Shown: positions 1 to 64,000 of the stretch, in pieces
How the letters are laid out: every line of letters begins with the position of its first letter
Position numbering within the stretch: position 1 is the first letter of the stretch
Source of the DNA: a virus
Direction: 5' to 3' (one strand)
Length of the DNA: 64,000 nt
IMG/VR virus record: IMGVR_UViG_3300007512_000012
Coordinates: 32,001 to 96,000 of that record
The notes under the pieces: model-generated
What the model was told of the DNA's origin: nothing
The model's database searches: none
Seen by the model: the letters and a program-made list of their open reading frames with translations, nothing else
Program-made: the position numbers and the translations under genes

Positions 1-2908
1 CGAACCCGGCGAGGACACCGAGGTCGTCCGCCGCCGCGCCCTGCGCCACGATCTCCAGGTAGGCCGCCTGGTCCAGGGGACCGGGCTGGAACTGCACCTG
101 GAGGCGACCGTCGCCGTCCGCCGAGAAGATGAAGTCCGTGCCGAGGTTGGCCGCCGCCAGCGTCGCCACCGCCGACGCCGCCGCCGGGCCGATGAGGAAC
201 GTGTGGCCGCCGACCGGGGCTCCCCGGAAGGCCTCGTTGAGGTCCGTCGCCAGGTCGGTGACCGAGCTGTGCAGGGCCGCCACGGTGGCGCTCAGGGAGA
301 CCGCCGCCTGGGTGTCGCCGAGGATGCGAACGGTGATGGTGTCGAAGCCCGCACCACCGGCCAGGTCCACCGGGCCGTTGAAGCGCGTCGCGCCCTTCAG
401 GACCGGCATCGTGTCCGGGTTGTAGAGCTTGTAGGGGTCGGCCAGGACGAAGGCGTTCACGCCGTCGATGGCCGCCGTCAGGGTGACGACGCCCGTGGTC
501 CCGTTGTAGTCGAGGACCTCGCCGACCGAGCCCGCCGTGATGGCCGTCGCCCCGTTGCCGACGACGACGAGCCAGCCGTTGTAGTAGTCGTCGATGGGCA
601 CGCGGTAGGTCGCGTCCAGCTCGAAGGTCGTCGTCGCCGGGGCAGCCGCGCCCGCGACGCCGACGTGGCCGTCCGCCGCCTCGTTGATGGCCGCCGCGAT
701 GTCCGCGACCGTGGTGTTCGCCACGGCCGGGACGGTGGCGGTGATCTCCACCCCGTCCACGGTGAGGATGATCTGCTCGGCACCCGCCGTGAAGTCGGCC
801 ACGTCGAAGTCGGTGCCGTCCGGGTACTCCAGCGGCTCGCCGACGAAGTGGGCCATGACGCCCGCCGCACCACCGGAGATGGTGTCGAGGTCGGTGCCCG
901 CCGCCGGGAGGACCGTGTCGCCGTTGATGGTCATCGCCACCAGGTCGGACTCGGCGGGGATGAAGGCGTAGGGGGCCGGTCCGGCGACCGTGTACTTCGC
1001 CGGGGTGTCCGAGGTGTCCGAGAAGGTGACCGTGACCACCTCCTCCACCGGACCCTGGAAGGTCGTGCCGGAGCCGCCCTCGAAGTGCAGGTCCGGGGTC
1101 AGCTCGCTGCCGCTCGGGAACACGATGTCGATGCCGGTGAGGCCCGCCGACTTCGTGCTGTTGTCGAACGTCGGCGTGAACACGTCGTTGCTGCCGGAGT
1201 CCTGAATCGTGTAGGTCCCGACGCCGCTGACGCCGGGGATGACCACGGCCAGGGTGTAGGCCATGTCCACGATGAGGGAGTGGTAGAAGCTGGCGTAGAC
1301 GCTCGCCCCGACCGGGACGGGCTCGCGCAGCGTGACCACGCTCCCCTCGACCTTGACGGCGTCCACCTTGCCCCGTGCCAGGGCGTCGTCCACCGAGAAG
1401 CCCCAGTAGACATCGACCACGTCGGGCCGGTTCACCGGGACGCCGATGCGGTCGTTGGCGACGCTCTGGAAGAGGCTCTGCCCGAGGCTCGTCGAGCGGC
1501 CGTTGCCGAGGGTCGGGTTCAGCGGGAGCTGGAACTCGGTCGCGCTCGCGGCACCCTGCGACGACACGACGGCCGTGCAGGGGGACATGAAGGTGCGGTT
1601 GTCGATCAGGGTCGGGGTGATCTGCGTGTCGTCGAACAGCTCGGAGCCGGTCGTCGTGATGCCGCTGGCGACCAGGGCCGCCGTGCCCCACATGACCCGG
1701 TCGTTCTCCAGCACGAAGTCCGCGCCCTGGATGTACTGGCTGCCGCCCGGCACGTCGCCGACGCGGGTGAGGCTCGTCACGTTGACGTGCGCCAGGTGGT
1801 CGTAGGTGTCCTGCCAGGTGTTGAACCAGTAGGTCACCGTCACCGTCGCACCGGCCACCGGGGCCTGCGTCAGGGTGATGGCCCGCGTCGCGCCGTCCAC
1901 GCTCTCGGGGATGACCTGCGTGCCGTCCACCTTCACCGTGACGTGGCTCGGGTCGGTCGTCGTGACGCCGCCGTTGGTGCCGTCCACGATGGGGCCGTTG
2001 AAGGTGTAGAAGGTCTTGCGGCGGGTGCTCGTGCTCCCGGCCACCAGGCCGAGCAGCGCGTTCGCCGTGCCGTCGAGGACCGTCAGGTCGTGGTCGGCGT
2101 TGAGCGACAGGGTGCTCTCGCCGTGGTTGTTGACGAAGGTCGCGCCCGTCAGCGTCCCGATGCCCGCACCGGAGATCACGTTCGCGATCTGCTGCATCGT
2201 GTAGTCGGACTTGGGCGTCAGCGTCAGCGTGGTCTGCGTGCCGTCCACGACGAGGTTCAGCACGTTGTTCGCCGGGACGACCACCTGGCCGTTGGGGCCG
2301 AGGGTGTCCGCGTGGATGTCGAGGGTCGTGGTCCCCGGCGTCGGGGCGTTCACGTCCTTGATGCCGACGCTGGCCCGGATGATGGCCGCCTCGGCCGTCA
2401 CCTGGTCGGACACGTCGTCCGTGACGAGGGTGTCCTCGCGGTTGAAGAAGTAGCTGACCCGGACCAGGTCGCCGAGCTTCGGAGCCGTCGCCAGCTCGAT
2501 GATGCCGGTCGCACCCGTCACCGACAGGACCACGATGGGCAGCCCGTTGATGGTGACGCTCACGTCGCTGCGGCTGTTGCTGGTCGTGCCCCGACCCGTG
2601 CCGTCCACGATGGGCAGGTTCCGCACCTGCACCTTCGTCAGCGTGCCGTCGAAGTTGCCCCGCGTCACCGCCCCGGTCGCCGAGACGCTGACCACCGAGC
2701 GGCCGGTCATGTCCTCGCCGACGATCCGCTGGTCCACCGTGGCGGAGGAGCCGCGCACGACCTCCAGGTCGGTCTGCGAGAGGTACTCGTTGCCCTCACC
2801 GATGAGGACCGGGACCTTCAGGGACTCGATGGCCCCGATGAGCGGGTTCTCGAAGTCCGTCTCGGTGTAGACGTTGGGGGGAGCGTAGTTCAGTCCGGGG
2901 AAAGCCAT
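1..2908 (-). CDS. Tail sheath protein, very large (>969 aa, runs off the window start)
   Basis: Not in the ORF track. ATG at 2908 after GAGGTG; N-terminus MAFPGLNYAPPNVYTETDFENP...KVPVLIGEG matches the sheath Y-x-x-P-x-V-Y-x-E start; T/G/V-rich beta inserts follow. Confidence 0.75.
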   Translation of the reverse strand, partial: MAFPGLNYAPPNVYTETDFENPLIGAIESLKVPVLIGEGNEYLSQTDLEVVRGSSATVDQRIVGEDMTGRSVVSVSATGAVTRGNFDGTLTKVQVRNLPIVDGTGRGTTSNSRSDVSVTINGLPIVVLSVTGATGIIELATAPKLGDLVRVSYFFNREDTLVTDDVSDQVTAEAAIIRASVGIKDVNAPTPGTTTLDIHADTLGPNGQVVVPANNVLNLVVDGTQTTLTLTPKSDYTMQQIANVISGAGIGTLTGATFVNNHGESTLSLNADHDLTVLDGTANALLGLVAGSTSTRRKTFYTFNGPIVDGTNGGVTTTDPSHVTVKVDGTQVIPESVDGATRAITLTQAPVAGATVTVTYWFNTWQDTYDHLAHVNVTSLTRVGDVPGGSQYIQGADFVLENDRVMWGTAALVASGITTTGSELFDDTQITPTLIDNRTFMSPCTAVVSSQGAASATEFQLPLNPTLGNGRSTSLGQSLFQSVANDRIGVPVNRPDVVDVYWGFSVDDALARGKVDAVKVEGSVVTLREPVPVGASVYASFYHSLIVDMAYTLAVVIPGVSGVGTYTIQDSGSNDVFTPTFDNSTKSAGLTGIDIVFPSGSELTPDLHFEGGSGTTFQGPVEEVVTVTFSDTSDTPAKYTVAGPAPYAFIPAESDLVAMTINGDTVLPAAGTDLDTISGGAAGVMAHFVGEPLEYPDGTDFDVADFTAGAEQIILTVDGVEITATVPAVANTTVADIAAAINEAADGHVGVAGAAAPATTTFELDATYRVPIDDYYNGWLVVVGNGATAITAGSVGEVLDYNGTTGVVTLTAAIDGVNAFVLADPYKLYNPDTMPVLKGATRFNGPVDLAGGAGFDTITVRILGDTQAAVSLSATVAALHSSVTDLATDLNEAFRGAPVGGHTFLIGPAAASAVATLAAANLGTDFIFSADGDGRLQVQFQPGPLDQAAYLEIVAQGAAADDLGVLAGF

Positions 2909-3108
2909 CAGGGCACCTCACGAGTTGGTCCACGGGGTTCGAGCATCCGGCTGTCCGCATCGAATCCATCCGCCCCTTCAAGGGGGGAGGCAGATCTCCC
3001 GAAGGAGAGCACCAGCTAGTGATCCATCCAGTCGTTCATCCCCATCGTGACCATCTCCCCGCAGGGAGAGGAGGTGCCCAGGCGTCGTCCCGAAGAACTC
3101 GCCCTTCG

Positions 3109-3129
3109 CTGTAACTGCTGCGGGATAGC
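3109..3129 (-). promoter_or_regulatory. Putative late-promoter copy (GCTAT-N12-ACAG) upstream of the sheath gene
   Basis: Degenerate copy of the CCTAT-N12-RYAG motif. Confidence 0.55.
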
Positions 3130-3133
3130 CTAA

Positions 3134-3562
3134 CTAACGGCTGTCCCGCTTCCACTCGCCCGCCTTCTCGTGGATCTTCTGTGCTCGGTCGTGGACTGCA
3201 CGCTCCTCCGGCTTGAGCACGCCGTAGCTGCCGTCCGGCCGCTTCGAGAGGTCCTTGCCGGTGACCCCCTCGGCGGCCATGACCTCTTCCTTCTGCCGCT
3301 TCCGGCCCTCGGCGACATCCCACCCCTGGCGGGAGGACTGGCCGATCACGCGATCGATGTGCGTGTCCAGGTCGTGGATGCCGGTGTTCTGCGGGCCGGG
3401 GCCGTCCACGTTCTTGTTGAAGTGCCCGGCCACCGTCGAAGGCGGCATCGGAGGGGCGTCCTCGCCACAGTCCGGGCACTCCTTCGGCTTCCGCCGGTCG
3501 GCGACAGGCGCACGCCCGTCGAAGCGCACGCCACAGGCGCACTGGTACTCGTAGGTGGGCAT
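3134..3562 (-). CDS. FmdB-family zinc-ribbon protein
   Basis: MPTYEYQCACGVRF...CPDCG signature. Confidence 0.8.
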   Translation of the reverse strand: MPTYEYQCACGVRFDGRAPVADRRKPKECPDCGEDAPPMPPSTVAGHFNKNVDGPGPQNTGIHDLDTHIDRVIGQSSRQGWDVAEGRKRQKEEVMAAEGVTGKDLSKRPDGSYGVLKPEERAVHDRAQKIHEKAGEWKRDSR

Positions 3563-3852
3563 CAGCAGAACCTCCCGACGAGCATCTTCCGGCCTTCCGG
3601 GGTGCGGATGAGCCCACGAAGGGTCGGCTCCGTCTGCACCTCCAGTTCCTCGACCGACAGCGGCGGCCCGAGAGCTTCGTCGATGGTGTGGGAGAGCGCG
3701 TTCAGGTTGATGAGGTGGTGCTTCTCATCGGTGTGGTCGATGAACCCGATGCTCCGCCTCACCGTCTCGTCGGCGGAGACGAGTTCGTGCCCCCGGCAGG
3801 CTTCGAGCTGGTCGAACCAGGACTTCGCCGTCTTGTGTCGTACTTCTTCCAT
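3562..3852 (-). CDS. Hypothetical protein
   Basis: 96 aa; stop overlaps the next start. Confidence 0.6.
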   Translation of the reverse strand: MEEVRHKTAKSWFDQLEACRGHELVSADETVRRSIGFIDHTDEKHHLINLNALSHTIDEALGPPLSVEELEVQTEPTLRGLIRTPEGRKMLVGRFC

Positions 3853-3858
3853 CGGGTC

Positions 3859-5073
3859 CTACTTGATCATCGGGAAGGTGCCTGCCTTGCCCGACCAGAA
3901 GGGGTCCTGCACGGCCTGGACACCAAGGTCTTCCAGTGCCTTGATGTTACCGTCCTCCCCCCGAAGTTCATCATCGGACAGGGCCTCGATCTCCGCTGCC
4001 TGCTCCCGCGTCAGCGGAGCGGCCTGCCGGAGCCAGCCGTCGATGGGGACGTGAAGGGACCAGTCGGTCTGGCAGGTGATCGAGAAGTTCGCGTTGTAGA
4101 AGTAGTCGTCGCCGTTCTCGTCGTACACCTCCTCCGACTCCCCGCCCAGCGAGACATCGGTGATCTCGATGCCCTGGTGGGACAGGTGGGATCGGAGGAC
4201 GCCCCACAGGTACACGACCGTCTGATCGACGATCTCCTGCTGCGAGTACACGTCGCGGCTCATCACGTCGCAGTCGAGCTGCAACTCCCACTTGCCGCCG
4301 TACTCCAGGGCCGCCGGGCGGCGGATGTCGTGGACCACGATGGCGAGCTGGTCACCGGCCTGTGCCCGGCGACCGAAGGCCAGCACCACGCCCGGCAGGG
4401 CGGTGTTGTTGGCGTGCATCTCGGTGATGGGGTACGGCCCCTGCGACTCCAGCGGGTAGCGGTAGTCGGCCTGCAACCACCGCCCACCCGTCAGCGGCCT
4501 CGCCAGGGTGATGCCCCCGGTGAGCTGCTCGCCTCCGGCGTCGGTGTCCAGGGTGTAGCCCACCCCCTCGGTCATGCGGAAGCCGGAGGGCTGCTCGAAC
4601 AGGCGGAGGCTGCCCGGCAGCGGGGCCTGCGCAAGCTGTGCCGTCGTATCGGTGAGCAGGGTGACCGGCTCGCGGACCACCTCGATGAGCGGGTCCACGT
4701 AGAAGACCAGGCTCCCGGCCTCCTCCACGATGTCGATGTAGTAGATGCCGGGGTCGGTCGGGAACAGGCCGCCGTTGTTCTGGACCGCGACGGCATCCTC
4801 GCGCACCCACTCCAGCGAGAGGCCGGGCTTGTTCTTGACCTTGGTGAGCAGGCAGTAGCTCTCGACGACGCCGACGTAGTTGTCGGCGGAGAGGTCCACC
4901 CGGTTGCCCGAGCCGGTCTTGATGATGATCCCGTGCTGCGGGCGCTCCTTGAAGCTGAACTTCCCCTGGATGTTCTCGACCAGGTCGTCGCGGTACTTCG
5001 GGTGGTAGGACCAGTAGCGACGCAGCTCTTCGATGAAGCGTCGCTTCAGCGCCTCGGTGAGCTGGAAGTACAT
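3859..5073 (-). CDS. Putative neck / tail-terminator-like structural protein
   Basis: 404 aa, GGAGG RBS, close to the sheath gene; beta-rich C-terminus (YFYNANFSITCQTDW). Confidence 0.5.
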   Translation of the reverse strand: MYFQLTEALKRRFIEELRRYWSYHPKYRDDLVENIQGKFSFKERPQHGIIIKTGSGNRVDLSADNYVGVVESYCLLTKVKNKPGLSLEWVREDAVAVQNNGGLFPTDPGIYYIDIVEEAGSLVFYVDPLIEVVREPVTLLTDTTAQLAQAPLPGSLRLFEQPSGFRMTEGVGYTLDTDAGGEQLTGGITLARPLTGGRWLQADYRYPLESQGPYPITEMHANNTALPGVVLAFGRRAQAGDQLAIVVHDIRRPAALEYGGKWELQLDCDVMSRDVYSQQEIVDQTVVYLWGVLRSHLSHQGIEITDVSLGGESEEVYDENGDDYFYNANFSITCQTDWSLHVPIDGWLRQAAPLTREQAAEIEALSDDELRGEDGNIKALEDLGVQAVQDPFWSGKAGTFPMIK

Positions 5074-5093
5074 GGCGTCGCCTCCACGGGGGT

Positions 5094-5114
5094 CTACCCT
5101 CCGCCGTCGATAGG
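5094..5114 (-). promoter_or_regulatory. Putative late promoter CCTAT-N12-GTAG
   Basis: Exact motif ending 21 nt upstream of ATG 5073. Confidence 0.7.
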
Positions 5115-5315
5115 CGAATCAGGGAGGGCCACCACGACAGGGGCCTCGTGGCAGGGGCAGTCGCAGAGGATCTCGACCCCCTCCAGCCGGTGCTCGGAGC
5201 CCGTGCAAGCGAAGGTCGTCTCGTTGTCCGCCTCGGAGGCGCAGACGAACCTGTAGTCCTTGCCCTGGTGCGGGACGGATCGTTCCGGGTCGCAGAGCCG
5301 AGCCCGGATCTGCAT
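5094..5315 (-). CDS. Small Cys-rich hypothetical protein
   Basis: 73 aa with CDCPCH; translationally coupled. Confidence 0.5.
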   Translation of the reverse strand: MQIRARLCDPERSVPHQGKDYRFVCASEADNETTFACTGSEHRLEGVEILCDCPCHEAPVVVALPDSPIDGGG

Positions 5316-5551
5316 CAGTCGGTCTTCTTCCCGGTCAGCACGGTGACGGTGAGCTTGTCGGGCACCAGCTCGACCACGTTGCCCGCCCCGTCCGTCTTCT
5401 TGTGGACCTCGCGGCTCTGCTCGATGTGCAGCTCGTCGAAGTCGAACACCGTCTTCGGCACGTCCGGGTCGGCGAACTCGACGGTCACCCGTGCGCCCTG
5501 CGCGGGCCGCTCGTCCAGAAAAGAAACCTGCTCGAAGCCTTCGTCGCTCAT
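5315..5551 (-). CDS. Hypothetical protein (78 aa)
   Basis: MSDEGFEQ start overlaps the actin stop (ATGA); the upstream part of the tracked ORF is a shadow frame. Confidence 0.6.
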   Translation of the reverse strand: MSDEGFEQVSFLDERPAQGARVTVEFADPDVPKTVFDFDELHIEQSREVHKKTDGAGNVVELVPDKLTVTVLTGKKTD

Positions 5552-6558
5552 TCCTCGTACTCCTGCATCGCCTGGACCAGCATCCCGAAGGCGACGGCGT
5601 TGAGGGGGTCCTTGGCCGCGCGGACTTCGCTGACCTCGATGGGGAACTTGCGCTTCTTCTTCCGCCAGACCTTGTTGAAGAGGTCGAGGAAGCTGCCCGC
5701 CTGGCTCGTGCCGCCGGAGACGATGATCGGGATCGGCTTCGGGAAGGTGTACTGCCCGGCCTTCGAGGCGAAGTGGGCCACGACCTGGTCGAGCGCGAAC
5801 TCGATCATCGCCTTGTAGTACAGGGCGAGCGCCTCCTCCGGCTGCGTCTCGTGCGTCACCAGGTCGATGCCCGCCTCCTTGAGGGCGCACATCTGAGCCT
5901 GCGTCATGCCCACCGCCTGAGCGGCGTGCTTGTCGATCCAGTCCCCACCCCGCTGCACGGAGAAGGACAGCACCTCGGTCGTGTTCAGGGCCAGGGCCAC
6001 GTTCGTCATGCCCGAGCCGAAGCTGAAGGACAGGCCGCTGAAGCCCTCGGGGGCGCACTCGGAGAAGATGATCGCCATCGCCTCGTTCGCGGGGAACGGG
6101 TCGAAGCCGCACTCCTCCACGATGCGCTCGAAGACGCCCCGGTGGTAGATGATGTCCCGGTCCGGCTGGTCCAGGGGCGGAGCGGGCACCGAGAAGTAGC
6201 AGACCTCGTCGGAGGTCGCGGGGTCGCCGAGCACGTTCTGGATGAGCAGCTTCAGCACGCCGAGGGCGTCCTGCTCGCTGGCGGAGATCAGGCCCCCGGC
6301 CAGCGGGCGTCGCGGATCGCCGCCGAAGACGTTCGCCATCTCCATCGCCGCGTCGCCGAGGATGAGCATGTCGTCCTCACGCTCGACGTAGCTCGTGTCC
6401 GAGAGCTTGAGCATCCGGCTCTTGCTCTTCGGCAAGGACATGAAGGCGTCGCGCATCCGCTTCGTCTCGATGCCGCTGGCGGCCCGGCGAGCGGAGACGA
6501 TGTTCATCGTCCCGATGTCCAGCCCGACCCCGAAGGTCTGCTTCTTCTTCGCGCTCAT
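5548..6558 (-). CDS. Actin-fold ATPase (MreB/MamK/FtsA-like superfamily)
   Basis: Phosphate-1 VGLDIGTMNI, connect-1 NEAMA, phosphate-2 SFGSGMTN, GGDWID, adenosine IVSGGTS, connect-2 DPLNAVAFG. Confidence 0.88.
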   Translation of the reverse strand: MSAKKKQTFGVGLDIGTMNIVSARRAASGIETKRMRDAFMSLPKSKSRMLKLSDTSYVEREDDMLILGDAAMEMANVFGGDPRRPLAGGLISASEQDALGVLKLLIQNVLGDPATSDEVCYFSVPAPPLDQPDRDIIYHRGVFERIVEECGFDPFPANEAMAIIFSECAPEGFSGLSFSFGSGMTNVALALNTTEVLSFSVQRGGDWIDKHAAQAVGMTQAQMCALKEAGIDLVTHETQPEEALALYYKAMIEFALDQVVAHFASKAGQYTFPKPIPIIVSGGTSQAGSFLDLFNKVWRKKKRKFPIEVSEVRAAKDPLNAVAFGMLVQAMQEYEE

Positions 6559-7211
6559 TCCGGCTTCTCCGTGCGTCGTTTCTTACCAGCCCCACGGGCT
6601 GCCCGCAGAGCGGCTGCTGCGTCCGACACTACCCCTTCGTCCGCCTTCTCCGACTCCAGCCCCAGATCGGCCTGGAGTCCGTCGATCTTCGACGGGACGA
6701 ACACGGGCACGTCTCCATCGACAGGCACCGTACCCGCCTGCGGGGCCTGTGCCGCCACCTGCTGCACCGGATTGACTTTCAGGGACGCCAGGACCCCCTC
6801 GACCACGCGGGCCACGAGACGGTCTTCGAGGGCCTGTACCTGGCGACCCACCTCTACCCGCACGGCGGCCGTGATGGGGTTGCGGCCCAGCTCGTGAACG
6901 ACCCGTGCGGCGATCTCGCCAGGGTCCACGATGACGATCTCGGTGGTCGCCTCGTCAATGGGCTCCGGCGGAGCTGCGACCATGCCGCGAGCCGGGATGA
7001 GGGGGTGCGGGGCCACGGGGGCCTTCCTGCGCTCCTTGAATCGCTCGACGTACTTCACCGCCACCGCGCCTACTCGCCAGGCCCTCTGCATGTCCTTCGA
7101 GGCACGGGCCTTCGCGGCGTCCATGAACACCACCTGACCCCTCGTCAGGTGCAGGTCCAGGTCGGACAGGGTGATCCCCTGGCACTCGCACTCGATGCGG
7201 GCCTCGATCAC
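6555..7211 (-). CDS. Hypothetical protein, coupled to the actin gene
   Basis: Probable GTG start at 7211 overlapping the upstream stop; own stop overlaps the actin ATG. Confidence 0.65.
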   Translation of the reverse strand: MIEARIECECQGITLSDLDLHLTRGQVVFMDAAKARASKDMQRAWRVGAVAVKYVERFKERRKAPVAPHPLIPARGMVAAPPEPIDEATTEIVIVDPGEIAARVVHELGRNPITAAVRVEVGRQVQALEDRLVARVVEGVLASLKVNPVQQVAAQAPQAGTVPVDGDVPVFVPSKIDGLQADLGLESEKADEGVVSDAAAALRAARGAGKKRRTEKPE

Positions 7212-7822
7212 TGGCTCAACGCCTTGACGACGCCCTTGAGAGCCTCCGCCTGGAGGATCTTGATGCACCCGGCCTTGCCCGTCCTGACCGCGCGCTCGAT
7301 GAACGTGAAGCGGGCGATACCGGGGTGGACCCAGGCGTCCTCCAACTTCAGCGGGGCCGTTCGGAAGACCACCGTGCCACCTCCTCGGGGCTTGATGGGG
7401 ACCACCAAAGGCATCCGGTCCCCGTCTCGCACCCTACCCGCCCGCTTCATCCCCTTCTTCTTCTCGGCGTCCGTCAGCGGGTAGCGGGTGGGCCTGGTGT
7501 TCTTCGCCTCCTGGGTGAGCCAGGTCATCCGGTAGCGGGGGGTGTTGCGGGTGGTCAGCTCGTCGAGGTGGGGGTACGTGCTCAGGACTTCGAGGGTGCT
7601 CTCCCCCCGGATCTTGAAGCTGAACGAGTCCCAGATCATGGCCGAGCCGTCCTCGGCCTCACCCGACCAGCCTCGCTTGGCGAAGTCCTTCTTCGCCTCC
7701 TTGATGAAGGCGTCCACCAGGCACTCGCCGAGCTTCTCCAGCAGGTCCCTGGTGACCGGGATCTGCATCTTGCTCGCGACGGGGCCACCGTAGACGCCCC
7801 GGATTCGTCCGAGGTCGCCCAT
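7208..7822 (-). CDS. Putative neck / tail-completion protein
   Basis: Basic 204 aa with a W-x-HPG...F-x-ERAV C-terminal motif typical of neck proteins; position fits. Confidence 0.5.
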   Translation of the reverse strand: MGDLGRIRGVYGGPVASKMQIPVTRDLLEKLGECLVDAFIKEAKKDFAKRGWSGEAEDGSAMIWDSFSFKIRGESTLEVLSTYPHLDELTTRNTPRYRMTWLTQEAKNTRPTRYPLTDAEKKKGMKRAGRVRDGDRMPLVVPIKPRGGGTVVFRTAPLKLEDAWVHPGIARFTFIERAVRTGKAGCIKILQAEALKGVVKALSQ

Positions 7823-9228
7823 CAGTATTCGGTGTTCTCCCAGACCCTCGTGCGGCCCCTGCGCTCGTTCTCGTCGCAGATCTCAGCCTTCTCGGTCTGC
7901 ATCGGGTGCTGCGCATCGGTGCCCACAGGCCACGGGGCCGGACCCGCCATCGGGTGGTCCACCGGCTGCGGCGTGAAGGGCCGCACGCAGTGCTGGCCGC
8001 GAGTCTCGGGCCAGGCCAGTTCGGTCGTGCCGTAGACCGGGACCTTGTAGCGGATGTCGCCCTGGTCCAGGTAGGCGATGTTGAAGTGCTGCTGCATCAG
8101 GTTGCCCCGATGGGAAGGCCGCCGCACCGGACCGACCGAGTACCGCTCGTTGGTCTGCTTGATCACGAAGTCGCGCTGCGTGAGCAGCGGGCTCGGGCCG
8201 GTCCACACCTCGTAGGTGTGCTCCTTCCGCCGCCCGGACACCGCCTGCGAGATCCGCCGCTCGGCGTCGTCGGGGACGATGATGACCTCGTAGGGGCCTT
8301 CGTACCCGCCCTTGAAGCCCGTGCCGAAGCACGTCAGGCAGCGGTTCGAGGGCTGCTTGCTGTACTCCCTGGTCTTGTCCTCGATGGTGCAGTCGCAGGG
8401 GATGCCGAGGATCTTGCGGACGAACATCTTCACCCGCTCGCCGCCCTGCTGGAGAATCCAGGCGTTCCGCCGCATGGCCTCACGCCAGATGTAGTCCAGC
8501 TCCTCCACCTGGACGACGGACTTCGGCTCGGCCCACTCCAGGGGCGACTCGACGTACCCGCTCGGGGTCGTGGCGTCCACGGCGACCGTGGTCACCCTGT
8601 ACCAGATGTTGTGCTCCAGCCCGGACGGGACGTGGTTCGTCGGCGTGTAGTAGCTGATCTCCACCCGGTCGGCCTCGGTGGGCAAGACCGGGTCCACCTG
8701 CTGCTCGGTGCCCACGTCGAAGGTCGGCCGGTTGATGAGCGTGACCTCGCCGGTCTTCCCGAAGACCGTCTCGACCACCACCTCTTCGCCGTTGACGAAG
8801 AGCTGCACGTCGGTCGGCGAGTCCGCGAAGTTCACGTCCTGGTTGGGGGCCGAGTCGTACCGCTTCGCGATGGGGTTCTTGGTGCAGAACACCCATCGCC
8901 GGTCGTTCGGGGCGTCGCCCCGGTAGCGCCAGCTCGACCCCCACACCACCGTCTCCTTGGTGACGCGGGAGTAGTTCGTGCGGTCGCGGTAGAACCCGCC
9001 GCCGATGGGGAACTCGTTGATGCGGCGGAACGGGCCTCGGTCAGACGCCTCGGAGCGGTAGATGTTGACCCCGACGATGGTGAAGCCCGCGTTGCGGGCA
9101 AGCACAGAGGGGTCCTCCCACCGGATGTCGAGCATCCCGATGACGTAGGGGCTGACGACCTGCGGGTTCTTTGGGGGGAGCGGCTTGCCTGCCGCCCCCG
9201 CGCTCGTCCACTGCCACGCGGTCGTCAT
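7822..9228 (-). CDS. Putative head-closure protein with an FN3-like N-terminal part
   Basis: VGVNIYRSE...WYRVTTVAVD FN3-like motifs; CDC...CLTCFGTGFKGGY zinc motif; WTGPSPLLTQRDFVI...ERYSV. Confidence 0.55.
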   Translation of the reverse strand: MTTAWQWTSAGAAGKPLPPKNPQVVSPYVIGMLDIRWEDPSVLARNAGFTIVGVNIYRSEASDRGPFRRINEFPIGGGFYRDRTNYSRVTKETVVWGSSWRYRGDAPNDRRWVFCTKNPIAKRYDSAPNQDVNFADSPTDVQLFVNGEEVVVETVFGKTGEVTLINRPTFDVGTEQQVDPVLPTEADRVEISYYTPTNHVPSGLEHNIWYRVTTVAVDATTPSGYVESPLEWAEPKSVVQVEELDYIWREAMRRNAWILQQGGERVKMFVRKILGIPCDCTIEDKTREYSKQPSNRCLTCFGTGFKGGYEGPYEVIIVPDDAERRISQAVSGRRKEHTYEVWTGPSPLLTQRDFVIKQTNERYSVGPVRRPSHRGNLMQQHFNIAYLDQGDIRYKVPVYGTTELAWPETRGQHCVRPFTPQPVDHPMAGPAPWPVGTDAQHPMQTEKAEICDENERRGRTRVWENTEY

Positions 9229-9240
9229 CTACACCTCGTA

Positions 9241-9615
9241 TCACCCCGCTTCGGGGGCCTCCGGGGCCTCGGGGTTGTCGGCGGGCGGGTTGGGCACCGG
9301 GCGGAGGATCGGGGGAGCCCCGACCTGCACGGCCTTGCCGTCCTGCGTCACCGACCAGGCGGTCCCCTCGGGGATGCCGAGCCGCTTGCCCTCCTCCATC
9401 ACCACCTGGTTCGTCGCGTTCTCCAGGCGACGAAGCTGATCCATCAGCCGGTGCTCCTGCACCCGGTGGACGCCGATCTGGTGGACCGTCTGATCCGCCT
9501 GCTGCTTCAGGCCGGTGAGCTTCGCCAGGGCCTCGGGGAGAACCTCGCCGAGGACGATCTGGCCGGGCTGGCCGGGGTGCTGCTGGACGGTCGCGTTGTT
9601 GTTGTCGTCGCTCAT
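9241..9615 (-). CDS. Small coiled-coil hypothetical protein
   Basis: Heptad-like segment; GGAAG RBS. Confidence 0.6.
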   Translation of the reverse strand: MSDDNNNATVQQHPGQPGQIVLGEVLPEALAKLTGLKQQADQTVHQIGVHRVQEHRLMDQLRRLENATNQVVMEEGKRLGIPEGTAWSVTQDGKAVQVGAPPILRPVPNPPADNPEAPEAPEAG

Positions 9616-9649
9616 GTTTCCTTCCGGGTTCGGGTAGCCGAGCGCCACC

Positions 9650-9874
9650 CTACCCCTCTGGCCCCTGGAGGCTCTCGCTCAGCCGCCGCAGCCGCGTCAG
9701 GAAGTTGATCAGGTGGACCCCGACCTTGCTCTTCATCCGCAACCGCTTCGGCGGGCTGATGATGTTCGGAGCCCGCGTGAAGGAGTAGTAGACGACGCCT
9801 TCGTCGTCCCTGTACTCGTAGACCCGCTGCCCGAAGGCCGCCTGGATCTCGCGCTTGGTCGGGTGCTCGCTCAC
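9650..9874 (-). CDS. Hypothetical protein
   Basis: GTG start overlapping the upstream stop. Confidence 0.55.
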   Translation of the reverse strand: MSEHPTKREIQAAFGQRVYEYRDDEGVVYYSFTRAPNIISPPKRLRMKSKVGVHLINFLTRLRRLSESLQGPEG

Positions 9875-10581
9875 TTCGTCGGCTCCGGCGGCTCGAACAG
9901 CAGCTTCAGCTCCCGCCACTCGCTCCACCAGCTCATCACCTCGGGGTTGTTCGCAGCCTCGGGCGGGGGCGTGTCGAACTGCCAGTTGTGGACGGTGGCG
10001 AACTCCGACAGGCGCTCGTACCGCTGCTGCTTCACCGCAAGGGCGAGATCCTCGACATCCCGGTCCAGCGCCTTGATCTTCTTGTAGGTCCGCTTGACGA
10101 CCTTCTGCTGTGCCTGCACCGCCTTGACCGGCTCGGGCGTCGGATCAGGGGTCGCCTTCGGTGTGGGCTTCGGCGTCGGGGTCACCGCCTGTGCGAGCAT
10201 CGGGGGCGTCGGCCCCTCCGCACCGGCATCCACCTCGCCCGAGGGGTCCGGGGCAGGCTGGACCTCCACATGCTCCGGGGCCGCACCGACCGGCGTCGCG
10301 AGCTGCGCAAGCAGGACCGGCTCTGGCGTGGGGGCCATCACCGGGGGCGGGGCCGCCATCGCCATCGCAGGCATGGGCTCGGGCTCAGGCATGGCCTCGA
10401 CCTCGTCTGCGACGGGGTCCTCGACGACCTCGACGGCCACCGGGGCCATCTCGTCGGCCGCCATCATCTCGTAGGCGACCGGCTCGGCCTCTGCGCTGGC
10501 CTCTCGCTGGCAGCCGCTACCGAGGAGGCAGAGAGCGCCGAAGGTCAGAGCGAATGTCGTCCAGTCGCCTGTTGGTCGCAT
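9871..10581 (-). CDS. Pro/Ala-rich lipoprotein (possible o-spanin)
   Basis: Hydrophobic signal ending LCLLGSG-C; Pro-rich linker; starts inside the upstream membrane-protein gene. Confidence 0.55.
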   Translation of the reverse strand: MRPTGDWTTFALTFGALCLLGSGCQREASAEAEPVAYEMMAADEMAPVAVEVVEDPVADEVEAMPEPEPMPAMAMAAPPPVMAPTPEPVLLAQLATPVGAAPEHVEVQPAPDPSGEVDAGAEGPTPPMLAQAVTPTPKPTPKATPDPTPEPVKAVQAQQKVVKRTYKKIKALDRDVEDLALAVKQQRYERLSEFATVHNWQFDTPPPEAANNPEVMSWWSEWRELKLLFEPPEPTK

Positions 10582-10792
10582 CGAGCTTCTCCTCCACCCT
10601 GCCGAGAGACGTGGTGTTCGCGGTCACGCCGTCCTTGATCGCCTTCGCAGCCGCCACCTCGGACTCCAGCCGCTCGATCTTCTCGTCCTGCACAGCCTGT
10701 CCGACTTCGAGCTTCACGCCCCACAGCAGCAACGGAATGACCAGGACCGACAGGATCTTGAACGCGAGGTCTGTCCACTTTGATTTGTCCAT
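10517..10792 (-). CDS. Single-TM coiled-coil membrane protein (possible i-spanin or holin)
   Basis: TM segment ILSVLVIPLLLWGV followed by a coiled coil. Confidence 0.6.
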   Translation of the reverse strand: MDKSKWTDLAFKILSVLVIPLLLWGVKLEVGQAVQDEKIERLESEVAAAKAIKDGVTANTTSLGRVEEKLDATNRRLDDIRSDLRRSLPPR

Positions 10793-10820
10793 CGGTTCCT
10801 CCGGTCAGGGGGACAGCTTC

Positions 10821-10841
10821 TTATCCTCTGCCGGGTATAGG
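10821..10841 (-). promoter_or_regulatory. Putative late promoter CCTAT-N12-ATAA
   Basis: Motif copy upstream of ATG 10792. Confidence 0.6.
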
Positions 10842-10882
10842 AAGACCACCACCCCACCAGCGACCGGCTTCGGCCCGGAGAG

Positions 10883-11854
10883 ATGCACATGCCCGTTCCC
10901 GAGCGACTCCAGAAGTTCACGACCCCCATGCCCGTCCTCGACGACGGCCACATCCAGCTCATCGACGTGATGGGGGACGACCTCGCCATCATCGACGCCG
11001 CCCGCGTCAGCTTCTTCGGCCACTCCTCCGAGCACACCGACGCGCAGAACCGCAGCCTGCTCCGCTACCTCATGCGGGGGCGGCACACGACGCCGTTCGA
11101 GATGTGCGAGCTGAAGATCCGCGTGCGGGTCCCGATGGACGCCTGGCGGCAGTGGATTCGCCACCGCACGGCGAACGTGAACGAGTCCTCGACCCGCTAC
11201 GCCCCGGCCATCGACTCCGCGCAGAAGGTCACCACCTGGCGGTCGCAGAGCAAGGACAACAAGCAGGGGTCGGCGGGCGAGGTCGGCGGCTGGCCCGAGG
11301 GCTTCGAGATCCGCATGGACGACGACAACGGCGAGTTCCCGTTCGGCGGGTGGGTCGGCAGCGACTACTTCACCAGCCCGGCCAACTACCTGACGGAGCG
11401 GGAGAGCGAGGCGCAGCGCACGGCCCGCGAGGTGTACGAGGAGCGGCTGTCCTTCGGCGTCGCGAAGGAGCAGGCCCGCAAGGACCTCCCGCTCTCCACG
11501 TACACCGAGGCGTACTGGAAGATGGACCTCCACAACCTGTTCCACTTCCTCGGCCTGCGGCTCGACCCCCACGCGCAGCAGGAGATTCGCGAGTACGCCA
11601 ACGCCATCGCCGAGATCGTGAAGGTGTGGGTGCCCTGGGCGTGGGAGGCGTTCGAGGACTACCGGCTCCAGGCCATGTACCTGACGCGGGCCGACGTGGT
11701 CGGGCTCTCCAGCCTCCTGCGGATGCTCCCCGAGGCCATCGACAAGAGCGTCGCCGAGATCGTCGCCGCCGGGGTGGCCGAGGCCGGGGTCAAGGGCCGC
11801 GAGAAGAAGGAGCTGACCGCGAAGCTCAACCGCCTGCTCACGCCCAGCGGGTAG
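10883..11854 (+). CDS. thyX: Flavin-dependent thymidylate synthase
   Basis: AARVS, HTTPFE, RQWIRHR-x-ANVNESSTRY signature, KEQAR-x-x-LP, R-x-D-x-HAQ-x-EIR. Confidence 0.96.
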   Translation: MHMPVPERLQKFTTPMPVLDDGHIQLIDVMGDDLAIIDAARVSFFGHSSEHTDAQNRSLLRYLMRGRHTTPFEMCELKIRVRVPMDAWRQWIRHRTANVNESSTRYAPAIDSAQKVTTWRSQSKDNKQGSAGEVGGWPEGFEIRMDDDNGEFPFGGWVGSDYFTSPANYLTERESEAQRTAREVYEERLSFGVAKEQARKDLPLSTYTEAYWKMDLHNLFHFLGLRLDPHAQQEIREYANAIAEIVKVWVPWAWEAFEDYRLQAMYLTRADVVGLSSLLRMLPEAIDKSVAEIVAAGVAEAGVKGREKKELTAKLNRLLTPSG

Positions 11855-11913
11855 ATGGAGCCCCCGTTAGTCACCTTATACTCCGCAGTATAGTGTGACC
11901 AGCGGAGACCCTG

Positions 11914-12495
11914 ATGCGAACCTGCACCGTCTGCGAGAAGCCCAAACCTCTCGACGAGTTCCCCGGCAAGGCCCAGCGGTGTCTGGAGTGCCGCAAGGAA
12001 GCCAACCGCCAGAAGCAGCAGCGGTATAGGGAGAGGCTGGCCGCCATGCCCAACCGCGTCTGCCCGCACTGCGAGCAAGACCTGCCCGCGTCGGCGTTCA
12101 CCGGGGGCAACACGCTCTGCCGGGCCTGCCACCGCGACTACCAGAACGCCTGGCGATGTTCGTCGCCGCAGCGGAAGCTCAAGCAGTTGCGGAACGCCGC
12201 CCGGAACAACGCCCGGAAGCAGGGCGTCCCGTTCGACCTCCCCGTCACCCACCTGGAGGCTCTGTGGGAGCAACAGGAGGGCAAGTGCCTCTACACGGGC
12301 ACCGAACTCACCTGGGCCAGCGACAGGGCGGACACGGCCATCAGCCTCGACCGGAGGGTTCCCGCCGAGGGGTACGTTGAGGGCAACGTCGTGCTGGCGT
12401 GTTGGGCGTTCAACCGGATGAAGCAGAACTTCACCTTCGAGGAGCTGGCGGGCTACTGCCGCCGCTACCTCGACTGGTACGAGAGGGCGGCATGA
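11914..12495 (+). CDS. HNH-like endonuclease with N-terminal zinc ribbons
   Basis: CxxC pairs; QQEGKCLYTG...SLDR...GYVEGNVVLACWAFNRMK. Confidence 0.8.
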   Translation: MRTCTVCEKPKPLDEFPGKAQRCLECRKEANRQKQQRYRERLAAMPNRVCPHCEQDLPASAFTGGNTLCRACHRDYQNAWRCSSPQRKLKQLRNAARNNARKQGVPFDLPVTHLEALWEQQEGKCLYTGTELTWASDRADTAISLDRRVPAEGYVEGNVVLACWAFNRMKQNFTFEELAGYCRRYLDWYERAA

Positions 12496-12884
12496 GGGGC
12501 GGAGCCCATTTGTATGTGATCCAGAGCCACACGACGGGGGCCTTCAAGGTCGGACGAAGCTCTGACCCCGAACGGCGGCTGCGGGACCTTCAGGTCGGCT
12601 CACCGTTCGAGCTGCGCATCATTCTTGTCGTCGAGAACGCGGGGTGGCGGGAGCGGCGGGTCCACCACGCACTCCGGGGCTACCGCTCGCAGGGGACGTA
12701 CAAGGGGGAGTGGTTCATCGAGCCCGGCCTCGGGAGCCTGCCCGACGACCTGTACGACCTGCTCGATCTCGAAGTGGTCAACTCGTGGTGGGAGACGGCC
12801 GCCGGGCCGATCCACCCGCCCGGTCCCCCGAGGGGGTGGATGGCGGGTCGAATCGACCTGACGCGGCCCCGCGAAGACGACTAG
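12492..12884 (+). CDS. GIY-YIG / T5orf172-family nuclease
   Basis: LYVIQ...FKVGRS-x-DPERRLRDLQVGSP...E-x-x-x-H...GEWF. Confidence 0.85.
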   Translation: MRGGAHLYVIQSHTTGAFKVGRSSDPERRLRDLQVGSPFELRIILVVENAGWRERRVHHALRGYRSQGTYKGEWFIEPGLGSLPDDLYDLLDLEVVNSWWETAAGPIHPPGPPRGWMAGRIDLTRPREDD

Positions 12885-13621
12885 GCCGTCTCAGCCCACA
12901 TCTCCGCCAGCATCGCCTCGGTCTGCCTGCGGGCCTCCTTGAGGTGCTCGTCGCGCTCGGCCTTCGCCTCCGCCGAGAGCGTCAGGTCGGTCAGCGGCAC
13001 CTCGACATCCTCGCCGTCGATGATGACGAAGACGTGGTCGGGGGAACCCTCCTGCTCGGCCACGGCCACCGTCTCGCCCTGGTAGACGACCGTGATGCCG
13101 GGCTTGTTGGCGATCCACTGGAGGACGTGCCGGGCCTGCCGCTTGGCCTCGTCCGCCTTCATCTTGGCCGTGTCCGCCGCCCGGTCGAACTTCTCGGGGC
13201 CGAGGTCGAAGTTGGCGACCCACCGCGCGACGGCCTTCTCGTCCTCCATCCAGGCGGTGAACTCGGGCATGGCCTCGGCGACGTGCGGGTACAGATCGAT
13301 GAGCGAGGCCCACCAGCCGATAGCCTTCACCATCGTCATGCGGCACTCGACCACGTTGAACGTGTCGTACTTCGGGTTCGGGAACTCCTCGCCGTCCTTG
13401 CGGTAGGTCGCGTTGGTGTCCTGCCGGGTGCGGATGCCGAAGGAGATCATCGACTCCAGCAGCCGACCGACGCCGATGGCGTAGCTCCGGTTGAGCGGCT
13501 GCGCGCGGCGGACCTTCCAGTGCGCCTGGTGAACCTCGGGCGTCCAGGCCGCGTACCAGGCCAGGACGGTCAGGTCGCCCTTCGAGAGGGGCACCAGGAT
13601 GTTCAGGTCGGGCGTCGTCAT
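12881..13621 (-). CDS. Hypothetical protein
   Basis: GGAG RBS before MTTPD; downstream of a class-2 promoter copy. Confidence 0.65.
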   Translation of the reverse strand: MTTPDLNILVPLSKGDLTVLAWYAAWTPEVHQAHWKVRRAQPLNRSYAIGVGRLLESMISFGIRTRQDTNATYRKDGEEFPNPKYDTFNVVECRMTMVKAIGWWASLIDLYPHVAEAMPEFTAWMEDEKAVARWVANFDLGPEKFDRAADTAKMKADEAKRQARHVLQWIANKPGITVVYQGETVAVAEQEGSPDHVFVIIDGEDVEVPLTDLTLSAEAKAERDEHLKEARRQTEAMLAEMWAETA

Positions 13622-13643
13622 CGGGATCTCCATCGTCCGTGTC

Positions 13644-13720
13644 CACCACTGGCGACGAGCCCTTTCTGAGCCTCGATCTTTTTCTGCTTTCAGGGCTCAG
13701 ACGAAGGAACCCGCCAGTAG
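13644..13720. promoter_or_regulatory. Back-to-back putative promoters GGCTCAG-N12-GCCAGTRG flanking a T-tract
   Basis: Plus strand GGCTCAG acgaaggaaccc GCCAGTAG; minus strand GGCTCAG aaagggctcgtc GCCAGTGG; near-copy at about 36152-36232. Confidence 0.6.
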
Positions 13721-13742
13721 TGGGGGTGGACGACGGAGAACG

Positions 13743-14447
13743 ATGATGACCACGACCCGCAAGTACGACCCCGCCAGCATCCGCCACCGCGAAGACCTGG
13801 CACACGAGCTTCAGACGATGCTCCGCACGGCGGGCTTCGAGCAGGTGACGCTGCCGGGCACGAACGAGGAGGTCTGGGGCCGCGTGAGCGACCGCAACGC
13901 CGACATCCGGGTCCTGGTCTACACGACCATCGAGCACGGCAAGGCTCGCCGCTGCGGCAAGGACGCCATCCGCGTCTGCGCCGTCTACAAGTCGGACCGC
14001 GACGGCAAGGAGCGAGGGCTGGCGAAAGCCGAGAAGCGGGTCAACCGGACCGGCACCATCGAGGCCATCTGCGAGCGCACCCTGACCCGGATGCGCAGCG
14101 TGTTCGGGCTGGCCCGGAACCCCGAGCGGTGCTCCTGCGGTGCCCCGAAGTTCAAGGCGAAGTCCGACAAGCACGTCTGCGCCCGCCTCTGCTGGCTCTC
14201 CGACGAGCAGCTTCGCCGACCGGCCCCCCGCCGGTCCACCCGCCGAGGCCGCCGGGGCTGGGGCCGCCGGAGCCACACCCCCGCCGCCACCACCAGCTAC
14301 CGCAGCGCCGTCCCGGCCGGTGCCCCGCTGCCCGCCTCCTGGGAGAACGCCCCGCTCGCCAAGCAGGTCGCTTGGATGATGGCGGCTGGCGACACCAGCG
14401 GCGAGGTCGATTGGGACCGCTGGGCCGACGAGCAGATGGGGAACTGA
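13743..14447 (+). CDS. Hypothetical protein with a Cys cluster
   Basis: GGAG RBS; CSCG...C-x-x-x-C; Arg-rich segment. Confidence 0.65.
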   Translation: MMTTTRKYDPASIRHREDLAHELQTMLRTAGFEQVTLPGTNEEVWGRVSDRNADIRVLVYTTIEHGKARRCGKDAIRVCAVYKSDRDGKERGLAKAEKRVNRTGTIEAICERTLTRMRSVFGLARNPERCSCGAPKFKAKSDKHVCARLCWLSDEQLRRPAPRRSTRRGRRGWGRRSHTPAATTSYRSAVPAGAPLPASWENAPLAKQVAWMMAAGDTSGEVDWDRWADEQMGN

Positions 14448-14449
14448 CG

Positions 14450-14698
14450 ATGAGCGCACCGAACGGCATCACCGCCAAGGTCACGAAGATGAAGGGCCGA
14501 GGCCGCAACCGCATGGCCTTCGTGGTCCCGCAGGCCGAGGCCCCGGCCGACATCGCCAAGGGCGACTGGTTCCGCGTCCCCTGCGCTCAGGTGGGAGACG
14601 AGGGGGTGTTGCTGGCCCCGACGCCGGGTAGTCGGTTGCAGCAGTGGTTGTTCGCCCCGGCACGGATGAACCCGCACTGGCAGGAGAGCGCCGCATGA
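14450..14698 (+). CDS. Hypothetical protein
   Basis: MSAPNG start 2 nt after the previous stop. Confidence 0.55.
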   Translation: MSAPNGITAKVTKMKGRGRNRMAFVVPQAEAPADIAKGDWFRVPCAQVGDEGVLLAPTPGSRLQQWLFAPARMNPHWQESAA

Positions 14699-14991
14699 CC
14701 GTCAAGCTCCCCACCGACTTCGGGCTCGACGCCCGCCGCAAGGCCGAGGACTGCCCCTTCGTCCTAGACGACCGGGCGACGGGCTGCGACCTCACCCCCG
14801 GCACGGTGGTGGTCGGTCAGGACGTGCCCGGCCTGGAGGAGTCCTTCGGGTTCGACCGGGCACTCCAGAAGCCCAGCCGTGTCCGCATGGTCCTGTTCGG
14901 GTTCACCCGCCCGCACGCCTACGCCTGCTGCCTCGACCGGGAGGGCAACTGGTGGAACGTCCACCCTGAAGCCCTGGAGCCGACCACATGA
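14695..14991 (+). CDS. Hypothetical protein
   Basis: ATGA-coupled; GGAG RBS. Confidence 0.55.
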   Translation: MTVKLPTDFGLDARRKAEDCPFVLDDRATGCDLTPGTVVVGQDVPGLEESFGFDRALQKPSRVRMVLFGFTRPHAYACCLDREGNWWNVHPEALEPTT

Positions 14992-15902
14992 GCCGGATCA
15001 CGGCATCGCAAGCCCTGGAGCTTCAGCACGAGCAGTTCGCCTTCGCACAGAGCCACAAGGGCCTGCGCTACTGGACGAGCTTCTCGAAGATGGACAGCGA
15101 GGACGAGGCCCGGCCGTTCCAAGCGGTCGAGGTCGTCACCTTGAAGCTGGCCCCCACCTACCTCGTCGCCGAGGAGATGTACCAGCTCGCCCTGCACGCC
15201 GCCCGGTCCATGCCCGACGTGCCCCTCGCCGAAGGCGACCTCCCCAGCCCCTCTGGCTTCTGCCTGCTGGAGCAGCCCATCGTGGCCCCGGACGTACACG
15301 GCAAGCTGGTGTCGATGGCCGGGTTCACCTGGCACATCGCCATCCAGGGGGGCAAGAAGGGCGTCTTCTGGACCATCTACAGTGACACCCGTGACCCCCG
15401 CGACGACTACTACGACGCCGAGCTGATCGAAGGGATGCCACGCCTCCTCCCGGTGGGCCGCAACATGGAGCTGTTCGGCGACCTCTCCCTCACCCTGGAA
15501 GAAGTCCAGGCCCGCCAAGGCGGGAGCGAGGAGACGATTGCCGAGGCCATCCTGCACATGCGGACCCTGCCCCTGTGCATCTTCACCCTGATGCAGCAGA
15601 CCATCGTGGTGCAGACGCCGGAGAAGCCCCGGCGGCACGTCCGGCGGCGGCTCAAGCGCAAGGACTCCCCGCTGCACGAGAAGATGGTCAAGATCGTCCG
15701 GCTGCGGAGGGTTCGGCACCGGGAGACGCCGAAGGGCGAGTCACAGCCCGTGGACTGGTCGCACCGCTGGGTCGTGAGCGGCCACTGGCGGCTTCAGCCG
15801 ACCAACCAGGGGGTGAAGCGCATTTACATCATGCCCTTCGTGAAAGGGCCGGAGGACAAGCCGTTGTTGATCAAGGAGACGGTCCACGTCCTCGACCGCT
15901 AG
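14988..15902 (+). CDS. Conserved phage protein with a C-terminal GHWR motif
   Basis: WVVSGHWRLQP...IYIMPFVKGP, a motif common in phage hypothetical proteins. Confidence 0.7.
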   Translation: MSRITASQALELQHEQFAFAQSHKGLRYWTSFSKMDSEDEARPFQAVEVVTLKLAPTYLVAEEMYQLALHAARSMPDVPLAEGDLPSPSGFCLLEQPIVAPDVHGKLVSMAGFTWHIAIQGGKKGVFWTIYSDTRDPRDDYYDAELIEGMPRLLPVGRNMELFGDLSLTLEEVQARQGGSEETIAEAILHMRTLPLCIFTLMQQTIVVQTPEKPRRHVRRRLKRKDSPLHEKMVKIVRLRRVRHRETPKGESQPVDWSHRWVVSGHWRLQPTNQGVKRIYIMPFVKGPEDKPLLIKETVHVLDR

Positions 15903-16615
15903 TCGAGGGGGGACGGCCCCATCACCTCGTCCGAGTCCTGGTAGTGGTGCCCCTTGCCGTGCCCGTAGAGGTCGTCCACTTCCAGCAGTGGGTCACGGTG
16001 CAGGGGCTCACCATCCTCCTGCCGCCCACCGGCATCGACGTACTGCGGGTCCAGCTTGCAGATGTCGGCGATGAAGTTGCAGTCCACCCGGTTGTGGATG
16101 AGGTGGGCCAGCCCGGCACCCCAGGCCGGGGTGAAGTAGACCTGGAACAGCCGGTCGCCCGGACGCACCAGCACCGGCTCCGTCGCCTCGATCTCCAGCG
16201 TCCAGCGGCCGTGGAAGCCGTTGTCGCCGACGCCCGCCGTCTTGTGGGCCTCGATGGACAGCCGACCGCAGGTGGACCTCCCGTCCAGGTGGGGGACGAC
16301 CCCCCGGCAGTACGTCTCCTCCAGCGTCACGCCCAGGTAGAACTGGCCGGGCACGAGCACCCAACAGTCCCGGTAGCCGTCCTTGTCCACCTTCGGCACG
16401 TCGATGAGCGGCGGTGGATTCTTGGGGTCGAGAGCCATCTGCAAGCCCTCGTACACCGGGTCGAACACCGGCACCCGCCCCTCCTTGGGGTGGTACATCT
16501 TGAGCGAGTCGCCGAGGCGGAGGTCGATGCTGTTCGGCCCGATGTTCACCGGGGCCGGGCTCACCTTGATGAGCCGGGCCCCGATGAGGGTCTTGATGGC
16601 AGGTCGGGTGAGCAC
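15899..16615 (-). CDS. dcd: dCTP deaminase
   Basis: GPNSIDLRLG, GRST-x-GRL, HKTAGVGDNGFHGRWTLEI; likely GTG start just after the vWA stop. Confidence 0.9.
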   Translation of the reverse strand: MLTRPAIKTLIGARLIKVSPAPVNIGPNSIDLRLGDSLKMYHPKEGRVPVFDPVYEGLQMALDPKNPPPLIDVPKVDKDGYRDCWVLVPGQFYLGVTLEETYCRGVVPHLDGRSTCGRLSIEAHKTAGVGDNGFHGRWTLEIEATEPVLVRPGDRLFQVYFTPAWGAGLAHLIHNRVDCNFIADICKLDPQYVDAGGRQEDGEPLHRDPLLEVDDLYGHGKGHHYQDSDEVMGPSPLD

Positions 16616-16617
16616 GC

Positions 16618-19086
16618 CTACGCCTGGAGCGCCTTGGCGGCTTCCAGGCCACGCTCCGTCGAGAAGTGCTCGGCCTTGGTGAACACGCCGAGGATCATCC
16701 CGGTGCCCGGCACCTTGTAGAAGGTGCCCTCCTTCTCGGCCTTCGCCAGCTTGACGGCCGGGAACGCCTCGACGAGCTGGTCGGCGGTCATGGCCGAGCC
16801 GAAGCCCTCGGGCATGAGGCCGGTGGCCCCGATGTAGAAGGCCAGCGGGGTCAGGTGCTCGGCGTACAGGGCGTCGATGGCCGCGTTGACCTGGCCCAGG
16901 GCCGCCTTGAACACGCCCAGCGCCTCGTCGGCGTCCATGCCGCCCGCGAGCACGTCCATGAAGGCGTCCACGTCGGCGTGGGCGGCCTCCAGGGCGTCGC
17001 GCAGGGCCGCGTCGCTGCCGGTGCGCAGGAAGCCCTCGTAGATGGGGAAGGACAGCTCGTCCACCGCGTCGAGCTTCGTCCGGGCGGACAGGCTCTTGAG
17101 GGACCAGGCGTTGCCGTCCGCCCACCAGTCGGAGAGCTTCGGCTTCTTGACCTTCGTGCCGTCGCTGGCCGTCAGGTCGAAGCGCCGCTGGAGGTAGGCG
17201 TTGCCGCTCTTCAGCTTGCCGACGTTGGTGATGTCGGGCGTGCCGAGCTTCACCTTGTAGGACAGCTTGGTGTCCACCTCGCCCGTCGCGAGCGCCTGCG
17301 CCAGGTCGGCGTAGGGGGTCGTCGTCGGCGGGGTGAAGTACATGGCCGGGCTGATGTAGCAGGCCTTGAGGTCGGCGATCTGCTCGGCCGTCAGGGCCTC
17401 CGACGTGCCCGCCGTCAGGCCGGACAGGAGCTTCTGGAGGACGGTCAGCTTGGCGATGTCCTCGAACAGGTCCGGCACCATGTCGCCGAACTCCTGGTCG
17501 TAGTCCACCAGCGGCATGTCGCCCAGCGGGATGCTGATCTCCTGGTTGGGGTCGAAGTCGCCCTGGACCAGCCCCATCGTCTTGAGCGCGGCGAAGCACC
17601 GCTTGTCGCTCGTGCGGAAGGGCAGCACCGCCACGTTGATCGCACCGTCGCCGACCAGCGTGTAGTTGCGGTAGCTCTTGAGGTCCAGCTTGATGCCCGC
17701 GACCTCCCCCACCGGGTTGCCGGTGGCCGTCTCCATGAGCTTGCCGTCCTCGACGAGCCGGATGTTGGCCGTGGCCGTGTCCCGGTTGATGTCGAAGCCG
17801 GACACCGCGACCGCCGTGTTGTCGCGGGGCGTCTGGAGCTTGTGGGTGGGCGGCTCGATGACGCCCTGGTCGTTGCGCTTGCCGGGCACGCGCTTCAGGC
17901 CCCGGCGGGTGTAGCCGTTGGCGAGCTTCGCGACGTTGACCCGGAGGCTGCCCCGGTAGGTGTTGAGCACCGACAGCAGGTCGAGCACGGCCGGGCCGGT
18001 ATCCCCGAGGCCGTAGCCCGTGGTCAGGCTCTCGCCCTTGTCGCCGAGCAGGTAGGCCTCGATGTCGGTCGCCATCGACGCGACCTCGGAGGCGACGAGC
18101 GCACGGGCGTTGCGGTGGATGAGGCCGCCGATGCGGGTGCTGACCATCGCGAACTTCGCGGTGTTCAGGTTGCCCAGCGCGATCTGCGCCTTCGCGAAGG
18201 CGAGCAGGGCGGTCGGCTCGGTGAGGCCGTCGCAGATGGGGCCGGAGGCCGCGTTGTAGGCCGCCTCGTCCACCTCCTTGTAGCGGTAGACGGTCGCGTC
18301 GTCGTCGCCGGAGAGGCCGCGCACGGTCAGGGGCTTGGTGCTGCCGAGCACCTTGCCGCCCTTCTTGCTGACGAAGGTCATGAAGTCGAAGCCGCCGATG
18401 CCCGCCTCGATGACCGGCGACATCTGCCCGGCCAGGAGGGTCTGCGTGTCGTGCAGGGCCTTGTAGACCTCGCGGGCGTTGCTGGCCTGCATCGACTTGC
18501 CGGACAGCCGGTTGGCGATGGCCGCCAGCAGGGCGAAGTCGCACCAGGAGCGGTAGCCGACCGTGTTGCAGAAGACGTTGGGGTGCCGCTCGATGGCCTC
18601 GACCGCCGCGACGATGCTCTGGGCCTCGCGGTAGGGCGACGGGTCGTTGGCGTAGCCGTCCGTGTGGAGGCTGATGCAGGTGACCTCGGCGTCGTCGATG
18701 AGCTTCTCGGCCTCGACGAGCGCCTGGCTCATGCCGGTGAGGCCGCGCACGCGGAGGTTGCGGATCTCGGCCAGGTGCGGGCTGCCGGGGGCCATCACCT
18801 CCTCGACCGTCACCTTCTCGAAGTGGACCCGGCAGTCGCCGTTGGACGAGTAGGTGAGCAGGCTGATCTTCATCGACGGGTCGTTGAACTCCTCCGCCGT
18901 GAAGACCTTCTCGATGACCGACTTCACCTGGTCGAGGTCGCCCCACATGGAGCCGCTCACGTCGAGGACGGCGATGTGGTGGCTCGGGGCCGTGGCCCCC
19001 GCACTCGGGTCGGGCGTCACGTCCTGGGACTCGACGGTGAAGAAGCGGACGGGCTTGCCGCCGTAGTTGTGCAGGGCGAACTTCAT
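16618..19086 (-). CDS. vWA-domain protein (822 aa)
   Basis: MIDAS motif DVSGS, GLT, HTDG; AGGAGG RBS. Confidence 0.85.
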   Translation of the reverse strand: MKFALHNYGGKPVRFFTVESQDVTPDPSAGATAPSHHIAVLDVSGSMWGDLDQVKSVIEKVFTAEEFNDPSMKISLLTYSSNGDCRVHFEKVTVEEVMAPGSPHLAEIRNLRVRGLTGMSQALVEAEKLIDDAEVTCISLHTDGYANDPSPYREAQSIVAAVEAIERHPNVFCNTVGYRSWCDFALLAAIANRLSGKSMQASNAREVYKALHDTQTLLAGQMSPVIEAGIGGFDFMTFVSKKGGKVLGSTKPLTVRGLSGDDDATVYRYKEVDEAAYNAASGPICDGLTEPTALLAFAKAQIALGNLNTAKFAMVSTRIGGLIHRNARALVASEVASMATDIEAYLLGDKGESLTTGYGLGDTGPAVLDLLSVLNTYRGSLRVNVAKLANGYTRRGLKRVPGKRNDQGVIEPPTHKLQTPRDNTAVAVSGFDINRDTATANIRLVEDGKLMETATGNPVGEVAGIKLDLKSYRNYTLVGDGAINVAVLPFRTSDKRCFAALKTMGLVQGDFDPNQEISIPLGDMPLVDYDQEFGDMVPDLFEDIAKLTVLQKLLSGLTAGTSEALTAEQIADLKACYISPAMYFTPPTTTPYADLAQALATGEVDTKLSYKVKLGTPDITNVGKLKSGNAYLQRRFDLTASDGTKVKKPKLSDWWADGNAWSLKSLSARTKLDAVDELSFPIYEGFLRTGSDAALRDALEAAHADVDAFMDVLAGGMDADEALGVFKAALGQVNAAIDALYAEHLTPLAFYIGATGLMPEGFGSAMTADQLVEAFPAVKLAKAEKEGTFYKVPGTGMILGVFTKAEHFSTERGLEAAKALQA

Positions 19087-19146
19087 CTCGGGGAACCTCC
19101 TTGTGGTGCTGCCGGGTCTACTCGCTGGGGGCCAGAGCCGGTCCCC

Positions 19147-19530
19147 TCATCGACGAGCGCGCTTCGCCCGCTTCGCGGCCATCATCTCGTCGTGGACCTG
19201 CTCGAACCGCTTGACGCCGATGAGGTGCAGGCCGATCTCCTCCGCGTAGTTCTGGAGCATGTAGGGGCTCCAGGTGCCGCCGGGGATGCGCAGCCGCCGC
19301 GAGTCGATGACCTTCAGGTCGCCCTTGCGGCCCTCGAAGAAGATCGGGCTGCGGAAGATGAAGATCACCTGGTCGCCGCCCTTCGACAGGAACAGGAACG
19401 CCTCACCCTCCTCCAGGTCGCCGGGGTAGTGCCCCTCCTTGCTGAACAGGACCAGGTTCGTCGCCTCGCTGCGACTGAAGGAACAGCGGACCACGGCCTT
19501 CAGCCGCAGGCGCGTCTTGCCTTTGCTCAT
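19147..19530 (-). CDS. Hypothetical protein weakly resembling IS66 Orf2 (TnpB accessory protein)
   Basis: GEAFLFLSKGGDQVIF...RLRIPGGTW; ATGA-coupled. Confidence 0.45.
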   Translation of the reverse strand: MSKGKTRLRLKAVVRCSFSRSEATNLVLFSKEGHYPGDLEEGEAFLFLSKGGDQVIFIFRSPIFFEGRKGDLKVIDSRRLRIPGGTWSPYMLQNYAEEIGLHLIGVKRFEQVHDEMMAAKRAKRARR

Positions 19531-20153
19531 TCGATGCCTCCGATGTCGAACTCGTGGCGGGCGAGGACAGAGAGCTTCCCCTCCCGCGTCAGGTGCAGCT
19601 CCACGGCGTCGATGTCCTGCATCCACGCCTGGAGTGCCTTCATGTTCTTGAGGGTGCCGTTGGGGCCGTGCGGGGCATGGACCACCAGGTCGTTGCCCCC
19701 TTCCACTGGCTCCAGCAGGTCTTCGGGGTCCTCGTGCAGCATCTCCGGCGGGAGAGCCACCGCCTCGATGGCGTCCTCGGGGTCGAGGTTCTGGCCCTCG
19801 GCCTCCAGCTCGGCCTTGACGGCCAGCAGGACTTCGTTGCCCACGCTGCCGCCGAGCTGCTCCTTGCACGCCTTGTTCGCGGCGTACCCGGTGCCCCCGG
19901 CAGACATCACCTCACGGACGAGCGCCCGCTTCTTCGCGGCCAGCTCCCGGCGGGCCTCGCCTCGGGCCGCCTTCGCCTCCCGCTCGGCCTCCCGCTCGGC
20001 GGCCAGCTTCCGGGCCTTCGTCCCTTGCCGCCACTCACCGAACTTCCGGGTGGCGACCCCGGAGCCGTACTCCTCGCGGAGAGTCGCGTTGATCTCCGCA
20101 TTCGTCCGACCCTCATCGACCAGCTCGATTGCTCGCTGCCACTTCTCGTTCAA
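19527..20153 (-). CDS. Putative HTH DNA-binding protein
   Basis: TTG start after AGGAGG; AIELVDEGRTNAEIN..LREEYGSGV, with a similar second segment ending CKEQLGGSV. Confidence 0.55.
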   Translation of the reverse strand: MNEKWQRAIELVDEGRTNAEINATLREEYGSGVATRKFGEWRQGTKARKLAAEREAEREAKAARGEARRELAAKKRALVREVMSAGGTGYAANKACKEQLGGSVGNEVLLAVKAELEAEGQNLDPEDAIEAVALPPEMLHEDPEDLLEPVEGGNDLVVHAPHGPNGTLKNMKALQAWMQDIDAVELHLTREGKLSVLARHEFDIGGIE

Positions 20154-20194
20154 CGGACACCTCCTTGCCGCACCGTTTACCCGGTAGACGCAGA

Positions 20195-20225
20195 AGTGTA
20201 TCCCCCGAAAATCGGGGGGTGTCAA
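20195..20225 (-). promoter_or_regulatory. Sigma70-type promoter TTGACA-N19-TACACT with a dyad in the spacer
   Basis: Consensus -35; spacer contains the inverted repeat CCCCCGA-TTT-TCGGGGG. Confidence 0.6.
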
Positions 20226-20234
20226 ATCGAAGGG

Positions 20235-20558
20235 CTAGTCCTGGCTGATTTTCGGGTCCTCGAAGGCCCACTTCTCGAAGATGTCGTCCTGCCGGATCGT
20301 GGGTCGCTTGCCCGTCAGGAGCCAGCGCAGCAGGTGGTACTCGCAGGGGACGTAGCCCTGCTGGTCCTGCTCGGAGAACCGGCGGCGGGGGTCGTACTTG
20401 AAGACGTTGATCCGGTGGGAGAGCCGCAGACCCGTGCGTGTCCAGTACAGGGGCTTGGGGCGAGCTGCGCTGATACCGAACCGGATGCCGCAGCAGGTGG
20501 GGATGCCGTGCTTGTGGCCTTCCTCGGCCCACGACCACACTTCTCGCAGAAAGCTCAT
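20235..20558 (-). CDS. Hypothetical protein
   Basis: GIPTCC...GYVPCEYH. Confidence 0.55.
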   Translation of the reverse strand: MSFLREVWSWAEEGHKHGIPTCCGIRFGISAARPKPLYWTRTGLRLSHRINVFKYDPRRRFSEQDQQGYVPCEYHLLRWLLTGKRPTIRQDDIFEKWAFEDPKISQD

Positions 20559-20619
20559 TCCCACCTGTCCGGTTCGCTGGTCCTCCTGCGTCTACCCCCT
20601 GAACGCGATGGAGGACCCC

Positions 20620-20769
20620 ATGAACGACGAGGACGTGCAGCCGCCGTCAGACGACCTGCTGGAGCGGGCTGTGGACTGGTTGCAGGACAACCGCGAGAGG
20701 CTGCCGGACGAGCTGGCCGAAGCGTTGATCGACCTGTGGATCGACCACCAGCACCCGCCGGACCCCTAG
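20620..20769 (+). CDS. Small acidic hypothetical protein
   Basis: GGAGG RBS, 49 aa. Confidence 0.45.
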   Translation: MNDEDVQPPSDDLLERAVDWLQDNRERLPDELAEALIDLWIDHQHPPDP

Positions 20770-21113
20770 ATGTTCCAGGCCAGGGGCTTCGTGTAGGGGT
20801 CGCACTGGACCGAGTAGAACTCGGGAGGCGGGCGCACCACCGCGTCGGCCGTGGCGATGTTGATCTCGCCCCCGTCCACCGGGGAGCCGTCCGGCTCGAC
20901 CAGGCGGAAGATGTGCCCCTTCTTGAGCTGACCCCACTCGGCCTTCGCCCACCCGGACATAGTGAACACCTGCACCTTCCGCAGCTCCGGGTCCGCGAGC
21001 ACGGTGCGGGGGATGTCGAGGGACAGGGGCGGGGTCGAAGCCAGGCCGGTCGCGGGGACGGCGGCGGCGACCAGAGTTGCTGCGCTGGTGAGGATGAAGT
21101 CGCGTCGGTTCAC
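20766..21113 (-). CDS. Protein with a twin-arginine (Tat) signal peptide
   Basis: AGGAGGTG RBS, GTG start, MNRRDFILTSAATLVAAAVPATGLA. Confidence 0.65.
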   Translation of the reverse strand: MNRRDFILTSAATLVAAAVPATGLASTPPLSLDIPRTVLADPELRKVQVFTMSGWAKAEWGQLKKGHIFRLVEPDGSPVDGGEINIATADAVVRPPPEFYSVQCDPYTKPLAWNI

Positions 21114-21141
21114 GGGCACCTCCTGTGAGCACCCTACCCGG

Positions 21142-22035
21142 CTACAGGAAGTTCCGGGGCGAGAGGACGCCACGACCGACGCGGGGACCGAAGGCCGAGC
21201 GGATGCCGATGCCGTAGCGGGGCTGCTGGAGCCCCCGGATGAACTTCACGGTCCGCTGCTTCGCCTCGGTGGCCTTGTCGAACTGCCCCTCGGCGTTCGA
21301 CTTGAGGCTCTCGTACTTCGACGACTTCTCGATGGAGAGGCTGACGCCGCCGATGGAGTAGTCGAACTCCTCGTGGACCCAGTTGATGGCGAGGGCCATG
21401 AGGGCGAACATCATCGCCCCGTAGTGGATGGCGGTCTGCCAGTCGTTGCTGCCGCTCATCAGGCAGTCCAGGTCGCTGATGCCCGTCCGGGGCGGGAACA
21501 TATTCCACCAGTCCAGAGCGCGCTCCAGGTAGGTGAACAGCTCCTCGTCGGTCCAGACGTAGCCGAAGACCCGGTTGTACTCGCCGATGTCGCACTCGTG
21601 CTCGGGCGGGCGGAAGTGGTAGTTCCGGTCCGGGTTGTTGTCCCGCAGCATGATCCGCAGCGTGTTGATGAGCTGCTGCTCGACATCGCTGTACGGGCTC
21701 GCCGCGATCTCCGTGTCGGTGATGACCGCGAACTCCTGAACCACCTGCATGAGCGGGGTGCCCACGGCCTCGCGGATCGTCCACCGGATGCGGTAGGTCC
21801 CGACCGTCGCGTTCGCCGGGACCATCAGGGCCGCGTAGAACTCGCCCACGGCCGGGTTCTCGGGCACCCGGTCGGCCAGGCCGATGAGCACCTCCAGCTC
21901 GGGCGGGCCGGGGTCCACGTAGAAGATCGAGTAGGTGATCTCCGCCGGGTTGATGGGGGCCTGGCTGGAGTCCTTGATGAAGATGTCCAGGTCGCCCCGG
22001 CCAATCTCATCGCCTCGGTGGAATGCGACGGCCAT
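21142..22035 (-). CDS. Putative head-to-tail adaptor / neck protein
   Basis: Ig-like N-terminus plus a helical domain (WTDEELFTYLERAL...FDYSIGGVSLSI). Confidence 0.6.
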   Translation of the reverse strand: MAVAFHRGDEIGRGDLDIFIKDSSQAPINPAEITYSIFYVDPGPPELEVLIGLADRVPENPAVGEFYAALMVPANATVGTYRIRWTIREAVGTPLMQVVQEFAVITDTEIAASPYSDVEQQLINTLRIMLRDNNPDRNYHFRPPEHECDIGEYNRVFGYVWTDEELFTYLERALDWWNMFPPRTGISDLDCLMSGSNDWQTAIHYGAMMFALMALAINWVHEEFDYSIGGVSLSIEKSSKYESLKSNAEGQFDKATEAKQRTVKFIRGLQQPRYGIGIRSAFGPRVGRGVLSPRNFL

Positions 22036-22352
22036 CAGTTCACCTGCACGTCTTCGGGCCAGACGATGGTGAGGCCCTCGCTCGGGGCCTCGATGAGGTC
22101 CACGGAGAGCCGGTCCCGAATCGACTCCAGGGCATCTTCATGCACCCGGAGCCGACAGACCACCTCGGCCATCAGGCGTGCCGGGGAGTAGTGGATGAAG
22201 TCGAGGAAGTAGGAGCGCCCCGTGTCCGCCAGCACCCGGAAGGCGTTCACCTCCTCGGACACCTCGGGGGGATCGTCCACCACGACCGGACAGTTCACGC
22301 GATGGTCGGCCAACGCTCTGCCTCCACTACCCAGATCCCATCGAAGCATCAC
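22035..22352 (-). CDS. Hypothetical protein, DUF3467-like; paralog of 33726-34001
   Basis: NAFR...LDF..YS....A.VV.R..V shared with the paralog. Confidence 0.55.
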   Translation of the reverse strand: MMLRWDLGSGGRALADHRVNCPVVVDDPPEVSEEVNAFRVLADTGRSYFLDFIHYSPARLMAEVVCRLRVHEDALESIRDRLSVDLIEAPSEGLTIVWPEDVQVN

Positions 22353-22361
22353 CGGACCCCC

Positions 22362-22727
22362 TTACGGCACGAACTCGATGATGAGCCCCGTCGTGAAGGT
22401 CCCCGACCTGGTGGCGGCGATGAGGACGACCTCGTCGGCCTGCACGAGCAGGTTGCCTCCGCCGTCTTCCCCGTTCACCTCGTAGTACAGCATGTCGCCG
22501 TCCGTGAAGGTGTCGGGGATGGAGTAGACGTAGGTGAACCGACCGACCTCGGCCGGGGTCACTGCGACCATCGCGGCGGCGTTCACGAGGACGTTCTTCG
22601 CCCCCGCCAGGCTGAAGGAGAAGATGGTGATCGTCGGGCCGACCGTGGGGTCGAACGGCGTGTTCGTCCCGTCCAAGAACCTGGCCTGGAAGGTGAAGTC
22701 GGTGTCGATGACCGCCTGCTTGCCCAC
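22362..22727 (-). CDS. Ig-like virion protein
   Basis: Beta-rich, VGRFTYVYSIP. Confidence 0.55.
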   Translation of the reverse strand: MGKQAVIDTDFTFQARFLDGTNTPFDPTVGPTITIFSFSLAGAKNVLVNAAAMVAVTPAEVGRFTYVYSIPDTFTDGDMLYYEVNGEDGGGNLLVQADEVVLIAATRSGTFTTGLIIEFVP

Positions 22728-22728
22728 G

Positions 22729-22974
22729 TCAGTCCTCCATGTGCGTCAGGGTCTTGAGGGCCTTGATCTCGTCAGCGTAGGTCATGGCCGCGACCTTCGC
22801 TCGACGGGTGAAGAACTGGTTCTTCAGGTCGCGGATGTTGTCGGGCTTGGTGAAGACGAACACCGTCCGGTCCCCATCCTTCTCCGTCCCCAGGAACTCC
22901 ACGGCCGCCGTCTTGAGGAAGGCTGCGTAGTAGAGGTCGGCGGTCTTGTACTTGCCGTCGTTGGGCGTGCTCAT
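22729..22974 (-). CDS. Small phage protein (DUF5659-like)
   Basis: YKTADLYYAAFL...RTVFVF...YADEIKALK. Confidence 0.6.
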   Translation of the reverse strand: MSTPNDGKYKTADLYYAAFLKTAAVEFLGTEKDGDRTVFVFTKPDNIRDLKNQFFTRRAKVAAMTYADEIKALKTLTHMED

Positions 22975-23023
22975 GTCGTGCTCCTGCATCGTCCATCCCC
23001 GATCGCGGGGAGGTAGTTCAGCT

Positions 23024-23044
23024 CTACCCACCGGAGGCTATAGG
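23024..23044 (-). promoter_or_regulatory. Putative late promoter CCTAT-N12-GTAG
   Basis: Exact motif just after the upstream terminator. Confidence 0.7.
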
Positions 23045-23062
23045 CAGACGACCGCAGGACCA

Positions 23063-23103
23063 GAAACGCAACGACCCGCAGACCGGGCAGGCCTGCGGGT
23101 CGT
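23063..23103 (-). terminator. Intrinsic terminator
   Basis: 11-bp stem ACGACCCGCAG/CTGCGGGTCGT with a TGCGTTTC tail after the gene ending at 23138. Confidence 0.7.
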
Positions 23104-23137
23104 CACATGGAGGAGCGGGATGGCGACCCGCTGTCGA

Positions 23138-24106
23138 TCAGGCGAGGTTGTTGCCGAGGTGGTCGTAGGCCGCGATGGCCGGGGCGATGCCCGTGGCCGG
23201 GACGACGGTCTGATCCAGGTACGTCGCGCGGGGCCGCCAGGCCAGCACGTCGGCCGCCGCGTAGGCGTGGTTGTTGGTGTTCAGCAGCGTGATGCCCGGA
23301 GCCGCCGCGAGGCCCGAGATGACGCCCGAGGCCACCGACAGGTTGAACGCCCCGGTCCGCACCAGGGTCGGCCGGGCCTGGTAGCCCGCGTCGTCCGCCG
23401 CGAGGAAGTCCCCGGAGGCGTAGAACTGGCCGTAGGTGGTCACGTCCGTCACGAGCTGCGCCGCGACGATGGCCTGCCGGGCCACGAGGCCGAGGAAGTC
23501 CGACGTGCCGCCCGTGTCGTCACCGACGATGGTCAGGAGCGGGACCCGGTAGATCTCGCCCGCCAGGATGCGCAGGATGTCCTCGACCGACCCGAAGGAG
23601 TCGGAGGTGGCCGCCGCCCCGTCCAGGTCGGTGTTCGCCACGACCGCCGACAGGATGACGTTGATCGCCGCCAGGGTGAGCGCGTTGCCCGCCGCAGCCG
23701 CCTGCATGATGTCGATGGCGAGCGCGTTGGCGTTGGCGAACGCGATCGGGTTGGTGCCCGCACCACCCGCACCACCGGGGTCGATGCGGTCCATGATGTA
23801 GGCCGCCAGGCCGAAGGCCGTCTGCTGGGTGGCCTGCACGTTGTTGCCGCCTGCGGCGACGGACGTGCGGTCGTCGATGAAGTTGTGGGCGGCGGCCAAG
23901 GTGGTCTCCTTGGAGCCGCTCACGTAGGCCAGGCCGTTGACGACGGTCGCCCCCGGAACGCCGATCATCTCCGCGAGATAGACGTTCTGGTGCGTGCCGT
24001 CGTAGACGCCGTTCTTCTGGCCCGCGTTGGGGTGAAGATCGTTGAGGTGAATCCCCACGCCGACGAGATCGTTCCGCCGAGGGATGATGAAGACGCGATT
24101 CGCCAT
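23138..24106 (-). CDS. Virion protein, paralog family A member 1
   Basis: RNDL..DLHPNAGQ; GSVEDILRILAGEIYR; C-terminal AYDHLGN. Confidence 0.7.
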   Translation of the reverse strand: MANRVFIIPRRNDLVGVGIHLNDLHPNAGQKNGVYDGTHQNVYLAEMIGVPGATVVNGLAYVSGSKETTLAAAHNFIDDRTSVAAGGNNVQATQQTAFGLAAYIMDRIDPGGAGGAGTNPIAFANANALAIDIMQAAAAGNALTLAAINVILSAVVANTDLDGAAATSDSFGSVEDILRILAGEIYRVPLLTIVGDDTGGTSDFLGLVARQAIVAAQLVTDVTTYGQFYASGDFLAADDAGYQARPTLVRTGAFNLSVASGVISGLAAAPGITLLNTNNHAYAAADVLAWRPRATYLDQTVVPATGIAPAIAAYDHLGNNLA

Positions 24107-24129
24107 TGTGAAGTTCCTCCGGGTTCAGC

Positions 24130-25056
24130 TCAGATGACGTTGCCGAGCACGTCGTACACGACGACGGCCCGTGCGACACCCGTCGCGGGGACGTTGGCGG
24201 CAGCGATGGTCTGCGCCGGGGTAGCACCACCGCCGTAGGTGAACGCCGGGTTCAGGAACGTGAAGGTGGCGTCCTTCAGCTCGGCCAGCACCCCGTCCGT
24301 CGCGGACAGGTGCAGGTGGCCCGTGTCCACCACCTGGCGCACGTCGTTGAAGTTCGTGTCCTGAAGGCCCGTCTGCACGGCCGCCTGGCGGGGCTCGCCG
24401 GGGCGGATGTACGGGAAGGGCGACGTGGACGACCGGCCGCGCAGGGCACGAGCGGCCGTCTGCGTCGTGCGGACGCTGTCGGGCAGCTCGACGTTGGCGG
24501 CCGTGACGAACGCGCCCCGGACCACCGCGTCGAACAGACCGGGGTTCGTCCGAACCTGCGACGCCGCCGGGAGACGCCACCGCTCACCCGCCAGGATGCG
24601 CAGGATCTCCTCGACCGTGCCGGTCGAGTTGCCGAGCGTGCCGTCGAGGTCGGAGCCCGCGACGCCCGCCGGGTTGTTGATGTGGACGTTGATCCGGGCC
24701 AGCGTCAGCGCGACACCGGCCGCCACGTCCGCCTCGATGAGGCCGGAGATCGCCACCGCCTCGGCCGCCGTCAGCGACTCGTTGCCGCCCGTGTCCTCGA
24801 CGTGGTCGAGGAGGTAGGCCGACAGGCCGTAGGTCACGGCGGCGGTGTCGAGAGACGCACCACCGCCCGCACCGGCCACCGTCGCGACGGCGGCGTTCAC
24901 GCCGTCGAGCAGGTAGTGCGTCGAGTAGTGCGTCTGCACGTTGTCCTGCCCGTCGTAGGCGGGCGAGAACTGCGAGGCGTTCGGGCGAAGGTCGAGCACC
25001 TGGAGGAGGGAGTCGTCCAGGTCGTTCCGTGCGAGCACGATGTAGGCGCGGGCCAT
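24130..25056 (-). CDS. Virion protein, paralog family A member 2
   Basis: RNDL..DLRPNASQ; GTVEEILRILAGERWR; C-terminal VYDVLGN. Confidence 0.7.
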   Translation of the reverse strand: MARAYIVLARNDLDDSLLQVLDLRPNASQFSPAYDGQDNVQTHYSTHYLLDGVNAAVATVAGAGGGASLDTAAVTYGLSAYLLDHVEDTGGNESLTAAEAVAISGLIEADVAAGVALTLARINVHINNPAGVAGSDLDGTLGNSTGTVEEILRILAGERWRLPAASQVRTNPGLFDAVVRGAFVTAANVELPDSVRTTQTAARALRGRSSTSPFPYIRPGEPRQAAVQTGLQDTNFNDVRQVVDTGHLHLSATDGVLAELKDATFTFLNPAFTYGGGATPAQTIAAANVPATGVARAVVVYDVLGNVI

Positions 25057-25071
25057 CAGGGTCCTCCAGAG

Positions 25072-26418
25072 TCAGACGAGAAGCGTGCCGTCATCGTCGT
25101 AGACGGTGACGAGACGCTGGTTGAGCAGCGGTGCCTGCCGCTGGAGCGCGAGCGGGCTCAGGGCCGAGCGACGGTCCACGAAGGCCTGCACGTCGGGGTC
25201 GGGGAACAGGTTGACGCCCGCCGCGAACTGGGCGAGCTGCCCGGTGTTGATCGACGCCTGGAAGTGGGTCGAGTCCAGCGTGTCGCGAGCATCGCCGATC
25301 TCGTTGTTCACCACGTCGCCGCCGCCGCCCGCGTTGAAGATCGGCTTGTTGTTGCCGCCGCTGGTCTTCAGCCACTTCACGTCGGCGGTCGTGGCCCCCC
25401 ACTCCCCGGAATCCATGTCGGTGTCCCAGGTGGTGTTGGGCGTGGTGAAGCTGCCGCGCAGCGTGTTCGACCAGATGTGGGCCTGGTCGGGGGCCGTGAC
25501 GGCCGTGAACTTCAGCCCCGCCGCCGGGAGGCGGTAGGTGCGGCCCGCGAGCACCGAGAGGAACTCCAGCACCGTGCCGACCGAGCCGCTCGTGGCCGCC
25601 GCGCCCGTCAGGTCCGCCCCGGCGTTCGCCGTGAGCAGCGCGACGATGGCCGCCAGGTTCATGTTGGCCGTGCCCGCGTCCACCGCCGCCATGATGGCCG
25701 CCGTGGTCGCGGCGATGTTCGCCGCCGTCCAGGCCTCGTTGGTCCGGGCCAGCCGGTTCGGGACCGGCAGGGTGATCCGGGTGGCCGCACCGACGCCCGC
25801 CAGGGCGAGGGTCAGGTCACCCGTGTTGCCGAGCTGGTTGTTCTCACCGCCGCCCGTGTCGAACACCGCGTCGAGCTGGACGACACCGGCACCCGGAGCC
25901 GTGCCGAGGACGTAGATGTTGCCGTTGAGGCCGCGCATCGTGACCTTGGCCGCCGCCGCGTTGATCACGTTGTTGACCAGCTCGACCGCCGTGAGGGCCG
26001 CCGTGCCCTGGATCTGGCAGATGAAGGGGTCGCCCACGGTTCCGGCCGTGGTCGCGTCCGTCGCGCCCGCCGAGAACTCGATGTAGATCACGCCGTCGAT
26101 GACGATGCGGTCGAGGGCGTTCGGGTTCACCGCGAGGGTGATGTTCGCCGTCGCCTGCTCCAGCGCCCCCGGCTCGACCTTGTCCACCAGGTAGGCCCCG
26201 AGGCCGTCGAAGTTCTGGAGGTTGGCGACCGCCGGAGCACCCGCCACGACCCCCGTCACCAGATGGACCGCCGGGGCGTCCAGCACCGGACGCCGCAGGT
26301 AGCGGTTCTGCCCGGCCGGGAAGGTCGGGTTGTTGTGCTGCGACACGTTCGGCCACAGGTCCGTGATCTGGAGGACGCCCTCGGGGACGTTTGCGTTTGC
26401 CAGGCAGATGAACGGCAT
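25072..26418 (-). CDS. Virion protein, paralog family A member 3 (with inserted module)
   Basis: DLWPNVSQ; GTVLEFLSVLAGRTYR; C-terminal VYDDDGT. Confidence 0.7.
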   Translation of the reverse strand: MPFICLANANVPEGVLQITDLWPNVSQHNNPTFPAGQNRYLRRPVLDAPAVHLVTGVVAGAPAVANLQNFDGLGAYLVDKVEPGALEQATANITLAVNPNALDRIVIDGVIYIEFSAGATDATTAGTVGDPFICQIQGTAALTAVELVNNVINAAAAKVTMRGLNGNIYVLGTAPGAGVVQLDAVFDTGGGENNQLGNTGDLTLALAGVGAATRITLPVPNRLARTNEAWTAANIAATTAAIMAAVDAGTANMNLAAIVALLTANAGADLTGAAATSGSVGTVLEFLSVLAGRTYRLPAAGLKFTAVTAPDQAHIWSNTLRGSFTTPNTTWDTDMDSGEWGATTADVKWLKTSGGNNKPIFNAGGGGDVVNNEIGDARDTLDSTHFQASINTGQLAQFAAGVNLFPDPDVQAFVDRRSALSPLALQRQAPLLNQRLVTVYDDDGTLLV

Positions 26419-26470
26419 GATCGACTCTCCGTGTGGGCTCCAGAACCAGTCGCAGGCAGAGCACCCTCGC

Positions 26471-26491
26471 CTACTTCTCCCCGGCTATAGA
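26471..26491 (-). promoter_or_regulatory. Putative late promoter TCTAT-N12-GTAG
   Basis: Motif copy upstream of ATG 26418. Confidence 0.65.
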
Positions 26492-26499
26492 GGAACTAT

Positions 26500-27282
26500 T
26501 CAACCTCGGCCCAGAACTCCGTGGATCGAGTACGGACAGCCACCGGCCGCCGCTGTGGCAAGGACCACGCCCTTCGTGGACCCCGAGTAGATCTGCACCT
26601 CATCACCCGCAGCGACCGTCTGCATGATCTGGTTCGGGCCGAGGGCGACGAGAAGATCCTTCGCCCCGTCCAGGTTGCGGAGCGTGAACTCCACCATCGG
26701 GACGGGGAAGACCAGGTAGAGCGGGCGGGGTGCCGCCGTCGTCAGGTCTTCGTCGAAGGGGGGCACGGCACCCGCCGCAACACCGACCACCGCCGAGGGG
26801 GCGATCCCCTGGAGGGTGAAGGTCGGCTTCGGCAGGGCGTGCATCGCAGCGGGAGGAACGACGTAGATCGCCCCGAGCACCGGGAGCGGACCAGGAACGG
26901 TCAGCAGCCCGACGCCGTTGCGGTTCTCCTGCACGCGCAAGAACAACCACCCCTCGTCCGGCGGGAGCCCGCCAGCGGGGGCGACGTAGTCGTCCATGTC
27001 GAACATCGCGTGCGTGGTTCCGCGAAGGTTCTCATCCACCCGGCCCAGGCCCCTGCGTCGCAGGGCGGGCGAGATGAACTTCGTGTCGCGGTTCACCGTG
27101 AACATCGCGTTCGCACCACCACCACCCACGCCGCTCGCCGCCGGGTTGCCGTAGGCGTCGTCGGGGGTCTGTGCGCCCCAGAACTGGTAGGCCACGACCG
27201 CCGGGTCATTGGGCAGGTACGTGTGGATCAGGTGTGGAGCCCGCTCCAGCAGCCCTGCGTAGTTGTGGAAGGGATTCGCCAT
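26500..27282 (-). CDS. Virion protein, paralog family B member 1
   Basis: H-x-YAGLLER...YQFWGA...AYG.P..SGVGG...RGTTH...QENRNG. Confidence 0.7.
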   Translation of the reverse strand: MANPFHNYAGLLERAPHLIHTYLPNDPAVVAYQFWGAQTPDDAYGNPAASGVGGGGANAMFTVNRDTKFISPALRRRGLGRVDENLRGTTHAMFDMDDYVAPAGGLPPDEGWLFLRVQENRNGVGLLTVPGPLPVLGAIYVVPPAAMHALPKPTFTLQGIAPSAVVGVAAGAVPPFDEDLTTAAPRPLYLVFPVPMVEFTLRNLDGAKDLLVALGPNQIMQTVAAGDEVQIYSGSTKGVVLATAAAGGCPYSIHGVLGRG

Positions 27283-28493
27283 CAGACCGACTCCCCGGCG
27301 ACCACGCCGTGCAGCGAGAAGGCAGCTCCGGCCACTCCGTCAGGGCAGGCCAGGCACACGAACTTCGTGGTCCCGTCCATCAGCGTGAGGAAGTCACCGG
27401 CCGGGATGTTGCGCATCATCTGGTACGGACCGAAGGAGACGAGCAGGTTCACCGCCGACAGGTTGCGGACGGCCAGCTCCTTGAGCTGCTTCGGGAACAC
27501 CAGGAACAGAGCCCTCGGCCCGGCCAGCGTCAGATCCTCGCTGAGGTCCGGCGGAGCGCCTGCGACACTCGCTGTGCTTGAAGGCGCGGTGCCCTGGAGC
27601 GAGAAGCTCGGCTCGCGGGTGCCGAAGAAGGCTGCCGGGGGGACGCAGTAGACCGGCCCGAGGACCGGGTCGTTCGCGTTGGCGACCGCCACCAGCGTCC
27701 CGGCTGCCACCGAGGCGGCGTCCAGGGCGATGCGCGGGGCGTCGGCCGTCGTGATCGTGAAGGCCGCCACGCTGCCGGGCACCAGGGCCGGGGTCCCGTC
27801 CTCCGGCTGGATGACCACCACCGCCGAGGGCGCACCGGGGTTCGTCGCGAAGGTGTGGTAGCCCGCCGGGGCTGCCAGGTCGAGCTGCGCACCGACATCG
27901 GCCGCGTCGTTCAAGGCCGCCGTCAGGTTCGCTGCCGCGTCGTTGTCGCCCGCACCGAGCCCGATGATGAACTCGTCGGCCGGGACACCCGTCCGACCCG
28001 CGATGTTGTTGGCCCCGGCCTGGAACTGGAAGATCAGGCCCTTGATGACCAGCTCGTCCCCGGCCCCCACGGCGGCCAGCGTGACCGTCGTCTCGGGGAT
28101 GCCGAGGTTCTGGAGGAGGCCGATGCCGTTCCGGTTCTCCTGCGCCCGCAGGAACATCCAGCCGGTGTCGGGCTCCAGGGGAACGCCCGCACCGATGTAG
28201 TCCTCCACGTCGTACAGCAGGTGGGTCGTGCCCCGCCTGACCTCCTCGATGAGGCCGAGCCGCTTGCGGCGGAGGGTGGGCGAGCGGAAGCTCGCTCCCC
28301 GGTTGACCGTGAACAGGGCCGCCCGACCCGTGCCGCCCACACCGCTGTCCAGCGGGTCGCCGTAGGCGTTGTCCACCGTGTCGGCACCCCAGAACTGGTA
28401 GCCCACCACCTCCGCCTGGTCGCGCACGTAGGCGTGGACGAGGTTCTTCGACCTCTCCAGCAGACCGGCGTAGGTGTGGAGGGGCGAACTCAT
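27282..28493 (-). CDS. Virion protein, paralog family B member 2 (with inserted module)
   Basis: Same N- and C-terminal motifs as 26500-27282 plus an insert of about 140 aa. Confidence 0.7.
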   Translation of the reverse strand: MSSPLHTYAGLLERSKNLVHAYVRDQAEVVGYQFWGADTVDNAYGDPLDSGVGGTGRAALFTVNRGASFRSPTLRRKRLGLIEEVRRGTTHLLYDVEDYIGAGVPLEPDTGWMFLRAQENRNGIGLLQNLGIPETTVTLAAVGAGDELVIKGLIFQFQAGANNIAGRTGVPADEFIIGLGAGDNDAAANLTAALNDAADVGAQLDLAAPAGYHTFATNPGAPSAVVVIQPEDGTPALVPGSVAAFTITTADAPRIALDAASVAAGTLVAVANANDPVLGPVYCVPPAAFFGTREPSFSLQGTAPSSTASVAGAPPDLSEDLTLAGPRALFLVFPKQLKELAVRNLSAVNLLVSFGPYQMMRNIPAGDFLTLMDGTTKFVCLACPDGVAGAAFSLHGVVAGESV

Positions 28494-28891
28494 GCGCGCT
28501 TACCCCGGTTCTTCGCCGCGCGAGCACGCTTGTCGTACTCGGTGGTGTCCTTGCCCTTCGAGGCGGCCAGCTTCCCGGCCTCGGTCCAGTTGTCCACCCG
28601 CTCGCCTTCGACGTTGGGGGCCAGGCCGAACTGCGGGCCGTCCATCTTGAGCTGGTGCTCGCGCTGTCCGACCCGAGCACGCCGCTCGGCCATCTGGCGC
28701 TTCACCTGGATGTTCTTGCCGGGCCACACGTCGCCCCGCAGGACTCCGCCGACGCCGGGGGCGATCTTCTTCTCGGCCGGGGCCTCGCAGTCCGGGCACA
28801 CCTGCGGGGCGTTCCGGTTCGTGATGGACAGGGTTCGGAAGAAGGCGGTCCCGCACTCCTTGTCGCTGCACTCGTAGGCGTAGTCAGGCAT
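28490..28891 (-). CDS. FmdB-family zinc-ribbon protein (second copy)
   Basis: MPDYAYECSDKECG...CPDC; GGAGGTG RBS. Confidence 0.8.
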   Translation of the reverse strand: MPDYAYECSDKECGTAFFRTLSITNRNAPQVCPDCEAPAEKKIAPGVGGVLRGDVWPGKNIQVKRQMAERRARVGQREHQLKMDGPQFGLAPNVEGERVDNWTEAGKLAASKGKDTTEYDKRARAAKNRGKRA

Positions 28892-31775
28892 CTCGTAGCA
28901 CCTCCTGTGCTGCAAGATACCGAGCTGCCACGCGACGACTGCTCTGCTCGAACTCGGGGTGCTCTGCGATCATCTCACCCAGACGCAGAGTATCGGCTAG
29001 ATAGTGGAGATCGGGGCCGTCCCGGCCCTCGCTCCCCATCCGCTTGCGGAACTTCGGGATGTCCCACCGCTTCGAGACGACGTGGTCGAACACCGCCAGG
29101 ACGTGCTTGCAGGCCCGGTGCTGGCCGCTCGGGTCCTTCACCTTGGGCTTCGTCGCCAGGCCACGAGCCCGCCCGTAGAGGTAGTCGCCCTGCTTCGCGT
29201 GGAACTCCGGCCCCTGCCACTGCCAGAAGGGGCATGAGCAGCTCACCTTGACGTGGGCCTTCCGCATGTCGCGGACGTTGCCCTTGCGCAGCGCCTTGAG
29301 GCGGACCCGGTGTGCGCCCTTCGACCCCTGCACGTCGAACAGCCACACGGCGTTCTTCGAGTCCACGCGGGCGAGCCTGAGCTTGATGCCCCGGCTGCGG
29401 GCCACCAGGTCGGGGCCGCAGCCCTCGCGGATGTCGCGGATGAGGGCCGCCTGCCGCTGGATGTGCCCGGCCTCTTCACCAGGCAGGACCCGGCTGCCGG
29501 GCTCGCCCTTGACCTGGTCCTCGTGCGGGCCGAGCAGGCCGGGGTCGCCCGGCTTCTTCTTGCGGTCCCGCTTGCCCTTGCTCTTCGGCGTGCCCCGGTC
29601 GTACTTCGTGTCCGGGTCCATGTCCGGGGGCCGCTGCTCGCGGAAGAAGGTGGCGAGCACCTCGGAGGCGAGCTTGTTGACCGCCCCGTAGTAGAAGTCG
29701 TCGTCCTCGGGGTCGATGAGCTGGTCGTCGAGGGGCTCGTCTCCCCACCGCTTGTCGGTCGGGTGCATGAACTCCGACTCGATGGTGTAGAGGTTGACCA
29801 GGCTGTCGCCGATCTCCTCCGGGTCGCCATACGCCTCGATGCCGACCTCGGCGTCGATGAGGCCGAACATGGCGTCCTCGTCCTCCTCCGAGAGGAACCC
29901 GGCCACCACCAGGAACTCGCGCACGGGCATCGAGCGCAACATCCGGCTGCCAGGCTCCACCAGGTAGAAGTGGACCAGTCCGGTCATGCCGCTGATGTTG
30001 CGGACGTAGCCGAGCACCAGGTTGCCGTCTTCGGGTGCATCCGTCCGCACGAAGTCGCCCCCGAGGCCGATCTCCAGCACGAACGCGATGTCCGGGGCGG
30101 TGAGCACCTCACCGAGCCGCATCTTGAACCGCTCGGGGTGCTTGCGGCGAATCTGCTGCTGCTTCTTGAACTGCGGGTTCCGCTTGAGCCGCTTGTACCG
30201 CTTGCGCGACTGCTGCCGCGACTTCATCCGGTTGCGCTTGTAGCGCATCTTTGCCCGGATCTTGTCGATGCCTCGCTGCTTGCGACGCCGCTTGGTCGGC
30301 CGCCGCTTGAGCCGGAAGCCCGCGTAGGCCAGCCGGGTCAGCCAGGTGTCGAACAGGTCGTCGTCCTCGACGATGGGATCGTCCTCGCCGCCCTCGAACT
30401 CGAACACCTGGTCGAGGTAGGCGAACAGCTCGTCGGGGTCTTCGACGACGGCCTCGTCGAGGAACGTCCCGAGGCTCGCCGTGTCCCGGTCACCGTCGTC
30501 CCACTCGATGTGGACGGTGCCGAGCGGGCTCACCTCGATGATCTCGCCCCACTCCTCCGTGGGGAAGTGCAGGAACGGGATCTCGACGGTGGCGTATGCC
30601 CTCTTCTTCGCCTTCTCCCGCTGCCGCTTGCTGCGCTCGGCGATGTTCCGGGCTCCGCCGCCAGGCCGCCGCTTGTGCCGCTGCGGCAGCTCCTCCCGCC
30701 ACTCCTTGCGCTGGTTCCACATCCCGTGGTTGCGGAGCTGCCGCTGGCGGAGCTTCACCTTGCGGAGCTTCGGCCCCCGGTGCGTCCGATACCACTTGCG
30801 GTCGTACCGGGCGACCTGTGCCTTCTGCTCTCGCTCCCGCTGCTGGCCGGAGGGGTGGGGCGAGCGGTAGCGGGGCTTGTAGCTGATGGCCTCGCGGAAC
30901 AACCACTCGTCGTCGAACTCGTCGAACTCGCCCTCGGCCGTCATGCCGGGCCGCCGGACAGGGCCTTCCGTCCGGGCCGGGGTCGTCGGGTGGGTCTTGC
31001 CGCCGTCGTACTGACCGCCAGGCACGCCCTTCGTCCGGGCCTTGTCCTTGTGGATCGAGCCGCCGGAGTCACTGCCGGACTCGCCAGGCACGTTGAAGGT
31101 CACGGGGCCTTCGACCGGCTTCTTGCGCGACCAGGGCGGGGAGGGCAGGCCACGGGTCGGGTACTTGCCCGTCCCCGAGGTGTCGCCCGTGTCGGACTTC
31201 GTGGGGGACGGGGTCTTCGTCCACGTCTGGACCCCGAACTCCTTCTCCGGCTGGATGCCCGCATGTCGCGGGTGCAGGCCGCACATCTCCGGCCGGGGGT
31301 CCTTCATCCCCTTCCAGAACGTCGAGACGATACGGGCGACGCCCCGGTCGTTGACGAAGACCACCTGGAGGTCGCCGATGGTCTTGTCCACCCACTCGAC
31401 GGGCTCGCCGTAGTTGGTGGCCCGCTGAAAGTCGTTCCACTGCCAGGACTTCTGCGACTTCCAGTCGTTGAGCTTCTTGCTGAAGTTCCGCAGGGCGACC
31501 CGCAGGTCACCGACCGTGATGCCCCGCTGGTCCATCCGGTACTGCGCGTGGGGCGTGATCTGCATCTGCTTGAAGATGCCGCCGCCCTTCTCGCGCTCCA
31601 GGTCGTAGACCTTGCGGGCCTCGGGGTTCGTGAGCTTGCGGCCGTGCTCGACCTTCTCGGCCAGGTCGTGCTTCAGCCGGGGGCTGCGCACCTCGTCCTC
31701 GATGCGCTCGACGACCTGGCAAGGGCCACCGGGCCAGCCGAGGCTCGGGCTGAGGTCTGCGGCACGCTCCCCCAT
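28884..31775 (-). CDS. 963-aa multidomain protein: DUF4258/RelE-like domain, two Arg/Lys-rich repeats, SWIM zinc finger
   Basis: ITPHAQYRMDQRGIT; VSCSCPFW...ACKHVLAV. Confidence 0.7.
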   Translation of the reverse strand: MGERAADLSPSLGWPGGPCQVVERIEDEVRSPRLKHDLAEKVEHGRKLTNPEARKVYDLEREKGGGIFKQMQITPHAQYRMDQRGITVGDLRVALRNFSKKLNDWKSQKSWQWNDFQRATNYGEPVEWVDKTIGDLQVVFVNDRGVARIVSTFWKGMKDPRPEMCGLHPRHAGIQPEKEFGVQTWTKTPSPTKSDTGDTSGTGKYPTRGLPSPPWSRKKPVEGPVTFNVPGESGSDSGGSIHKDKARTKGVPGGQYDGGKTHPTTPARTEGPVRRPGMTAEGEFDEFDDEWLFREAISYKPRYRSPHPSGQQREREQKAQVARYDRKWYRTHRGPKLRKVKLRQRQLRNHGMWNQRKEWREELPQRHKRRPGGGARNIAERSKRQREKAKKRAYATVEIPFLHFPTEEWGEIIEVSPLGTVHIEWDDGDRDTASLGTFLDEAVVEDPDELFAYLDQVFEFEGGEDDPIVEDDDLFDTWLTRLAYAGFRLKRRPTKRRRKQRGIDKIRAKMRYKRNRMKSRQQSRKRYKRLKRNPQFKKQQQIRRKHPERFKMRLGEVLTAPDIAFVLEIGLGGDFVRTDAPEDGNLVLGYVRNISGMTGLVHFYLVEPGSRMLRSMPVREFLVVAGFLSEEDEDAMFGLIDAEVGIEAYGDPEEIGDSLVNLYTIESEFMHPTDKRWGDEPLDDQLIDPEDDDFYYGAVNKLASEVLATFFREQRPPDMDPDTKYDRGTPKSKGKRDRKKKPGDPGLLGPHEDQVKGEPGSRVLPGEEAGHIQRQAALIRDIREGCGPDLVARSRGIKLRLARVDSKNAVWLFDVQGSKGAHRVRLKALRKGNVRDMRKAHVKVSCSCPFWQWQGPEFHAKQGDYLYGRARGLATKPKVKDPSGQHRACKHVLAVFDHVVSKRWDIPKFRKRMGSEGRDGPDLHYLADTLRLGEMIAEHPEFEQSSRRVAARYLAAQEVLRDA

Positions 31776-31777
31776 CG

Positions 31778-32185
31778 TCAGCTCCCCTTGAGCTGCGCCA
31801 GCAAGTAGCGGACGGCCACTCGGTCCATGACCAGGGCCTCGTGGGAGGCGTAGCGGTGCGCTCCGCCGCCGAAGGCGGGAAGGACCGCCTCGTCCACCTG
31901 GGTCTTGTCGTGAAGGGGCAGCCGGGCTTCGAGGAACTTCTCGCCCATCTTCGTCAGGGCGAGCGACGTGCGGTCGAGGTCCAGCTCCAGCTTCTCCAGG
32001 CGACGGGGGGCCGCCTGGATGAGGTCGCCTGCCACCTGGTGCAGGTGGTCGGTGTGCTCAGACTGCTCGACGAGCTTCATCGCCCGGTTGACCAGGTGCT
32101 TGAGCCGGTGGGCCTCCACACGCGCAGCCACCACGCCCTCGGTGATGAGAGCCCAGGCTGCCTGGCTGCTCGCTGTCTTCGACAC
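31778..32185 (-). CDS. Helical hypothetical protein
   Basis: GGAGGAG RBS; C-terminal DRVAVRY. Confidence 0.7.
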   Translation of the reverse strand: MSKTASSQAAWALITEGVVAARVEAHRLKHLVNRAMKLVEQSEHTDHLHQVAGDLIQAAPRRLEKLELDLDRTSLALTKMGEKFLEARLPLHDKTQVDEAVLPAFGGGAHRYASHEALVMDRVAVRYLLAQLKGS

Positions 32186-32215
32186 GGGGGCTCCTCCGGT
32201 AGGCCGGTTCGGCTT

Positions 32216-32236
32216 CTACCTTCCGCCCCTCATAGG
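32216..32236 (-). promoter_or_regulatory. Putative late promoter CCTAT-N12-GTAG
   Basis: Exact motif upstream of 32185. Confidence 0.7.
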
Positions 32237-32253
32237 AGGACTAGCGCCCTCGG

Positions 32254-33657
32254 TCAGGCGCGCTTCTCGGCCGCTGCCGCCTGCTTGGTCAGCTTGCTGC
32301 GGATCTGCGCGGCGACCTTCGGCGACTCCTTGTCGCAGATGGCCTCGATGGCCTCGGGCCAGTCGCCGTAGAAGTCCACGGCCTCCTCCACCCGCTTGTG
32401 CCAGTTGCGGCGGGTGGACCAGCCCTCGACGATCTCGGCGATCTCCTCGTCCTCGGTCTTCGCCGGGGGCGGGGCCGGTCGCGTGCGGCCCGCGACGGCG
32501 GCGTCCGGCAGCAGGGCGGCCAGGTCGTCTCCGGCCGTCGTGACCTCGACATCGCCCGTCGCCCCGCCCTCGCCGACGTGGTCGATGCCGACGTTGCCCT
32601 CGGCCGGGACCTGCGTGGAGCCCTGGCCCCGGACCGCCTGCGCCTGGTGGGTCTGCGTGTCGTCGGGGACGACCACCGCACCGGCCTCGCGGTTCTGCGG
32701 GGTCTTCGCGACCGCCCGACCGACCTGCACCGGCTGACGCCGGGCGGCCTTCGTGACGTTCACGGCCTTGACCTCGCCCGCCTCGACGACGCCGTCGCCG
32801 ACCGTGGCACCGGACGAGAACTTGTACTCCTTGCCCACCGGGACGCCCCCGGCGTCGTCGGCGATGACCTGGTACTTGCCGCCCTTGCCCGCCCGGCGAC
32901 CACCCTGGTCGGCCGTGTCGTGCCGCGTGCCGCCCATCTCATCCCGCGTCTTCGCGGGGTCGGCCTCCTCCAGGGCGGCCTGCCTCGCTGCGATGCGGTC
33001 GCGGTTGATGCGCTCGGCTCGGGCCACCTCCGCCCGCTCGGACGGCGACGCGGCCGGGGCGTTGCCCGTGCCCGCCTGGTGGACCGGGGTGGCCTTCACG
33101 AACTGCTGCTCCTTCTCGGCGTCCTCCATGAAGATGTCCTCGACATCCGGGGACACCTCGGCAGCGTGCTCGGCTCCCGACGCGCTCATGTCCACGTCCA
33201 GGGCCTCGGTCGGCTCGGCGGCGGCGGCGGTGATGCCGAGGTCGGCCTTCCGCTGTGCCCGCTGCGCACGCAGCTCGGCCAGGCGGTTGCGGTCGCCCGA
33301 AGACGCGGCCTCGCGGATCTGCTTGGCCTCGCCCATCGTGCCGATGACCGCCTCCTCCTCGGCCGCCTCGCCCATCTCGAAGGTGTCCCCGCGCTCGCGG
33401 GCCTCCGGGGTCGCGTGGCTGACCTGCACCCCGGCGGGCTTCGCCTGGTAGGTGGTGGTCTGGTCTTCCGCGACGACGAACCAGTCGCCCAGGAGGCTCT
33501 GGAGCTGCGGGACCGCGTACTCGACGCCCGCGTAGCGCACGGTCTGGCCGTCGTAGTCGAACTCATCGGCCTCGGCGATGTCCATTTCGTACTTGCCGAC
33601 GTGGATCTTGTTCGTCGCCCGGTACGTCTTGAACTGGCCTCGCTTGAACTTGCTCAT
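32254..33657 (-). CDS. Hypothetical protein (467 aa, largely low complexity)
   Basis: GGAGG RBS; codon bias consistent with neighbours. Confidence 0.75.
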   Translation of the reverse strand: MSKFKRGQFKTYRATNKIHVGKYEMDIAEADEFDYDGQTVRYAGVEYAVPQLQSLLGDWFVVAEDQTTTYQAKPAGVQVSHATPEARERGDTFEMGEAAEEEAVIGTMGEAKQIREAASSGDRNRLAELRAQRAQRKADLGITAAAAEPTEALDVDMSASGAEHAAEVSPDVEDIFMEDAEKEQQFVKATPVHQAGTGNAPAASPSERAEVARAERINRDRIAARQAALEEADPAKTRDEMGGTRHDTADQGGRRAGKGGKYQVIADDAGGVPVGKEYKFSSGATVGDGVVEAGEVKAVNVTKAARRQPVQVGRAVAKTPQNREAGAVVVPDDTQTHQAQAVRGQGSTQVPAEGNVGIDHVGEGGATGDVEVTTAGDDLAALLPDAAVAGRTRPAPPPAKTEDEEIAEIVEGWSTRRNWHKRVEEAVDFYGDWPEAIEAICDKESPKVAAQIRSKLTKQAAAAEKRA

Positions 33658-33725
33658 CTAGATCGTCCTCCGCCTGGAGTATGGCCCCATGAACGGGGTG
33701 GAACCTGTGAACCCTACCCGGCCAC

Positions 33726-34001
33726 TCACAGACCTTCCTCGCGAGCAGCAGAAACGCTACCCGCCTGGATGTCTGCTTCCAGCGCACCACTGATCTTGTC
33801 GCGGATGACGGGCAAGAAGACCTTGCGGACCGGGACCCTCGCAACGACCTTCGCCTGCCGCTCACTGGCCGAGTAGACCAGGAACTCCAGCAGGCACCGG
33901 CCATCCGCCGTGTCGTTGAACCGGAAGGCGTTGGCGAACACACCGAAGGCCAGGCGGGGGTCCACAACCACCTCGCAGACGACCCGATCCTGTCTCGGCA
34001 T
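33726..34001 (-). CDS. Hypothetical protein, DUF3467-like; paralog of 22035-22352
   Basis: GVFANAFR...LLEFLVYS...AKVVARVPV. Confidence 0.6.
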   Translation of the reverse strand: MPRQDRVVCEVVVDPRLAFGVFANAFRFNDTADGRCLLEFLVYSASERQAKVVARVPVRKVFLPVIRDKISGALEADIQAGSVSAAREEGL

Positions 34002-34013
34002 GTCGGCTCCCGG

Positions 34014-34703
34014 CTACTGGGCCTCCTTCCACTCCGCCAGAGCCTCCGCCAGATCATCCGATCCGTCCGGGGGGCTGTCCGCGTCGAGCAGGAAGCCTTC
34101 AGCCTCCTGCACTACCCGCAGAAGTCGGTCCATCTTGCGGCTGGTCTCCTCGATGTGGTCGCCCGTCAGGCTCTCGTCCAGCCGCCGCAGGACATCGACG
34201 ACATCGCGGGGCGCTCCGTCCGAAGGCATCTCGCGAAGAACCGCCAGCGTCTCGCGCGCAGCGACCAGGTGGTCCCTCGGGGCCAGCAGGAGCCCCAGCC
34301 GCCTGTTGATGCCGTCGAGGACTTTGCTGTGCTCCGCGATGAGGGCCGTCAGGTGCTCCCTCTGCTTCTGGTGCTCGGCCTCCAGCTCGTCCTTCGTCTT
34401 GCGGAACTCCAGCTCCATCTGGCGGGCACGCTCCTCCCGAGCGTTCGCCTGCTGCCAGAGCTGCTGCTTGATGTCGCCCGCGAGCGATGCCGTGGTGTCG
34501 AGGTTGTCGGCGAAATCGCCCAAGCTCGACAGGAGCTTCCCAAGCGCCCCTGCCCCGTCCTGAACGTCACGCGGCAGGGTGACGTTCCCGCTGTACTGCG
34601 CATTCGTCAGGGCTTCACCGAGATCCCGCATCATCGTGCCGAAGTCGCTCACGGGTTGCCCCTCCGATGTCTGATTGAACGCGGTCGTTCCGAGCATGGG
34701 CAT
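34014..34703 (-). CDS. Coiled-coil hypothetical protein
   Basis: Long heptad region. Confidence 0.6.
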   Translation of the reverse strand: MPMLGTTAFNQTSEGQPVSDFGTMMRDLGEALTNAQYSGNVTLPRDVQDGAGALGKLLSSLGDFADNLDTTASLAGDIKQQLWQQANAREERARQMELEFRKTKDELEAEHQKQREHLTALIAEHSKVLDGINRRLGLLLAPRDHLVAARETLAVLREMPSDGAPRDVVDVLRRLDESLTGDHIEETSRKMDRLLRVVQEAEGFLLDADSPPDGSDDLAEALAEWKEAQ

Positions 34704-34770
34704 GGGCCATCTACTCCCTGCCCCGCCTCACGGAACCCCCTGGCCGGGTAGAACAAGGCAGGAGAACACC

Positions 34771-35373
34771 ATGACCAAGCCCCACGAACTCGTCGCCCTC
34801 ATCGACATGGACGGCACCGTCGCCGACTTCGACGGAGCCATGCGACGGGACCTCGCCACCCTCACCAGCCCCGGCGAGCAGGTGATCGCCGCCGGACCGG
34901 ACGACTCCGACGAGCCGCTCTGGCTGAAGGCCCGCAAGAAGCTCACCAAGACCCAGCCGGGCTGGTGGCGGAACCTGCCCGTGTACGGCATCGGGATGGC
35001 GGCCTACACCCACCTGCGCGTCGGGGATGTGCTCGCGGCACCACTCGACCTTCTCGGTCCACGCCTGCGTGCTGCGGTACGGCCCCTTGGTCAGGACCAT
35101 CATCGTGAAGCCCGCGTCGCGCAGGTGACCATCACCGAGGACAAGGGCCTGGTCTACGGCAAGGTGCTGGTAGACGACTGGCCCGCCTACGGCATCCGCT
35201 GGTTGGAGTGGCGGCCTCGTGGCCTGCTGGTGGTCCCGGCCTGGCCCTGGAACACGCTCGACCAGTACCCCGAGCACCTACACCCGAACATCATCCGGCT
35301 CACCGGGGACTGGCCCACGGAGCTTCCCCTGCTGCTGGAGCGCATCGCGGCCATCAAGGAGAGCGCACGCTGA
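34771..35373 (+). CDS. HAD-family 5'(3')-deoxyribonucleotidase with an internal segment inverted
   Basis: LIDMDGTVADF (motif I) and DK..VYGKVLVDD (motifs III/IV) on plus; the motif II segment (VLTKGP...AWTEKVEWC) is on the minus strand at 35021-35117. Confidence 0.85.
   Translation: MTKPHELVALIDMDGTVADFDGAMRRDLATLTSPGEQVIAAGPDDSDEPLWLKARKKLTKTQPGWWRNLPVYGIGMAAYTHLRVGDVLAAPLDLLGPRLRAAVRPLGQDHHREARVAQVTITEDKGLVYGKVLVDDWPAYGIRWLEWRPRGLLVVPAWPWNTLDQYPEHLHPNIIRLTGDWPTELPLLLERIAAIKESAR
35011..35127. repeat. Perfect 10-bp inverted repeats flanking a 97-bp inverted segment
   Basis: CACCTGCGCG at 35011-35020 and CGCGCAGGTG at 35118-35127. Confidence 0.9.
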
Positions 35374-35385
35374 TCGGGGCGTCTT

Positions 35386-35428
35386 AAACGACGAAACCCA
35401 CCGGCCTCCCGAAGGGGCTACGGTGGGT
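35386..35428 (-). terminator. Terminator hairpin, possibly bidirectional
   Basis: Stem ACCCACCG...CGGTGGGT with an inner C-UUCG-G loop, then TTCGTCGTTT. Confidence 0.65.
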
Positions 35429-35857
35429 CCGCAGATGACTGTCACCGGCTGCGGCCTTGTGGGGCCGTTCCCGATGTTGTCCCCGTCCTCCCTTGGGAGG
35501 CCGACTTCCGCAACCGCTCTCGCGGGCTGCTTCCGCCAGACCGAGTCAGGTGAAGGTGATGGTCCCTTCTTCCTCGGCGTGGGTTTCGACCGGAGTTTCC
35601 TCCAGCCAGGTATTGGGCTTGAACCCCTCTACCCTGACCCCTTGTTCAAGAGGGGTCCCATCGTTGAGGCCAGCGGCTAACTGACCCCCTACTCTGCCGC
35701 CTGCTCCCCTTGCCACGGGGTCGGCCTGCGGTAGAGGCCCCGCCGGGTTTCCCCTTTGGAGCGCGCCAGGATGGCTGTCCTGGCTTCCGGTTCGGGGTGA
35801 CTGCGGTGCCTAGTCCCGTCTGCCTCGAACCGTGCCGCTCGGGTCTCCCCGTGCAGC
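35390..35857 (-). ncRNA. Candidate large structured non-coding RNA (~470 nt), family unassigned
   Basis: Own promoter and terminator, no credible ORF, about 12 consecutive hairpins with several GNRA tetraloops. Confidence 0.7.
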
Positions 35858-35864
35858 GAGGGAG

Positions 35865-35893
35865 GTTCTAAACGACCTGGACTCGGGGGTCAA
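35865..35893 (-). promoter_or_regulatory. Sigma70-type promoter TTGACC-N17-TAGAAC with an upstream A-tract
   Basis: Exact 17-bp spacing; AAAAAA tract upstream; points into the structured region. Confidence 0.7.
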
Positions 35894-35914
35894 GCGGTTC
35901 CCGAACTTTTTTCG

Positions 35915-36127
35915 TCAGCGACGAGTTCGGCGGGTGCGTGCCCGGAGGATTCGGTCAGCGTGTGCCTCGATGGCCCGGTTGATCCGGTTGTCGCTGAAGA
36001 AGGGGATCGGCTCTCCCCGGAGCATCCGGTGGGCCAGGGTCTTGATCTTCCCGAAGCGCATCATCCCGTCCAATCAGTTGTCGATGATGAGGGCGGCCAG
36101 CAGGTAGGTGATCGTGCGCGTCGTCAT
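35915..36127 (-). pseudogene. Small ORF interrupted by an in-frame TGA (or a 17-aa leader plus a 49-aa ORF)
   Basis: GGAG RBS; MTTRTITYLLAALIIDN*LDGMMRFGKIK...RTRR*; TGA at 36074-36076. Confidence 0.4.
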
Positions 36128-36151
36128 GCTCGGGTTCTCCAATCCGTTCTG

Positions 36152-36232
36152 CCCCTACTACTGGCCTGCTCCGGCGGCTGAGCCCCGAGATCGAAAAAAG
36201 TTCGAGGGCTCAGAAAAAGCCGCTGGTCGGTG
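36152..36232. promoter_or_regulatory. Second copy of the back-to-back GGCTCAG-N12-GCCAGTAG element
   Basis: Minus strand TTTCTGAGCCCTCGAACTTTTTTCGATCTCGGGGCTCAG-N12-GCCAGTAGTAGGGG aligns with 13663-13726. Confidence 0.6.
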
Positions 36233-36390
36233 GTGATGGTGAAGGCAGGAAGCGAGGCCCCGACAGCCCTTCCCCTCCTGCCGCCACGACGAAGGAGGCC
36301 GGATGAAGTGACGACCGATGCGACAGAATCCATTCCGTCTGACGGCCCCCGGTAGTACCCCTGCCGGGGTGTCCGTCGTTGTGGGGAGCC

Positions 36391-36434
36391 GAAACGACAG
36401 CACCCCCGGAGGCCGAAGCCGCCGGGGGTGCGTC
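36391..36434 (-). terminator. Terminator after the major capsid gene
   Basis: Stem GCACCCCCGG/CCGGGGGTGC with an inner UUCG loop and a TGTCGTTTC tail. Confidence 0.75.
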
Positions 36435-36489
36435 GAGTGGTGTCCCGAAGGAGCGGCCGGGTCACCGACCGCTCCTCACCGGCCCGCTA

Positions 36490-37362
36490 CTAGCGGGTGA
36501 CGGTCAGGCGGGCGAGGCCGCGCGGGTTGTAGGCCCCGAGGCCCAGGTTCTCGAAGATCGAGAAGCCGATCATCCGGCGCTTCGGGTCGTCGGCCGACAG
36601 GACCGTCAGCTCGGTGCGGACCGGGATGCGGCCGAACATCTCCGGCTCGCAGCACAGGTACACCGTGCCGTTGGGCACGAGGCGGCTGGTGACGACGTTG
36701 GCCCCGTAGATGACCCCCTGGAGGCCCGTCTTCAGGAGCGTCGCCTGCGACTCGATGTCGAGGATGTCGCGGCCGAACTTGCGGATGTCCGCGTAGTCCC
36801 GCGCGTTCATGTAGATGCGGGCGACCCGGAGGTCGTGCCGCTCGATGAGCGCGAAGGCGTCCGCCAGCACCGCGCCCGAGATCGGGGCGATGACGGGGAT
36901 GTCGGCGTTGAGCTGACCCGGCAGGGAGTCGAAGCCCGCCGTGGCGACGGCGTCGAGGACGGCGAAGACGCGCTCGTCCTCGGCGGCCTGGATCTGCGCC
37001 CGGCCGAGGTCCTGGGACCGCTCGATCAGGTCGAAGCGGCGCTCCTTGATCTGGGTGAGCGGGATCTCCGGGTTCGACGCGATCTCGAAGAGCGGGAAGA
37101 TCACCCGGCGCGGCTTGGTGACCGCGAGGATGTTCTGGCCCTCTTCGCCGACCACGTAGGCGGTGATGTCGGGGTCCTTGTCGTAGATGGGCAGCGCACC
37201 GTCGGGGAGCTGCTCGACCAGGAAGGTCTTGCGGCCCACGGCGGCGTAGTCCCGCCGCGTGCGGAGGGGCTGCGTCATCGACGCGGCGAGCTTGGCGCGA
37301 CCCTGCGGGGTCTTGATGTACTCGCCGATGATCTTCTGCTTGACGGCGTTGGTGGCGTTCAT
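36490..37362 (-). CDS. Major capsid protein (HK97 fold, Bxz1/cluster C-like type)
   Basis: LAASMTQPLR..RDY, LPDGALPIYD, LFEIASNPEI, AQIQAAEDERVF resemble my recollection of Bxz1-type capsid proteins; follows protease, scaffold and decoration genes; strong RBS and terminator. Confidence 0.85.
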   Translation of the reverse strand: MNATNAVKQKIIGEYIKTPQGRAKLAASMTQPLRTRRDYAAVGRKTFLVEQLPDGALPIYDKDPDITAYVVGEEGQNILAVTKPRRVIFPLFEIASNPEIPLTQIKERRFDLIERSQDLGRAQIQAAEDERVFAVLDAVATAGFDSLPGQLNADIPVIAPISGAVLADAFALIERHDLRVARIYMNARDYADIRKFGRDILDIESQATLLKTGLQGVIYGANVVTSRLVPNGTVYLCCEPEMFGRIPVRTELTVLSADDPKRRMIGFSIFENLGLGAYNPRGLARLTVTR

Positions 37363-37375
37363 GTCCTGGTCCTCC

Positions 37376-38065
37376 TCAGATGCGCTGGTCGTAGACCAGG
37401 TCGCCCTGGACGGCGTCGGGGACCATCTTCACGGTCCCGATGACGGTGGGAAGGGACATCGCGCCTCCGGCAGCGATGACGGGGGCGGCCAGCGCGGCGA
37501 AGTTCGCCAGCATGTCCACACCCTCCCACGTCTGCTCCGTCGAGACGGCGGCGTAGTCGGCGGCGATGATGTTGGTCAGGTAGCCGTTCCGCGAGGCGAA
37601 GAGGGCCTGGCCGACGTTGTAGGCGGTGAGCGCGTTGCCCAGGTTCAAGCCCGTCAGGACGGAGTCCTCGAACAGCGTGTTGCCGAACGTGCCCTGCCCC
37701 GAGACGTAGGGACCCTTGCCGGACGCGGTGCCGGGGGTGTTCTCGAAGGCGTTGCCGTTCGCGCTGTTGATGAAGACGCCGAGGATGCCGACGTTCGCGG
37801 TGCCGACCGCCGCCGGTCCGCCGATGAAGTTGGACCCGCCGCCCGCGTCACCGCGCGAGAAGCACACGGAGCCGGAGAGGACGCCCGTGAGGGTCTGGTC
37901 CACCTGGGCCGTGATGGTCGCCACGGCGACGACCTGGGGGGGGTTGGTCTGGGTGAACGAGTCGTCGGTCAGGACGCCGATGCTGTTCGCGATCCCGAGG
38001 TTCAGGATGCGCAGCGCGCTGCTCGACTCCGTCCATCCACCGCTTGCCTGTCCGAGCAGAGGCAT
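37376..38065 (-). CDS. Putative capsid decoration / cement protein
   Basis: Immediately upstream of the capsid gene; G/A/T-rich; LGVFIN...ASGKGPYVSGQG. Confidence 0.65.
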   Translation of the reverse strand: MPLLGQASGGWTESSSALRILNLGIANSIGVLTDDSFTQTNPPQVVAVATITAQVDQTLTGVLSGSVCFSRGDAGGGSNFIGGPAAVGTANVGILGVFINSANGNAFENTPGTASGKGPYVSGQGTFGNTLFEDSVLTGLNLGNALTAYNVGQALFASRNGYLTNIIAADYAAVSTEQTWEGVDMLANFAALAAPVIAAGGAMSLPTVIGTVKMVPDAVQGDLVYDQRI

Positions 38066-38176
38066 GATGCCCTCCTACTCCCTGTTTCCAGGGCTGGGTT
38101 TCTGGATGACCCACCCGCCAGGCGGTTGAGCCTCGAAGTTCGGCCGAGACGCCACCGTGGCGACGCGACCTCTTGT

Positions 38177-38197
38177 CTATATGCAGCGGGGTATCGG
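38177..38197 (-). promoter_or_regulatory. Putative late promoter CCGAT-N12-ATAG for the decoration and capsid genes
   Basis: Motif variant just after the terminator. Confidence 0.6.
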
Positions 38198-38220
38198 CTA
38201 AATAGTGGGGGTTCCTCGAA

Positions 38221-38279
38221 GAAACCCCCTTTGCCACCCACCTCCCCCCGATTCACGGGAGGAGGTGGGGGAGGGGTTC
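38221..38279 (-). terminator. Hairpin after the scaffold gene
   Basis: Imperfect long stem (AACCCC...CCCACCTCC / GGAGGTGGG...GGGGTT). Confidence 0.5.
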
Positions 38280-38288
38280 AGCGACCGA

Positions 38289-39806
38289 TCAGGAGAAGCT
38301 GCCGCTCACGTCCGGGTCGGAGGCCCAGAGGTTCGACAGCTCGGCGATCTCGTTGCCGCCGCTGGAGGCGACCTTCGGGACCTGGCCGACCGACTTGACG
38401 CCCTTGGACGCCTTGCGGGCCTGCGGCTGGAGGATGGCCGCGAGGCTGGCCTCCTTGTCGCTGCCCTCGTCGTCGCCCTCGTCCTCGTCCTCGGAGCCGA
38501 AGACCTCGTTGAAGGCGGCCTTGTCGGCGGCCGTCAGCTCGGTCCCGTCCGAGAGGCCCATCGGGTCGAAGCCGGTGGCGAAGAACTCGGCGTCGGAGGC
38601 CTCCTTGTCGGAGCCGCCCTCGTCCTCGTCGTCGTCGCCGCCCTCGTCGTCGGAGCCCTCGTCGTCACCGCCCTCGTCGTCGGAGCCCTCGTCCTCGTCG
38701 TCCTCGGACTTCTTGGCGGCCTCCTTGTCGGAGCCCTCCTCGTCGTCCTCGTCGTCGGAGGCGTTCTTCGAGGCCATCACGTCGCCGCAGGCGATCTCGC
38801 CGTCGTCCACCAGCTCGTCGTCCATGCCGTACTGCATGGCCTGGAGCATCTCCAGCTCGTCGTCGTCGAACTCGGCGACGTGGCCGAAGGCGGTCTTGTC
38901 GGACGCCTCCTTGTCGGAGCCCTCGTCGTCGTCGGACTCGTCCTCGGAGCCCTCCTTCTTCTTGGCCTCGCACATCTCCTGCATCTTGCCGTCGAGCTTC
39001 TCGCAGCCCGCGAGGACCTCGGCCCGAGCGATGATGCCGTCGTTGTCGGTGTCGAGGGACGCGAACATGGCGCGGGGGCCGGTCCAGTCCTCGGCCGTCA
39101 CGAAGCCGTCGCCGTCCAGGTCGAAGGCGTCGAACATCGCCATGACGGGGTTCGCGGCCTTGTCCGAGACGGCCGCCTCTTCCTTCTTCGCCTCCTGCTC
39201 GGACTTGCCGGAGGTGCCGAGGGTCTCGCCGCCGGGGTCGTTCTGGTCGGCGCTCTTGAGCGCCTTCAGCTCGGCCTCCATCGCGGCCAGGCGGGCCTCC
39301 ATCGGGTCCAGGGCCGGGGCCTCGTCCTCGGGGAACATCCCGAGCAGCTCCTCCTCCATCGAGAGGAAGTCGCCGCCGAGGCGCTCGACCGAGGCCTCCA
39401 GGGCGGTGTCGTCCATGCTCATGTAGCCGAACGCCTGGTTCTCGATGTCGTCCCACGACGCGGTCTTGCCGAGCGTGGCCCGCGCGAGCACGAGGCACTT
39501 GGCCGACTTGCGCCGGACGAGCTGCATCAGGTTGGCCTGGCGGCCGACCTGCCCGGTGTGGGCCGGGTGGTCCTGGTCCTCGACCCCGTAGCCGGGCGTC
39601 GCGGGCGGGCCGCTGTCCCCGTAGGGCGGCGGGTGAACGTCCTCGGCGAACTCCGAGGGGCCGCCGATGTTGTAGTCGTCCTTGCCCGGATCGTCCTGGG
39701 TGTGGGCCGGGTGGTCCTGGTCCTCGACTCCGTAGCCGGGGGTTGCGGGGGGAGCAGCCGCCTCACGGTCGAGGGCCGCCCACGTCATGCGCTGACGAGT
39801 GCTCAT
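38289..39806 (-). CDS. Putative capsid scaffolding protein, acidic, with an EF-hand pair
   Basis: Lies between protease and capsid genes; ATGA-coupled; DLDGDGFVTAED and DTDNDGIIARAE loops; D/E-rich repeats. Confidence 0.7.
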   Translation of the reverse strand: MSTRQRMTWAALDREAAAPPATPGYGVEDQDHPAHTQDDPGKDDYNIGGPSEFAEDVHPPPYGDSGPPATPGYGVEDQDHPAHTGQVGRQANLMQLVRRKSAKCLVLARATLGKTASWDDIENQAFGYMSMDDTALEASVERLGGDFLSMEEELLGMFPEDEAPALDPMEARLAAMEAELKALKSADQNDPGGETLGTSGKSEQEAKKEEAAVSDKAANPVMAMFDAFDLDGDGFVTAEDWTGPRAMFASLDTDNDGIIARAEVLAGCEKLDGKMQEMCEAKKKEGSEDESDDDEGSDKEASDKTAFGHVAEFDDDELEMLQAMQYGMDDELVDDGEIACGDVMASKNASDDEDDEEGSDKEAAKKSEDDEDEGSDDEGGDDEGSDDEGGDDDEDEGGSDKEASDAEFFATGFDPMGLSDGTELTAADKAAFNEVFGSEDEDEGDDEGSDKEASLAAILQPQARKASKGVKSVGQVPKVASSGGNEIAELSNLWASDPDVSGSFS

Positions 39807-41269
39807 CGCTTCGTCTCCTTGCCTGTGGCGACTGCCAGGGATGGGTTCCTGCTCCCGTTGCGATCCTGGCCTCGCCGCGAGATGAGCTTGCCGAGCTTGA
39901 TCAAGGTCTGTGCCTCGGCGGTTGTGGGCTTGCGGCCGAGCGCCGCTCGACAAGCCCGGAGGAATTGACTCGACGAGCTGTACTCGCCGATGTCGCCGAG
40001 CTGCGCAGCAGCCCGGTACACAGGCACGGGGATCTCCACCCCGTACTCCGCGTGCAGTAGGGCCACCTTGTCCATCAGGTCGGTGTCGCTCGAAGCGTGC
40101 CGACAGAGGAAAGCCACAGTGGCGTCGTACACCGCCGCCTGCTTGACCACGTTGTCGTTGGGAGCCGCCGAAGACTCCTCGGGACCGAGGGCCTCGTCGA
40201 GGTCCTTCTGGTCCATGTCCTTCTTGAGCTTCTTCTTGACCCGATCCCGCATGTGATCGGTCAGCTCACGTTCCATGTCGTCGAACGGGCCGCCCTCGTC
40301 CTTCTTCTCGGCCGGGGCGTCCACGTCGTCGTCTTCGTCGCCCCACCCGGCCATGAAGTGGTCGCCGCCGAAGGCGAGGGCAGCGGCCTTGCGGCGGGTG
40401 CCCTTCGTCCACTCCTCCGGGGGAGTCGCGAGGATGGCCGAGGCGGCCTTGCCGAGCTTGTCGCCCTGGTGGATGGCGAGCACGTTGCGGAGGACCGCGC
40501 CCGTGAAGGCGGGGGTGCCGACCCAGGACGCCTCGATGAAGTGGACGCCGCCGGTCGGGTCGAGGCTCGGGTGACCGCACAGCTCCGCGACGCGGTGCTG
40601 ACGCCCCTGCTCGTCGAAGAAGACGTTCCCCTTCTCGTACTTGATGTGGGGGCACATCTCCGTCTCGTCGGCGGCCCAGTGCCCGCACTTCGTGCAGATG
40701 GTGCCATCGACGGTGCAGCCCATCGACAGGGTGCCCATCTTGCCGGACTCGATGGCCTCGACCAGGTCCGCGTGCTTGCGGTCCGTGGCGATGAGGATGT
40801 CCACGTAGACCGAGTCGCCGATGTCGCGAGCGACCGCGTCGATGACCCGGCCCTTCGACAGCTCCTCGACCTGGACGTGCTCGACGAAGTTCTGCGCCCC
40901 GATGAAGGTCCGGTAGCTCTTGAGCAGAACGTCCCGGTCCCAGGCGTCGAGGTTGTTGTTGATGAACTTGTCGCAGCCGAGCTTGACCCGGAACTTGCCG
41001 TACTTCCGGTTGATCCTGAAGCCGCCCTCGGAGTGCTTGCCGAGCTTCGTGTTCGGCGGCTCGAAGGTGTCCACCGACGCCACGATGGTCGCGTGGGTCA
41101 GCAGGTAGTCGCTCGGGTTGAAGGGCTTGCCGAAGATCTCCGACGCGCGGTCGATGAGGTTCTCCGACACCTCCGCAGCGGCCTTGGCGGCCGTGCGAAC
41201 CTTCGCCCAGCCCGCACGTCCGACGTGCGGGGTGACGACCTCAGCCCTGGCGTACTTCAGGAAGGCCAT
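39803..41269 (-). CDS. Prohead (capsid maturation) protease
   Basis: NNNLDAW...YRTFIG..NFVEH...SKGRVID...LSMGC...CTKCGH...CPHI...FIEASWVGTPAF. Confidence 0.8.
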   Translation of the reverse strand: MAFLKYARAEVVTPHVGRAGWAKVRTAAKAAAEVSENLIDRASEIFGKPFNPSDYLLTHATIVASVDTFEPPNTKLGKHSEGGFRINRKYGKFRVKLGCDKFINNNLDAWDRDVLLKSYRTFIGAQNFVEHVQVEELSKGRVIDAVARDIGDSVYVDILIATDRKHADLVEAIESGKMGTLSMGCTVDGTICTKCGHWAADETEMCPHIKYEKGNVFFDEQGRQHRVAELCGHPSLDPTGGVHFIEASWVGTPAFTGAVLRNVLAIHQGDKLGKAASAILATPPEEWTKGTRRKAAALAFGGDHFMAGWGDEDDDVDAPAEKKDEGGPFDDMERELTDHMRDRVKKKLKKDMDQKDLDEALGPEESSAAPNDNVVKQAAVYDATVAFLCRHASSDTDLMDKVALLHAEYGVEIPVPVYRAAAQLGDIGEYSSSSQFLRACRAALGRKPTTAEAQTLIKLGKLISRRGQDRNGSRNPSLAVATGKETKR

Positions 41270-42171
41270 CAGGCAGCCTCCACCGGGTTGCCGTCGAGGT
41301 CGCAGGCCAGGACTCGGTCGCTGCCGTCACCGTCGAAGCCGAAGCTCTTGCGGTACTCGGAGTCGTCCGGGTCCACCACGATCTCGAAGCTGTGCCCGAC
41401 ACCACCGATCTTGCCGATGTACGCGAGCATCCGGGCCATCGACTCGGCCCCGTCGCCGTTGCCGCTGAACTTCACCGTGAGGGTGCGCTCGTCGGCTGCC
41501 GACTTCACCTGCTGGACCAGGTCGAACCCCTGGTCCATCGTGCCGTCCCACTCCGCCTGCAAGTCGTTCTGCTGGCCGTCGTCGTTGGGCTCGTAGGCCG
41601 GGTCGCCGATGATCTGGTCCCGCTTGATGAGGAACATGCAGTGCGGGCACCCGAGCAGGCGGTGGCTCTGGCCGTCCACCCGCTTGTAGTTCGCCGGGCG
41701 GAGGTGGATGGGGTTGCCCTCGTCGTCGGCCTTGCACTTCGGGCAGGCGTACTTCCCGCCGTCCAGTTCGGCCTTCGTGCCCCGGTAGTGGCGGTCCTTG
41801 CTGGCCCAGTAGAGGGCCGACTTGATCCAGGCGTGGCTGATCCGGTCGATGGACAGGCGGGCAGCCGACTTCGCCACAGGCCCACCAGGCACGCTCACGG
41901 TCCCCGCCCCGCCGGGAACCGTGCTGTGCTCTGGATCGGGCGTCTTCGTGATGATGTCGGTCACCCTCTGCACGTCTTCGACCGGGTAGCGGCCGGAACC
42001 CCACGGGAAGTCGATGTCCACCTGGCCGATGCCAGGCCACACCGCAGTCACCGTCCCCGCCTGCGACTCGTCCGTCGCTCCACCCGCAAGCGGGTACGCC
42101 AGGTCACCAACAGCGAACTCGGAGGCCCGCTGCTGGTAATCGACGAAGACGGTGGCGTGGCGATTCCCCAC
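41269..42171 (-). CDS. Head-region protein with a zinc ribbon
   Basis: CPKC...CPHC; modular, with KSAA linkers. Confidence 0.7.
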   Translation of the reverse strand: MGNRHATVFVDYQQRASEFAVGDLAYPLAGGATDESQAGTVTAVWPGIGQVDIDFPWGSGRYPVEDVQRVTDIITKTPDPEHSTVPGGAGTVSVPGGPVAKSAARLSIDRISHAWIKSALYWASKDRHYRGTKAELDGGKYACPKCKADDEGNPIHLRPANYKRVDGQSHRLLGCPHCMFLIKRDQIIGDPAYEPNDDGQQNDLQAEWDGTMDQGFDLVQQVKSAADERTLTVKFSGNGDGAESMARMLAYIGKIGGVGHSFEIVVDPDDSEYRKSFGFDGDGSDRVLACDLDGNPVEAA

Positions 42172-42197
42172 GGTACGACCTCCTGGTCCGAGGCCGG

Positions 42198-42932
42198 TCA
42201 GGCCGCCTTCGCGATCCCCGCGACGATGTCGGCCATCTTGGCGAGCTTGTCGGCGGCGGCCGGGGGCACGTCGCCCGCGAGGTGCGGCATGACGTGCGCG
42301 GCGGCCCGCGTCAGCGTGGCGAGGCGCTCGGCGTCCTCGGAGCCCTCCAGCAGCCGGGTCTGGAACTGGAGCACGTCGAGTCCGGCGGCGGCCAGCCGCT
42401 CGCCGAGGGTCTTGACGGCCTCGTGATCGCTGGCGGCGCAGCGGGTCGCGGCACCGTTGATGTCCATGTAGAGCGCGGCGAGCTTCTTGCCGTTCTCCAG
42501 GGCCGCCTGCACGCCGGGCCGGGCCGTCTGCCGGTCGGAGCCGCCGGGCAGCTCGCCGCCCTCCTGCTTCTCGCGCAGCTCGCGGTTCTCCTGCTGGCTG
42601 AAGTGGCCGCCCATGTAGGACTCGTCGGCCTCCTGCTCCTTCGGGCCGGACTTCTCCTCGCCGATCTGCTCGGGGTCCTCGCCGATGTGCTTGCCCTCGT
42701 CGAACACGTCGTCACCCGTGAGGGCGGTCTTGCGCTCGGTGGCGAGCTTCTCGATGTCGATCTCGGCCCGCTTGGCGATGTGGTCCGACAGGAGGTCGCA
42801 CTGGAAGCCGAACTTCTGCGCGATCTCCGGCTTGATGCCGAAGGACTCGGCGTTCTTCTGGATGAGATCCGCTGCCTTGTCGAGGATGTTCCCCGCGTCG
42901 AGCGCGGCCTGCTTGCTGAGCTTCTGGGCCAT
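42198..42932 (-). CDS. Head-region hypothetical protein
   Basis: GGAGG RBS; downstream of a late-promoter copy. Confidence 0.75.
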   Translation of the reverse strand: MAQKLSKQAALDAGNILDKAADLIQKNAESFGIKPEIAQKFGFQCDLLSDHIAKRAEIDIEKLATERKTALTGDDVFDEGKHIGEDPEQIGEEKSGPKEQEADESYMGGHFSQQENRELREKQEGGELPGGSDRQTARPGVQAALENGKKLAALYMDINGAATRCAASDHEAVKTLGERLAAAGLDVLQFQTRLLEGSEDAERLATLTRAAAHVMPHLAGDVPPAAADKLAKMADIVAGIAKAA

Positions 42933-42994
42933 GTCGGTGTTTCCTCCGTGTCCGAAACGGGGTGGACAGCACAGGGCGCACGGTCGGCCCTTCG

Positions 42995-43015
42995 CTATAA
43001 CCCTCCCCGTATAGG
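42995..43015 (-). promoter_or_regulatory. Putative late promoter CCTAT-N12-ATAG
   Basis: Motif copy upstream of 42932. Confidence 0.7.
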
Positions 43016-43046
43016 AGAAAGATTGAAAAAACTCCCTGGGTGGTTC

Positions 43047-46000
43047 TCAGGCCACCAGGTCTTGCTCGTCCTCCGAAAGAACCGCTTTTTCCATCGCCGT
43101 GAACTCATCAGGCGACATCTGCTCGATTCTTTTTCGCTCGGCGGGGTCCTTCACATTTTCGAGAAAGTCCCGCTTCCGCTCCTCGGGCGACCGCTCCGGT
43201 CGCACTGAAGGGTCGTCCAGCAGCGAGAGGTCTGCCCCACCGGCCACGGCCCGCAGCACTGCAACCGCCGTGTCCTGCGCGTCGGGCTCCACGTCCATGT
43301 CGTCGATGGCGTCGGCCGTCGCCTCGGCCTGTGCCCGGACCACAGCTTCCCGCGACCGCTTCATGCACTCGGCCTGCGTCTTGCCCTCCTCCAGGCACGC
43401 CTGGAGGGCCTCATCGACCGCCGAATCCACGGCCTCGCGGGTCTTGTCCTCCACCTCGTCCGCCGTCTGGTCGAACAGCTCGGGGAGGTTGGCGGGGTCC
43501 CGCTTCTTCCTGGTGATGGCCGCCGCGACGCCCTGCACGGTGGTCATGTGCATCACGCCCATGTCGCGGATCATGGCCCGCAGGTACTCCTGCACCTCGG
43601 GAGCCATGTCCGGGTTGTCGGCGAGCGCCTTGACCAGCGGCTCCCACGAGGTGCCCTCGGAGATCGCCGCCAGGCCCTCGTCGTCGAGCTTGCCCATCGC
43701 GTCGCGGACAGCCGCCCGGCCCTCCGCCGCGTAGACCTTCGACGAGTCCTTCAGGAACAACACCTCGGCGTTGCCCTGCTTGACCATCTGCTTGAGCACC
43801 AGCTTGAGCTTGCTGTTGAGCGGCTCCCGCACCAGGCGGCCGTCCGGGTGCTTCGCGTCGAAGTCCTCGTCGTTGAGCACCGCCGCCGCGTGGATGCCGT
43901 CGATGATCGCGTTCAGCTCGTCGTGCTCGGGGCTGCCCTTCTCGAAGTCACCGAGCTTCGCCGCCGCGTCCTCGGCCACCTGCCTTCGCTGGTCCGGGCT
44001 CACCCGCCGGTAGAGCTTCATCGCCTGCATCGCCCGTTCGGTCCGGGCGTCATCGTCGAGCTGCTCGGAGGAGAGGGGCTGGCCGCCGACGTTGGTGGGG
44101 TCGAGCAGCAGGGCCTCCTGGGCCTTCGCCTGGACCACGGCCTCGGCCAGCTCGTCGATGTCGTCCCCGTCCACGCCCTTGAAGGGGTCCTTCGCGATGT
44201 CCTTCATCGCCGACACCGTCACGCCGAAGTCGTCGAACAGCTCGCGGAGCTGCTTCATCTCCGCCTTGTACGCCGCATGGAACTCGGCCGAGTCGGCCTT
44301 CTCCATGAGCAGCAGAGCCGTCTCCTCCGTGATGACCTTGTCCCCGTAGAGCTTCTCGGCCAGGTCGGTGATCTCGGCCGTGAACTTCTCCTTGTCGGCC
44401 TTCGCCTGCTCCTTCTTCTTGGCCTCGTCCTCCTTGGCCTTCTCGGCCACGGCTTCCTCGGCCTCCTCCGGGGAGTCGGCGTCGCCCTTCGCGTAGGCCT
44501 CGGCCTTCGCCTTCGAGTCCTTGTCCTTGCCGAAGTCGTTGCGCACCTGGCCCTTCGCGTTCATCGCGTTCCAGGTGCCGTCGTCGGACGGCCACACGTC
44601 GCCGGGCTTGCGCTTCTGGCTCGGCTCGCCCTCGGCCATCAGCCAGCGGAGAGCGACGCGGTTGGCGGCCAGGGTCGCCCGCTTCTTGTAGTTGTTGCTC
44701 AGGTCCCGGTCGCCGTCCGCCCCGAAGCCCTCGATGTCCGGGTCGTCCTCCTTCATCCGGTTCCGGCGGAGATCGCGACGCGGGGGCTTCTTCGTGGGGT
44801 TGCGGCGGTTGAGGCGCTCGACCTCCTCCTCTTCCTTCTCGGCCTTCGACTTCGTGGCCCGCCGGGTCATCAGGGTGTGCCCCTGCTCCCGACCTGTCTC
44901 CACGAACCCTCGCTGCTTGAGCATCCGAACCGCGTGCGGGTTCACCGCATCGAGGCAGAACTGGATGTCGGGGAACGGCTCGACCAGGTCGTCGTACTGG
45001 CTGATGGCGATGTCCATCAGCTTCCCTCCGAGCCCCCTTCGCTGCCAGCCATCCGGGTCCACGACGATGTCGAAGGCGTAGCACTCCTGGTCACCCGAAT
45101 CCGACGAGTCGAACAAGGCAGCCACGAGCTTGCCCCCGGCCTCGTACCCCGCCACGAAGTCCATGTGCGACAAGATGTTGATCCCGGCCTTCTGTGCCAG
45201 CTTCCACGGGTCGGAACCTCGCGGAGCCCGCCAGACCAGGCGGGGAGACGCCCCCTCGACGAACCACCTGGCGGCCAGGCGACGGGTGGCCTGCTTGTAG
45301 AGCTGCCGCTTGCCGATGAGCTGCCAGGACAGGCCGATCTTCCCGTCCTCTGCGTTGCCGAGGTAGCCCGCCCCCTGAAGCTCGGTGACCACGTCGGGCA
45401 TCACCGGGTAGCCCCGCCAGGTGAACGTGCCGTCGTCCGCCACCAGGATGTGCTCGGCACCCCCGGCGGCCCGGTCCATGTCGTTGATGAGCGCCCACTC
45501 GTAGGCGGTCAGGCTGGAGATCAGCCCCTCGAAGCCCACCAGGCTGACCAGCGGGTCCGGGCTGGTGTAGCCCACCTCCTCCGGCCAGGCGTTGTAGATG
45601 GAGATGATGGCGACCTTGTCGGCCGCGAGGCGCATCGGGTGACGAAGACCGTAGACGCCGTGCGCCCGGTTCCGCCGCTTCTCCGACTGCATCGAGCCCT
45701 TCGCCATGCTGTACCACTGGCGGCCGGTCCGCCAGACGTAGCCGATGAGCCCGCCGCCGAGGTCCTTCTCGGGGTCCTCGTTCACGCTGGTCATCTCGGA
45801 CTCGCCCCACCCGAAGACCGCGACGATCTCGTCGGCTCGGCCGAGGATCTGCCGCAGGCCCCACGAGAGCCGCCCCTGCTTGTCGAGCTTCTCCTTGACC
45901 GTGCCGTCCCGCATGAAGGTGTCTTCGAGGCCCGGCACGAGGTACTGGCTGCGGAGCGTGCTGGCCTCGTGCCCCACCTCCTTGGCCGCCTCATCGAGCG

Positions 46001-49000
46001 CCTGCTGGAACTCCTTCTTGAGCTTCTGCTCCCGCTCCTTCTTGTCGGTCGGGAGCTTGCCGCCCTTGCCCCGGATGGCCTTGAGCCGGGTCTGGACTTC
46101 GCGGTTGGCGTGCAGCCCCCGGATGTCCTTCGCGGTGATGCCGTGGGGCTTCAGGTAGGCGTTCACGTCGCCTGCCTCGACGCCCTCGAACACGGGGTCG
46201 GTGCCGGACTTGCCCTTCAGGGCCTCGCGGAGCCCGCTGACCAGGCCGGAGTCGCTGGTGGTCTTCGTCTGGCTCACCCCGGACTTGCCGACGTACTTGA
46301 TGGTCGCCTTGCCGCCGGAGAGGGTGACGTGCTTCGCCTGCCAGCCGGTGACCCCGAAGTGGCCGTCCTTCGCCGAACCGGGGTTGCCGACCCGCTCGTA
46401 GGTGTCGTTCATCAGGCCCACGGCCAGGGCGCACAGCCGGGTCTTCTCGTCCTTCGACTTGAGGTCCTTGCCGATCTGGCCGCGCAGCTTGTCGAGGTTC
46501 TGCCGGAGCTTCTCGACCTTCTTCGCCTTCTCGCGGTTGCGGTGCTGGACCTGGCCCTCGCTGTACTCGTAGACCGTGACCTGCTCGCCCTTCTGGTTCT
46601 TGACCTTCTTCTTCGTGCCCTTGGCCGCCGTCTTCAGGCCGCCGGGCAGGGTCGGTGCCCGGAGCACGGCGATGACGTTGCCGGAGGAGGGGAAGTCGCG
46701 CGCGAGGCTCTTCCACACCCGCCCGGCAGCGGTGCTGGTGCCGGAGCCGCCGGAGCACTCGTAGGGCATGAACAGGAAGGGGCCGACCTTCTTGAACCAC
46801 TCGACCATGACGGCCAGGTACATCGCCTTGCCGATGCCGAGGCCCTGCTTGCTCTCGTCGGTGATGAACGCCTTGTAGACCTGGAGGGCTCGGGTGTTCG
46901 TCCGCTCCTCCCCGTCGCTCGCCACCCACCGAGGTCGGCTGGTGTCCTCGACCTGCGGGTACTTCGCCAGCAGCTTCAGGACATCCCGCCCACACGTCTC
47001 CCGCTCGGGGTAGCGCATCACGCTGGCGTGGAGCCCGCCGATGGGGGCTCGGCCGTAGTAGACGCCTGCGAGGATGGCGTCGCTGTCGGACTTGACCCGG
47101 TACTTGACCTTGTTGCCCTCGTGCTCCATCAGCGGGGTGTTCGGGCCGAACCGCTGCGCGTACCGGGAGGCCACCCGGTCCACGAGCATCCTGTGGATCT
47201 CGACCTCGCCCGCTTCACCGCGAGGCAGGGCCGGGCGGCCCTGGCCGTAGAGCGGCATCGTGCTGTCCACCGGAGACGGCTGCGTCTCGGCCAGCAGGTG
47301 CAACGGAACGATCGTCTCCTCCTCCCCGGACGCCTGCACGGCGTCGGCGAACTGCCTGTTGAACAGCAGGGCGAGGGAGTCGATGGGGACGCTCTTCGTG
47401 ATGTCGTCGGCACCGACTTCGAGGACGACGCGGTGCATGGTCGCCTGGTTGTAGCGGTCGCACAGCCGCCGGATGGCCGCGTTGGCCTCCTTCGACTGCC
47501 CCACAGCGTCCACAGCCTCGTTGAGCGAGTCCTGCACCATCTGCGCGAGGGCGTCCTCGGTCAGCTCGCCGCCCACCTTGCTGACGCCGAACCGGGCTTC
47601 GAGCTTCTTGTCGAGCAGCTTGGTGGCCTCGGCGACCACCTTCTTCGCGAAGATGTAGCCGGGCGGGGGCGGGATCGCGACGTACATGGCGGCGTTGATG
47701 CCGCCCTTCATCACCTCGCGGATGAGCAGCCGAGCGATGCGGGCACGCTCCTTCGGGTCTGGCACGTCGCCCTTGAGGAGCTTCGCCACCCCGGAGGCCA
47801 CGTCCTTGCCCCGCTCGACCTTCCGCTTGATGACCTTCTTCGCGATAGCCGCTGCACCGCTGACGGCCGACCGCAGCTTCCCGCGCTTCGGCTTGTCATC
47901 CTCGGCCTCGGGCGCGTCGTCGGTGACGGTGTGGTTCTTCGGGTCAGCTCCAGGGTGCTCCCGCAGGTACTCCTTGCGGGCCTCGTCCGTGCCGAACTCA
48001 CGAGCGGACTTCTCCGCCTTGTCGCGGGCGGCCTGGTCCTTGTCGTAACGGACCTTGAAGAGCTTGACCTCCTTCTTGGCCCCCTGCCCGCCCTGGTCCT
48101 TCTTCGGACGCTTGCGAACGATGACCGTGGGGTCGCCCTTCTCGTTCTCGCCGAAACCCTCGATGCGGCCGGGGCTGTTGAGGTACTTGCCCGTGAACAG
48201 CGGGTCGCCGATCTCCAGCTCGAACTTCTTCGCCGTGCGGGACAGCGGGTACGTCTCGGGCTTCGCCATCCCCCACACCGCCAGGCCCTCGACCGTCCAC
48301 GAACCCGTGGGCACCTGGCCCTCGTACTTCGAGTCGAGCCCGTCCAGGTAGGCGAGGGTGATGTGCGGGTTGTAGATGAGGAGCGAGCGGTCCTTCAGGG
48401 CGAACCCGGCATCGGTCAGCCGAACCCGGATGCCGTCTCGAAGCTGGTCCATGTACCCGTCGAACCGCACCGGGCAGTACGCCACTCGGCGTTCCTTCTC
48501 CGGGTGCTCGAAGTAGTCGAGGGGCTGGATGGTGGCCCGCATCGGCCGGTACTGGCTGGCCTCGGCCTGCACGGCTGCCAGGAACTCGGCCTCTCGCCCG
48601 CGCACGTCCCCCACGTAGAGCAGCGTGCAGTGGGGCGGGCTGTCGTCCTCGTCGCCGAGGCTCGGGAACTTCGCGGCCAACTCCTCCGGCAGCGGGAGCA
48701 TCAGCCCCACCTTCGCCCCGGAGCCCTTCACGGCCGCCGTGCGAGCTGCCTTCCAGCCCTGGCTCCGCCGCTCGTCGGTCGGCAGGCCGACCTCCTGGCC
48801 GGAGTCGAAGCCGATGTAGGCCCACCCGTCGCCCGCCTCGATGCTCGTCACCTGGTCGCCCTCATCGGGGAACCAGGTCGGGGCCATCGCCGCCGTGCGG
48901 CCACCCTGAAGGTCGAGCCTGACGCGCTGCGTCAGCCGCCGCTTGTCGGTCACGAGGGACGGACTGTCGAGCAGGTGACGGCGAGCCAGGTCGGTGACCT

Positions 49001-51464
49001 GGCTGATCTGGCCGCCCCGGAGCCCGAACTCCTTGATGAGCGACCGCATGTCCAGCACCTTGCCGGGCTGCTTGAGGGCCGCGATGAACTGGTCGGTGGC
49101 GTCAAACGACAGGTCCACCGCGATCTCCCGCAGGCGGGCGACCTGGTAGCGGTCGAGGAACCCGAGCCGCTTCCCGCTCGGGAGCCCCATGTCCATCATC
49201 GCGAACAGGGCATCCGAGCGCGTCTCATCGGCCACGTTGAACAGGGCGTTCGCCATCGCCCCGTTGCTCTGCGCGATGTCCTTGATCTCGTCGAGCAGCC
49301 CGAGCCGCTGCATCTCCTCCAGAGCCTTCTTCGCAGTGGGCTCCCGCAGGAGATCGACGAGCATGGTGCTCAGGTGGCCCGGCTTGATGTTCTTGAGCTT
49401 GCCCTTGTGCCGCCGGATGGCCGCCTCGGTGTCGGGCGTCAGCTTGAAGCCGTACTTCACGATGAACTTGATGGCCCGGACCATGCGGGTCGCGTCGTCG
49501 GTGAAGGTCTTGTCCGGGCTGGACGGGCACTTCATCGAGCCCGCCGCCAGGTCGGCGAGCCCGCACCCGGTCAGGTCGATGATCTCGGCCTTGTCCGGGC
49601 CGTTCGCCAGGTCTTGCAGCCGCCACATCAGCGTGTTGTGGACCACCACCCCGTTCGCCACGAAAGCAGGCTCGACCCCCTCGCCCATCGAGATGTCGAA
49701 TACGTCCTGCTGCCCCGCATCCTCAACCGACGTGACCTCGACGTACTGGTAACCGAGGTCGAACAACCGCTGGAGCTTGGCAAACTCGTCCGGGCTGATG
49801 GCCTTGAGGCTCGCCAGGAACCCGTCGAAACCCCCTCGGGCATGAGCATCGTGGAGAAGCCGCTGAACCTTCCGAACAGGCTCATGGACATCGGGGAGGG
49901 TTCTGAACCCATCCCCGTCCGTGGCGTAGACGGCCCGGCTGGTGTCCTGCTTCCGCCCGGCAAGGAACCCCCGAATGTACTCTGCGGGGATGCCGTAGCG
50001 GTTGCGGGCTTTGTTGTCCCGCCGGGTGTAATCGAACCCCTTGGTGACCATCCACGGTTGGATTTTCTCCCACAGGAGAGCCGAATCCACAGCGTTGATG
50101 TAGACGAACCTGCCCTTCACCTTGCTCAAAATGCCGTGAGCACCGAGAAGCACCTGCAACTGCTGGCGAACATGGGGGGACGCCGAGCAGTAGGTGATAC
50201 GCCCCGTCTCGGGCCGGATCGAGCCGTCACCCTCCAGATAGGCCGCAAGAAACGCCCACTGACTTCGCTCGTCAGCTTGCAGGATGGACCACGGGACGAT
50301 CTTGTGGTGGGAGGCTGACTTGCCGTCCTTGGACCCCCCGCAGTACAGGCCGAGGTCTTCCAGCCATCCGACCACGGCCTTGCTGTCGGCGTAGATGTCG
50401 TAGCCGTCTGCGCTGGCGACAAACTCCACCCCACGCAAGATGCGGACGGACCCCTTCTCGACCACCTTGTTGCGGGAGGGCTGGAACCCGAAGGTGGCGT
50501 GGAAGCACTCGACGTAGTGGGAGATGAGGGCTGGATCAGAGTTGCTGAACGACACCCGCTTGTGGGTGTTCGACCCCTCGGCCACGATGCACCCGATCAG
50601 GAACGCCAGTTCGGGCGTCATCCTCTCAGGCTTGCGGACATCCTTGAGTCGCCCACGCTTGGGCTGTACCGGATCGGGCAGGTCGAGAGCAAGGGGCGTC
50701 CGCCTCGCCACCTGCCGCACGGGCACACAGAGCAGGTCACCTTCCTCAAGCTGGTCCGCCTGAACCCACTCGTGGTCGTGGCCCCGAAGGACCAGAACCG
50801 GATGGTGGGGCGTGCAGGAGAAAGAATGACCCCACTCAGTCGTCACCCGCAGGGTGGGGGCGTAGCCGCTGTACTGCCACCCCACAGCAGTCGAAGGGCC
50901 GTCCTGCCCCGCCACGGTCAACCGGATGTCCTGATGATCCCCCCCGTCACGAGAGGCGATCTGGTCGATGCGGAGGATGCCCTTCTCAGTAGGGATTAGG
51001 GTGTCCCCGGCCATGCAGTTGAAGGTGAACTCGCGGCGACGGGCGTCGTCCTCGATGGTCGCCTTCTCGACGTGCGTGGGCTTGTACCCGCCGTCCGTGT
51101 AGGACTCGATGCGGGCGTTGGCGATCTCGATGTCCTCGCCCTGGAGGTTCTCCTCCCCGAGCATCCAGTCGCCCACGATGTGCAGCAGGGCGACGCCGTA
51201 GTCGTTGGTCTGGATGCGGGTCTTCGCGGGGATGGCCTTGGCGACCTCCTTGGCGAACCAGTCGGAGTCCTTGCCGCGCAGGGCCACCGAGTCGATGACC
51301 ACGTCGATGTCCTTGATCGGGCGGCGGATGACGAAGTTGCGGACGGCCCCGCCCACGACGTAGACGTGCCTGCCGACCCCCAGGCGCTTCGCCAGGTCCG
51401 ACAAGAACTTCATCAGCGCCAGGGACGCCGAGCTGCTCATCGCGATGTGGGTCGGCACTGCCAC
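43047..51464 (-). CDS. 2805-aa polyvalent protein: CCA/poly(A)-type nucleotidyltransferase (with intein), 2H phosphoesterase, GNAT, topoisomerase IB, GNAT, helical tail
   Basis: VVGGAVRN..KDIDV, RRREFTFN, DDATRMVRAIKF; PHCTL and PHITL; QGLGIGKAMY; ERVGN, YVGKSG, TAKDIR, GHEASTLRSQY; WQRRGLGGKLM. Confidence 0.88.
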   Translation of the reverse strand: MAVPTHIAMSSSASLALMKFLSDLAKRLGVGRHVYVVGGAVRNFVIRRPIKDIDVVIDSVALRGKDSDWFAKEVAKAIPAKTRIQTNDYGVALLHIVGDWMLGEENLQGEDIEIANARIESYTDGGYKPTHVEKATIEDDARRREFTFNCMAGDTLIPTEKGILRIDQIASRDGGDHQDIRLTVAGQDGPSTAVGWQYSGYAPTLRVTTEWGHSFSCTPHHPVLVLRGHDHEWVQADQLEEGDLLCVPVRQVARRTPLALDLPDPVQPKRGRLKDVRKPERMTPELAFLIGCIVAEGSNTHKRVSFSNSDPALISHYVECFHATFGFQPSRNKVVEKGSVRILRGVEFVASADGYDIYADSKAVVGWLEDLGLYCGGSKDGKSASHHKIVPWSILQADERSQWAFLAAYLEGDGSIRPETGRITYCSASPHVRQQLQVLLGAHGILSKVKGRFVYINAVDSALLWEKIQPWMVTKGFDYTRRDNKARNRYGIPAEYIRGFLAGRKQDTSRAVYATDGDGFRTLPDVHEPVRKVQRLLHDAHARGGFDGFLASLKAISPDEFAKLQRLFDLGYQYVEVTSVEDAGQQDVFDISMGEGVEPAFVANGVVVHNTLMWRLQDLANGPDKAEIIDLTGCGLADLAAGSMKCPSSPDKTFTDDATRMVRAIKFIVKYGFKLTPDTEAAIRRHKGKLKNIKPGHLSTMLVDLLREPTAKKALEEMQRLGLLDEIKDIAQSNGAMANALFNVADETRSDALFAMMDMGLPSGKRLGFLDRYQVARLREIAVDLSFDATDQFIAALKQPGKVLDMRSLIKEFGLRGGQISQVTDLARRHLLDSPSLVTDKRRLTQRVRLDLQGGRTAAMAPTWFPDEGDQVTSIEAGDGWAYIGFDSGQEVGLPTDERRSQGWKAARTAAVKGSGAKVGLMLPLPEELAAKFPSLGDEDDSPPHCTLLYVGDVRGREAEFLAAVQAEASQYRPMRATIQPLDYFEHPEKERRVAYCPVRFDGYMDQLRDGIRVRLTDAGFALKDRSLLIYNPHITLAYLDGLDSKYEGQVPTGSWTVEGLAVWGMAKPETYPLSRTAKKFELEIGDPLFTGKYLNSPGRIEGFGENEKGDPTVIVRKRPKKDQGGQGAKKEVKLFKVRYDKDQAARDKAEKSAREFGTDEARKEYLREHPGADPKNHTVTDDAPEAEDDKPKRGKLRSAVSGAAAIAKKVIKRKVERGKDVASGVAKLLKGDVPDPKERARIARLLIREVMKGGINAAMYVAIPPPPGYIFAKKVVAEATKLLDKKLEARFGVSKVGGELTEDALAQMVQDSLNEAVDAVGQSKEANAAIRRLCDRYNQATMHRVVLEVGADDITKSVPIDSLALLFNRQFADAVQASGEEETIVPLHLLAETQPSPVDSTMPLYGQGRPALPRGEAGEVEIHRMLVDRVASRYAQRFGPNTPLMEHEGNKVKYRVKSDSDAILAGVYYGRAPIGGLHASVMRYPERETCGRDVLKLLAKYPQVEDTSRPRWVASDGEERTNTRALQVYKAFITDESKQGLGIGKAMYLAVMVEWFKKVGPFLFMPYECSGGSGTSTAAGRVWKSLARDFPSSGNVIAVLRAPTLPGGLKTAAKGTKKKVKNQKGEQVTVYEYSEGQVQHRNREKAKKVEKLRQNLDKLRGQIGKDLKSKDEKTRLCALAVGLMNDTYERVGNPGSAKDGHFGVTGWQAKHVTLSGGKATIKYVGKSGVSQTKTTSDSGLVSGLREALKGKSGTDPVFEGVEAGDVNAYLKPHGITAKDIRGLHANREVQTRLKAIRGKGGKLPTDKKEREQKLKKEFQQALDEAAKEVGHEASTLRSQYLVPGLEDTFMRDGTVKEKLDKQGRLSWGLRQILGRADEIVAVFGWGESEMTSVNEDPEKDLGGGLIGYVWRTGRQWYSMAKGSMQSEKRRNRAHGVYGLRHPMRLAADKVAIISIYNAWPEEVGYTSPDPLVSLVGFEGLISSLTAYEWALINDMDRAAGGAEHILVADDGTFTWRGYPVMPDVVTELQGAGYLGNAEDGKIGLSWQLIGKRQLYKQATRRLAARWFVEGASPRLVWRAPRGSDPWKLAQKAGINILSHMDFVAGYEAGGKLVAALFDSSDSGDQECYAFDIVVDPDGWQRRGLGGKLMDIAISQYDDLVEPFPDIQFCLDAVNPHAVRMLKQRGFVETGREQGHTLMTRRATKSKAEKEEEEVERLNRRNPTKKPPRRDLRRNRMKEDDPDIEGFGADGDRDLSNNYKKRATLAANRVALRWLMAEGEPSQKRKPGDVWPSDDGTWNAMNAKGQVRNDFGKDKDSKAKAEAYAKGDADSPEEAEEAVAEKAKEDEAKKKEQAKADKEKFTAEITDLAEKLYGDKVITEETALLLMEKADSAEFHAAYKAEMKQLRELFDDFGVTVSAMKDIAKDPFKGVDGDDIDELAEAVVQAKAQEALLLDPTNVGGQPLSSEQLDDDARTERAMQAMKLYRRVSPDQRRQVAEDAAAKLGDFEKGSPEHDELNAIIDGIHAAAVLNDEDFDAKHPDGRLVREPLNSKLKLVLKQMVKQGNAEVLFLKDSSKVYAAEGRAAVRDAMGKLDDEGLAAISEGTSWEPLVKALADNPDMAPEVQEYLRAMIRDMGVMHMTTVQGVAAAITRKKRDPANLPELFDQTADEVEDKTREAVDSAVDEALQACLEEGKTQAECMKRSREAVVRAQAEATADAIDDMDVEPDAQDTAVAVLRAVAGGADLSLLDDPSVRPERSPEERKRDFLENVKDPAERKRIEQMSPDEFTAMEKAVLSEDEQDLVA
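49635..51017 (-). mobile_element. Intein (461 aa) with a LAGLIDADG homing endonuclease
   Basis: N-terminus CMAGDTLI, block B CTPHHPVL, LIGCIVAEG and FLAAYLEGDG, C-terminus FVANGVVVHN followed by T; visibly more AT-rich than flanks. Confidence 0.93.
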
Positions 51465-51482
51465 CAGTCGCTCCTACGTCTT

Positions 51483-51503
51483 CTGTCGAAGACGGTTCAT
51501 AGG
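51483..51503 (-). promoter_or_regulatory. Putative late promoter CCTAT-N12-ACAG for the polyprotein
   Basis: Motif copy between portal and polyprotein genes. Confidence 0.6.
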
Positions 51504-51518
51504 CAAACGACCGCCCGC

Positions 51519-53234
51519 CTACCCGAACCGGCCGCCGCCCTCTTCCTGTGGCTTCTCGTACTTCAGCCCGAGGTACTCGGCGATCTTCTCGGCGAAGTCG
51601 CTGTTCTCCGCCAGGGCGTCGCCGACCCGCGAGTAGAGGCCACGGAACAGCTCGTTGAACGTCGCGTCCTGCACGGTGCCCACGTCCTGCATGAGCTTCT
51701 CGCGCACCGTCACCGGGTCGAGGTTCAGGTGTTCGAGGATCGTGTCGATGTCCAGCGAGCCCTTCTGGTAGAGGTTCATCAGGGCGTCGAACGTCTCGGT
51801 GTTGTCGCGGAACGACAGCCGGGTGAACGACAAGCGGGGGACGATGACCTGGAGGTTGCCGTCCTCGTCTTCCTCGACGAACCCCATGCGGGCGCACATC
51901 GGCCGGAAGAACTGCTCCTCCACCAACCCCTGCAACGTCTCCCGGTTGAGCATGAACCGCTGGTTGATGACCTCCAGGTTGATGCGGTCACCGGAGTAGC
52001 TGGACTCGCCGGAGAGCAGGCTCTCGGTGACCCCGAGGCCCGCGTACATCTGGCGGTCGGTGAAGTCGAAGACCCACGACCAGTCGGGGAGCCGCTGGTC
52101 CGCCCCCATCTCCTCCCACGTCACCTGGAAGTTGGTGATGATGGAGAAGTCGGGGTCCTGAAGGGCCAGGTCCACCTGCTCGCGGAGGTCCTCGGTCTGC
52201 TCCGCGTTCATGTCCTCGGCGTAGATGAGCCGGTAGGGCGTCATGTGCCGCGAGGCGATGGACGTGAGGCTCTGGCGGACCTTGTCGCGGAAGACGAGCG
52301 TCCGCAGGCAGCGGAGCAGGATGCTCTTGCCACGGGGCTCATACTGCGACTTCTTGCGGGCCATCAGGTAGTAGAACGACCCCGCCTCCGGGTCCGTGTT
52401 CAGCGGGATGTTCTGCCCCTCGGCGATGGCCGCCACCACGTCCTCGGGCATCGAGTTCACGACGCGGGCCGCGTGGGGGTCCCCGGAGGCTGCTCGGTTG
52501 ATGACCGCCTTCGTCTTCGAGTCGGGGATCAGCTCGATGAGCTTCTCGTCCGTGAAGGGGAAGCTCTCGACGTGGATCTGCTCGGGGGGCAGGCAGCGGA
52601 TGGCCGTCCAGCCCTTGTAGTTCTTCTTGAGCCAGGCCGCCATGCGCTCGTTGGCGTCCTCGTGCCGGACCTTGCGCTCGACGATCTCACCGTCCTTGGT
52701 GATCTCGCGGACGATCTCGAACTCGATGTCCTCCGGCATGTCCGGCGAGGTGTCCTCGCAGAAGATGTGGGCCTCGCCGAGCAGGTTCCACTCGTGGTTG
52801 ATCTCCATCAGCCGGTGAAGGAGCCCCTGCCGCTTCGCCCAGTTCTCGCAGAAGCGAAGCGACGCAGAGGCGAGCTTCTCGTTGCGGGCCTTCGGCTTGC
52901 GGAGGCGGACCTTCGAGAGCGGCAGCTCGTCGAGCAGGTCGATGGCCTGGCCGACGAAGGGGTCGTGGTCGTAGAAGAAGCGGTAGAAGTTGCGCTTCTC
53001 GTCGTCGCTCTGCGGCAGTTCGAGGAAGTCGGTGGACAGCTCGGGCGAGTAGAAGTTGCCGCCCGCCCCCATCATGGAGCCGCCCGCAGCACCGCCGTAG
53101 CCGCCGCCGACACCGCACGCGGCGGCCTTCATCGACGACGTGACGATCTTCGTGGGCTTGCCCACCGTCACACCCTTCCGGTCTGCCACCTTGCGGACGA
53201 CCGTCGTGTCGTCGGGGTCGTTCGACCTAGCCAT
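51519..53234 (-). CDS. Portal protein
   Basis: 571 aa after the terminase; RFFYDHDPFVGQAIDL...PLS, RGKSIL-x-R, GLGVTESLLSGESSY. Confidence 0.85.
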   Translation of the reverse strand: MARSNDPDDTTVVRKVADRKGVTVGKPTKIVTSSMKAAACGVGGGYGGAAGGSMMGAGGNFYSPELSTDFLELPQSDDEKRNFYRFFYDHDPFVGQAIDLLDELPLSKVRLRKPKARNEKLASASLRFCENWAKRQGLLHRLMEINHEWNLLGEAHIFCEDTSPDMPEDIEFEIVREITKDGEIVERKVRHEDANERMAAWLKKNYKGWTAIRCLPPEQIHVESFPFTDEKLIELIPDSKTKAVINRAASGDPHAARVVNSMPEDVVAAIAEGQNIPLNTDPEAGSFYYLMARKKSQYEPRGKSILLRCLRTLVFRDKVRQSLTSIASRHMTPYRLIYAEDMNAEQTEDLREQVDLALQDPDFSIITNFQVTWEEMGADQRLPDWSWVFDFTDRQMYAGLGVTESLLSGESSYSGDRINLEVINQRFMLNRETLQGLVEEQFFRPMCARMGFVEEDEDGNLQVIVPRLSFTRLSFRDNTETFDALMNLYQKGSLDIDTILEHLNLDPVTVREKLMQDVGTVQDATFNELFRGLYSRVGDALAENSDFAEKIAEYLGLKYEKPQEEGGGRFG

Positions 53235-53775
53235 CGCTCACCTCGCGTGCGAGCCGCAAGAAGATGGTCTGGACGTAGGCGTCGTTGTCCGCCTCACCCT
53301 GCTGGCGAGCCAGCTCGACCGCTCGCCGCCACAGTTCACCTTCAGCCGACTGCTCTGGAGCTTCCGGCTCCACCTTCTGCTGCACAGGCTCCTCGTCTTC
53401 CAGGTTGACGGTGCGGCCCTCCAGAAAGCCGAGGACGGCCGCCAGCCGCTCCTGGTACTCCCGCCCCCGCCGCCTGGTCCGGGTGACGCCACCCGAACGC
53501 TCTCGGCCTTCGAGCCAGGAGCAGAGTGCGCGAGCCTCCTGCCTGATGTCCACGTCGCTCGCGTAGCCGTCCAGGTGTCCGATGGAGCGGAGGAGCCTCT
53601 CGGCTCGGGCCAGGCGGTCCTGCTTCTCCCTGAACAGCTCCGCGTCGGGGTTCCGCCGCCTGGCGGCCCTCCCGCACACGTCCAGCGCCGCCCGAACCGA
53701 GCCGACAGCCCGCTTCAGGTGCGTGTTCAGGTCCCGGTCGGCAGCCGTCCGGGCAGTGGCTCGCAGGCCGGGCAT
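53227..53775 (-). CDS. Hypothetical protein
   Basis: Coupled to the portal gene. Confidence 0.6.
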   Translation of the reverse strand: MPGLRATARTAADRDLNTHLKRAVGSVRAALDVCGRAARRRNPDAELFREKQDRLARAERLLRSIGHLDGYASDVDIRQEARALCSWLEGRERSGGVTRTRRRGREYQERLAAVLGFLEGRTVNLEDEEPVQQKVEPEAPEQSAEGELWRRAVELARQQGEADNDAYVQTIFLRLAREVSDG

Positions 53776-54030
53776 CTAGCTCCACTTCTCCTTCTTCGTC
53801 AGGTAGCCGTGCTTGAGCGCCACCTTCATCACGGTCTTCAGGAGGTTGATGTCCTCCACCGAGCCGTTGAACACGCTCTTCCACGAGCCACCAGCTCTTG
53901 AGAATACCCGTGCAACGCGGTCGAACTCCTCCGGCCGGGGGCTGGCCTTCCCGCCGAGCGCGACCGTCACCAGCTTCATCATGAAGCGGTGGTCAGCCCG
54001 GAGCGGCCACGAGGGGTTGGGGTTGGGCAC
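53776..54030 (-). CDS. Hypothetical protein
   Basis: GGAGGTG RBS. Confidence 0.6.
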   Translation of the reverse strand: MPNPNPSWPLRADHRFMMKLVTVALGGKASPRPEEFDRVARVFSRAGGSWKSVFNGSVEDINLLKTVMKVALKHGYLTKKEKWS

Positions 54031-54033
54031 GAG

Positions 54034-56088
54034 TCACCTCCCTCCCCGGCCGCGTGAGCGACCCCGGATCAGGGACCGCTGGCGGTCGGGGCTCGAACCA
54101 CCGAGCCGAGAGCGGGCCATCGCCTTGCGCCGGGCCTTCGCCAGCTCGGTCGGCGACGCCTGGCCCTTGTGGCGGCCCTTCTTGCGCGAGGTGCCCGCGA
54201 TGTACTTCCGCTTGCCCATGTGCTGGGTGGCCTCCCACACCATGCGGACCAGGGCGTCGGAGTAGTCGTCGTACTTGTCGGGCTGGTTGGGGGCCTCGAC
54301 CGTCACGATGTACTTGCTGTGCGTCTCCGCCTGAAGCTCCAGCAGCTCCTCGATGTAGTCGGCGTGGGCGTTCGGGTTCTCCGGGTTGGGCTGGTCGAAC
54401 AGCACCAGCTTTTGCTCGAACATCAGGGTCTTGAAGTTGGCGAAGATCTGGCTGGTGAGCTGCTTCGTGAAGAAGACCGACTCGCACTGCGTCAGGCCGC
54501 GCTTGTGCAAGGCCGTCTCGAAGGGGATGCCCGCCCACTGGTCGAACATGCCCTTCTCGATGTAGAAGCGGCGGCTCAGGGCGTACAGCCAGGCGGTGAT
54601 GTCGTCGAAGGACAGCCGCTCCAGGTCTTCGTAGTCGCCCTCACCTGCCCGGATGCGCTCGATGTAGTCGAGGACGATCCGGTGCTCCTCGTCGATGTGG
54701 CCGATGGCGACCGCGCAGTAGTCGCCGTCCACCAGGCCCGCCGAGATGTCGATGCCCATGAAGTGCGGGGCACGCAGCGGGGCCTTCTGCGCGGGCCGGA
54801 GCATCGGGTCCACGCAACGCAGCAGCGGCCCCGGCTTCAGCCAGCCCTTCGTCCGGTCCGTGAACTCGGCCCCGAACTCCGTGAAGAAGCTGTCCGGGTC
54901 GGTGGCGTACTCCTCCGCGAGGAACGTCGCCTCGACCGTGGGGTTCACCTCCCACGTCGGGGCCTGGATGCAGAGCATGTTCCGCGACTCCAGGCCGCCG
55001 GAGTAGCCCTGCCTGAACTTGCGGAAGAAGAAGCCCTGCTTCCCGAGGGGGGACGAGATCGAGAGGATGCGCCCCTCGACCTTGCCGATGGCCCGCCGCC
55101 GGTTGCGGGGGTCCTTCGGCGAGAAGGCCGCCAGCGACGGCTTGACGGCCCGGTAGATCGTGAGCGCGTCGCTCTGGCCCACGTCGTTGAAGTGAGCCAG
55201 CTCGTCGAGGATGATGACGATGTTGCCTGCACCGCGCAGGCCCTTCGCCACGCACGACTTGAAGCTGACCTTGATGGTCGCCTTGGCCGTGGGGTCGTCC
55301 ACGTACCGGCCGAACCGGCTGATGTCCTCCGGCGACTGGAACTTCGCGTAGGACATCGTGTTGTTGGCGGTGTAGGGCTTGTAGAAGGCGCAGTTCGAGA
55401 AGTGGCCGCTGGCCTCGTTGTAGAGCAGACCCGCCTGGTCCTTGTCCGTCGCCACGCTGATGAGCTGGATGACGTTGGTCTTCGGGATGCCGTAGTACCG
55501 CTGCGGGTTGTCCTTGAGGATGAGCTTGTAGACCTCGTAGGCCATCACGCAGGCGCAGATGAAGGTCTTGCCGGAACGACGGCCGATGGAGAGCACCAGC
55601 TCGCGGCGCTCCCGGCCAGGCACCACCTCCTTGATGTTGCTGCGGCCCTCGGCGTACAGGAACCGGAGGTACTCGGCCTCCGTCATGTAGCGGGGGTTCT
55701 CCCGCCGCCAGTCGGTGATCTTGACCCGGAACTTGTAGAAGCCGGTCTCGTCCTCCATCGCGTCCGGGTAGTCGAGCGGCTCCTCCGGCTCGACTTCATC
55801 GGGCAGGAGATCGATCAGCTCGCCGGGCTCGTCCTCATCCTCGTCGTCCGGCAGGAACGCGATCTCGTCGTAGTTCGGGTGGTCGGACGGGACCTTCTTC
55901 GTGAGGTCCAGGCCCCACGGGTTGTCGTCGAGGGGGATGCCGTAGTGGGCCTTCAGGATGACCCGCTGCACGGGATACAAGGGGATGTTGAGTCCCCAGG
56001 ACGACTCCACGAACTCGATGATGTTCGCTGGCTGCTGCCCTGTTCGCTCTTGCTTTCCCGCTGCGAGGGCGATGTCCGCCAAGCTCAT
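54034..56088 (-). CDS. terL: Terminase large subunit
   Basis: LYPVQ adenine-binding motif, Walker A GRRSGKT, Walker B IILDE, coupling motif ISSP, RNase H-like MGID...DDYSDA. Confidence 0.92.
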   Translation of the reverse strand: MSLADIALAAGKQERTGQQPANIIEFVESSWGLNIPLYPVQRVILKAHYGIPLDDNPWGLDLTKKVPSDHPNYDEIAFLPDDEDEDEPGELIDLLPDEVEPEEPLDYPDAMEDETGFYKFRVKITDWRRENPRYMTEAEYLRFLYAEGRSNIKEVVPGRERRELVLSIGRRSGKTFICACVMAYEVYKLILKDNPQRYYGIPKTNVIQLISVATDKDQAGLLYNEASGHFSNCAFYKPYTANNTMSYAKFQSPEDISRFGRYVDDPTAKATIKVSFKSCVAKGLRGAGNIVIILDELAHFNDVGQSDALTIYRAVKPSLAAFSPKDPRNRRRAIGKVEGRILSISSPLGKQGFFFRKFRQGYSGGLESRNMLCIQAPTWEVNPTVEATFLAEEYATDPDSFFTEFGAEFTDRTKGWLKPGPLLRCVDPMLRPAQKAPLRAPHFMGIDISAGLVDGDYCAVAIGHIDEEHRIVLDYIERIRAGEGDYEDLERLSFDDITAWLYALSRRFYIEKGMFDQWAGIPFETALHKRGLTQCESVFFTKQLTSQIFANFKTLMFEQKLVLFDQPNPENPNAHADYIEELLELQAETHSKYIVTVEAPNQPDKYDDYSDALVRMVWEATQHMGKRKYIAGTSRKKGRHKGQASPTELAKARRKAMARSRLGGSSPDRQRSLIRGRSRGRGGR

Positions 56089-56101
56089 GGCGTGCCCCCT
56101 C

Positions 56102-56782
56102 CTAGACGGATCGCTTCATCCGGGTCTTCGCTTCGTTCTTCCAGTCCTCATCCACCATCGAGGAGAACTTCGCGAAGACCGTCTCCACCTGCTCAGGGCG
56201 CAGACGAGCGGCGTTCATGGACTCCCTGAAGGTGTCCATGATCATCTTGAACAGGACCGCGAAGCCGGGCGACTCCAGGTCGATCGTGCGGCTGGTGAGC
56301 TGGTCCTTGCGCTTGAGCCACGTCTCGGCCGTGGCCCGGAGGGCCTGGACTCGCTTCGACGAGAGCCCCGAGGTGTCCTTGCCCTCGCGGGCAGCTTCCT
56401 CGCGCTCGAACTTCAGGCTGGCCTGCTCCTCGCCGAGACCGACGATGATGGCCTGGAGCAGGTCGGTGGACTCGGGGTCGGCCCGCATCTGCGCGAGGAT
56501 GTCGTCGGCGTCCATCGCCGACTGCTTGCGCTGAAGGATGGCGGCGACGGTCGCGTTGGCGGGGCCGACGTTGGTGGCCGAGGGCTTGCCCGGCTTCCCC
56601 TTCATCACGATGGGGTCGCCGTTCTTCTTCGTCTGGATCTGGTCGGTGTCGGCCAGGTCGGCGATGGCCTTGTACTTCGTCTCGCCCTTCGCCGTGAGGA
56701 CGCGGACGCGAGTGGCGCTCGGCGGGATCTTCGCCAGAAGGTCCGCCCGCCGCTGCTTGTCGGTCTTGCTCTTGCGCGGCAT
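56102..56782 (-). CDS. Possible terminase small subunit
   Basis: Directly upstream of terL; basic N-terminus and helical core; positional inference only. Confidence 0.4.
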   Translation of the reverse strand: MPRKSKTDKQRRADLLAKIPPSATRVRVLTAKGETKYKAIADLADTDQIQTKKNGDPIVMKGKPGKPSATNVGPANATVAAILQRKQSAMDADDILAQMRADPESTDLLQAIIVGLGEEQASLKFEREEAAREGKDTSGLSSKRVQALRATAETWLKRKDQLTSRTIDLESPGFAVLFKMIMDTFRESMNAARLRPEQVETVFAKFSSMVDEDWKNEAKTRMKRSV

Positions 56783-56790
56783 GGGGACTC

Positions 56791-57336
56791 CTACGTGAAC
56801 ACAGGCTCATCGGGGTGGGGGTCGCCCCGATCCATGAAGCCCGCGTTGTTCAGGGCACCCAGGGTGAACGCGCTCGCGGCTCCCCACTCGACCACCTCGA
56901 TGCGGTGGTCATCCCCGTGGCCGGAGTTCGTGGTGACGGTCACGGTGTCCACACCGTCCGACGTGCCAGTGTACCCCGGCAGGGCGGTGATGGCCCCGGC
57001 CAGGTTGGCCGCCAGGGCGATGTCGTTGGCCCCCACGAGGAAGTCCACGCCTGGCCGCAGCTCGGCCTCGCCGACCCGGATGAGGTGGAAGCCAGGCGTG
57101 CAGTTGGCCTGGACGACCGTGATGTCGGCGGTGGCCTGGAGGACCGTGAGGCCGTCGTTGTCCATGCGCCCGACGAGCCCGGAGCCGTTGCCCCGCGTGA
57201 TCCACTGGAACTCCTTGGACTCGCGGATCGGAAGCGGCTGCCCGATGGCCTTGATGTTGTGGCTCGGGTCGGTCCCACCCGGATGCACGGGGACGTGAAC
57301 CTGGAAGGCCGGGCCGGTCCTGAACTTGTCCGCCAT
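56791..57336 (-). CDS. Virion protein carrying the shared insert module
   Basis: ATADITV...DFLVGANDIALAANLAGAI. Confidence 0.6.
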   Translation of the reverse strand: MADKFRTGPAFQVHVPVHPGGTDPSHNIKAIGQPLPIRESKEFQWITRGNGSGLVGRMDNDGLTVLQATADITVVQANCTPGFHLIRVGEAELRPGVDFLVGANDIALAANLAGAITALPGYTGTSDGVDTVTVTTNSGHGDDHRIEVVEWGAASAFTLGALNNAGFMDRGDPHPDEPVFT

Positions 57337-57345
57337 CTCGACCTC

Positions 57346-59592
57346 CTACAGGTGCAGCCCGCCGAACAACACGTCGCCGATGTCCTCGGTGATGGCCGGT
57401 TCGTCCACCTCGACGCTCATGCTCCCGTCGAGGTTGAACTCGCCGGGGTTGAACAGCGACGCGGTGATCTCGTGGTCGGGCGCGTTGGCGACCTGGATCA
57501 TCTGCTGCTTGAAGGTCGCCGCGTCGGCGGGGAGCTGGTGCATCAGCTCCTTGCCGTACTTCGTGCAGACGCCGTTGGCGTTCGCCAGGGCGCAGCCCGA
57601 GCAGCGGCTCATCGCCTTCACGAAGGGCACCTGGTTGGCCCGGTGGGCCGCCGCCGCCTTCTCGCAGCCCTTCGTGCCGGTCTTCGAGGCGTAGGCCGCC
57701 GCGTCCACGTACAGGTGCCCGGCCAGGCCCTCGTGCTCCTCCCGCAGCATCGCGATGAGGCCCTCGCCTGCCGCCCGGAGGGGGCTGGCGAACCGGACGT
57801 GCATCAGGGCGGTCAGGTCGTCCCCGGTCAGCCCCTCCGACATCTTCTGCCGGACCCAGCGGGCCATCGAGCGGAACTCGGCGACCTTGATGCCGCTGGC
57901 TGCCGACGCCTGGCGCATGGCCTCCTCGTCGGCCGCGAGCTTCTTGGTCGCCACCCGCTGCTGGAGAGCTGCCGTGCGGACGGCCCCGCCGTACTCCTTC
58001 GCGGGCTTCGCGGCGGCCATCTTGACCTTGCGGGTGCCCGAGGCGTTGGCGTAGGCCGTGGCGACCTTGAGCACCATCTCGGGCGTCGCCTCGGCTGCCG
58101 CCGTGCGGGCCTCGTCCACGGTGATCTGGCCCGCCTGCGCCATCCTCGCGACGGTGGCGTGGGCCTTCTTCATCTGCGCGGCGGCCAGTTCGGCCTGCTT
58201 GAGCTGCGCCCAGGCCGCGTCACGGCCCGCCTGGCGGTGAGCCGTCACCTGCGTCCCGACGCCGCCGTACATGGCCTCTCGGGGCATCTGGTTGGCCCTG
58301 GCGAGCTTCTCGGCCGCCTTGCGGAGGTCGGCCGGGTTGGCGTCGGACTTCGCGATGCGCAGGGCGTCCTGCTTCGAGATGAGCCCGGCGTCGGCCGCCT
58401 TCTTCACGAGCTTCAGGGCCGCCGTGCGGGCCTTCGCCTGGTCGTCGCGGGCGATGACCTGCTGCACCTGGCGGGGAGCCTTCGCAGCGGCCTGCTTGGC
58501 CTCGGCGAGGGTCACCCGGTCGGCCGGGGGGGTGTGGACCGGCTTCGTGGCGACCACCGGAGCGGCCTCCTTCGGGCCGGTCAGGAAGGCGAGCTGGAGG
58601 GTCTTCTTCGGGTCGTCTCCGACGCTGGCGACCTTGTAGCCCGCCGCCCGCAGGTGCGGGAGGTACTGGCGCAGGGCCTTCCGCCACGGGACCTCGCTGA
58701 CCATCTGCATCGAGAGCTTCGAGGCGATGCGCGGGTTGTCGGTGATGACGTACCGGGCGGTGCGGGCGAGCTTCTTCAGCTCCTTCGCCCACTTGCCGTT
58801 GTGCAGGCCGGGGAAGGCGGAGGCCCGCACGAAGACCTTGCCCGCGACCCCGTGCTCCTCGGCGATGCGGGTCGTCGCCTGCTCGGCGGCCTGCTTCGGC
58901 AGGTGGGCGTGCAGGTAGCGGCTGATCTCGGTCATCGACCGGCCGTAGTGCGACAGGCGCACGGCCTTCTTGATGTGCCAGGCAGCTTCAGCGGCGGACT
59001 TCTCGACGCCTGGCGTCGCCGGGACCCCGCTCTCGATGGACTTCTCGTAGTCGGCGACGGCCTTGTCCCGGTTCGGGACCAGGGCCAGGCCATCGGTGCG
59101 CCGGTTGACGCCCCACGCCTCCTCCAGCTCCAGGGTGGACTTCAGCGGGGGCTTGTCGGGCCGAAGCTCCTTCGGCAGCCGCTCCGGGTCCTGCTCCTGA
59201 GTGGGGTCGAGCCAGGCCAGGTCCGCCATGCTCGCCGCCTGGCGGACGTTCTCGGCCATGTGCAGGGCACCCTCCTCCGGGGAGAGCATCTGCGAGAGGT
59301 CGAAATCGCCCTCGTCGTCCACGAAGGACAGGCCGAGCCCGTCGTCCGCGCTCTTGCTGTCGGACACGAGACCGTCCGGCAGGGCGGACATGCCGGTGGA
59401 CTGCGCGGGGGTGATCGGGCCGGACATGCCGGACTGGTCGCCTCGGCTCCGGGTGCCCTCGCCGAGCGTCTGGTCGTGGTGGAAGCCGTCGAGCCCGTAG
59501 TTGGAGCCCTCGGTCCAGGTGAACTCGTCCGCCGGAAGGTCGGAGTCGGCCATGATGATGTCGGCCCAGGAGGCCAGCTTCTTGTTGCTCAT
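57346..59592 (-). CDS. Large Ala/Lys-rich hypothetical protein with a C-terminal Cys cluster
   Basis: ATGA-coupled start MSNKKLAS; CEK...CSGC...CTKY. Confidence 0.75.
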   Translation of the reverse strand: MSNKKLASWADIIMADSDLPADEFTWTEGSNYGLDGFHHDQTLGEGTRSRGDQSGMSGPITPAQSTGMSALPDGLVSDSKSADDGLGLSFVDDEGDFDLSQMLSPEEGALHMAENVRQAASMADLAWLDPTQEQDPERLPKELRPDKPPLKSTLELEEAWGVNRRTDGLALVPNRDKAVADYEKSIESGVPATPGVEKSAAEAAWHIKKAVRLSHYGRSMTEISRYLHAHLPKQAAEQATTRIAEEHGVAGKVFVRASAFPGLHNGKWAKELKKLARTARYVITDNPRIASKLSMQMVSEVPWRKALRQYLPHLRAAGYKVASVGDDPKKTLQLAFLTGPKEAAPVVATKPVHTPPADRVTLAEAKQAAAKAPRQVQQVIARDDQAKARTAALKLVKKAADAGLISKQDALRIAKSDANPADLRKAAEKLARANQMPREAMYGGVGTQVTAHRQAGRDAAWAQLKQAELAAAQMKKAHATVARMAQAGQITVDEARTAAAEATPEMVLKVATAYANASGTRKVKMAAAKPAKEYGGAVRTAALQQRVATKKLAADEEAMRQASAASGIKVAEFRSMARWVRQKMSEGLTGDDLTALMHVRFASPLRAAGEGLIAMLREEHEGLAGHLYVDAAAYASKTGTKGCEKAAAAHRANQVPFVKAMSRCSGCALANANGVCTKYGKELMHQLPADAATFKQQMIQVANAPDHEITASLFNPGEFNLDGSMSVEVDEPAITEDIGDVLFGGLHL

Positions 59593-60176
59593 GGGGAGCC
59601 TCCGTCGTCCATCTCGGCTTCCTCGCCCTCGGCCCACTCCTCCGGGTCCTCTCGGATCTCGTCCACGTCGTCCATGATCTGCTTGACCTCGCCGCGCTCA
59701 CGCGGGTTGCCACCAGAGTCATCGACATCCGGGTGCCAGTGGACCGCCTGCATCTCGTCGTAGATGGTGTCGGTCACGGCCGAGAGGGCCTCGTCGCAGT
59801 TGGCGAGCTGCTTGCGGATGTCCTTGATGGGCATCACGTAGCCCTTGCCGCCCAGGTTGCCGTCCGGGCTGATGCGCTGCGAGCGGATCTTCGTGAACGT
59901 GGATCGGGCCGTCTGGATGTGCCCGAGGGCCATCAGGGCGGAGCGGAGCACCTTCGCCAGCGGCTTGAGGTGCTTCGCGTTGAAGGCGTAGTCCGGGTCG
60001 ATGCTGCGCTCGGACGCCTGCGGCGGGTTCCAGCCCCACTCGTTGTGGTCGCCTCCCCGGTCCTTGATGAACCGGACCTCGCCCGCCGTCTTCGTCCGAG
60101 CCGTCCGCACGGACGCCCGCACGTACCGACGAGCCAGCCGGTCGATGGCTTCCTTCATCTGGCGGTTGTCGGACAC
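59589..60176 (-). CDS. Hypothetical protein
   Basis: GGAGGTGA RBS with GTG start; DRLARRY motif. Confidence 0.7.
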   Translation of the reverse strand: MSDNRQMKEAIDRLARRYVRASVRTARTKTAGEVRFIKDRGGDHNEWGWNPPQASERSIDPDYAFNAKHLKPLAKVLRSALMALGHIQTARSTFTKIRSQRISPDGNLGGKGYVMPIKDIRKQLANCDEALSAVTDTIYDEMQAVHWHPDVDDSGGNPRERGEVKQIMDDVDEIREDPEEWAEGEEAEMDDGGSP

Positions 60177-60196
60177 GAGCGGCTCACCTCCGGCTT

Positions 60197-60217
60197 CTAC
60201 AGGACTCGGGATATAGG
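60197..60217 (-). promoter_or_regulatory. Putative late promoter CCTAT-N12-GTAG
   Basis: Exact motif upstream of 60176. Confidence 0.7.
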
Positions 60218-60232
60218 CTGGATACCAGCGGC

Positions 60233-60865
60233 CTACACCTTCAGCGGGTTGCCGTCCTCCGAGAACAGGCGCTCGATGACGAACTCCCCGTCGCTCTCCT
60301 TGAAGGACCACAGATCCTTCGTCGCCTTGTGGACCAGGTCGTCCGACCCGTTCTTCGCCTGCTCGAACAGCGACGACAGGTCGCCGAACGAGACGAAGCT
60401 CATCCGCACCGCACCGGCCCGCTTCTTGTTCACCCCCGCCAGGCGGAGGTGCTCGGGGTGGACCGGCAGGAAGATGCCGTCGTCCCAGGCGACCATGACC
60501 ATGCCGTCGTGCGCGGTCACGTCGCCGTTGGCCGAGCGGACGGTGACCACCGTGCCCTCGTCCGCCGGGACGGTGGCGTAGGCCAGCACCGAGCCGAGGT
60601 TGTGCTTGAAGGCCACCCGCGTCCCGGCCTCGACCGGGAGCTTCAGGGCGTTGGCCGCCCGCGAGGCGTCGGTCAGCTCGCGGAGAGCTGTCGTCGAGGC
60701 ACCCTCGATGGTCCGGCCCTGGAGCACATGGTCGATGGCCCCGGTGTCGCCCCAGTGGATGTCGCCACCCACCTCGTCGCGGCCCGGCAAGAAGCTCGCG
60801 TGAGCCTCCTTGCGCACCTTGGTCGGGAGCTGCTCATCGTCGGGGAGGAAGTCTGTCAAGTCCAC
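60233..60865 (-). CDS. Hypothetical protein with an SH3-like segment
   Basis: GTRV...GTVV...VMVAWDDG; C-terminal LVHKATKDLW...IERLF. Confidence 0.7.
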   Translation of the reverse strand: MDLTDFLPDDEQLPTKVRKEAHASFLPGRDEVGGDIHWGDTGAIDHVLQGRTIEGASTTALRELTDASRAANALKLPVEAGTRVAFKHNLGSVLAYATVPADEGTVVTVRSANGDVTAHDGMVMVAWDDGIFLPVHPEHLRLAGVNKKRAGAVRMSFVSFGDLSSLFEQAKNGSDDLVHKATKDLWSFKESDGEFVIERLFSEDGNPLKV

Positions 60866-60873
60866 GAGTCACC

Positions 60874-62145
60874 TCACACGTCGATGCGGATGGCCGTCCA
60901 GCCGACCGTCATGGTCTGGTTGGTGGCGAAGTTGATGCGGAAGCCCGTGACGGCCTTGAGCGTGATCCAGGGCGTCTCGTCGTTGGCGGGCTGCGATGGA
61001 ACTTCGAGGAAGACCTGGAAGCTGGCGTCGCTCATCGGGATGTCGAAGGTCACGTCCGCCGTCGTCGCGGCAGCGAACGCGATGGTCCCCTGGAGCTTCG
61101 GCAGGTCGAGCACCGCTCCCGCGTTGGCGGCGGTGATGGCCTTGACCAGGGTGTTCTCGGCCCCGACCGTGACCGTCTCCTGAACGTCGAGTTCCTCCAC
61201 GGCGCAGTTGCGGAAGATCGCCGCCTGGTCGCCGGAGAGGACCGTCGCGGGCAGGGAGCAGCCCTCGAACAGCAGCGAGCCGTCGCCGTCCAGGTCCACC
61301 TGCACCGGGGTCGCCAGCAGCGTCGTCGCGGCGATGGGGCCGCAGTCGATGAACCTGTAGGCGTTGCCCGTGTTCACCGGCTCGTCGTTGGCGTCGTCGT
61401 ACCGCAGGCTGATGGCCCCCAGGAGCCGGACGCCCTTCGCCTGGAACCAGGACACCTCTTCGAGCAGGAGCAGGCCGAGGTTGGTGCTCTCGGTCCACTG
61501 GCCGCCGACCACCTCGACGTTGTTGACCGCCGTGGCCCACAGCGTCCGGTTGCCCGCCGCCGCGTTGGGGTTCAGGTCGCAGTCGATGAGCGAGAGCATC
61601 GAGCTGCCGACCGTCGAGCCCGCCGCCCCCACGATACGGACGCACGCCTTGTTGGTGTGCGCGTTCGTGATGGTGAAGCCCTGGATGATCGTCGAGAGCG
61701 GGATCGTGCCGAGCTGCGCGGAGATGATGACTGTGTGGTCGTTGCCGACCGCGTCGGGCGTGGCTTCGAGGGCCGAACGGATGGTGGGCTTGCCGATGCC
61801 GACCAGGCGCACACCGTCGCGGACGATGTTGACGGTCTCGTCGTACACGCCCGGCAGGACCAGGACGATGTACGGGTTCGCCGCACTCGCGGCTGCGGGC
61901 ACTGCGTCCAGGGCGTCCTGAATCGCGGTCGCCCCGGTGTAGGCCGCACCTGCCCCGCTCGTGCCCACGATGAGCACGTTGGGGATGTTCCGCAGCCCGG
62001 CGAGCTGCGACAGGGTGAGCGGGGTCGTGACCACGGCGTCCTGAAACGCCAGGCCGTCCGTGGCCGCGTCGCGATTGATCCTCCGAGTCCCGGCTGCGCT
62101 GGGCTCGATGTCGATCTGGTCGATGAGGAAGGGATCTTGCGCCAT
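60874..62145 (-). CDS. Virion protein with a pectin-lyase-like beta-helix
   Basis: IQDALDA...PYIVLVLPGVYDETVNI...VRLVG...IQGFTITN. Confidence 0.7.
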   Translation of the reverse strand: MAQDPFLIDQIDIEPSAAGTRRINRDAATDGLAFQDAVVTTPLTLSQLAGLRNIPNVLIVGTSGAGAAYTGATAIQDALDAVPAAASAANPYIVLVLPGVYDETVNIVRDGVRLVGIGKPTIRSALEATPDAVGNDHTVIISAQLGTIPLSTIIQGFTITNAHTNKACVRIVGAAGSTVGSSMLSLIDCDLNPNAAAGNRTLWATAVNNVEVVGGQWTESTNLGLLLLEEVSWFQAKGVRLLGAISLRYDDANDEPVNTGNAYRFIDCGPIAATTLLATPVQVDLDGDGSLLFEGCSLPATVLSGDQAAIFRNCAVEELDVQETVTVGAENTLVKAITAANAGAVLDLPKLQGTIAFAAATTADVTFDIPMSDASFQVFLEVPSQPANDETPWITLKAVTGFRINFATNQTMTVGWTAIRIDV

Positions 62146-62153
62146 CGTCTACC

Positions 62154-62843
62154 TCACACGAACACGTCGTAGCCGACATCGGCATCCGCCCCGACTGCGG
62201 GGACGTGGCCGAGTTCGATGGTGAACCCCGTCTTGAGCTTGAGGGCCGTGGGGACGTGGGCGTCGAAGAACCCGCGAGGCTCCAGCAGGACGCGGTAGGC
62301 AGCCGTCGAGAGCGGTGTGGTGAAGACCACCGCCAGCGAGCCGCCGTCCGCGTTCGTGATGGTGACGACCCCGGAGAGGTCGCTCGTCTGACCCGTCTTG
62401 ACCAGCACCGAGTAGCCGACCGTCTTCGGATCAGCGAGGGTCCCGTAGGTGGTCGCGGCCGTAGCCGTGAACCCGGTGGTGGTCTTCGCCGCCGCTTCGA
62501 GGACGGTGGCATCCGGGGTGGTGAACACGACGCGGTAGTTCGTGTTGTTCAGCACCCCGCCGGGGATGACGACCGCCTGCGTGGTCTGGCCGGTGAAGAC
62601 GACGTTGCCGCTGTCCACCTCGGTCTCCTGCTGGAGCAGAGCCACCAGCTCGGTCGCCTCCTTCACGTCGTCCATCACAGCCTGGGGCATGGCTGTGAAC
62701 GGATCGCAGATCCCGCCGGTCGGCGTGCGGAAGTTCCGCACGCTCACGACACCCTGGGCGTCCACCACCACGTCGAAGTAGTAGGTCTGCCCGCCCGAGC
62801 TGGACGAGTAGGTGTGGACGGACTGCTGGCGGGTCAACGCCAT
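62154..62843 (-). CDS. Virion protein with repeated beta-sandwich modules
   Basis: Two Y-R-V...KT-x-TGFT repeats, similar to the C-terminus of 60874-62145. Confidence 0.6.
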   Translation of the reverse strand: MALTRQQSVHTYSSSSGGQTYYFDVVVDAQGVVSVRNFRTPTGGICDPFTAMPQAVMDDVKEATELVALLQQETEVDSGNVVFTGQTTQAVVIPGGVLNNTNYRVVFTTPDATVLEAAAKTTTGFTATAATTYGTLADPKTVGYSVLVKTGQTSDLSGVVTITNADGGSLAVVFTTPLSTAAYRVLLEPRGFFDAHVPTALKLKTGFTIELGHVPAVGADADVGYDVFV

Positions 62844-62857
62844 CGCGGGCTACCTCC

Positions 62858-63334
62858 TCAGGCGCTCGCCCGCAGGGCTCGCAGCTCGGCCAGGCGCTCC
62901 GCCTGGTACTCCTCCAGCGAGCTGTACTTGCTGCGGTCCACGCCGTCCGGCCACCGCTGCTGGATGTACTTCTTGTTGTACTCGGACTTGTTCTTGGCGG
63001 AGCCGGTGTCGGGCTTCTTCTGGCCGCCGGGGCCGCCGTTCGTCGTGACGTAGCAGCGGTCCGCCTCGTTGCCCGTCTCGTAGAAGCACTTGCCCTTGCC
63101 CTTGTTGTCGCCGAGCCACTTGCCGGGGTCCTTGACGTTCTTGGCGTAGTCCGGGTTCGTCTTCGGGTTGTGCGGGTTGAACTGCCGCCCGGCGAACATC
63201 TCGTCCAGGTCCCCTGCGAGCATCTCGTCGCCGCAGGCGCAGGAGGCGTGCCGCCGCAGGAGGGGGACGATGAAGGGCCGCGTCTCGGGAACCTCCGAGG
63301 CGATGCGCTTGAGGGTCTGCTTGATCGTGCTCAT
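62858..63334 (-). CDS. Hypothetical protein
   Basis: AAGGAG RBS before MSTIKQ. Confidence 0.65.
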   Translation of the reverse strand: MSTIKQTLKRIASEVPETRPFIVPLLRRHASCACGDEMLAGDLDEMFAGRQFNPHNPKTNPDYAKNVKDPGKWLGDNKGKGKCFYETGNEADRCYVTTNGGPGGQKKPDTGSAKNKSEYNKKYIQQRWPDGVDRSKYSSLEEYQAERLAELRALRASA

Positions 63335-63348
63335 GTGTGCTCGCTCCT

Positions 63349-63660
63349 TCACCAGATTCCGGTGGTCTCGAAGCCCCGCTTCTCGAACCACTCGCCGAGG
63401 GCCTTCAAACCGTCGTGATCTCGGGACCAGAGTTCCAGTCCGTCGAAGTCGGCCTTGATGCCGAGGTCGGCCACTCGGGGAACCCCCTTCATGGCGACCT
63501 TGCCATCACGGAACGAGTACAGGAGGTTCGCGATGTTGCGGATCTCCTTCGCGCCGTAGAGCACCCTGATCCGATATTCGGGGAAGGAGACGGCACGGAG
63601 CCACCGCTGGGCGACCCGCTTCGTCATCAACACCCGCTTGTCGGAACTGGCCTTGGTCAT
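63349..63660 (-). CDS. Hypothetical protein
   Basis: AGGAGG RBS; KRVAQRW motif. Confidence 0.7.
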   Translation of the reverse strand: MTKASSDKRVLMTKRVAQRWLRAVSFPEYRIRVLYGAKEIRNIANLLYSFRDGKVAMKGVPRVADLGIKADFDGLELWSRDHDGLKALGEWFEKRGFETTGIW

Positions 63661-63681
63661 GGGCTGACGCCCTCCTATGCT

Positions 63682-63702
63682 CTACCTGACCGGCGGCATA
63701 GG
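63682..63702 (-). promoter_or_regulatory. Putative late promoter CCTAT-N12-GTAG
   Basis: Exact motif upstream of 63660. Confidence 0.7.
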
Positions 63703-63723
63703 CGAACTAACGCCGAGGCCCGG

Positions 63724-64000
63724 CTAGTCGATGACGTGCGTCCACCGGCCGTCCCAGGCCGGGCGCTTGACCTCGCGGAGGATGTTCAGGTTCGCGGCGA
63801 TGGTGTCGAACATCGCGGCCAGGTCGGCCAGGTCGTCGTGGGTCTTCATCCGCTTGACCGCCCGGATGAAGCGGTGCCGCACGAGGCCCTGCGTGACGCC
63901 GAGGCGCTTGGCGACCTCGCTCTGGCAGGTCGTCTCCCACATGAGGACCATGATCTTCGCGTCGAGCGGGTCGGGGAGGAAGCCGGTCATGGCCTCCTCC
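63724..64000 (-). CDS. Sigma70 region-4-like HTH protein (possibly truncated at its 5' end by the window edge)
   Basis: LDAKIMVLMWETTCQSEVAKRLGVTQGLVRHRFIRAVKRM; frame stays open to the window end. Confidence 0.6.
   Translation of the reverse strand, partial: EEAMTGFLPDPLDAKIMVLMWETTCQSEVAKRLGVTQGLVRHRFIRAVKRMKTHDDLADLAAMFDTIAANLNILREVKRPAWDGRWTHVID

Follow-up and report, generated by a model that had tools for sequence, protein, structure and literature searches.

A MuF-less multi-enzyme protein with an RNA-repair theme, encoded in the head-gene module of a huge uncultured phage, as probable capsid cargo

Phage polyvalent proteins, as described by Iyer, Burroughs, Anand, de Souza and Aravind in 2017, combine from two to fifteen unlike enzymatic or effector domains on one polypeptide, are encoded beside the portal and head genes of portal-terminase phages, vary in domain content between relatives, and have been argued to undergo packaging and injection (PMC5512222). 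Neither a CCA-type nucleotidyltransferase nor a topoisomerase IB (TopIB) is named there as a polyvalent domain (PMC5512222). Many ejected proteins are packaged by SPN3US and P1, and short terminal peptides common to unrelated proteins are known from the capsid targeting sequence of the T4 internal proteins and Alt and from the cargo-loading peptides of encapsulins. 'Swiss Army Knife' RNA-repair proteins, said to have given the Pfam families HAD_SAK_1 and cREC_REC their names, were reportedly described by Burroughs and Aravind in 2016. The TopIB of poxviruses is carried in the virion.

The protein analysed here is encoded in a window of 64,000 nt (positions 32,001 to 96,000 of IMG/VR record IMGVR_UViG_3300007512_000012). 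It resembles the polyvalent proteins in joining many unrelated enzymatic domains in one polypeptide, in a gene setting of virion, portal and terminase genes, and in a variable domain pool; 2H, GNAT, ART-PolyVal, InPase and PRTase domains are common to both groups. It differs from them in having no MuF, DarA-N or zincin peptidase domain, in a fixed core of CCA-type nucleotidyltransferase, TopIB and a new helical C-terminal tail (C-tail), in a 2H domain accompanied by RNA-repair enzymes, and in modules preceded by a short common tag. Since Phage_Mu_F (PF04233) gave no match, the protein was not filed as a MuF / SPP1 gp7 minor head protein; MuF was found neither in the protein, at E values up to 1, nor anywhere in the 110-kb record nor in 44 relatives sharing the C-tail, which bears out an earlier remark that no MuF domain was visible. 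The locus matches the one occupied by MuF and polyvalent proteins in other phages, as had been proposed.

Head-gene locus and domain architecture

The gene (43047..51464, minus strand; 2805 codons plus stop) is a single unbroken ORF of 2805 aa and lies, as the original prediction had it, between portal and protease genes. The portal gene (51519..53234, minus) is its direct upstream neighbour, with the TerL gene situated past it, and downstream follow two conserved small ORFs without assigned function (42198-42932 and 41269-42171), the prohead maturation protease (39803..41269, minus), which gave no match against the PDB by sequence, and the major head protein (36490-37362). Scaffold candidates are encoded at 38289-39953 and 37376-38065. 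The giant gene is placed inside a head module of TerL, portal, protease and major head protein.

All predicted domains (class II nucleotidyltransferase, 2H phosphoesterase, GNAT-like domain, TopIB, second GNAT and helical tail) were recovered at their expected places, with one correction: 461 residues (150-610) of the span assigned to the nucleotidyltransferase, about 48900-51464, belong to an intein that had been overlooked. The N-extein (residues 1-149; 51018..51464, minus) contains GGAVRN (38-43), D52-I-D54 and motif B, RREFTFN (143-149), and the C-extein (residues 611-860; 48885..49634, minus) contains motif D, DDATR (656-660), and PolyA_pol_RNAbd at 672-727. In Pfam, the PolyA_pol head was located at residues 34-154; PF01743 scored 49.6 bits and PF12627 27.4 bits. 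GGAVRN, D52/D54, RRE 143-145 and DDATR were invariant across 12 homologues, and GG..R, DxD, motif B and motif D together identify the domain, at sequence level, as a class II tRNA nucleotidyltransferase. With the bacterial and phage enzymes of this class it has in common the head domain, the RNA-binding domain and motifs A, B and D; what sets it apart is its fusion with TopIB and a head-locus tail, and the intein within motif B. PDB and NCBIfam matches to CCA-adding, A-adding and poly(A) polymerase types scored alike, all NCBIfam nucleotidyltransferase scores being far below the equivalog cut-offs, and these three activities are not separable by sequence for this enzyme.

The intein (residues 150-610; 49635..51017, minus; Intein_splicing, LAGLIDADG_3) was recognized by Cys150, block B T218-x-x-H221, the C-terminal H609-N610 and Thr611 at position +1, by LAGLIDADG motifs ending at E296 and D413, and by matches to PF14890 and PF14528, features that jointly classify it as an intein with a LAGLIDADG homing endonuclease. 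Alleles free of it, at 77-81% identity, have a contiguous RREFTFN-TL. The insertion point splits motif B, and only once the intein has been spliced out can the nucleotidyltransferase be functional; an insertion site in this motif of a tRNA nucleotidyltransferase was not found described in a literature search.

The 2H phosphoesterase (residues about 904-1075; 48240..48755, minus) was matched by 2_5_RNA_ligase2 at residues 941-1064 (PF13563, 42.8 bits vs a cut-off of 27) and has two HxT motifs, H945-C-T and H1034-I-T, which assign it to the predicted LigT/ThpR-type enzymes; the ThpR equivalog TIGR02258 scored 33.7 vs a cut-off of 65.7. Next to it lies a small conserved beta module ('modC', residues 1076-1155; 48000..48239, minus), which begins with a degenerate tag, RTAKKF, is conserved and shuffled among the homologues, was modelled with modest confidence as three strands, and returned no Pfam family and no lead. 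It is followed by a charged, helical or disordered linker (residues 1156-1439; 47148..47999, minus) with a conserved block at 1335-1393, for which neither a family nor a lead was found.

The first GNAT-fold domain (residues about 1440-1609; 46638..47147, minus; motif A Q1540-G-L-G-I-G) had no Pfam match. Its AlphaFold model (pLDDT 80-95) gave Foldseek probabilities up to 0.97, an Atlas lead for the domain stood at 0.95, and GNAT enzymes filled all 50 of the 50 best rows of the structural search (Z 6.7-8.1). The second GNAT (residues 2070-2200; 44865..45257, minus; motif A R2142-R-G-L-G-G) scored 22.9 bits against PF00583 when scanned alone (cut-off 20.7), with weak PDB GNAT matches, and PF00583 was also found at the equivalent position of the homologue P0027. 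Both are classified as GNAT acetyltransferases, the first by its modelled fold only, together with the motif QGLGIG.

Between them lies the TopIB catalytic domain (residues 1616-1865; 45870..46619, minus), with Topoisom_I at residues 1640-1836 (E 5e-24; PF01028, 85.5 bits) and PDB matches to 6z01, 2f4q, human Top1 and 2h7f. The R-K-R-H-Y pentad is complete (R1691, K1727, R1782, H1832, Y1841) and invariant in 12 homologues, and its presence in a Topoisom_I core marks the domain as a predicted type IB topoisomerase. The compact catalytic domain and pentad are the same as in the vaccinia/variola (2h7f) and Deinococcus (2f4q) enzymes; unlike these, it is here one module of a giant protein, and the N-terminal domain of 2f4q falls outside the match. 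The TopIBs of jumbo phages (PaBG gp084, Xanthomonas PhiXhv) likewise occur in very large phages and in structural-gene regions (PMC7824862), whereas they share 27-31% identity with the giant protein, stand alone at 560-670 aa, and have neither CCA enzyme nor C-tail. TopIB is not among the 14 abundant proteins listed in the PaBG virion proteome.

The module or modules after TopIB (residues 1866-2069; 45258..45869, minus) are partly conserved and gave no Pfam match and no Atlas lead. The conserved C-tail (residues 2201-2805; 43050..44864, minus) consists of an acidic-basic head (ATK.. PKKKPPR.DLRRNR .. DLS.NYK), a tag copy and an all-helical body, and was modelled as all-helical (pLDDT 76.8). 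Its fold had no match in the Foldseek PDB or BFVD searches, the best VIA score (Z 7.6) was to helical bundles and at noise level, and no known portal- or capsid-binding fold was matched in the structure searches. A Pfam scan of the giant protein revealed no recognisable peptidase domain.

Module exchange and a common peptide tag

The domain combination, for which no earlier parallel had been named, is no one-off: it belongs to a large metagenomic family of hundreds of sequence clusters, in which about 38 giant homologues (1600-3100 aa) carry CCA enzyme and TopIB with varying extras. The core also occurs at 42 IMG/VR loci, from which homologue gene context was taken. A viral-contig scan for close relatives with the single protein returned nothing, and the alignment-based scan worked. 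Members come only from very large phages, whose contigs reach 536 kb; among cultured INPHARED phages no relatives were found, the matches being only to the intein and, distantly, to TopIB. In a literature search the family was not found described.

CCA enzyme, TopIB and a C-tail of roughly 600 residues form the fixed core, ahead of and between which other enzyme modules have been shuffled in, and the extras of this protein are the 2H domain, the two GNATs and two or three modules without assigned function. Homologues carry RNA_ligase, HAD_SAK_1, cREC_REC, tRNA_lig_CPD, ChaC, NUDIX, ART-PolyVal and InPase as well as PRTase, GNAT and 2H, in an order that varies from member to member. Comparison of the same locus across related phages, suggested earlier as a check, thus gave the variable domain content that had been proposed. 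The order TerL, portal, giant ORF(s), orf244, orf300, protease was kept in about 35 of the 42 IMG/VR loci, with a portal-to-orf244 slot of 5.6-17 kb, across portal identities down to 56% and GC contents from 44 to 65%. The C-tail was found in 667 cluster representatives and was nearly always C-terminal; among 44 shorter proteins with it, 24 contain TopIB, and no CCA match was reported for these.

In front of modules stands a peptide of six residues, R-V-A-x-R-[YW], which is about 70-fold enriched. In this protein it occurs as RVASRY just before the first GNAT (residues 1430-1435; 47160..47177, minus), as RLAARW just before the second (residues 2062-2067; 45264..45281, minus) and as RVALRW in the C-tail head (residues 2269-2274; 44643..44660, minus), the last position holding the tag in nearly all homologues. 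The strict form was present in 7 copies in the 110-kb record vs 0.10 in shuffles, in the late region only, and in 65 copies in the homologues vs 3.4 expected. Its codons differ between copies, from which we infer that selection acts on the peptide; a DNA repeat is ruled out by the same observation. Where the slot is split into separate ORFs, the tag lies either at residues 6-32 or no more than about 15 residues from the C-end, and in two loci it is also found at the C-end of the portal. The motif [RK]TA[AK], tried as a module delimiter (29 matches vs 11 expected), consisted largely of degenerate versions or near neighbours of the RVAxR[YWF] tag and was rejected.

Capsid cargo and the alternatives

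The reading that we favour, and hold to be somewhat probable, is that of a MuF-less polyvalent multi-enzyme protein with an RNA-repair theme that serves as capsid cargo delivered with the DNA. Packaging, cleavage and injection are suggested by gene order, the common peptide tag and analogy. The protein would be made late, and the intein would splice out and restore motif B of the nucleotidyltransferase. Tags, C-tail or both may then dock the protein inside the procapsid in the fashion of the T4 targeting sequence or encapsulin cargo peptides; these the tag would resemble in how it works, as a short peptide that could direct unrelated proteins into the interior of an HK97-type shell, being unlike them in sequence and in also standing internally and in several copies. 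The prohead protease may cut the protein into modules, and the enzymes would enter the host together with the DNA. There, CCA enzyme and 2H domain could restore tRNA 3' ends and also mend the 2',3'-cyclic phosphate termini that host anticodon or tRNA nucleases produce, TopIB, like its counterpart in poxvirus virions, could relax the very long genome on its entry, and the GNATs might acetylate putative host targets. If this holds, tailed phages bring tRNA-repair enzymes and a TopIB into the cell before any gene expression, which would directly counter host defences that cleave tRNA and would parallel the poxvirus virion enzyme.

A more tentative extension, for which the chances appear to be roughly one in three, is a modular cargo system, in which the R-V-A-x-R-[YW] address, alone or with the C-tail, loads swappable cassettes, fused or separate, and the tag marks separation points. 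The virion would then bring in, already made, a set of enzymes that repair tRNA, relax DNA and modify the host, and would be the first of a tailed phage known to contain a TopIB and a CCA-adding enzyme; the tag would amount to a simple address code for loading large capsids, useful for phage engineering.

It is unlikely that the protein is instead a late cytoplasmic multi-enzyme protein for RNA repair and DNA topology, fused for co-expression, with an incidental position in the head cluster and a tag serving, for example, cytoplasmic complex assembly or regulated proteolysis. Such a role would agree with the stand-alone TopIB and CCA genes that jumbo phages have as ordinary enzymes (PMC7824862), and with the promoter-like motif and terminator-like hairpin that the gene has of its own. 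However, the portal-protease position is kept across very divergent phages despite varying content, the tag is limited to late-region proteins and reaches the portal C-end in two loci, and the conserved tail, nearly always C-terminal, suggests a common anchoring function.

Less probable still is a head-internal morphogenetic protein whose TopIB and C-tail would form a swivel at or close to the portal during packaging or ejection and take up the torsional stress of a genome that measures at least 400 kb, the other enzymes being passengers with little role after entry. TopIB with C-tail is indeed the core combination that recurs most widely in the family, as the shorter C-tail proteins illustrate, the gene adjoins the portal, and the family is found only in phages with very large genomes. 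Against this, the great majority of accessory modules repair RNA ends or modify the host, functions sensible only in the host cytoplasm, and no phage is known to employ a topoisomerase for packaging.

For the 2H domain, two roles had been envisaged, tRNA-end repair and degradation of cyclic nucleotides. The 2017 polyvalent-protein survey never found 2H domains together with RNA ligases, and for that reason proposed an anti-signalling role for those in MuF or portal fusions (PMC5512222). By contrast, 2H and CCA enzyme are here on one polypeptide, and 2H polypeptides among the homologues also carry RNA ligase, HAD_SAK_1, cREC and CPD modules, as in RNA-repair cassettes. The sole sequence matches of the domain were RNA 2',3'-cyclic phosphodiesterases (best PDB match 5h7e), and no Acb1 chain was returned by a sequence search of the PDB up to E 10. 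A nuclease of the anti-CBASS Acb1 or viral 2',5'-phosphodiesterase type, degrading cyclic or 2'-5' nucleotide messengers, found no support in these sequence comparisons and is considered improbable, and the predicted role in tRNA-end or RNA repair gains support from the repair modules on homologous polypeptides.

Reading frame and flanking signals

In this huge uncultured phage the giant ORF is one real gene. That it is a chimera of the assembly, or a frame left open by chance in DNA of 68% GC, where an antisense shadow ORF reaches 2256 codons, has a negligible probability and was ruled out at assembly level by Pfam domains with intact catalytic residues along the whole frame, by collinear homologues, and by independent assembly of the same protein at least three times at ≥99.75% identity. 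These copies, from other JGI and ENA assemblies, are gapless and full-length (99.75-99.89% identity), which counters the misassembled fusion considered at the outset.

The late-promoter copy reported upstream of the gene held up as a repeated motif. CCTAT-N12-RYAG matched 7 times, always on the minus strand, vs 0.19 expected, and its role as a promoter, which we infer, makes it a candidate late promoter. One copy (51483..51503, minus) lies 19 nt before the start codon and the next (42995..43015, minus) upstream of the following gene, 42198-42932; at the same place it was present in only 2 of 24 related loci. Of two other candidates, an exact 14-mer of the upstream region had no second copy and TTYGCCTATG was not significant. 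At the other end, a terminator-like hairpin seen in the sequence (43026..43059, minus), absent from the consensus scan list, overlaps the stop codon and is followed by T6. Translation is predicted to start at GTG 51464, with an AGGAG ribosome-binding site (51471..51475, minus) 6 nt before it; gene callers elsewhere place the start at residue 3 or 9.

The giant gene and its neighbourhood

The giant protein was encoded, as originally predicted, by one uninterrupted ORF between the portal and protease genes (2805 codons, 43047–51464, minus strand). The ORF opened with a GTG codon, with AGGAG 6 bases 5′ of it (other gene callers placed the start at residue 3 or 9), and its stop codon was overlapped by a hairpin with T6. 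The parent IMG/VR record, of which the window spans 32001–96000, comprised 110,937 bp at a GC content of 68% and was estimated as about 25% complete (CheckV). An assembly artefact was excluded, since the protein was recovered gapless and at full length from other JGI and ENA assemblies, with 99.89% and 99.75% identity. An antisense ORF of 2256 codons (43548–50318, plus strand) was regarded as a GC-rich shadow frame and not as a gene.

Upstream of the giant gene, the minus strand carried the large terminase (54034–56088) and a Mu-type portal (51519–53234), with two small ORFs between them. Downstream, two minus-strand ORFs with no function assigned (42198–42932 and 41269–42171) were followed by the prohead protease (39803–41269, minus) and a 554-residue acidic protein (38289–39953, minus), which carries long Asp/Glu-rich repeats and one EF-hand and is a possible scaffold candidate. 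A 229-residue ORF separated the latter from the major head protein (290 residues, 36490–37362, minus). Homologues of this head protein at 19 loci were 81–99% identical, compared with only 56–85% for the portals there, at 44–65% GC; such conservation across divergent phages is unusually strong.

A late-promoter copy had been predicted upstream of the giant gene. The underlying motif, CCTAT-N12-RYAG, was indeed present and ended 19 nt 5′ of the start codon, whereas its function as a promoter is a candidate assignment. It occurred seven times in the window (0.19 expected), between 5094 and 63702, in all seven cases on the minus strand and upstream of a minus-strand gene; another of these copies lay just 3′ of the giant gene, before the next ORF. 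Of 24 related loci, just two kept the motif at the portal/giant-gene junction; it is thus lineage-specific.

Domains and intein

Pfam scans, catalytic motifs and, for the first GNAT (GNAT1), AlphaFold modelling with structural comparison placed each of the previously named domains where it had been proposed. The N-terminal nucleotidyltransferase matched the PolyA_pol head and PolyA_pol_RNAbd and contained the motifs GGAVRN, D52-x-D54, RREFTFN and DDATR. These features indicate a CCA-type enzyme, whose sequence does not distinguish between CCA-adding, A-only-adding and poly(A)-making activities. No tRNA genes were detected in the 110-kb record, which covers about one quarter of the genome. The 2H phosphoesterase scored above the Pfam cut-off, with H945-x-T and H1034-x-T, and was followed by a predicted small beta module (residues 1076–1155). 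For the topoisomerase IB (TopIB; Pfam E 5e-24), R1691, K1727, R1782, H1832 and Y1841 were unvarying across 12 homologues. GNAT1 gave no match in Pfam or PDB sequence searches; its AlphaFold model (pLDDT 80–95) retrieved GNAT enzymes in all 50 best rows of the structural comparison (Z 6.7–8.1 over 100–130 residues), and its motif A reads QGLGIG. The second GNAT exceeded the PF00583 cut-off when its segment was scanned alone. The C-tail, i.e. the last 605 residues, was predicted as all-helical (mean pLDDT 76.8) and matched no known fold in structure searches. Residues 1156–1439 and 1866–2069 had no domain match in the Pfam scan.

Within the span assigned to the nucleotidyltransferase, a 461-residue intein (residues 150–610) had been overlooked. 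It starts with Cys150 immediately after RREFTFN, contains block B (T218-x-x-H221) and two LAGLIDADG motifs, and ends with His-Asn, followed by Thr611. Intein-free homologues (77–81% identity in the flanks) read RREFTFN-TL without interruption; the intein thus interrupts the enzyme within motif B, and members of the clade differ in whether they carry it. No published description of an intein in a tRNA nucleotidyltransferase was found. Its closest cultured-phage relatives were inteins of terminase and helicase genes, the closest being that in the terminase of Xanthomonas phage PhiXhv-16, and several related loci carried a related intein within their large terminase gene (L004:2790–4172; L007/L009:2773–4116). 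The C-terminal half of the nucleotidyltransferase was split by approximately 0.8–1.2 kb at two loci (L032:10460–12048 and L039:10421–12218), and the portal match was broken by approximately 1.6 kb in three (L017/L018/L031:6599–9920); possible causes of these breaks are additional inteins, or insertions at different positions.

Homologues and comparison with polyvalent proteins

The domain combination proved to be shared: a search of a large protein collection yielded about 38 proteins of 1600–3100 residues with the same core, all of them metagenomic, the longest contigs reaching about 440 kb. No paper describing the family was found. Nucleotidyltransferase and TopIB were present in nearly all of them. 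Domain content at this locus varied among relatives, with RNA ligase, HAD_SAK_1, cREC_REC, tRNA-ligase cyclic phosphodiesterase, ChaC, NUDIX, ART-PolyVal, InPase and a PRTase-like stretch as extras, and block-wise comparison showed differing module orders, the 2H domain preceding the nucleotidyltransferase in many. An alignment-based scan gave 42 IMG/VR loci, about 35 of which kept the order large terminase, portal, giant ORF(s), two small ORFs (orf244, orf300) and protease, despite portal identities down to 56% and GC contents of 44–65%. The stretch from portal to orf244 measured 5.6–17 kb and was in some loci divided among several genes. Cultured phages contributed only distant stand-alone TopIB genes (PaBG and Xanthomonas PhiXhv phages), and one closer match came from an uncultured 485-kb phage.

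The giant protein fits a MuF-less variant of the phage polyvalent proteins (Iyer et al. 2017), in which many unrelated enzymes are joined in one polypeptide, encoded beside the portal and variable among relatives (PMC5512222). Multi-enzyme architecture, portal-side gene, varying content and several domain types are common to both. In contrast to the giant family, polyvalent proteins are listed with neither TopIB nor a CCA-type enzyme (PMC5512222), and a survey of jumbo phages lists these two separately, as stand-alone proteins (PMC7824862).

Peptide tag and proposed capsid delivery

The short peptide R-[VL]-A-x-R-[YW], termed tag here, occurred seven times in the record (0.10 in shuffles), exclusively within genes of the late region. 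The giant protein contains three copies, at residues 1430 (just before GNAT1), 2062 (just before the second GNAT) and 2269 (head of the C-tail). The others belong to four minus-strand proteins with no function assigned, in three of which the tag is close to a terminus. In the proteins of 963 residues (28884–31775) and 135 residues (31778–32185) it lies within 15 residues of the C-terminus, in that of 103 residues (63349–63660) at residue 15, and in that of 240 residues (59589–60311) at residue 58. A weak SWIM zinc-finger match was additionally obtained for the 963-residue protein. With a slightly looser pattern, 65 copies were counted in 38 homologues (3.4 expected), recurrently just before TopIB, the small beta module and the GNATs, as well as behind the tail sequence DLS.NYK. 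Copies used differing codons, and in AlphaFold models the tag was helical and flanked by low-confidence linker. The sequence [RK]TA[AK], seen at module borders, is largely the same element, since degenerate tag copies in the giant protein read KTAAKG (TopIB junction) and RTAKKF (beta module). Where the slot is divided into separate genes, the tag was found at residues 6–32 or near the C-terminus of their products. It was also borne by the portal C-terminus in two loci, at residue 550 of 565 (L010:8204–9901) and 558 of 574 (L017:8199–9923), which hints at a function at or inside the capsid.

A C-tail profile collected 667 cluster representatives (191 at E ≤ 1e-30), with the tail at the C-terminus in nearly all carriers. 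Because of this terminal position, the conserved location in the head locus and the tag shared with late proteins, in some relatives including the portal, the giant protein is somewhat favoured to be capsid cargo. The tag would then be comparable in function to the capsid-targeting sequence of T4 or to the cargo peptides of encapsulins; alternatively, it could mark protease sites. That the protein is instead a late enzyme remaining in the cytoplasm is unlikely in view of the same three features. Slightly less probable is a packaging or ejection swivel made of TopIB and tail, a reading favoured by the presence of TopIB in 24 of 44 shorter tail-bearing members. None of these 44 contained MuF. 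Stand-alone TopIB genes lie within structural-gene regions of PaBG (56209–57897) and PhiXhv-16 (191134–193140); TopIB is not among the 14 abundant proteins to which the PaBG virion proteome list is confined.

For the 2H domain and the nucleotidyltransferase, RNA-end healing and tRNA 3′-end repair are preferred over an Acb1-like role. Polyvalent 2H domains were considered not to be repair enzymes, since they are never accompanied by RNA ligases (PMC5512222); the giant family, in contrast, does combine the two. Degradation of signals by the 2H domain is accordingly improbable, given this company and the fact that its only sequence matches were RNA 2′,3′-cyclic phosphodiesterases.
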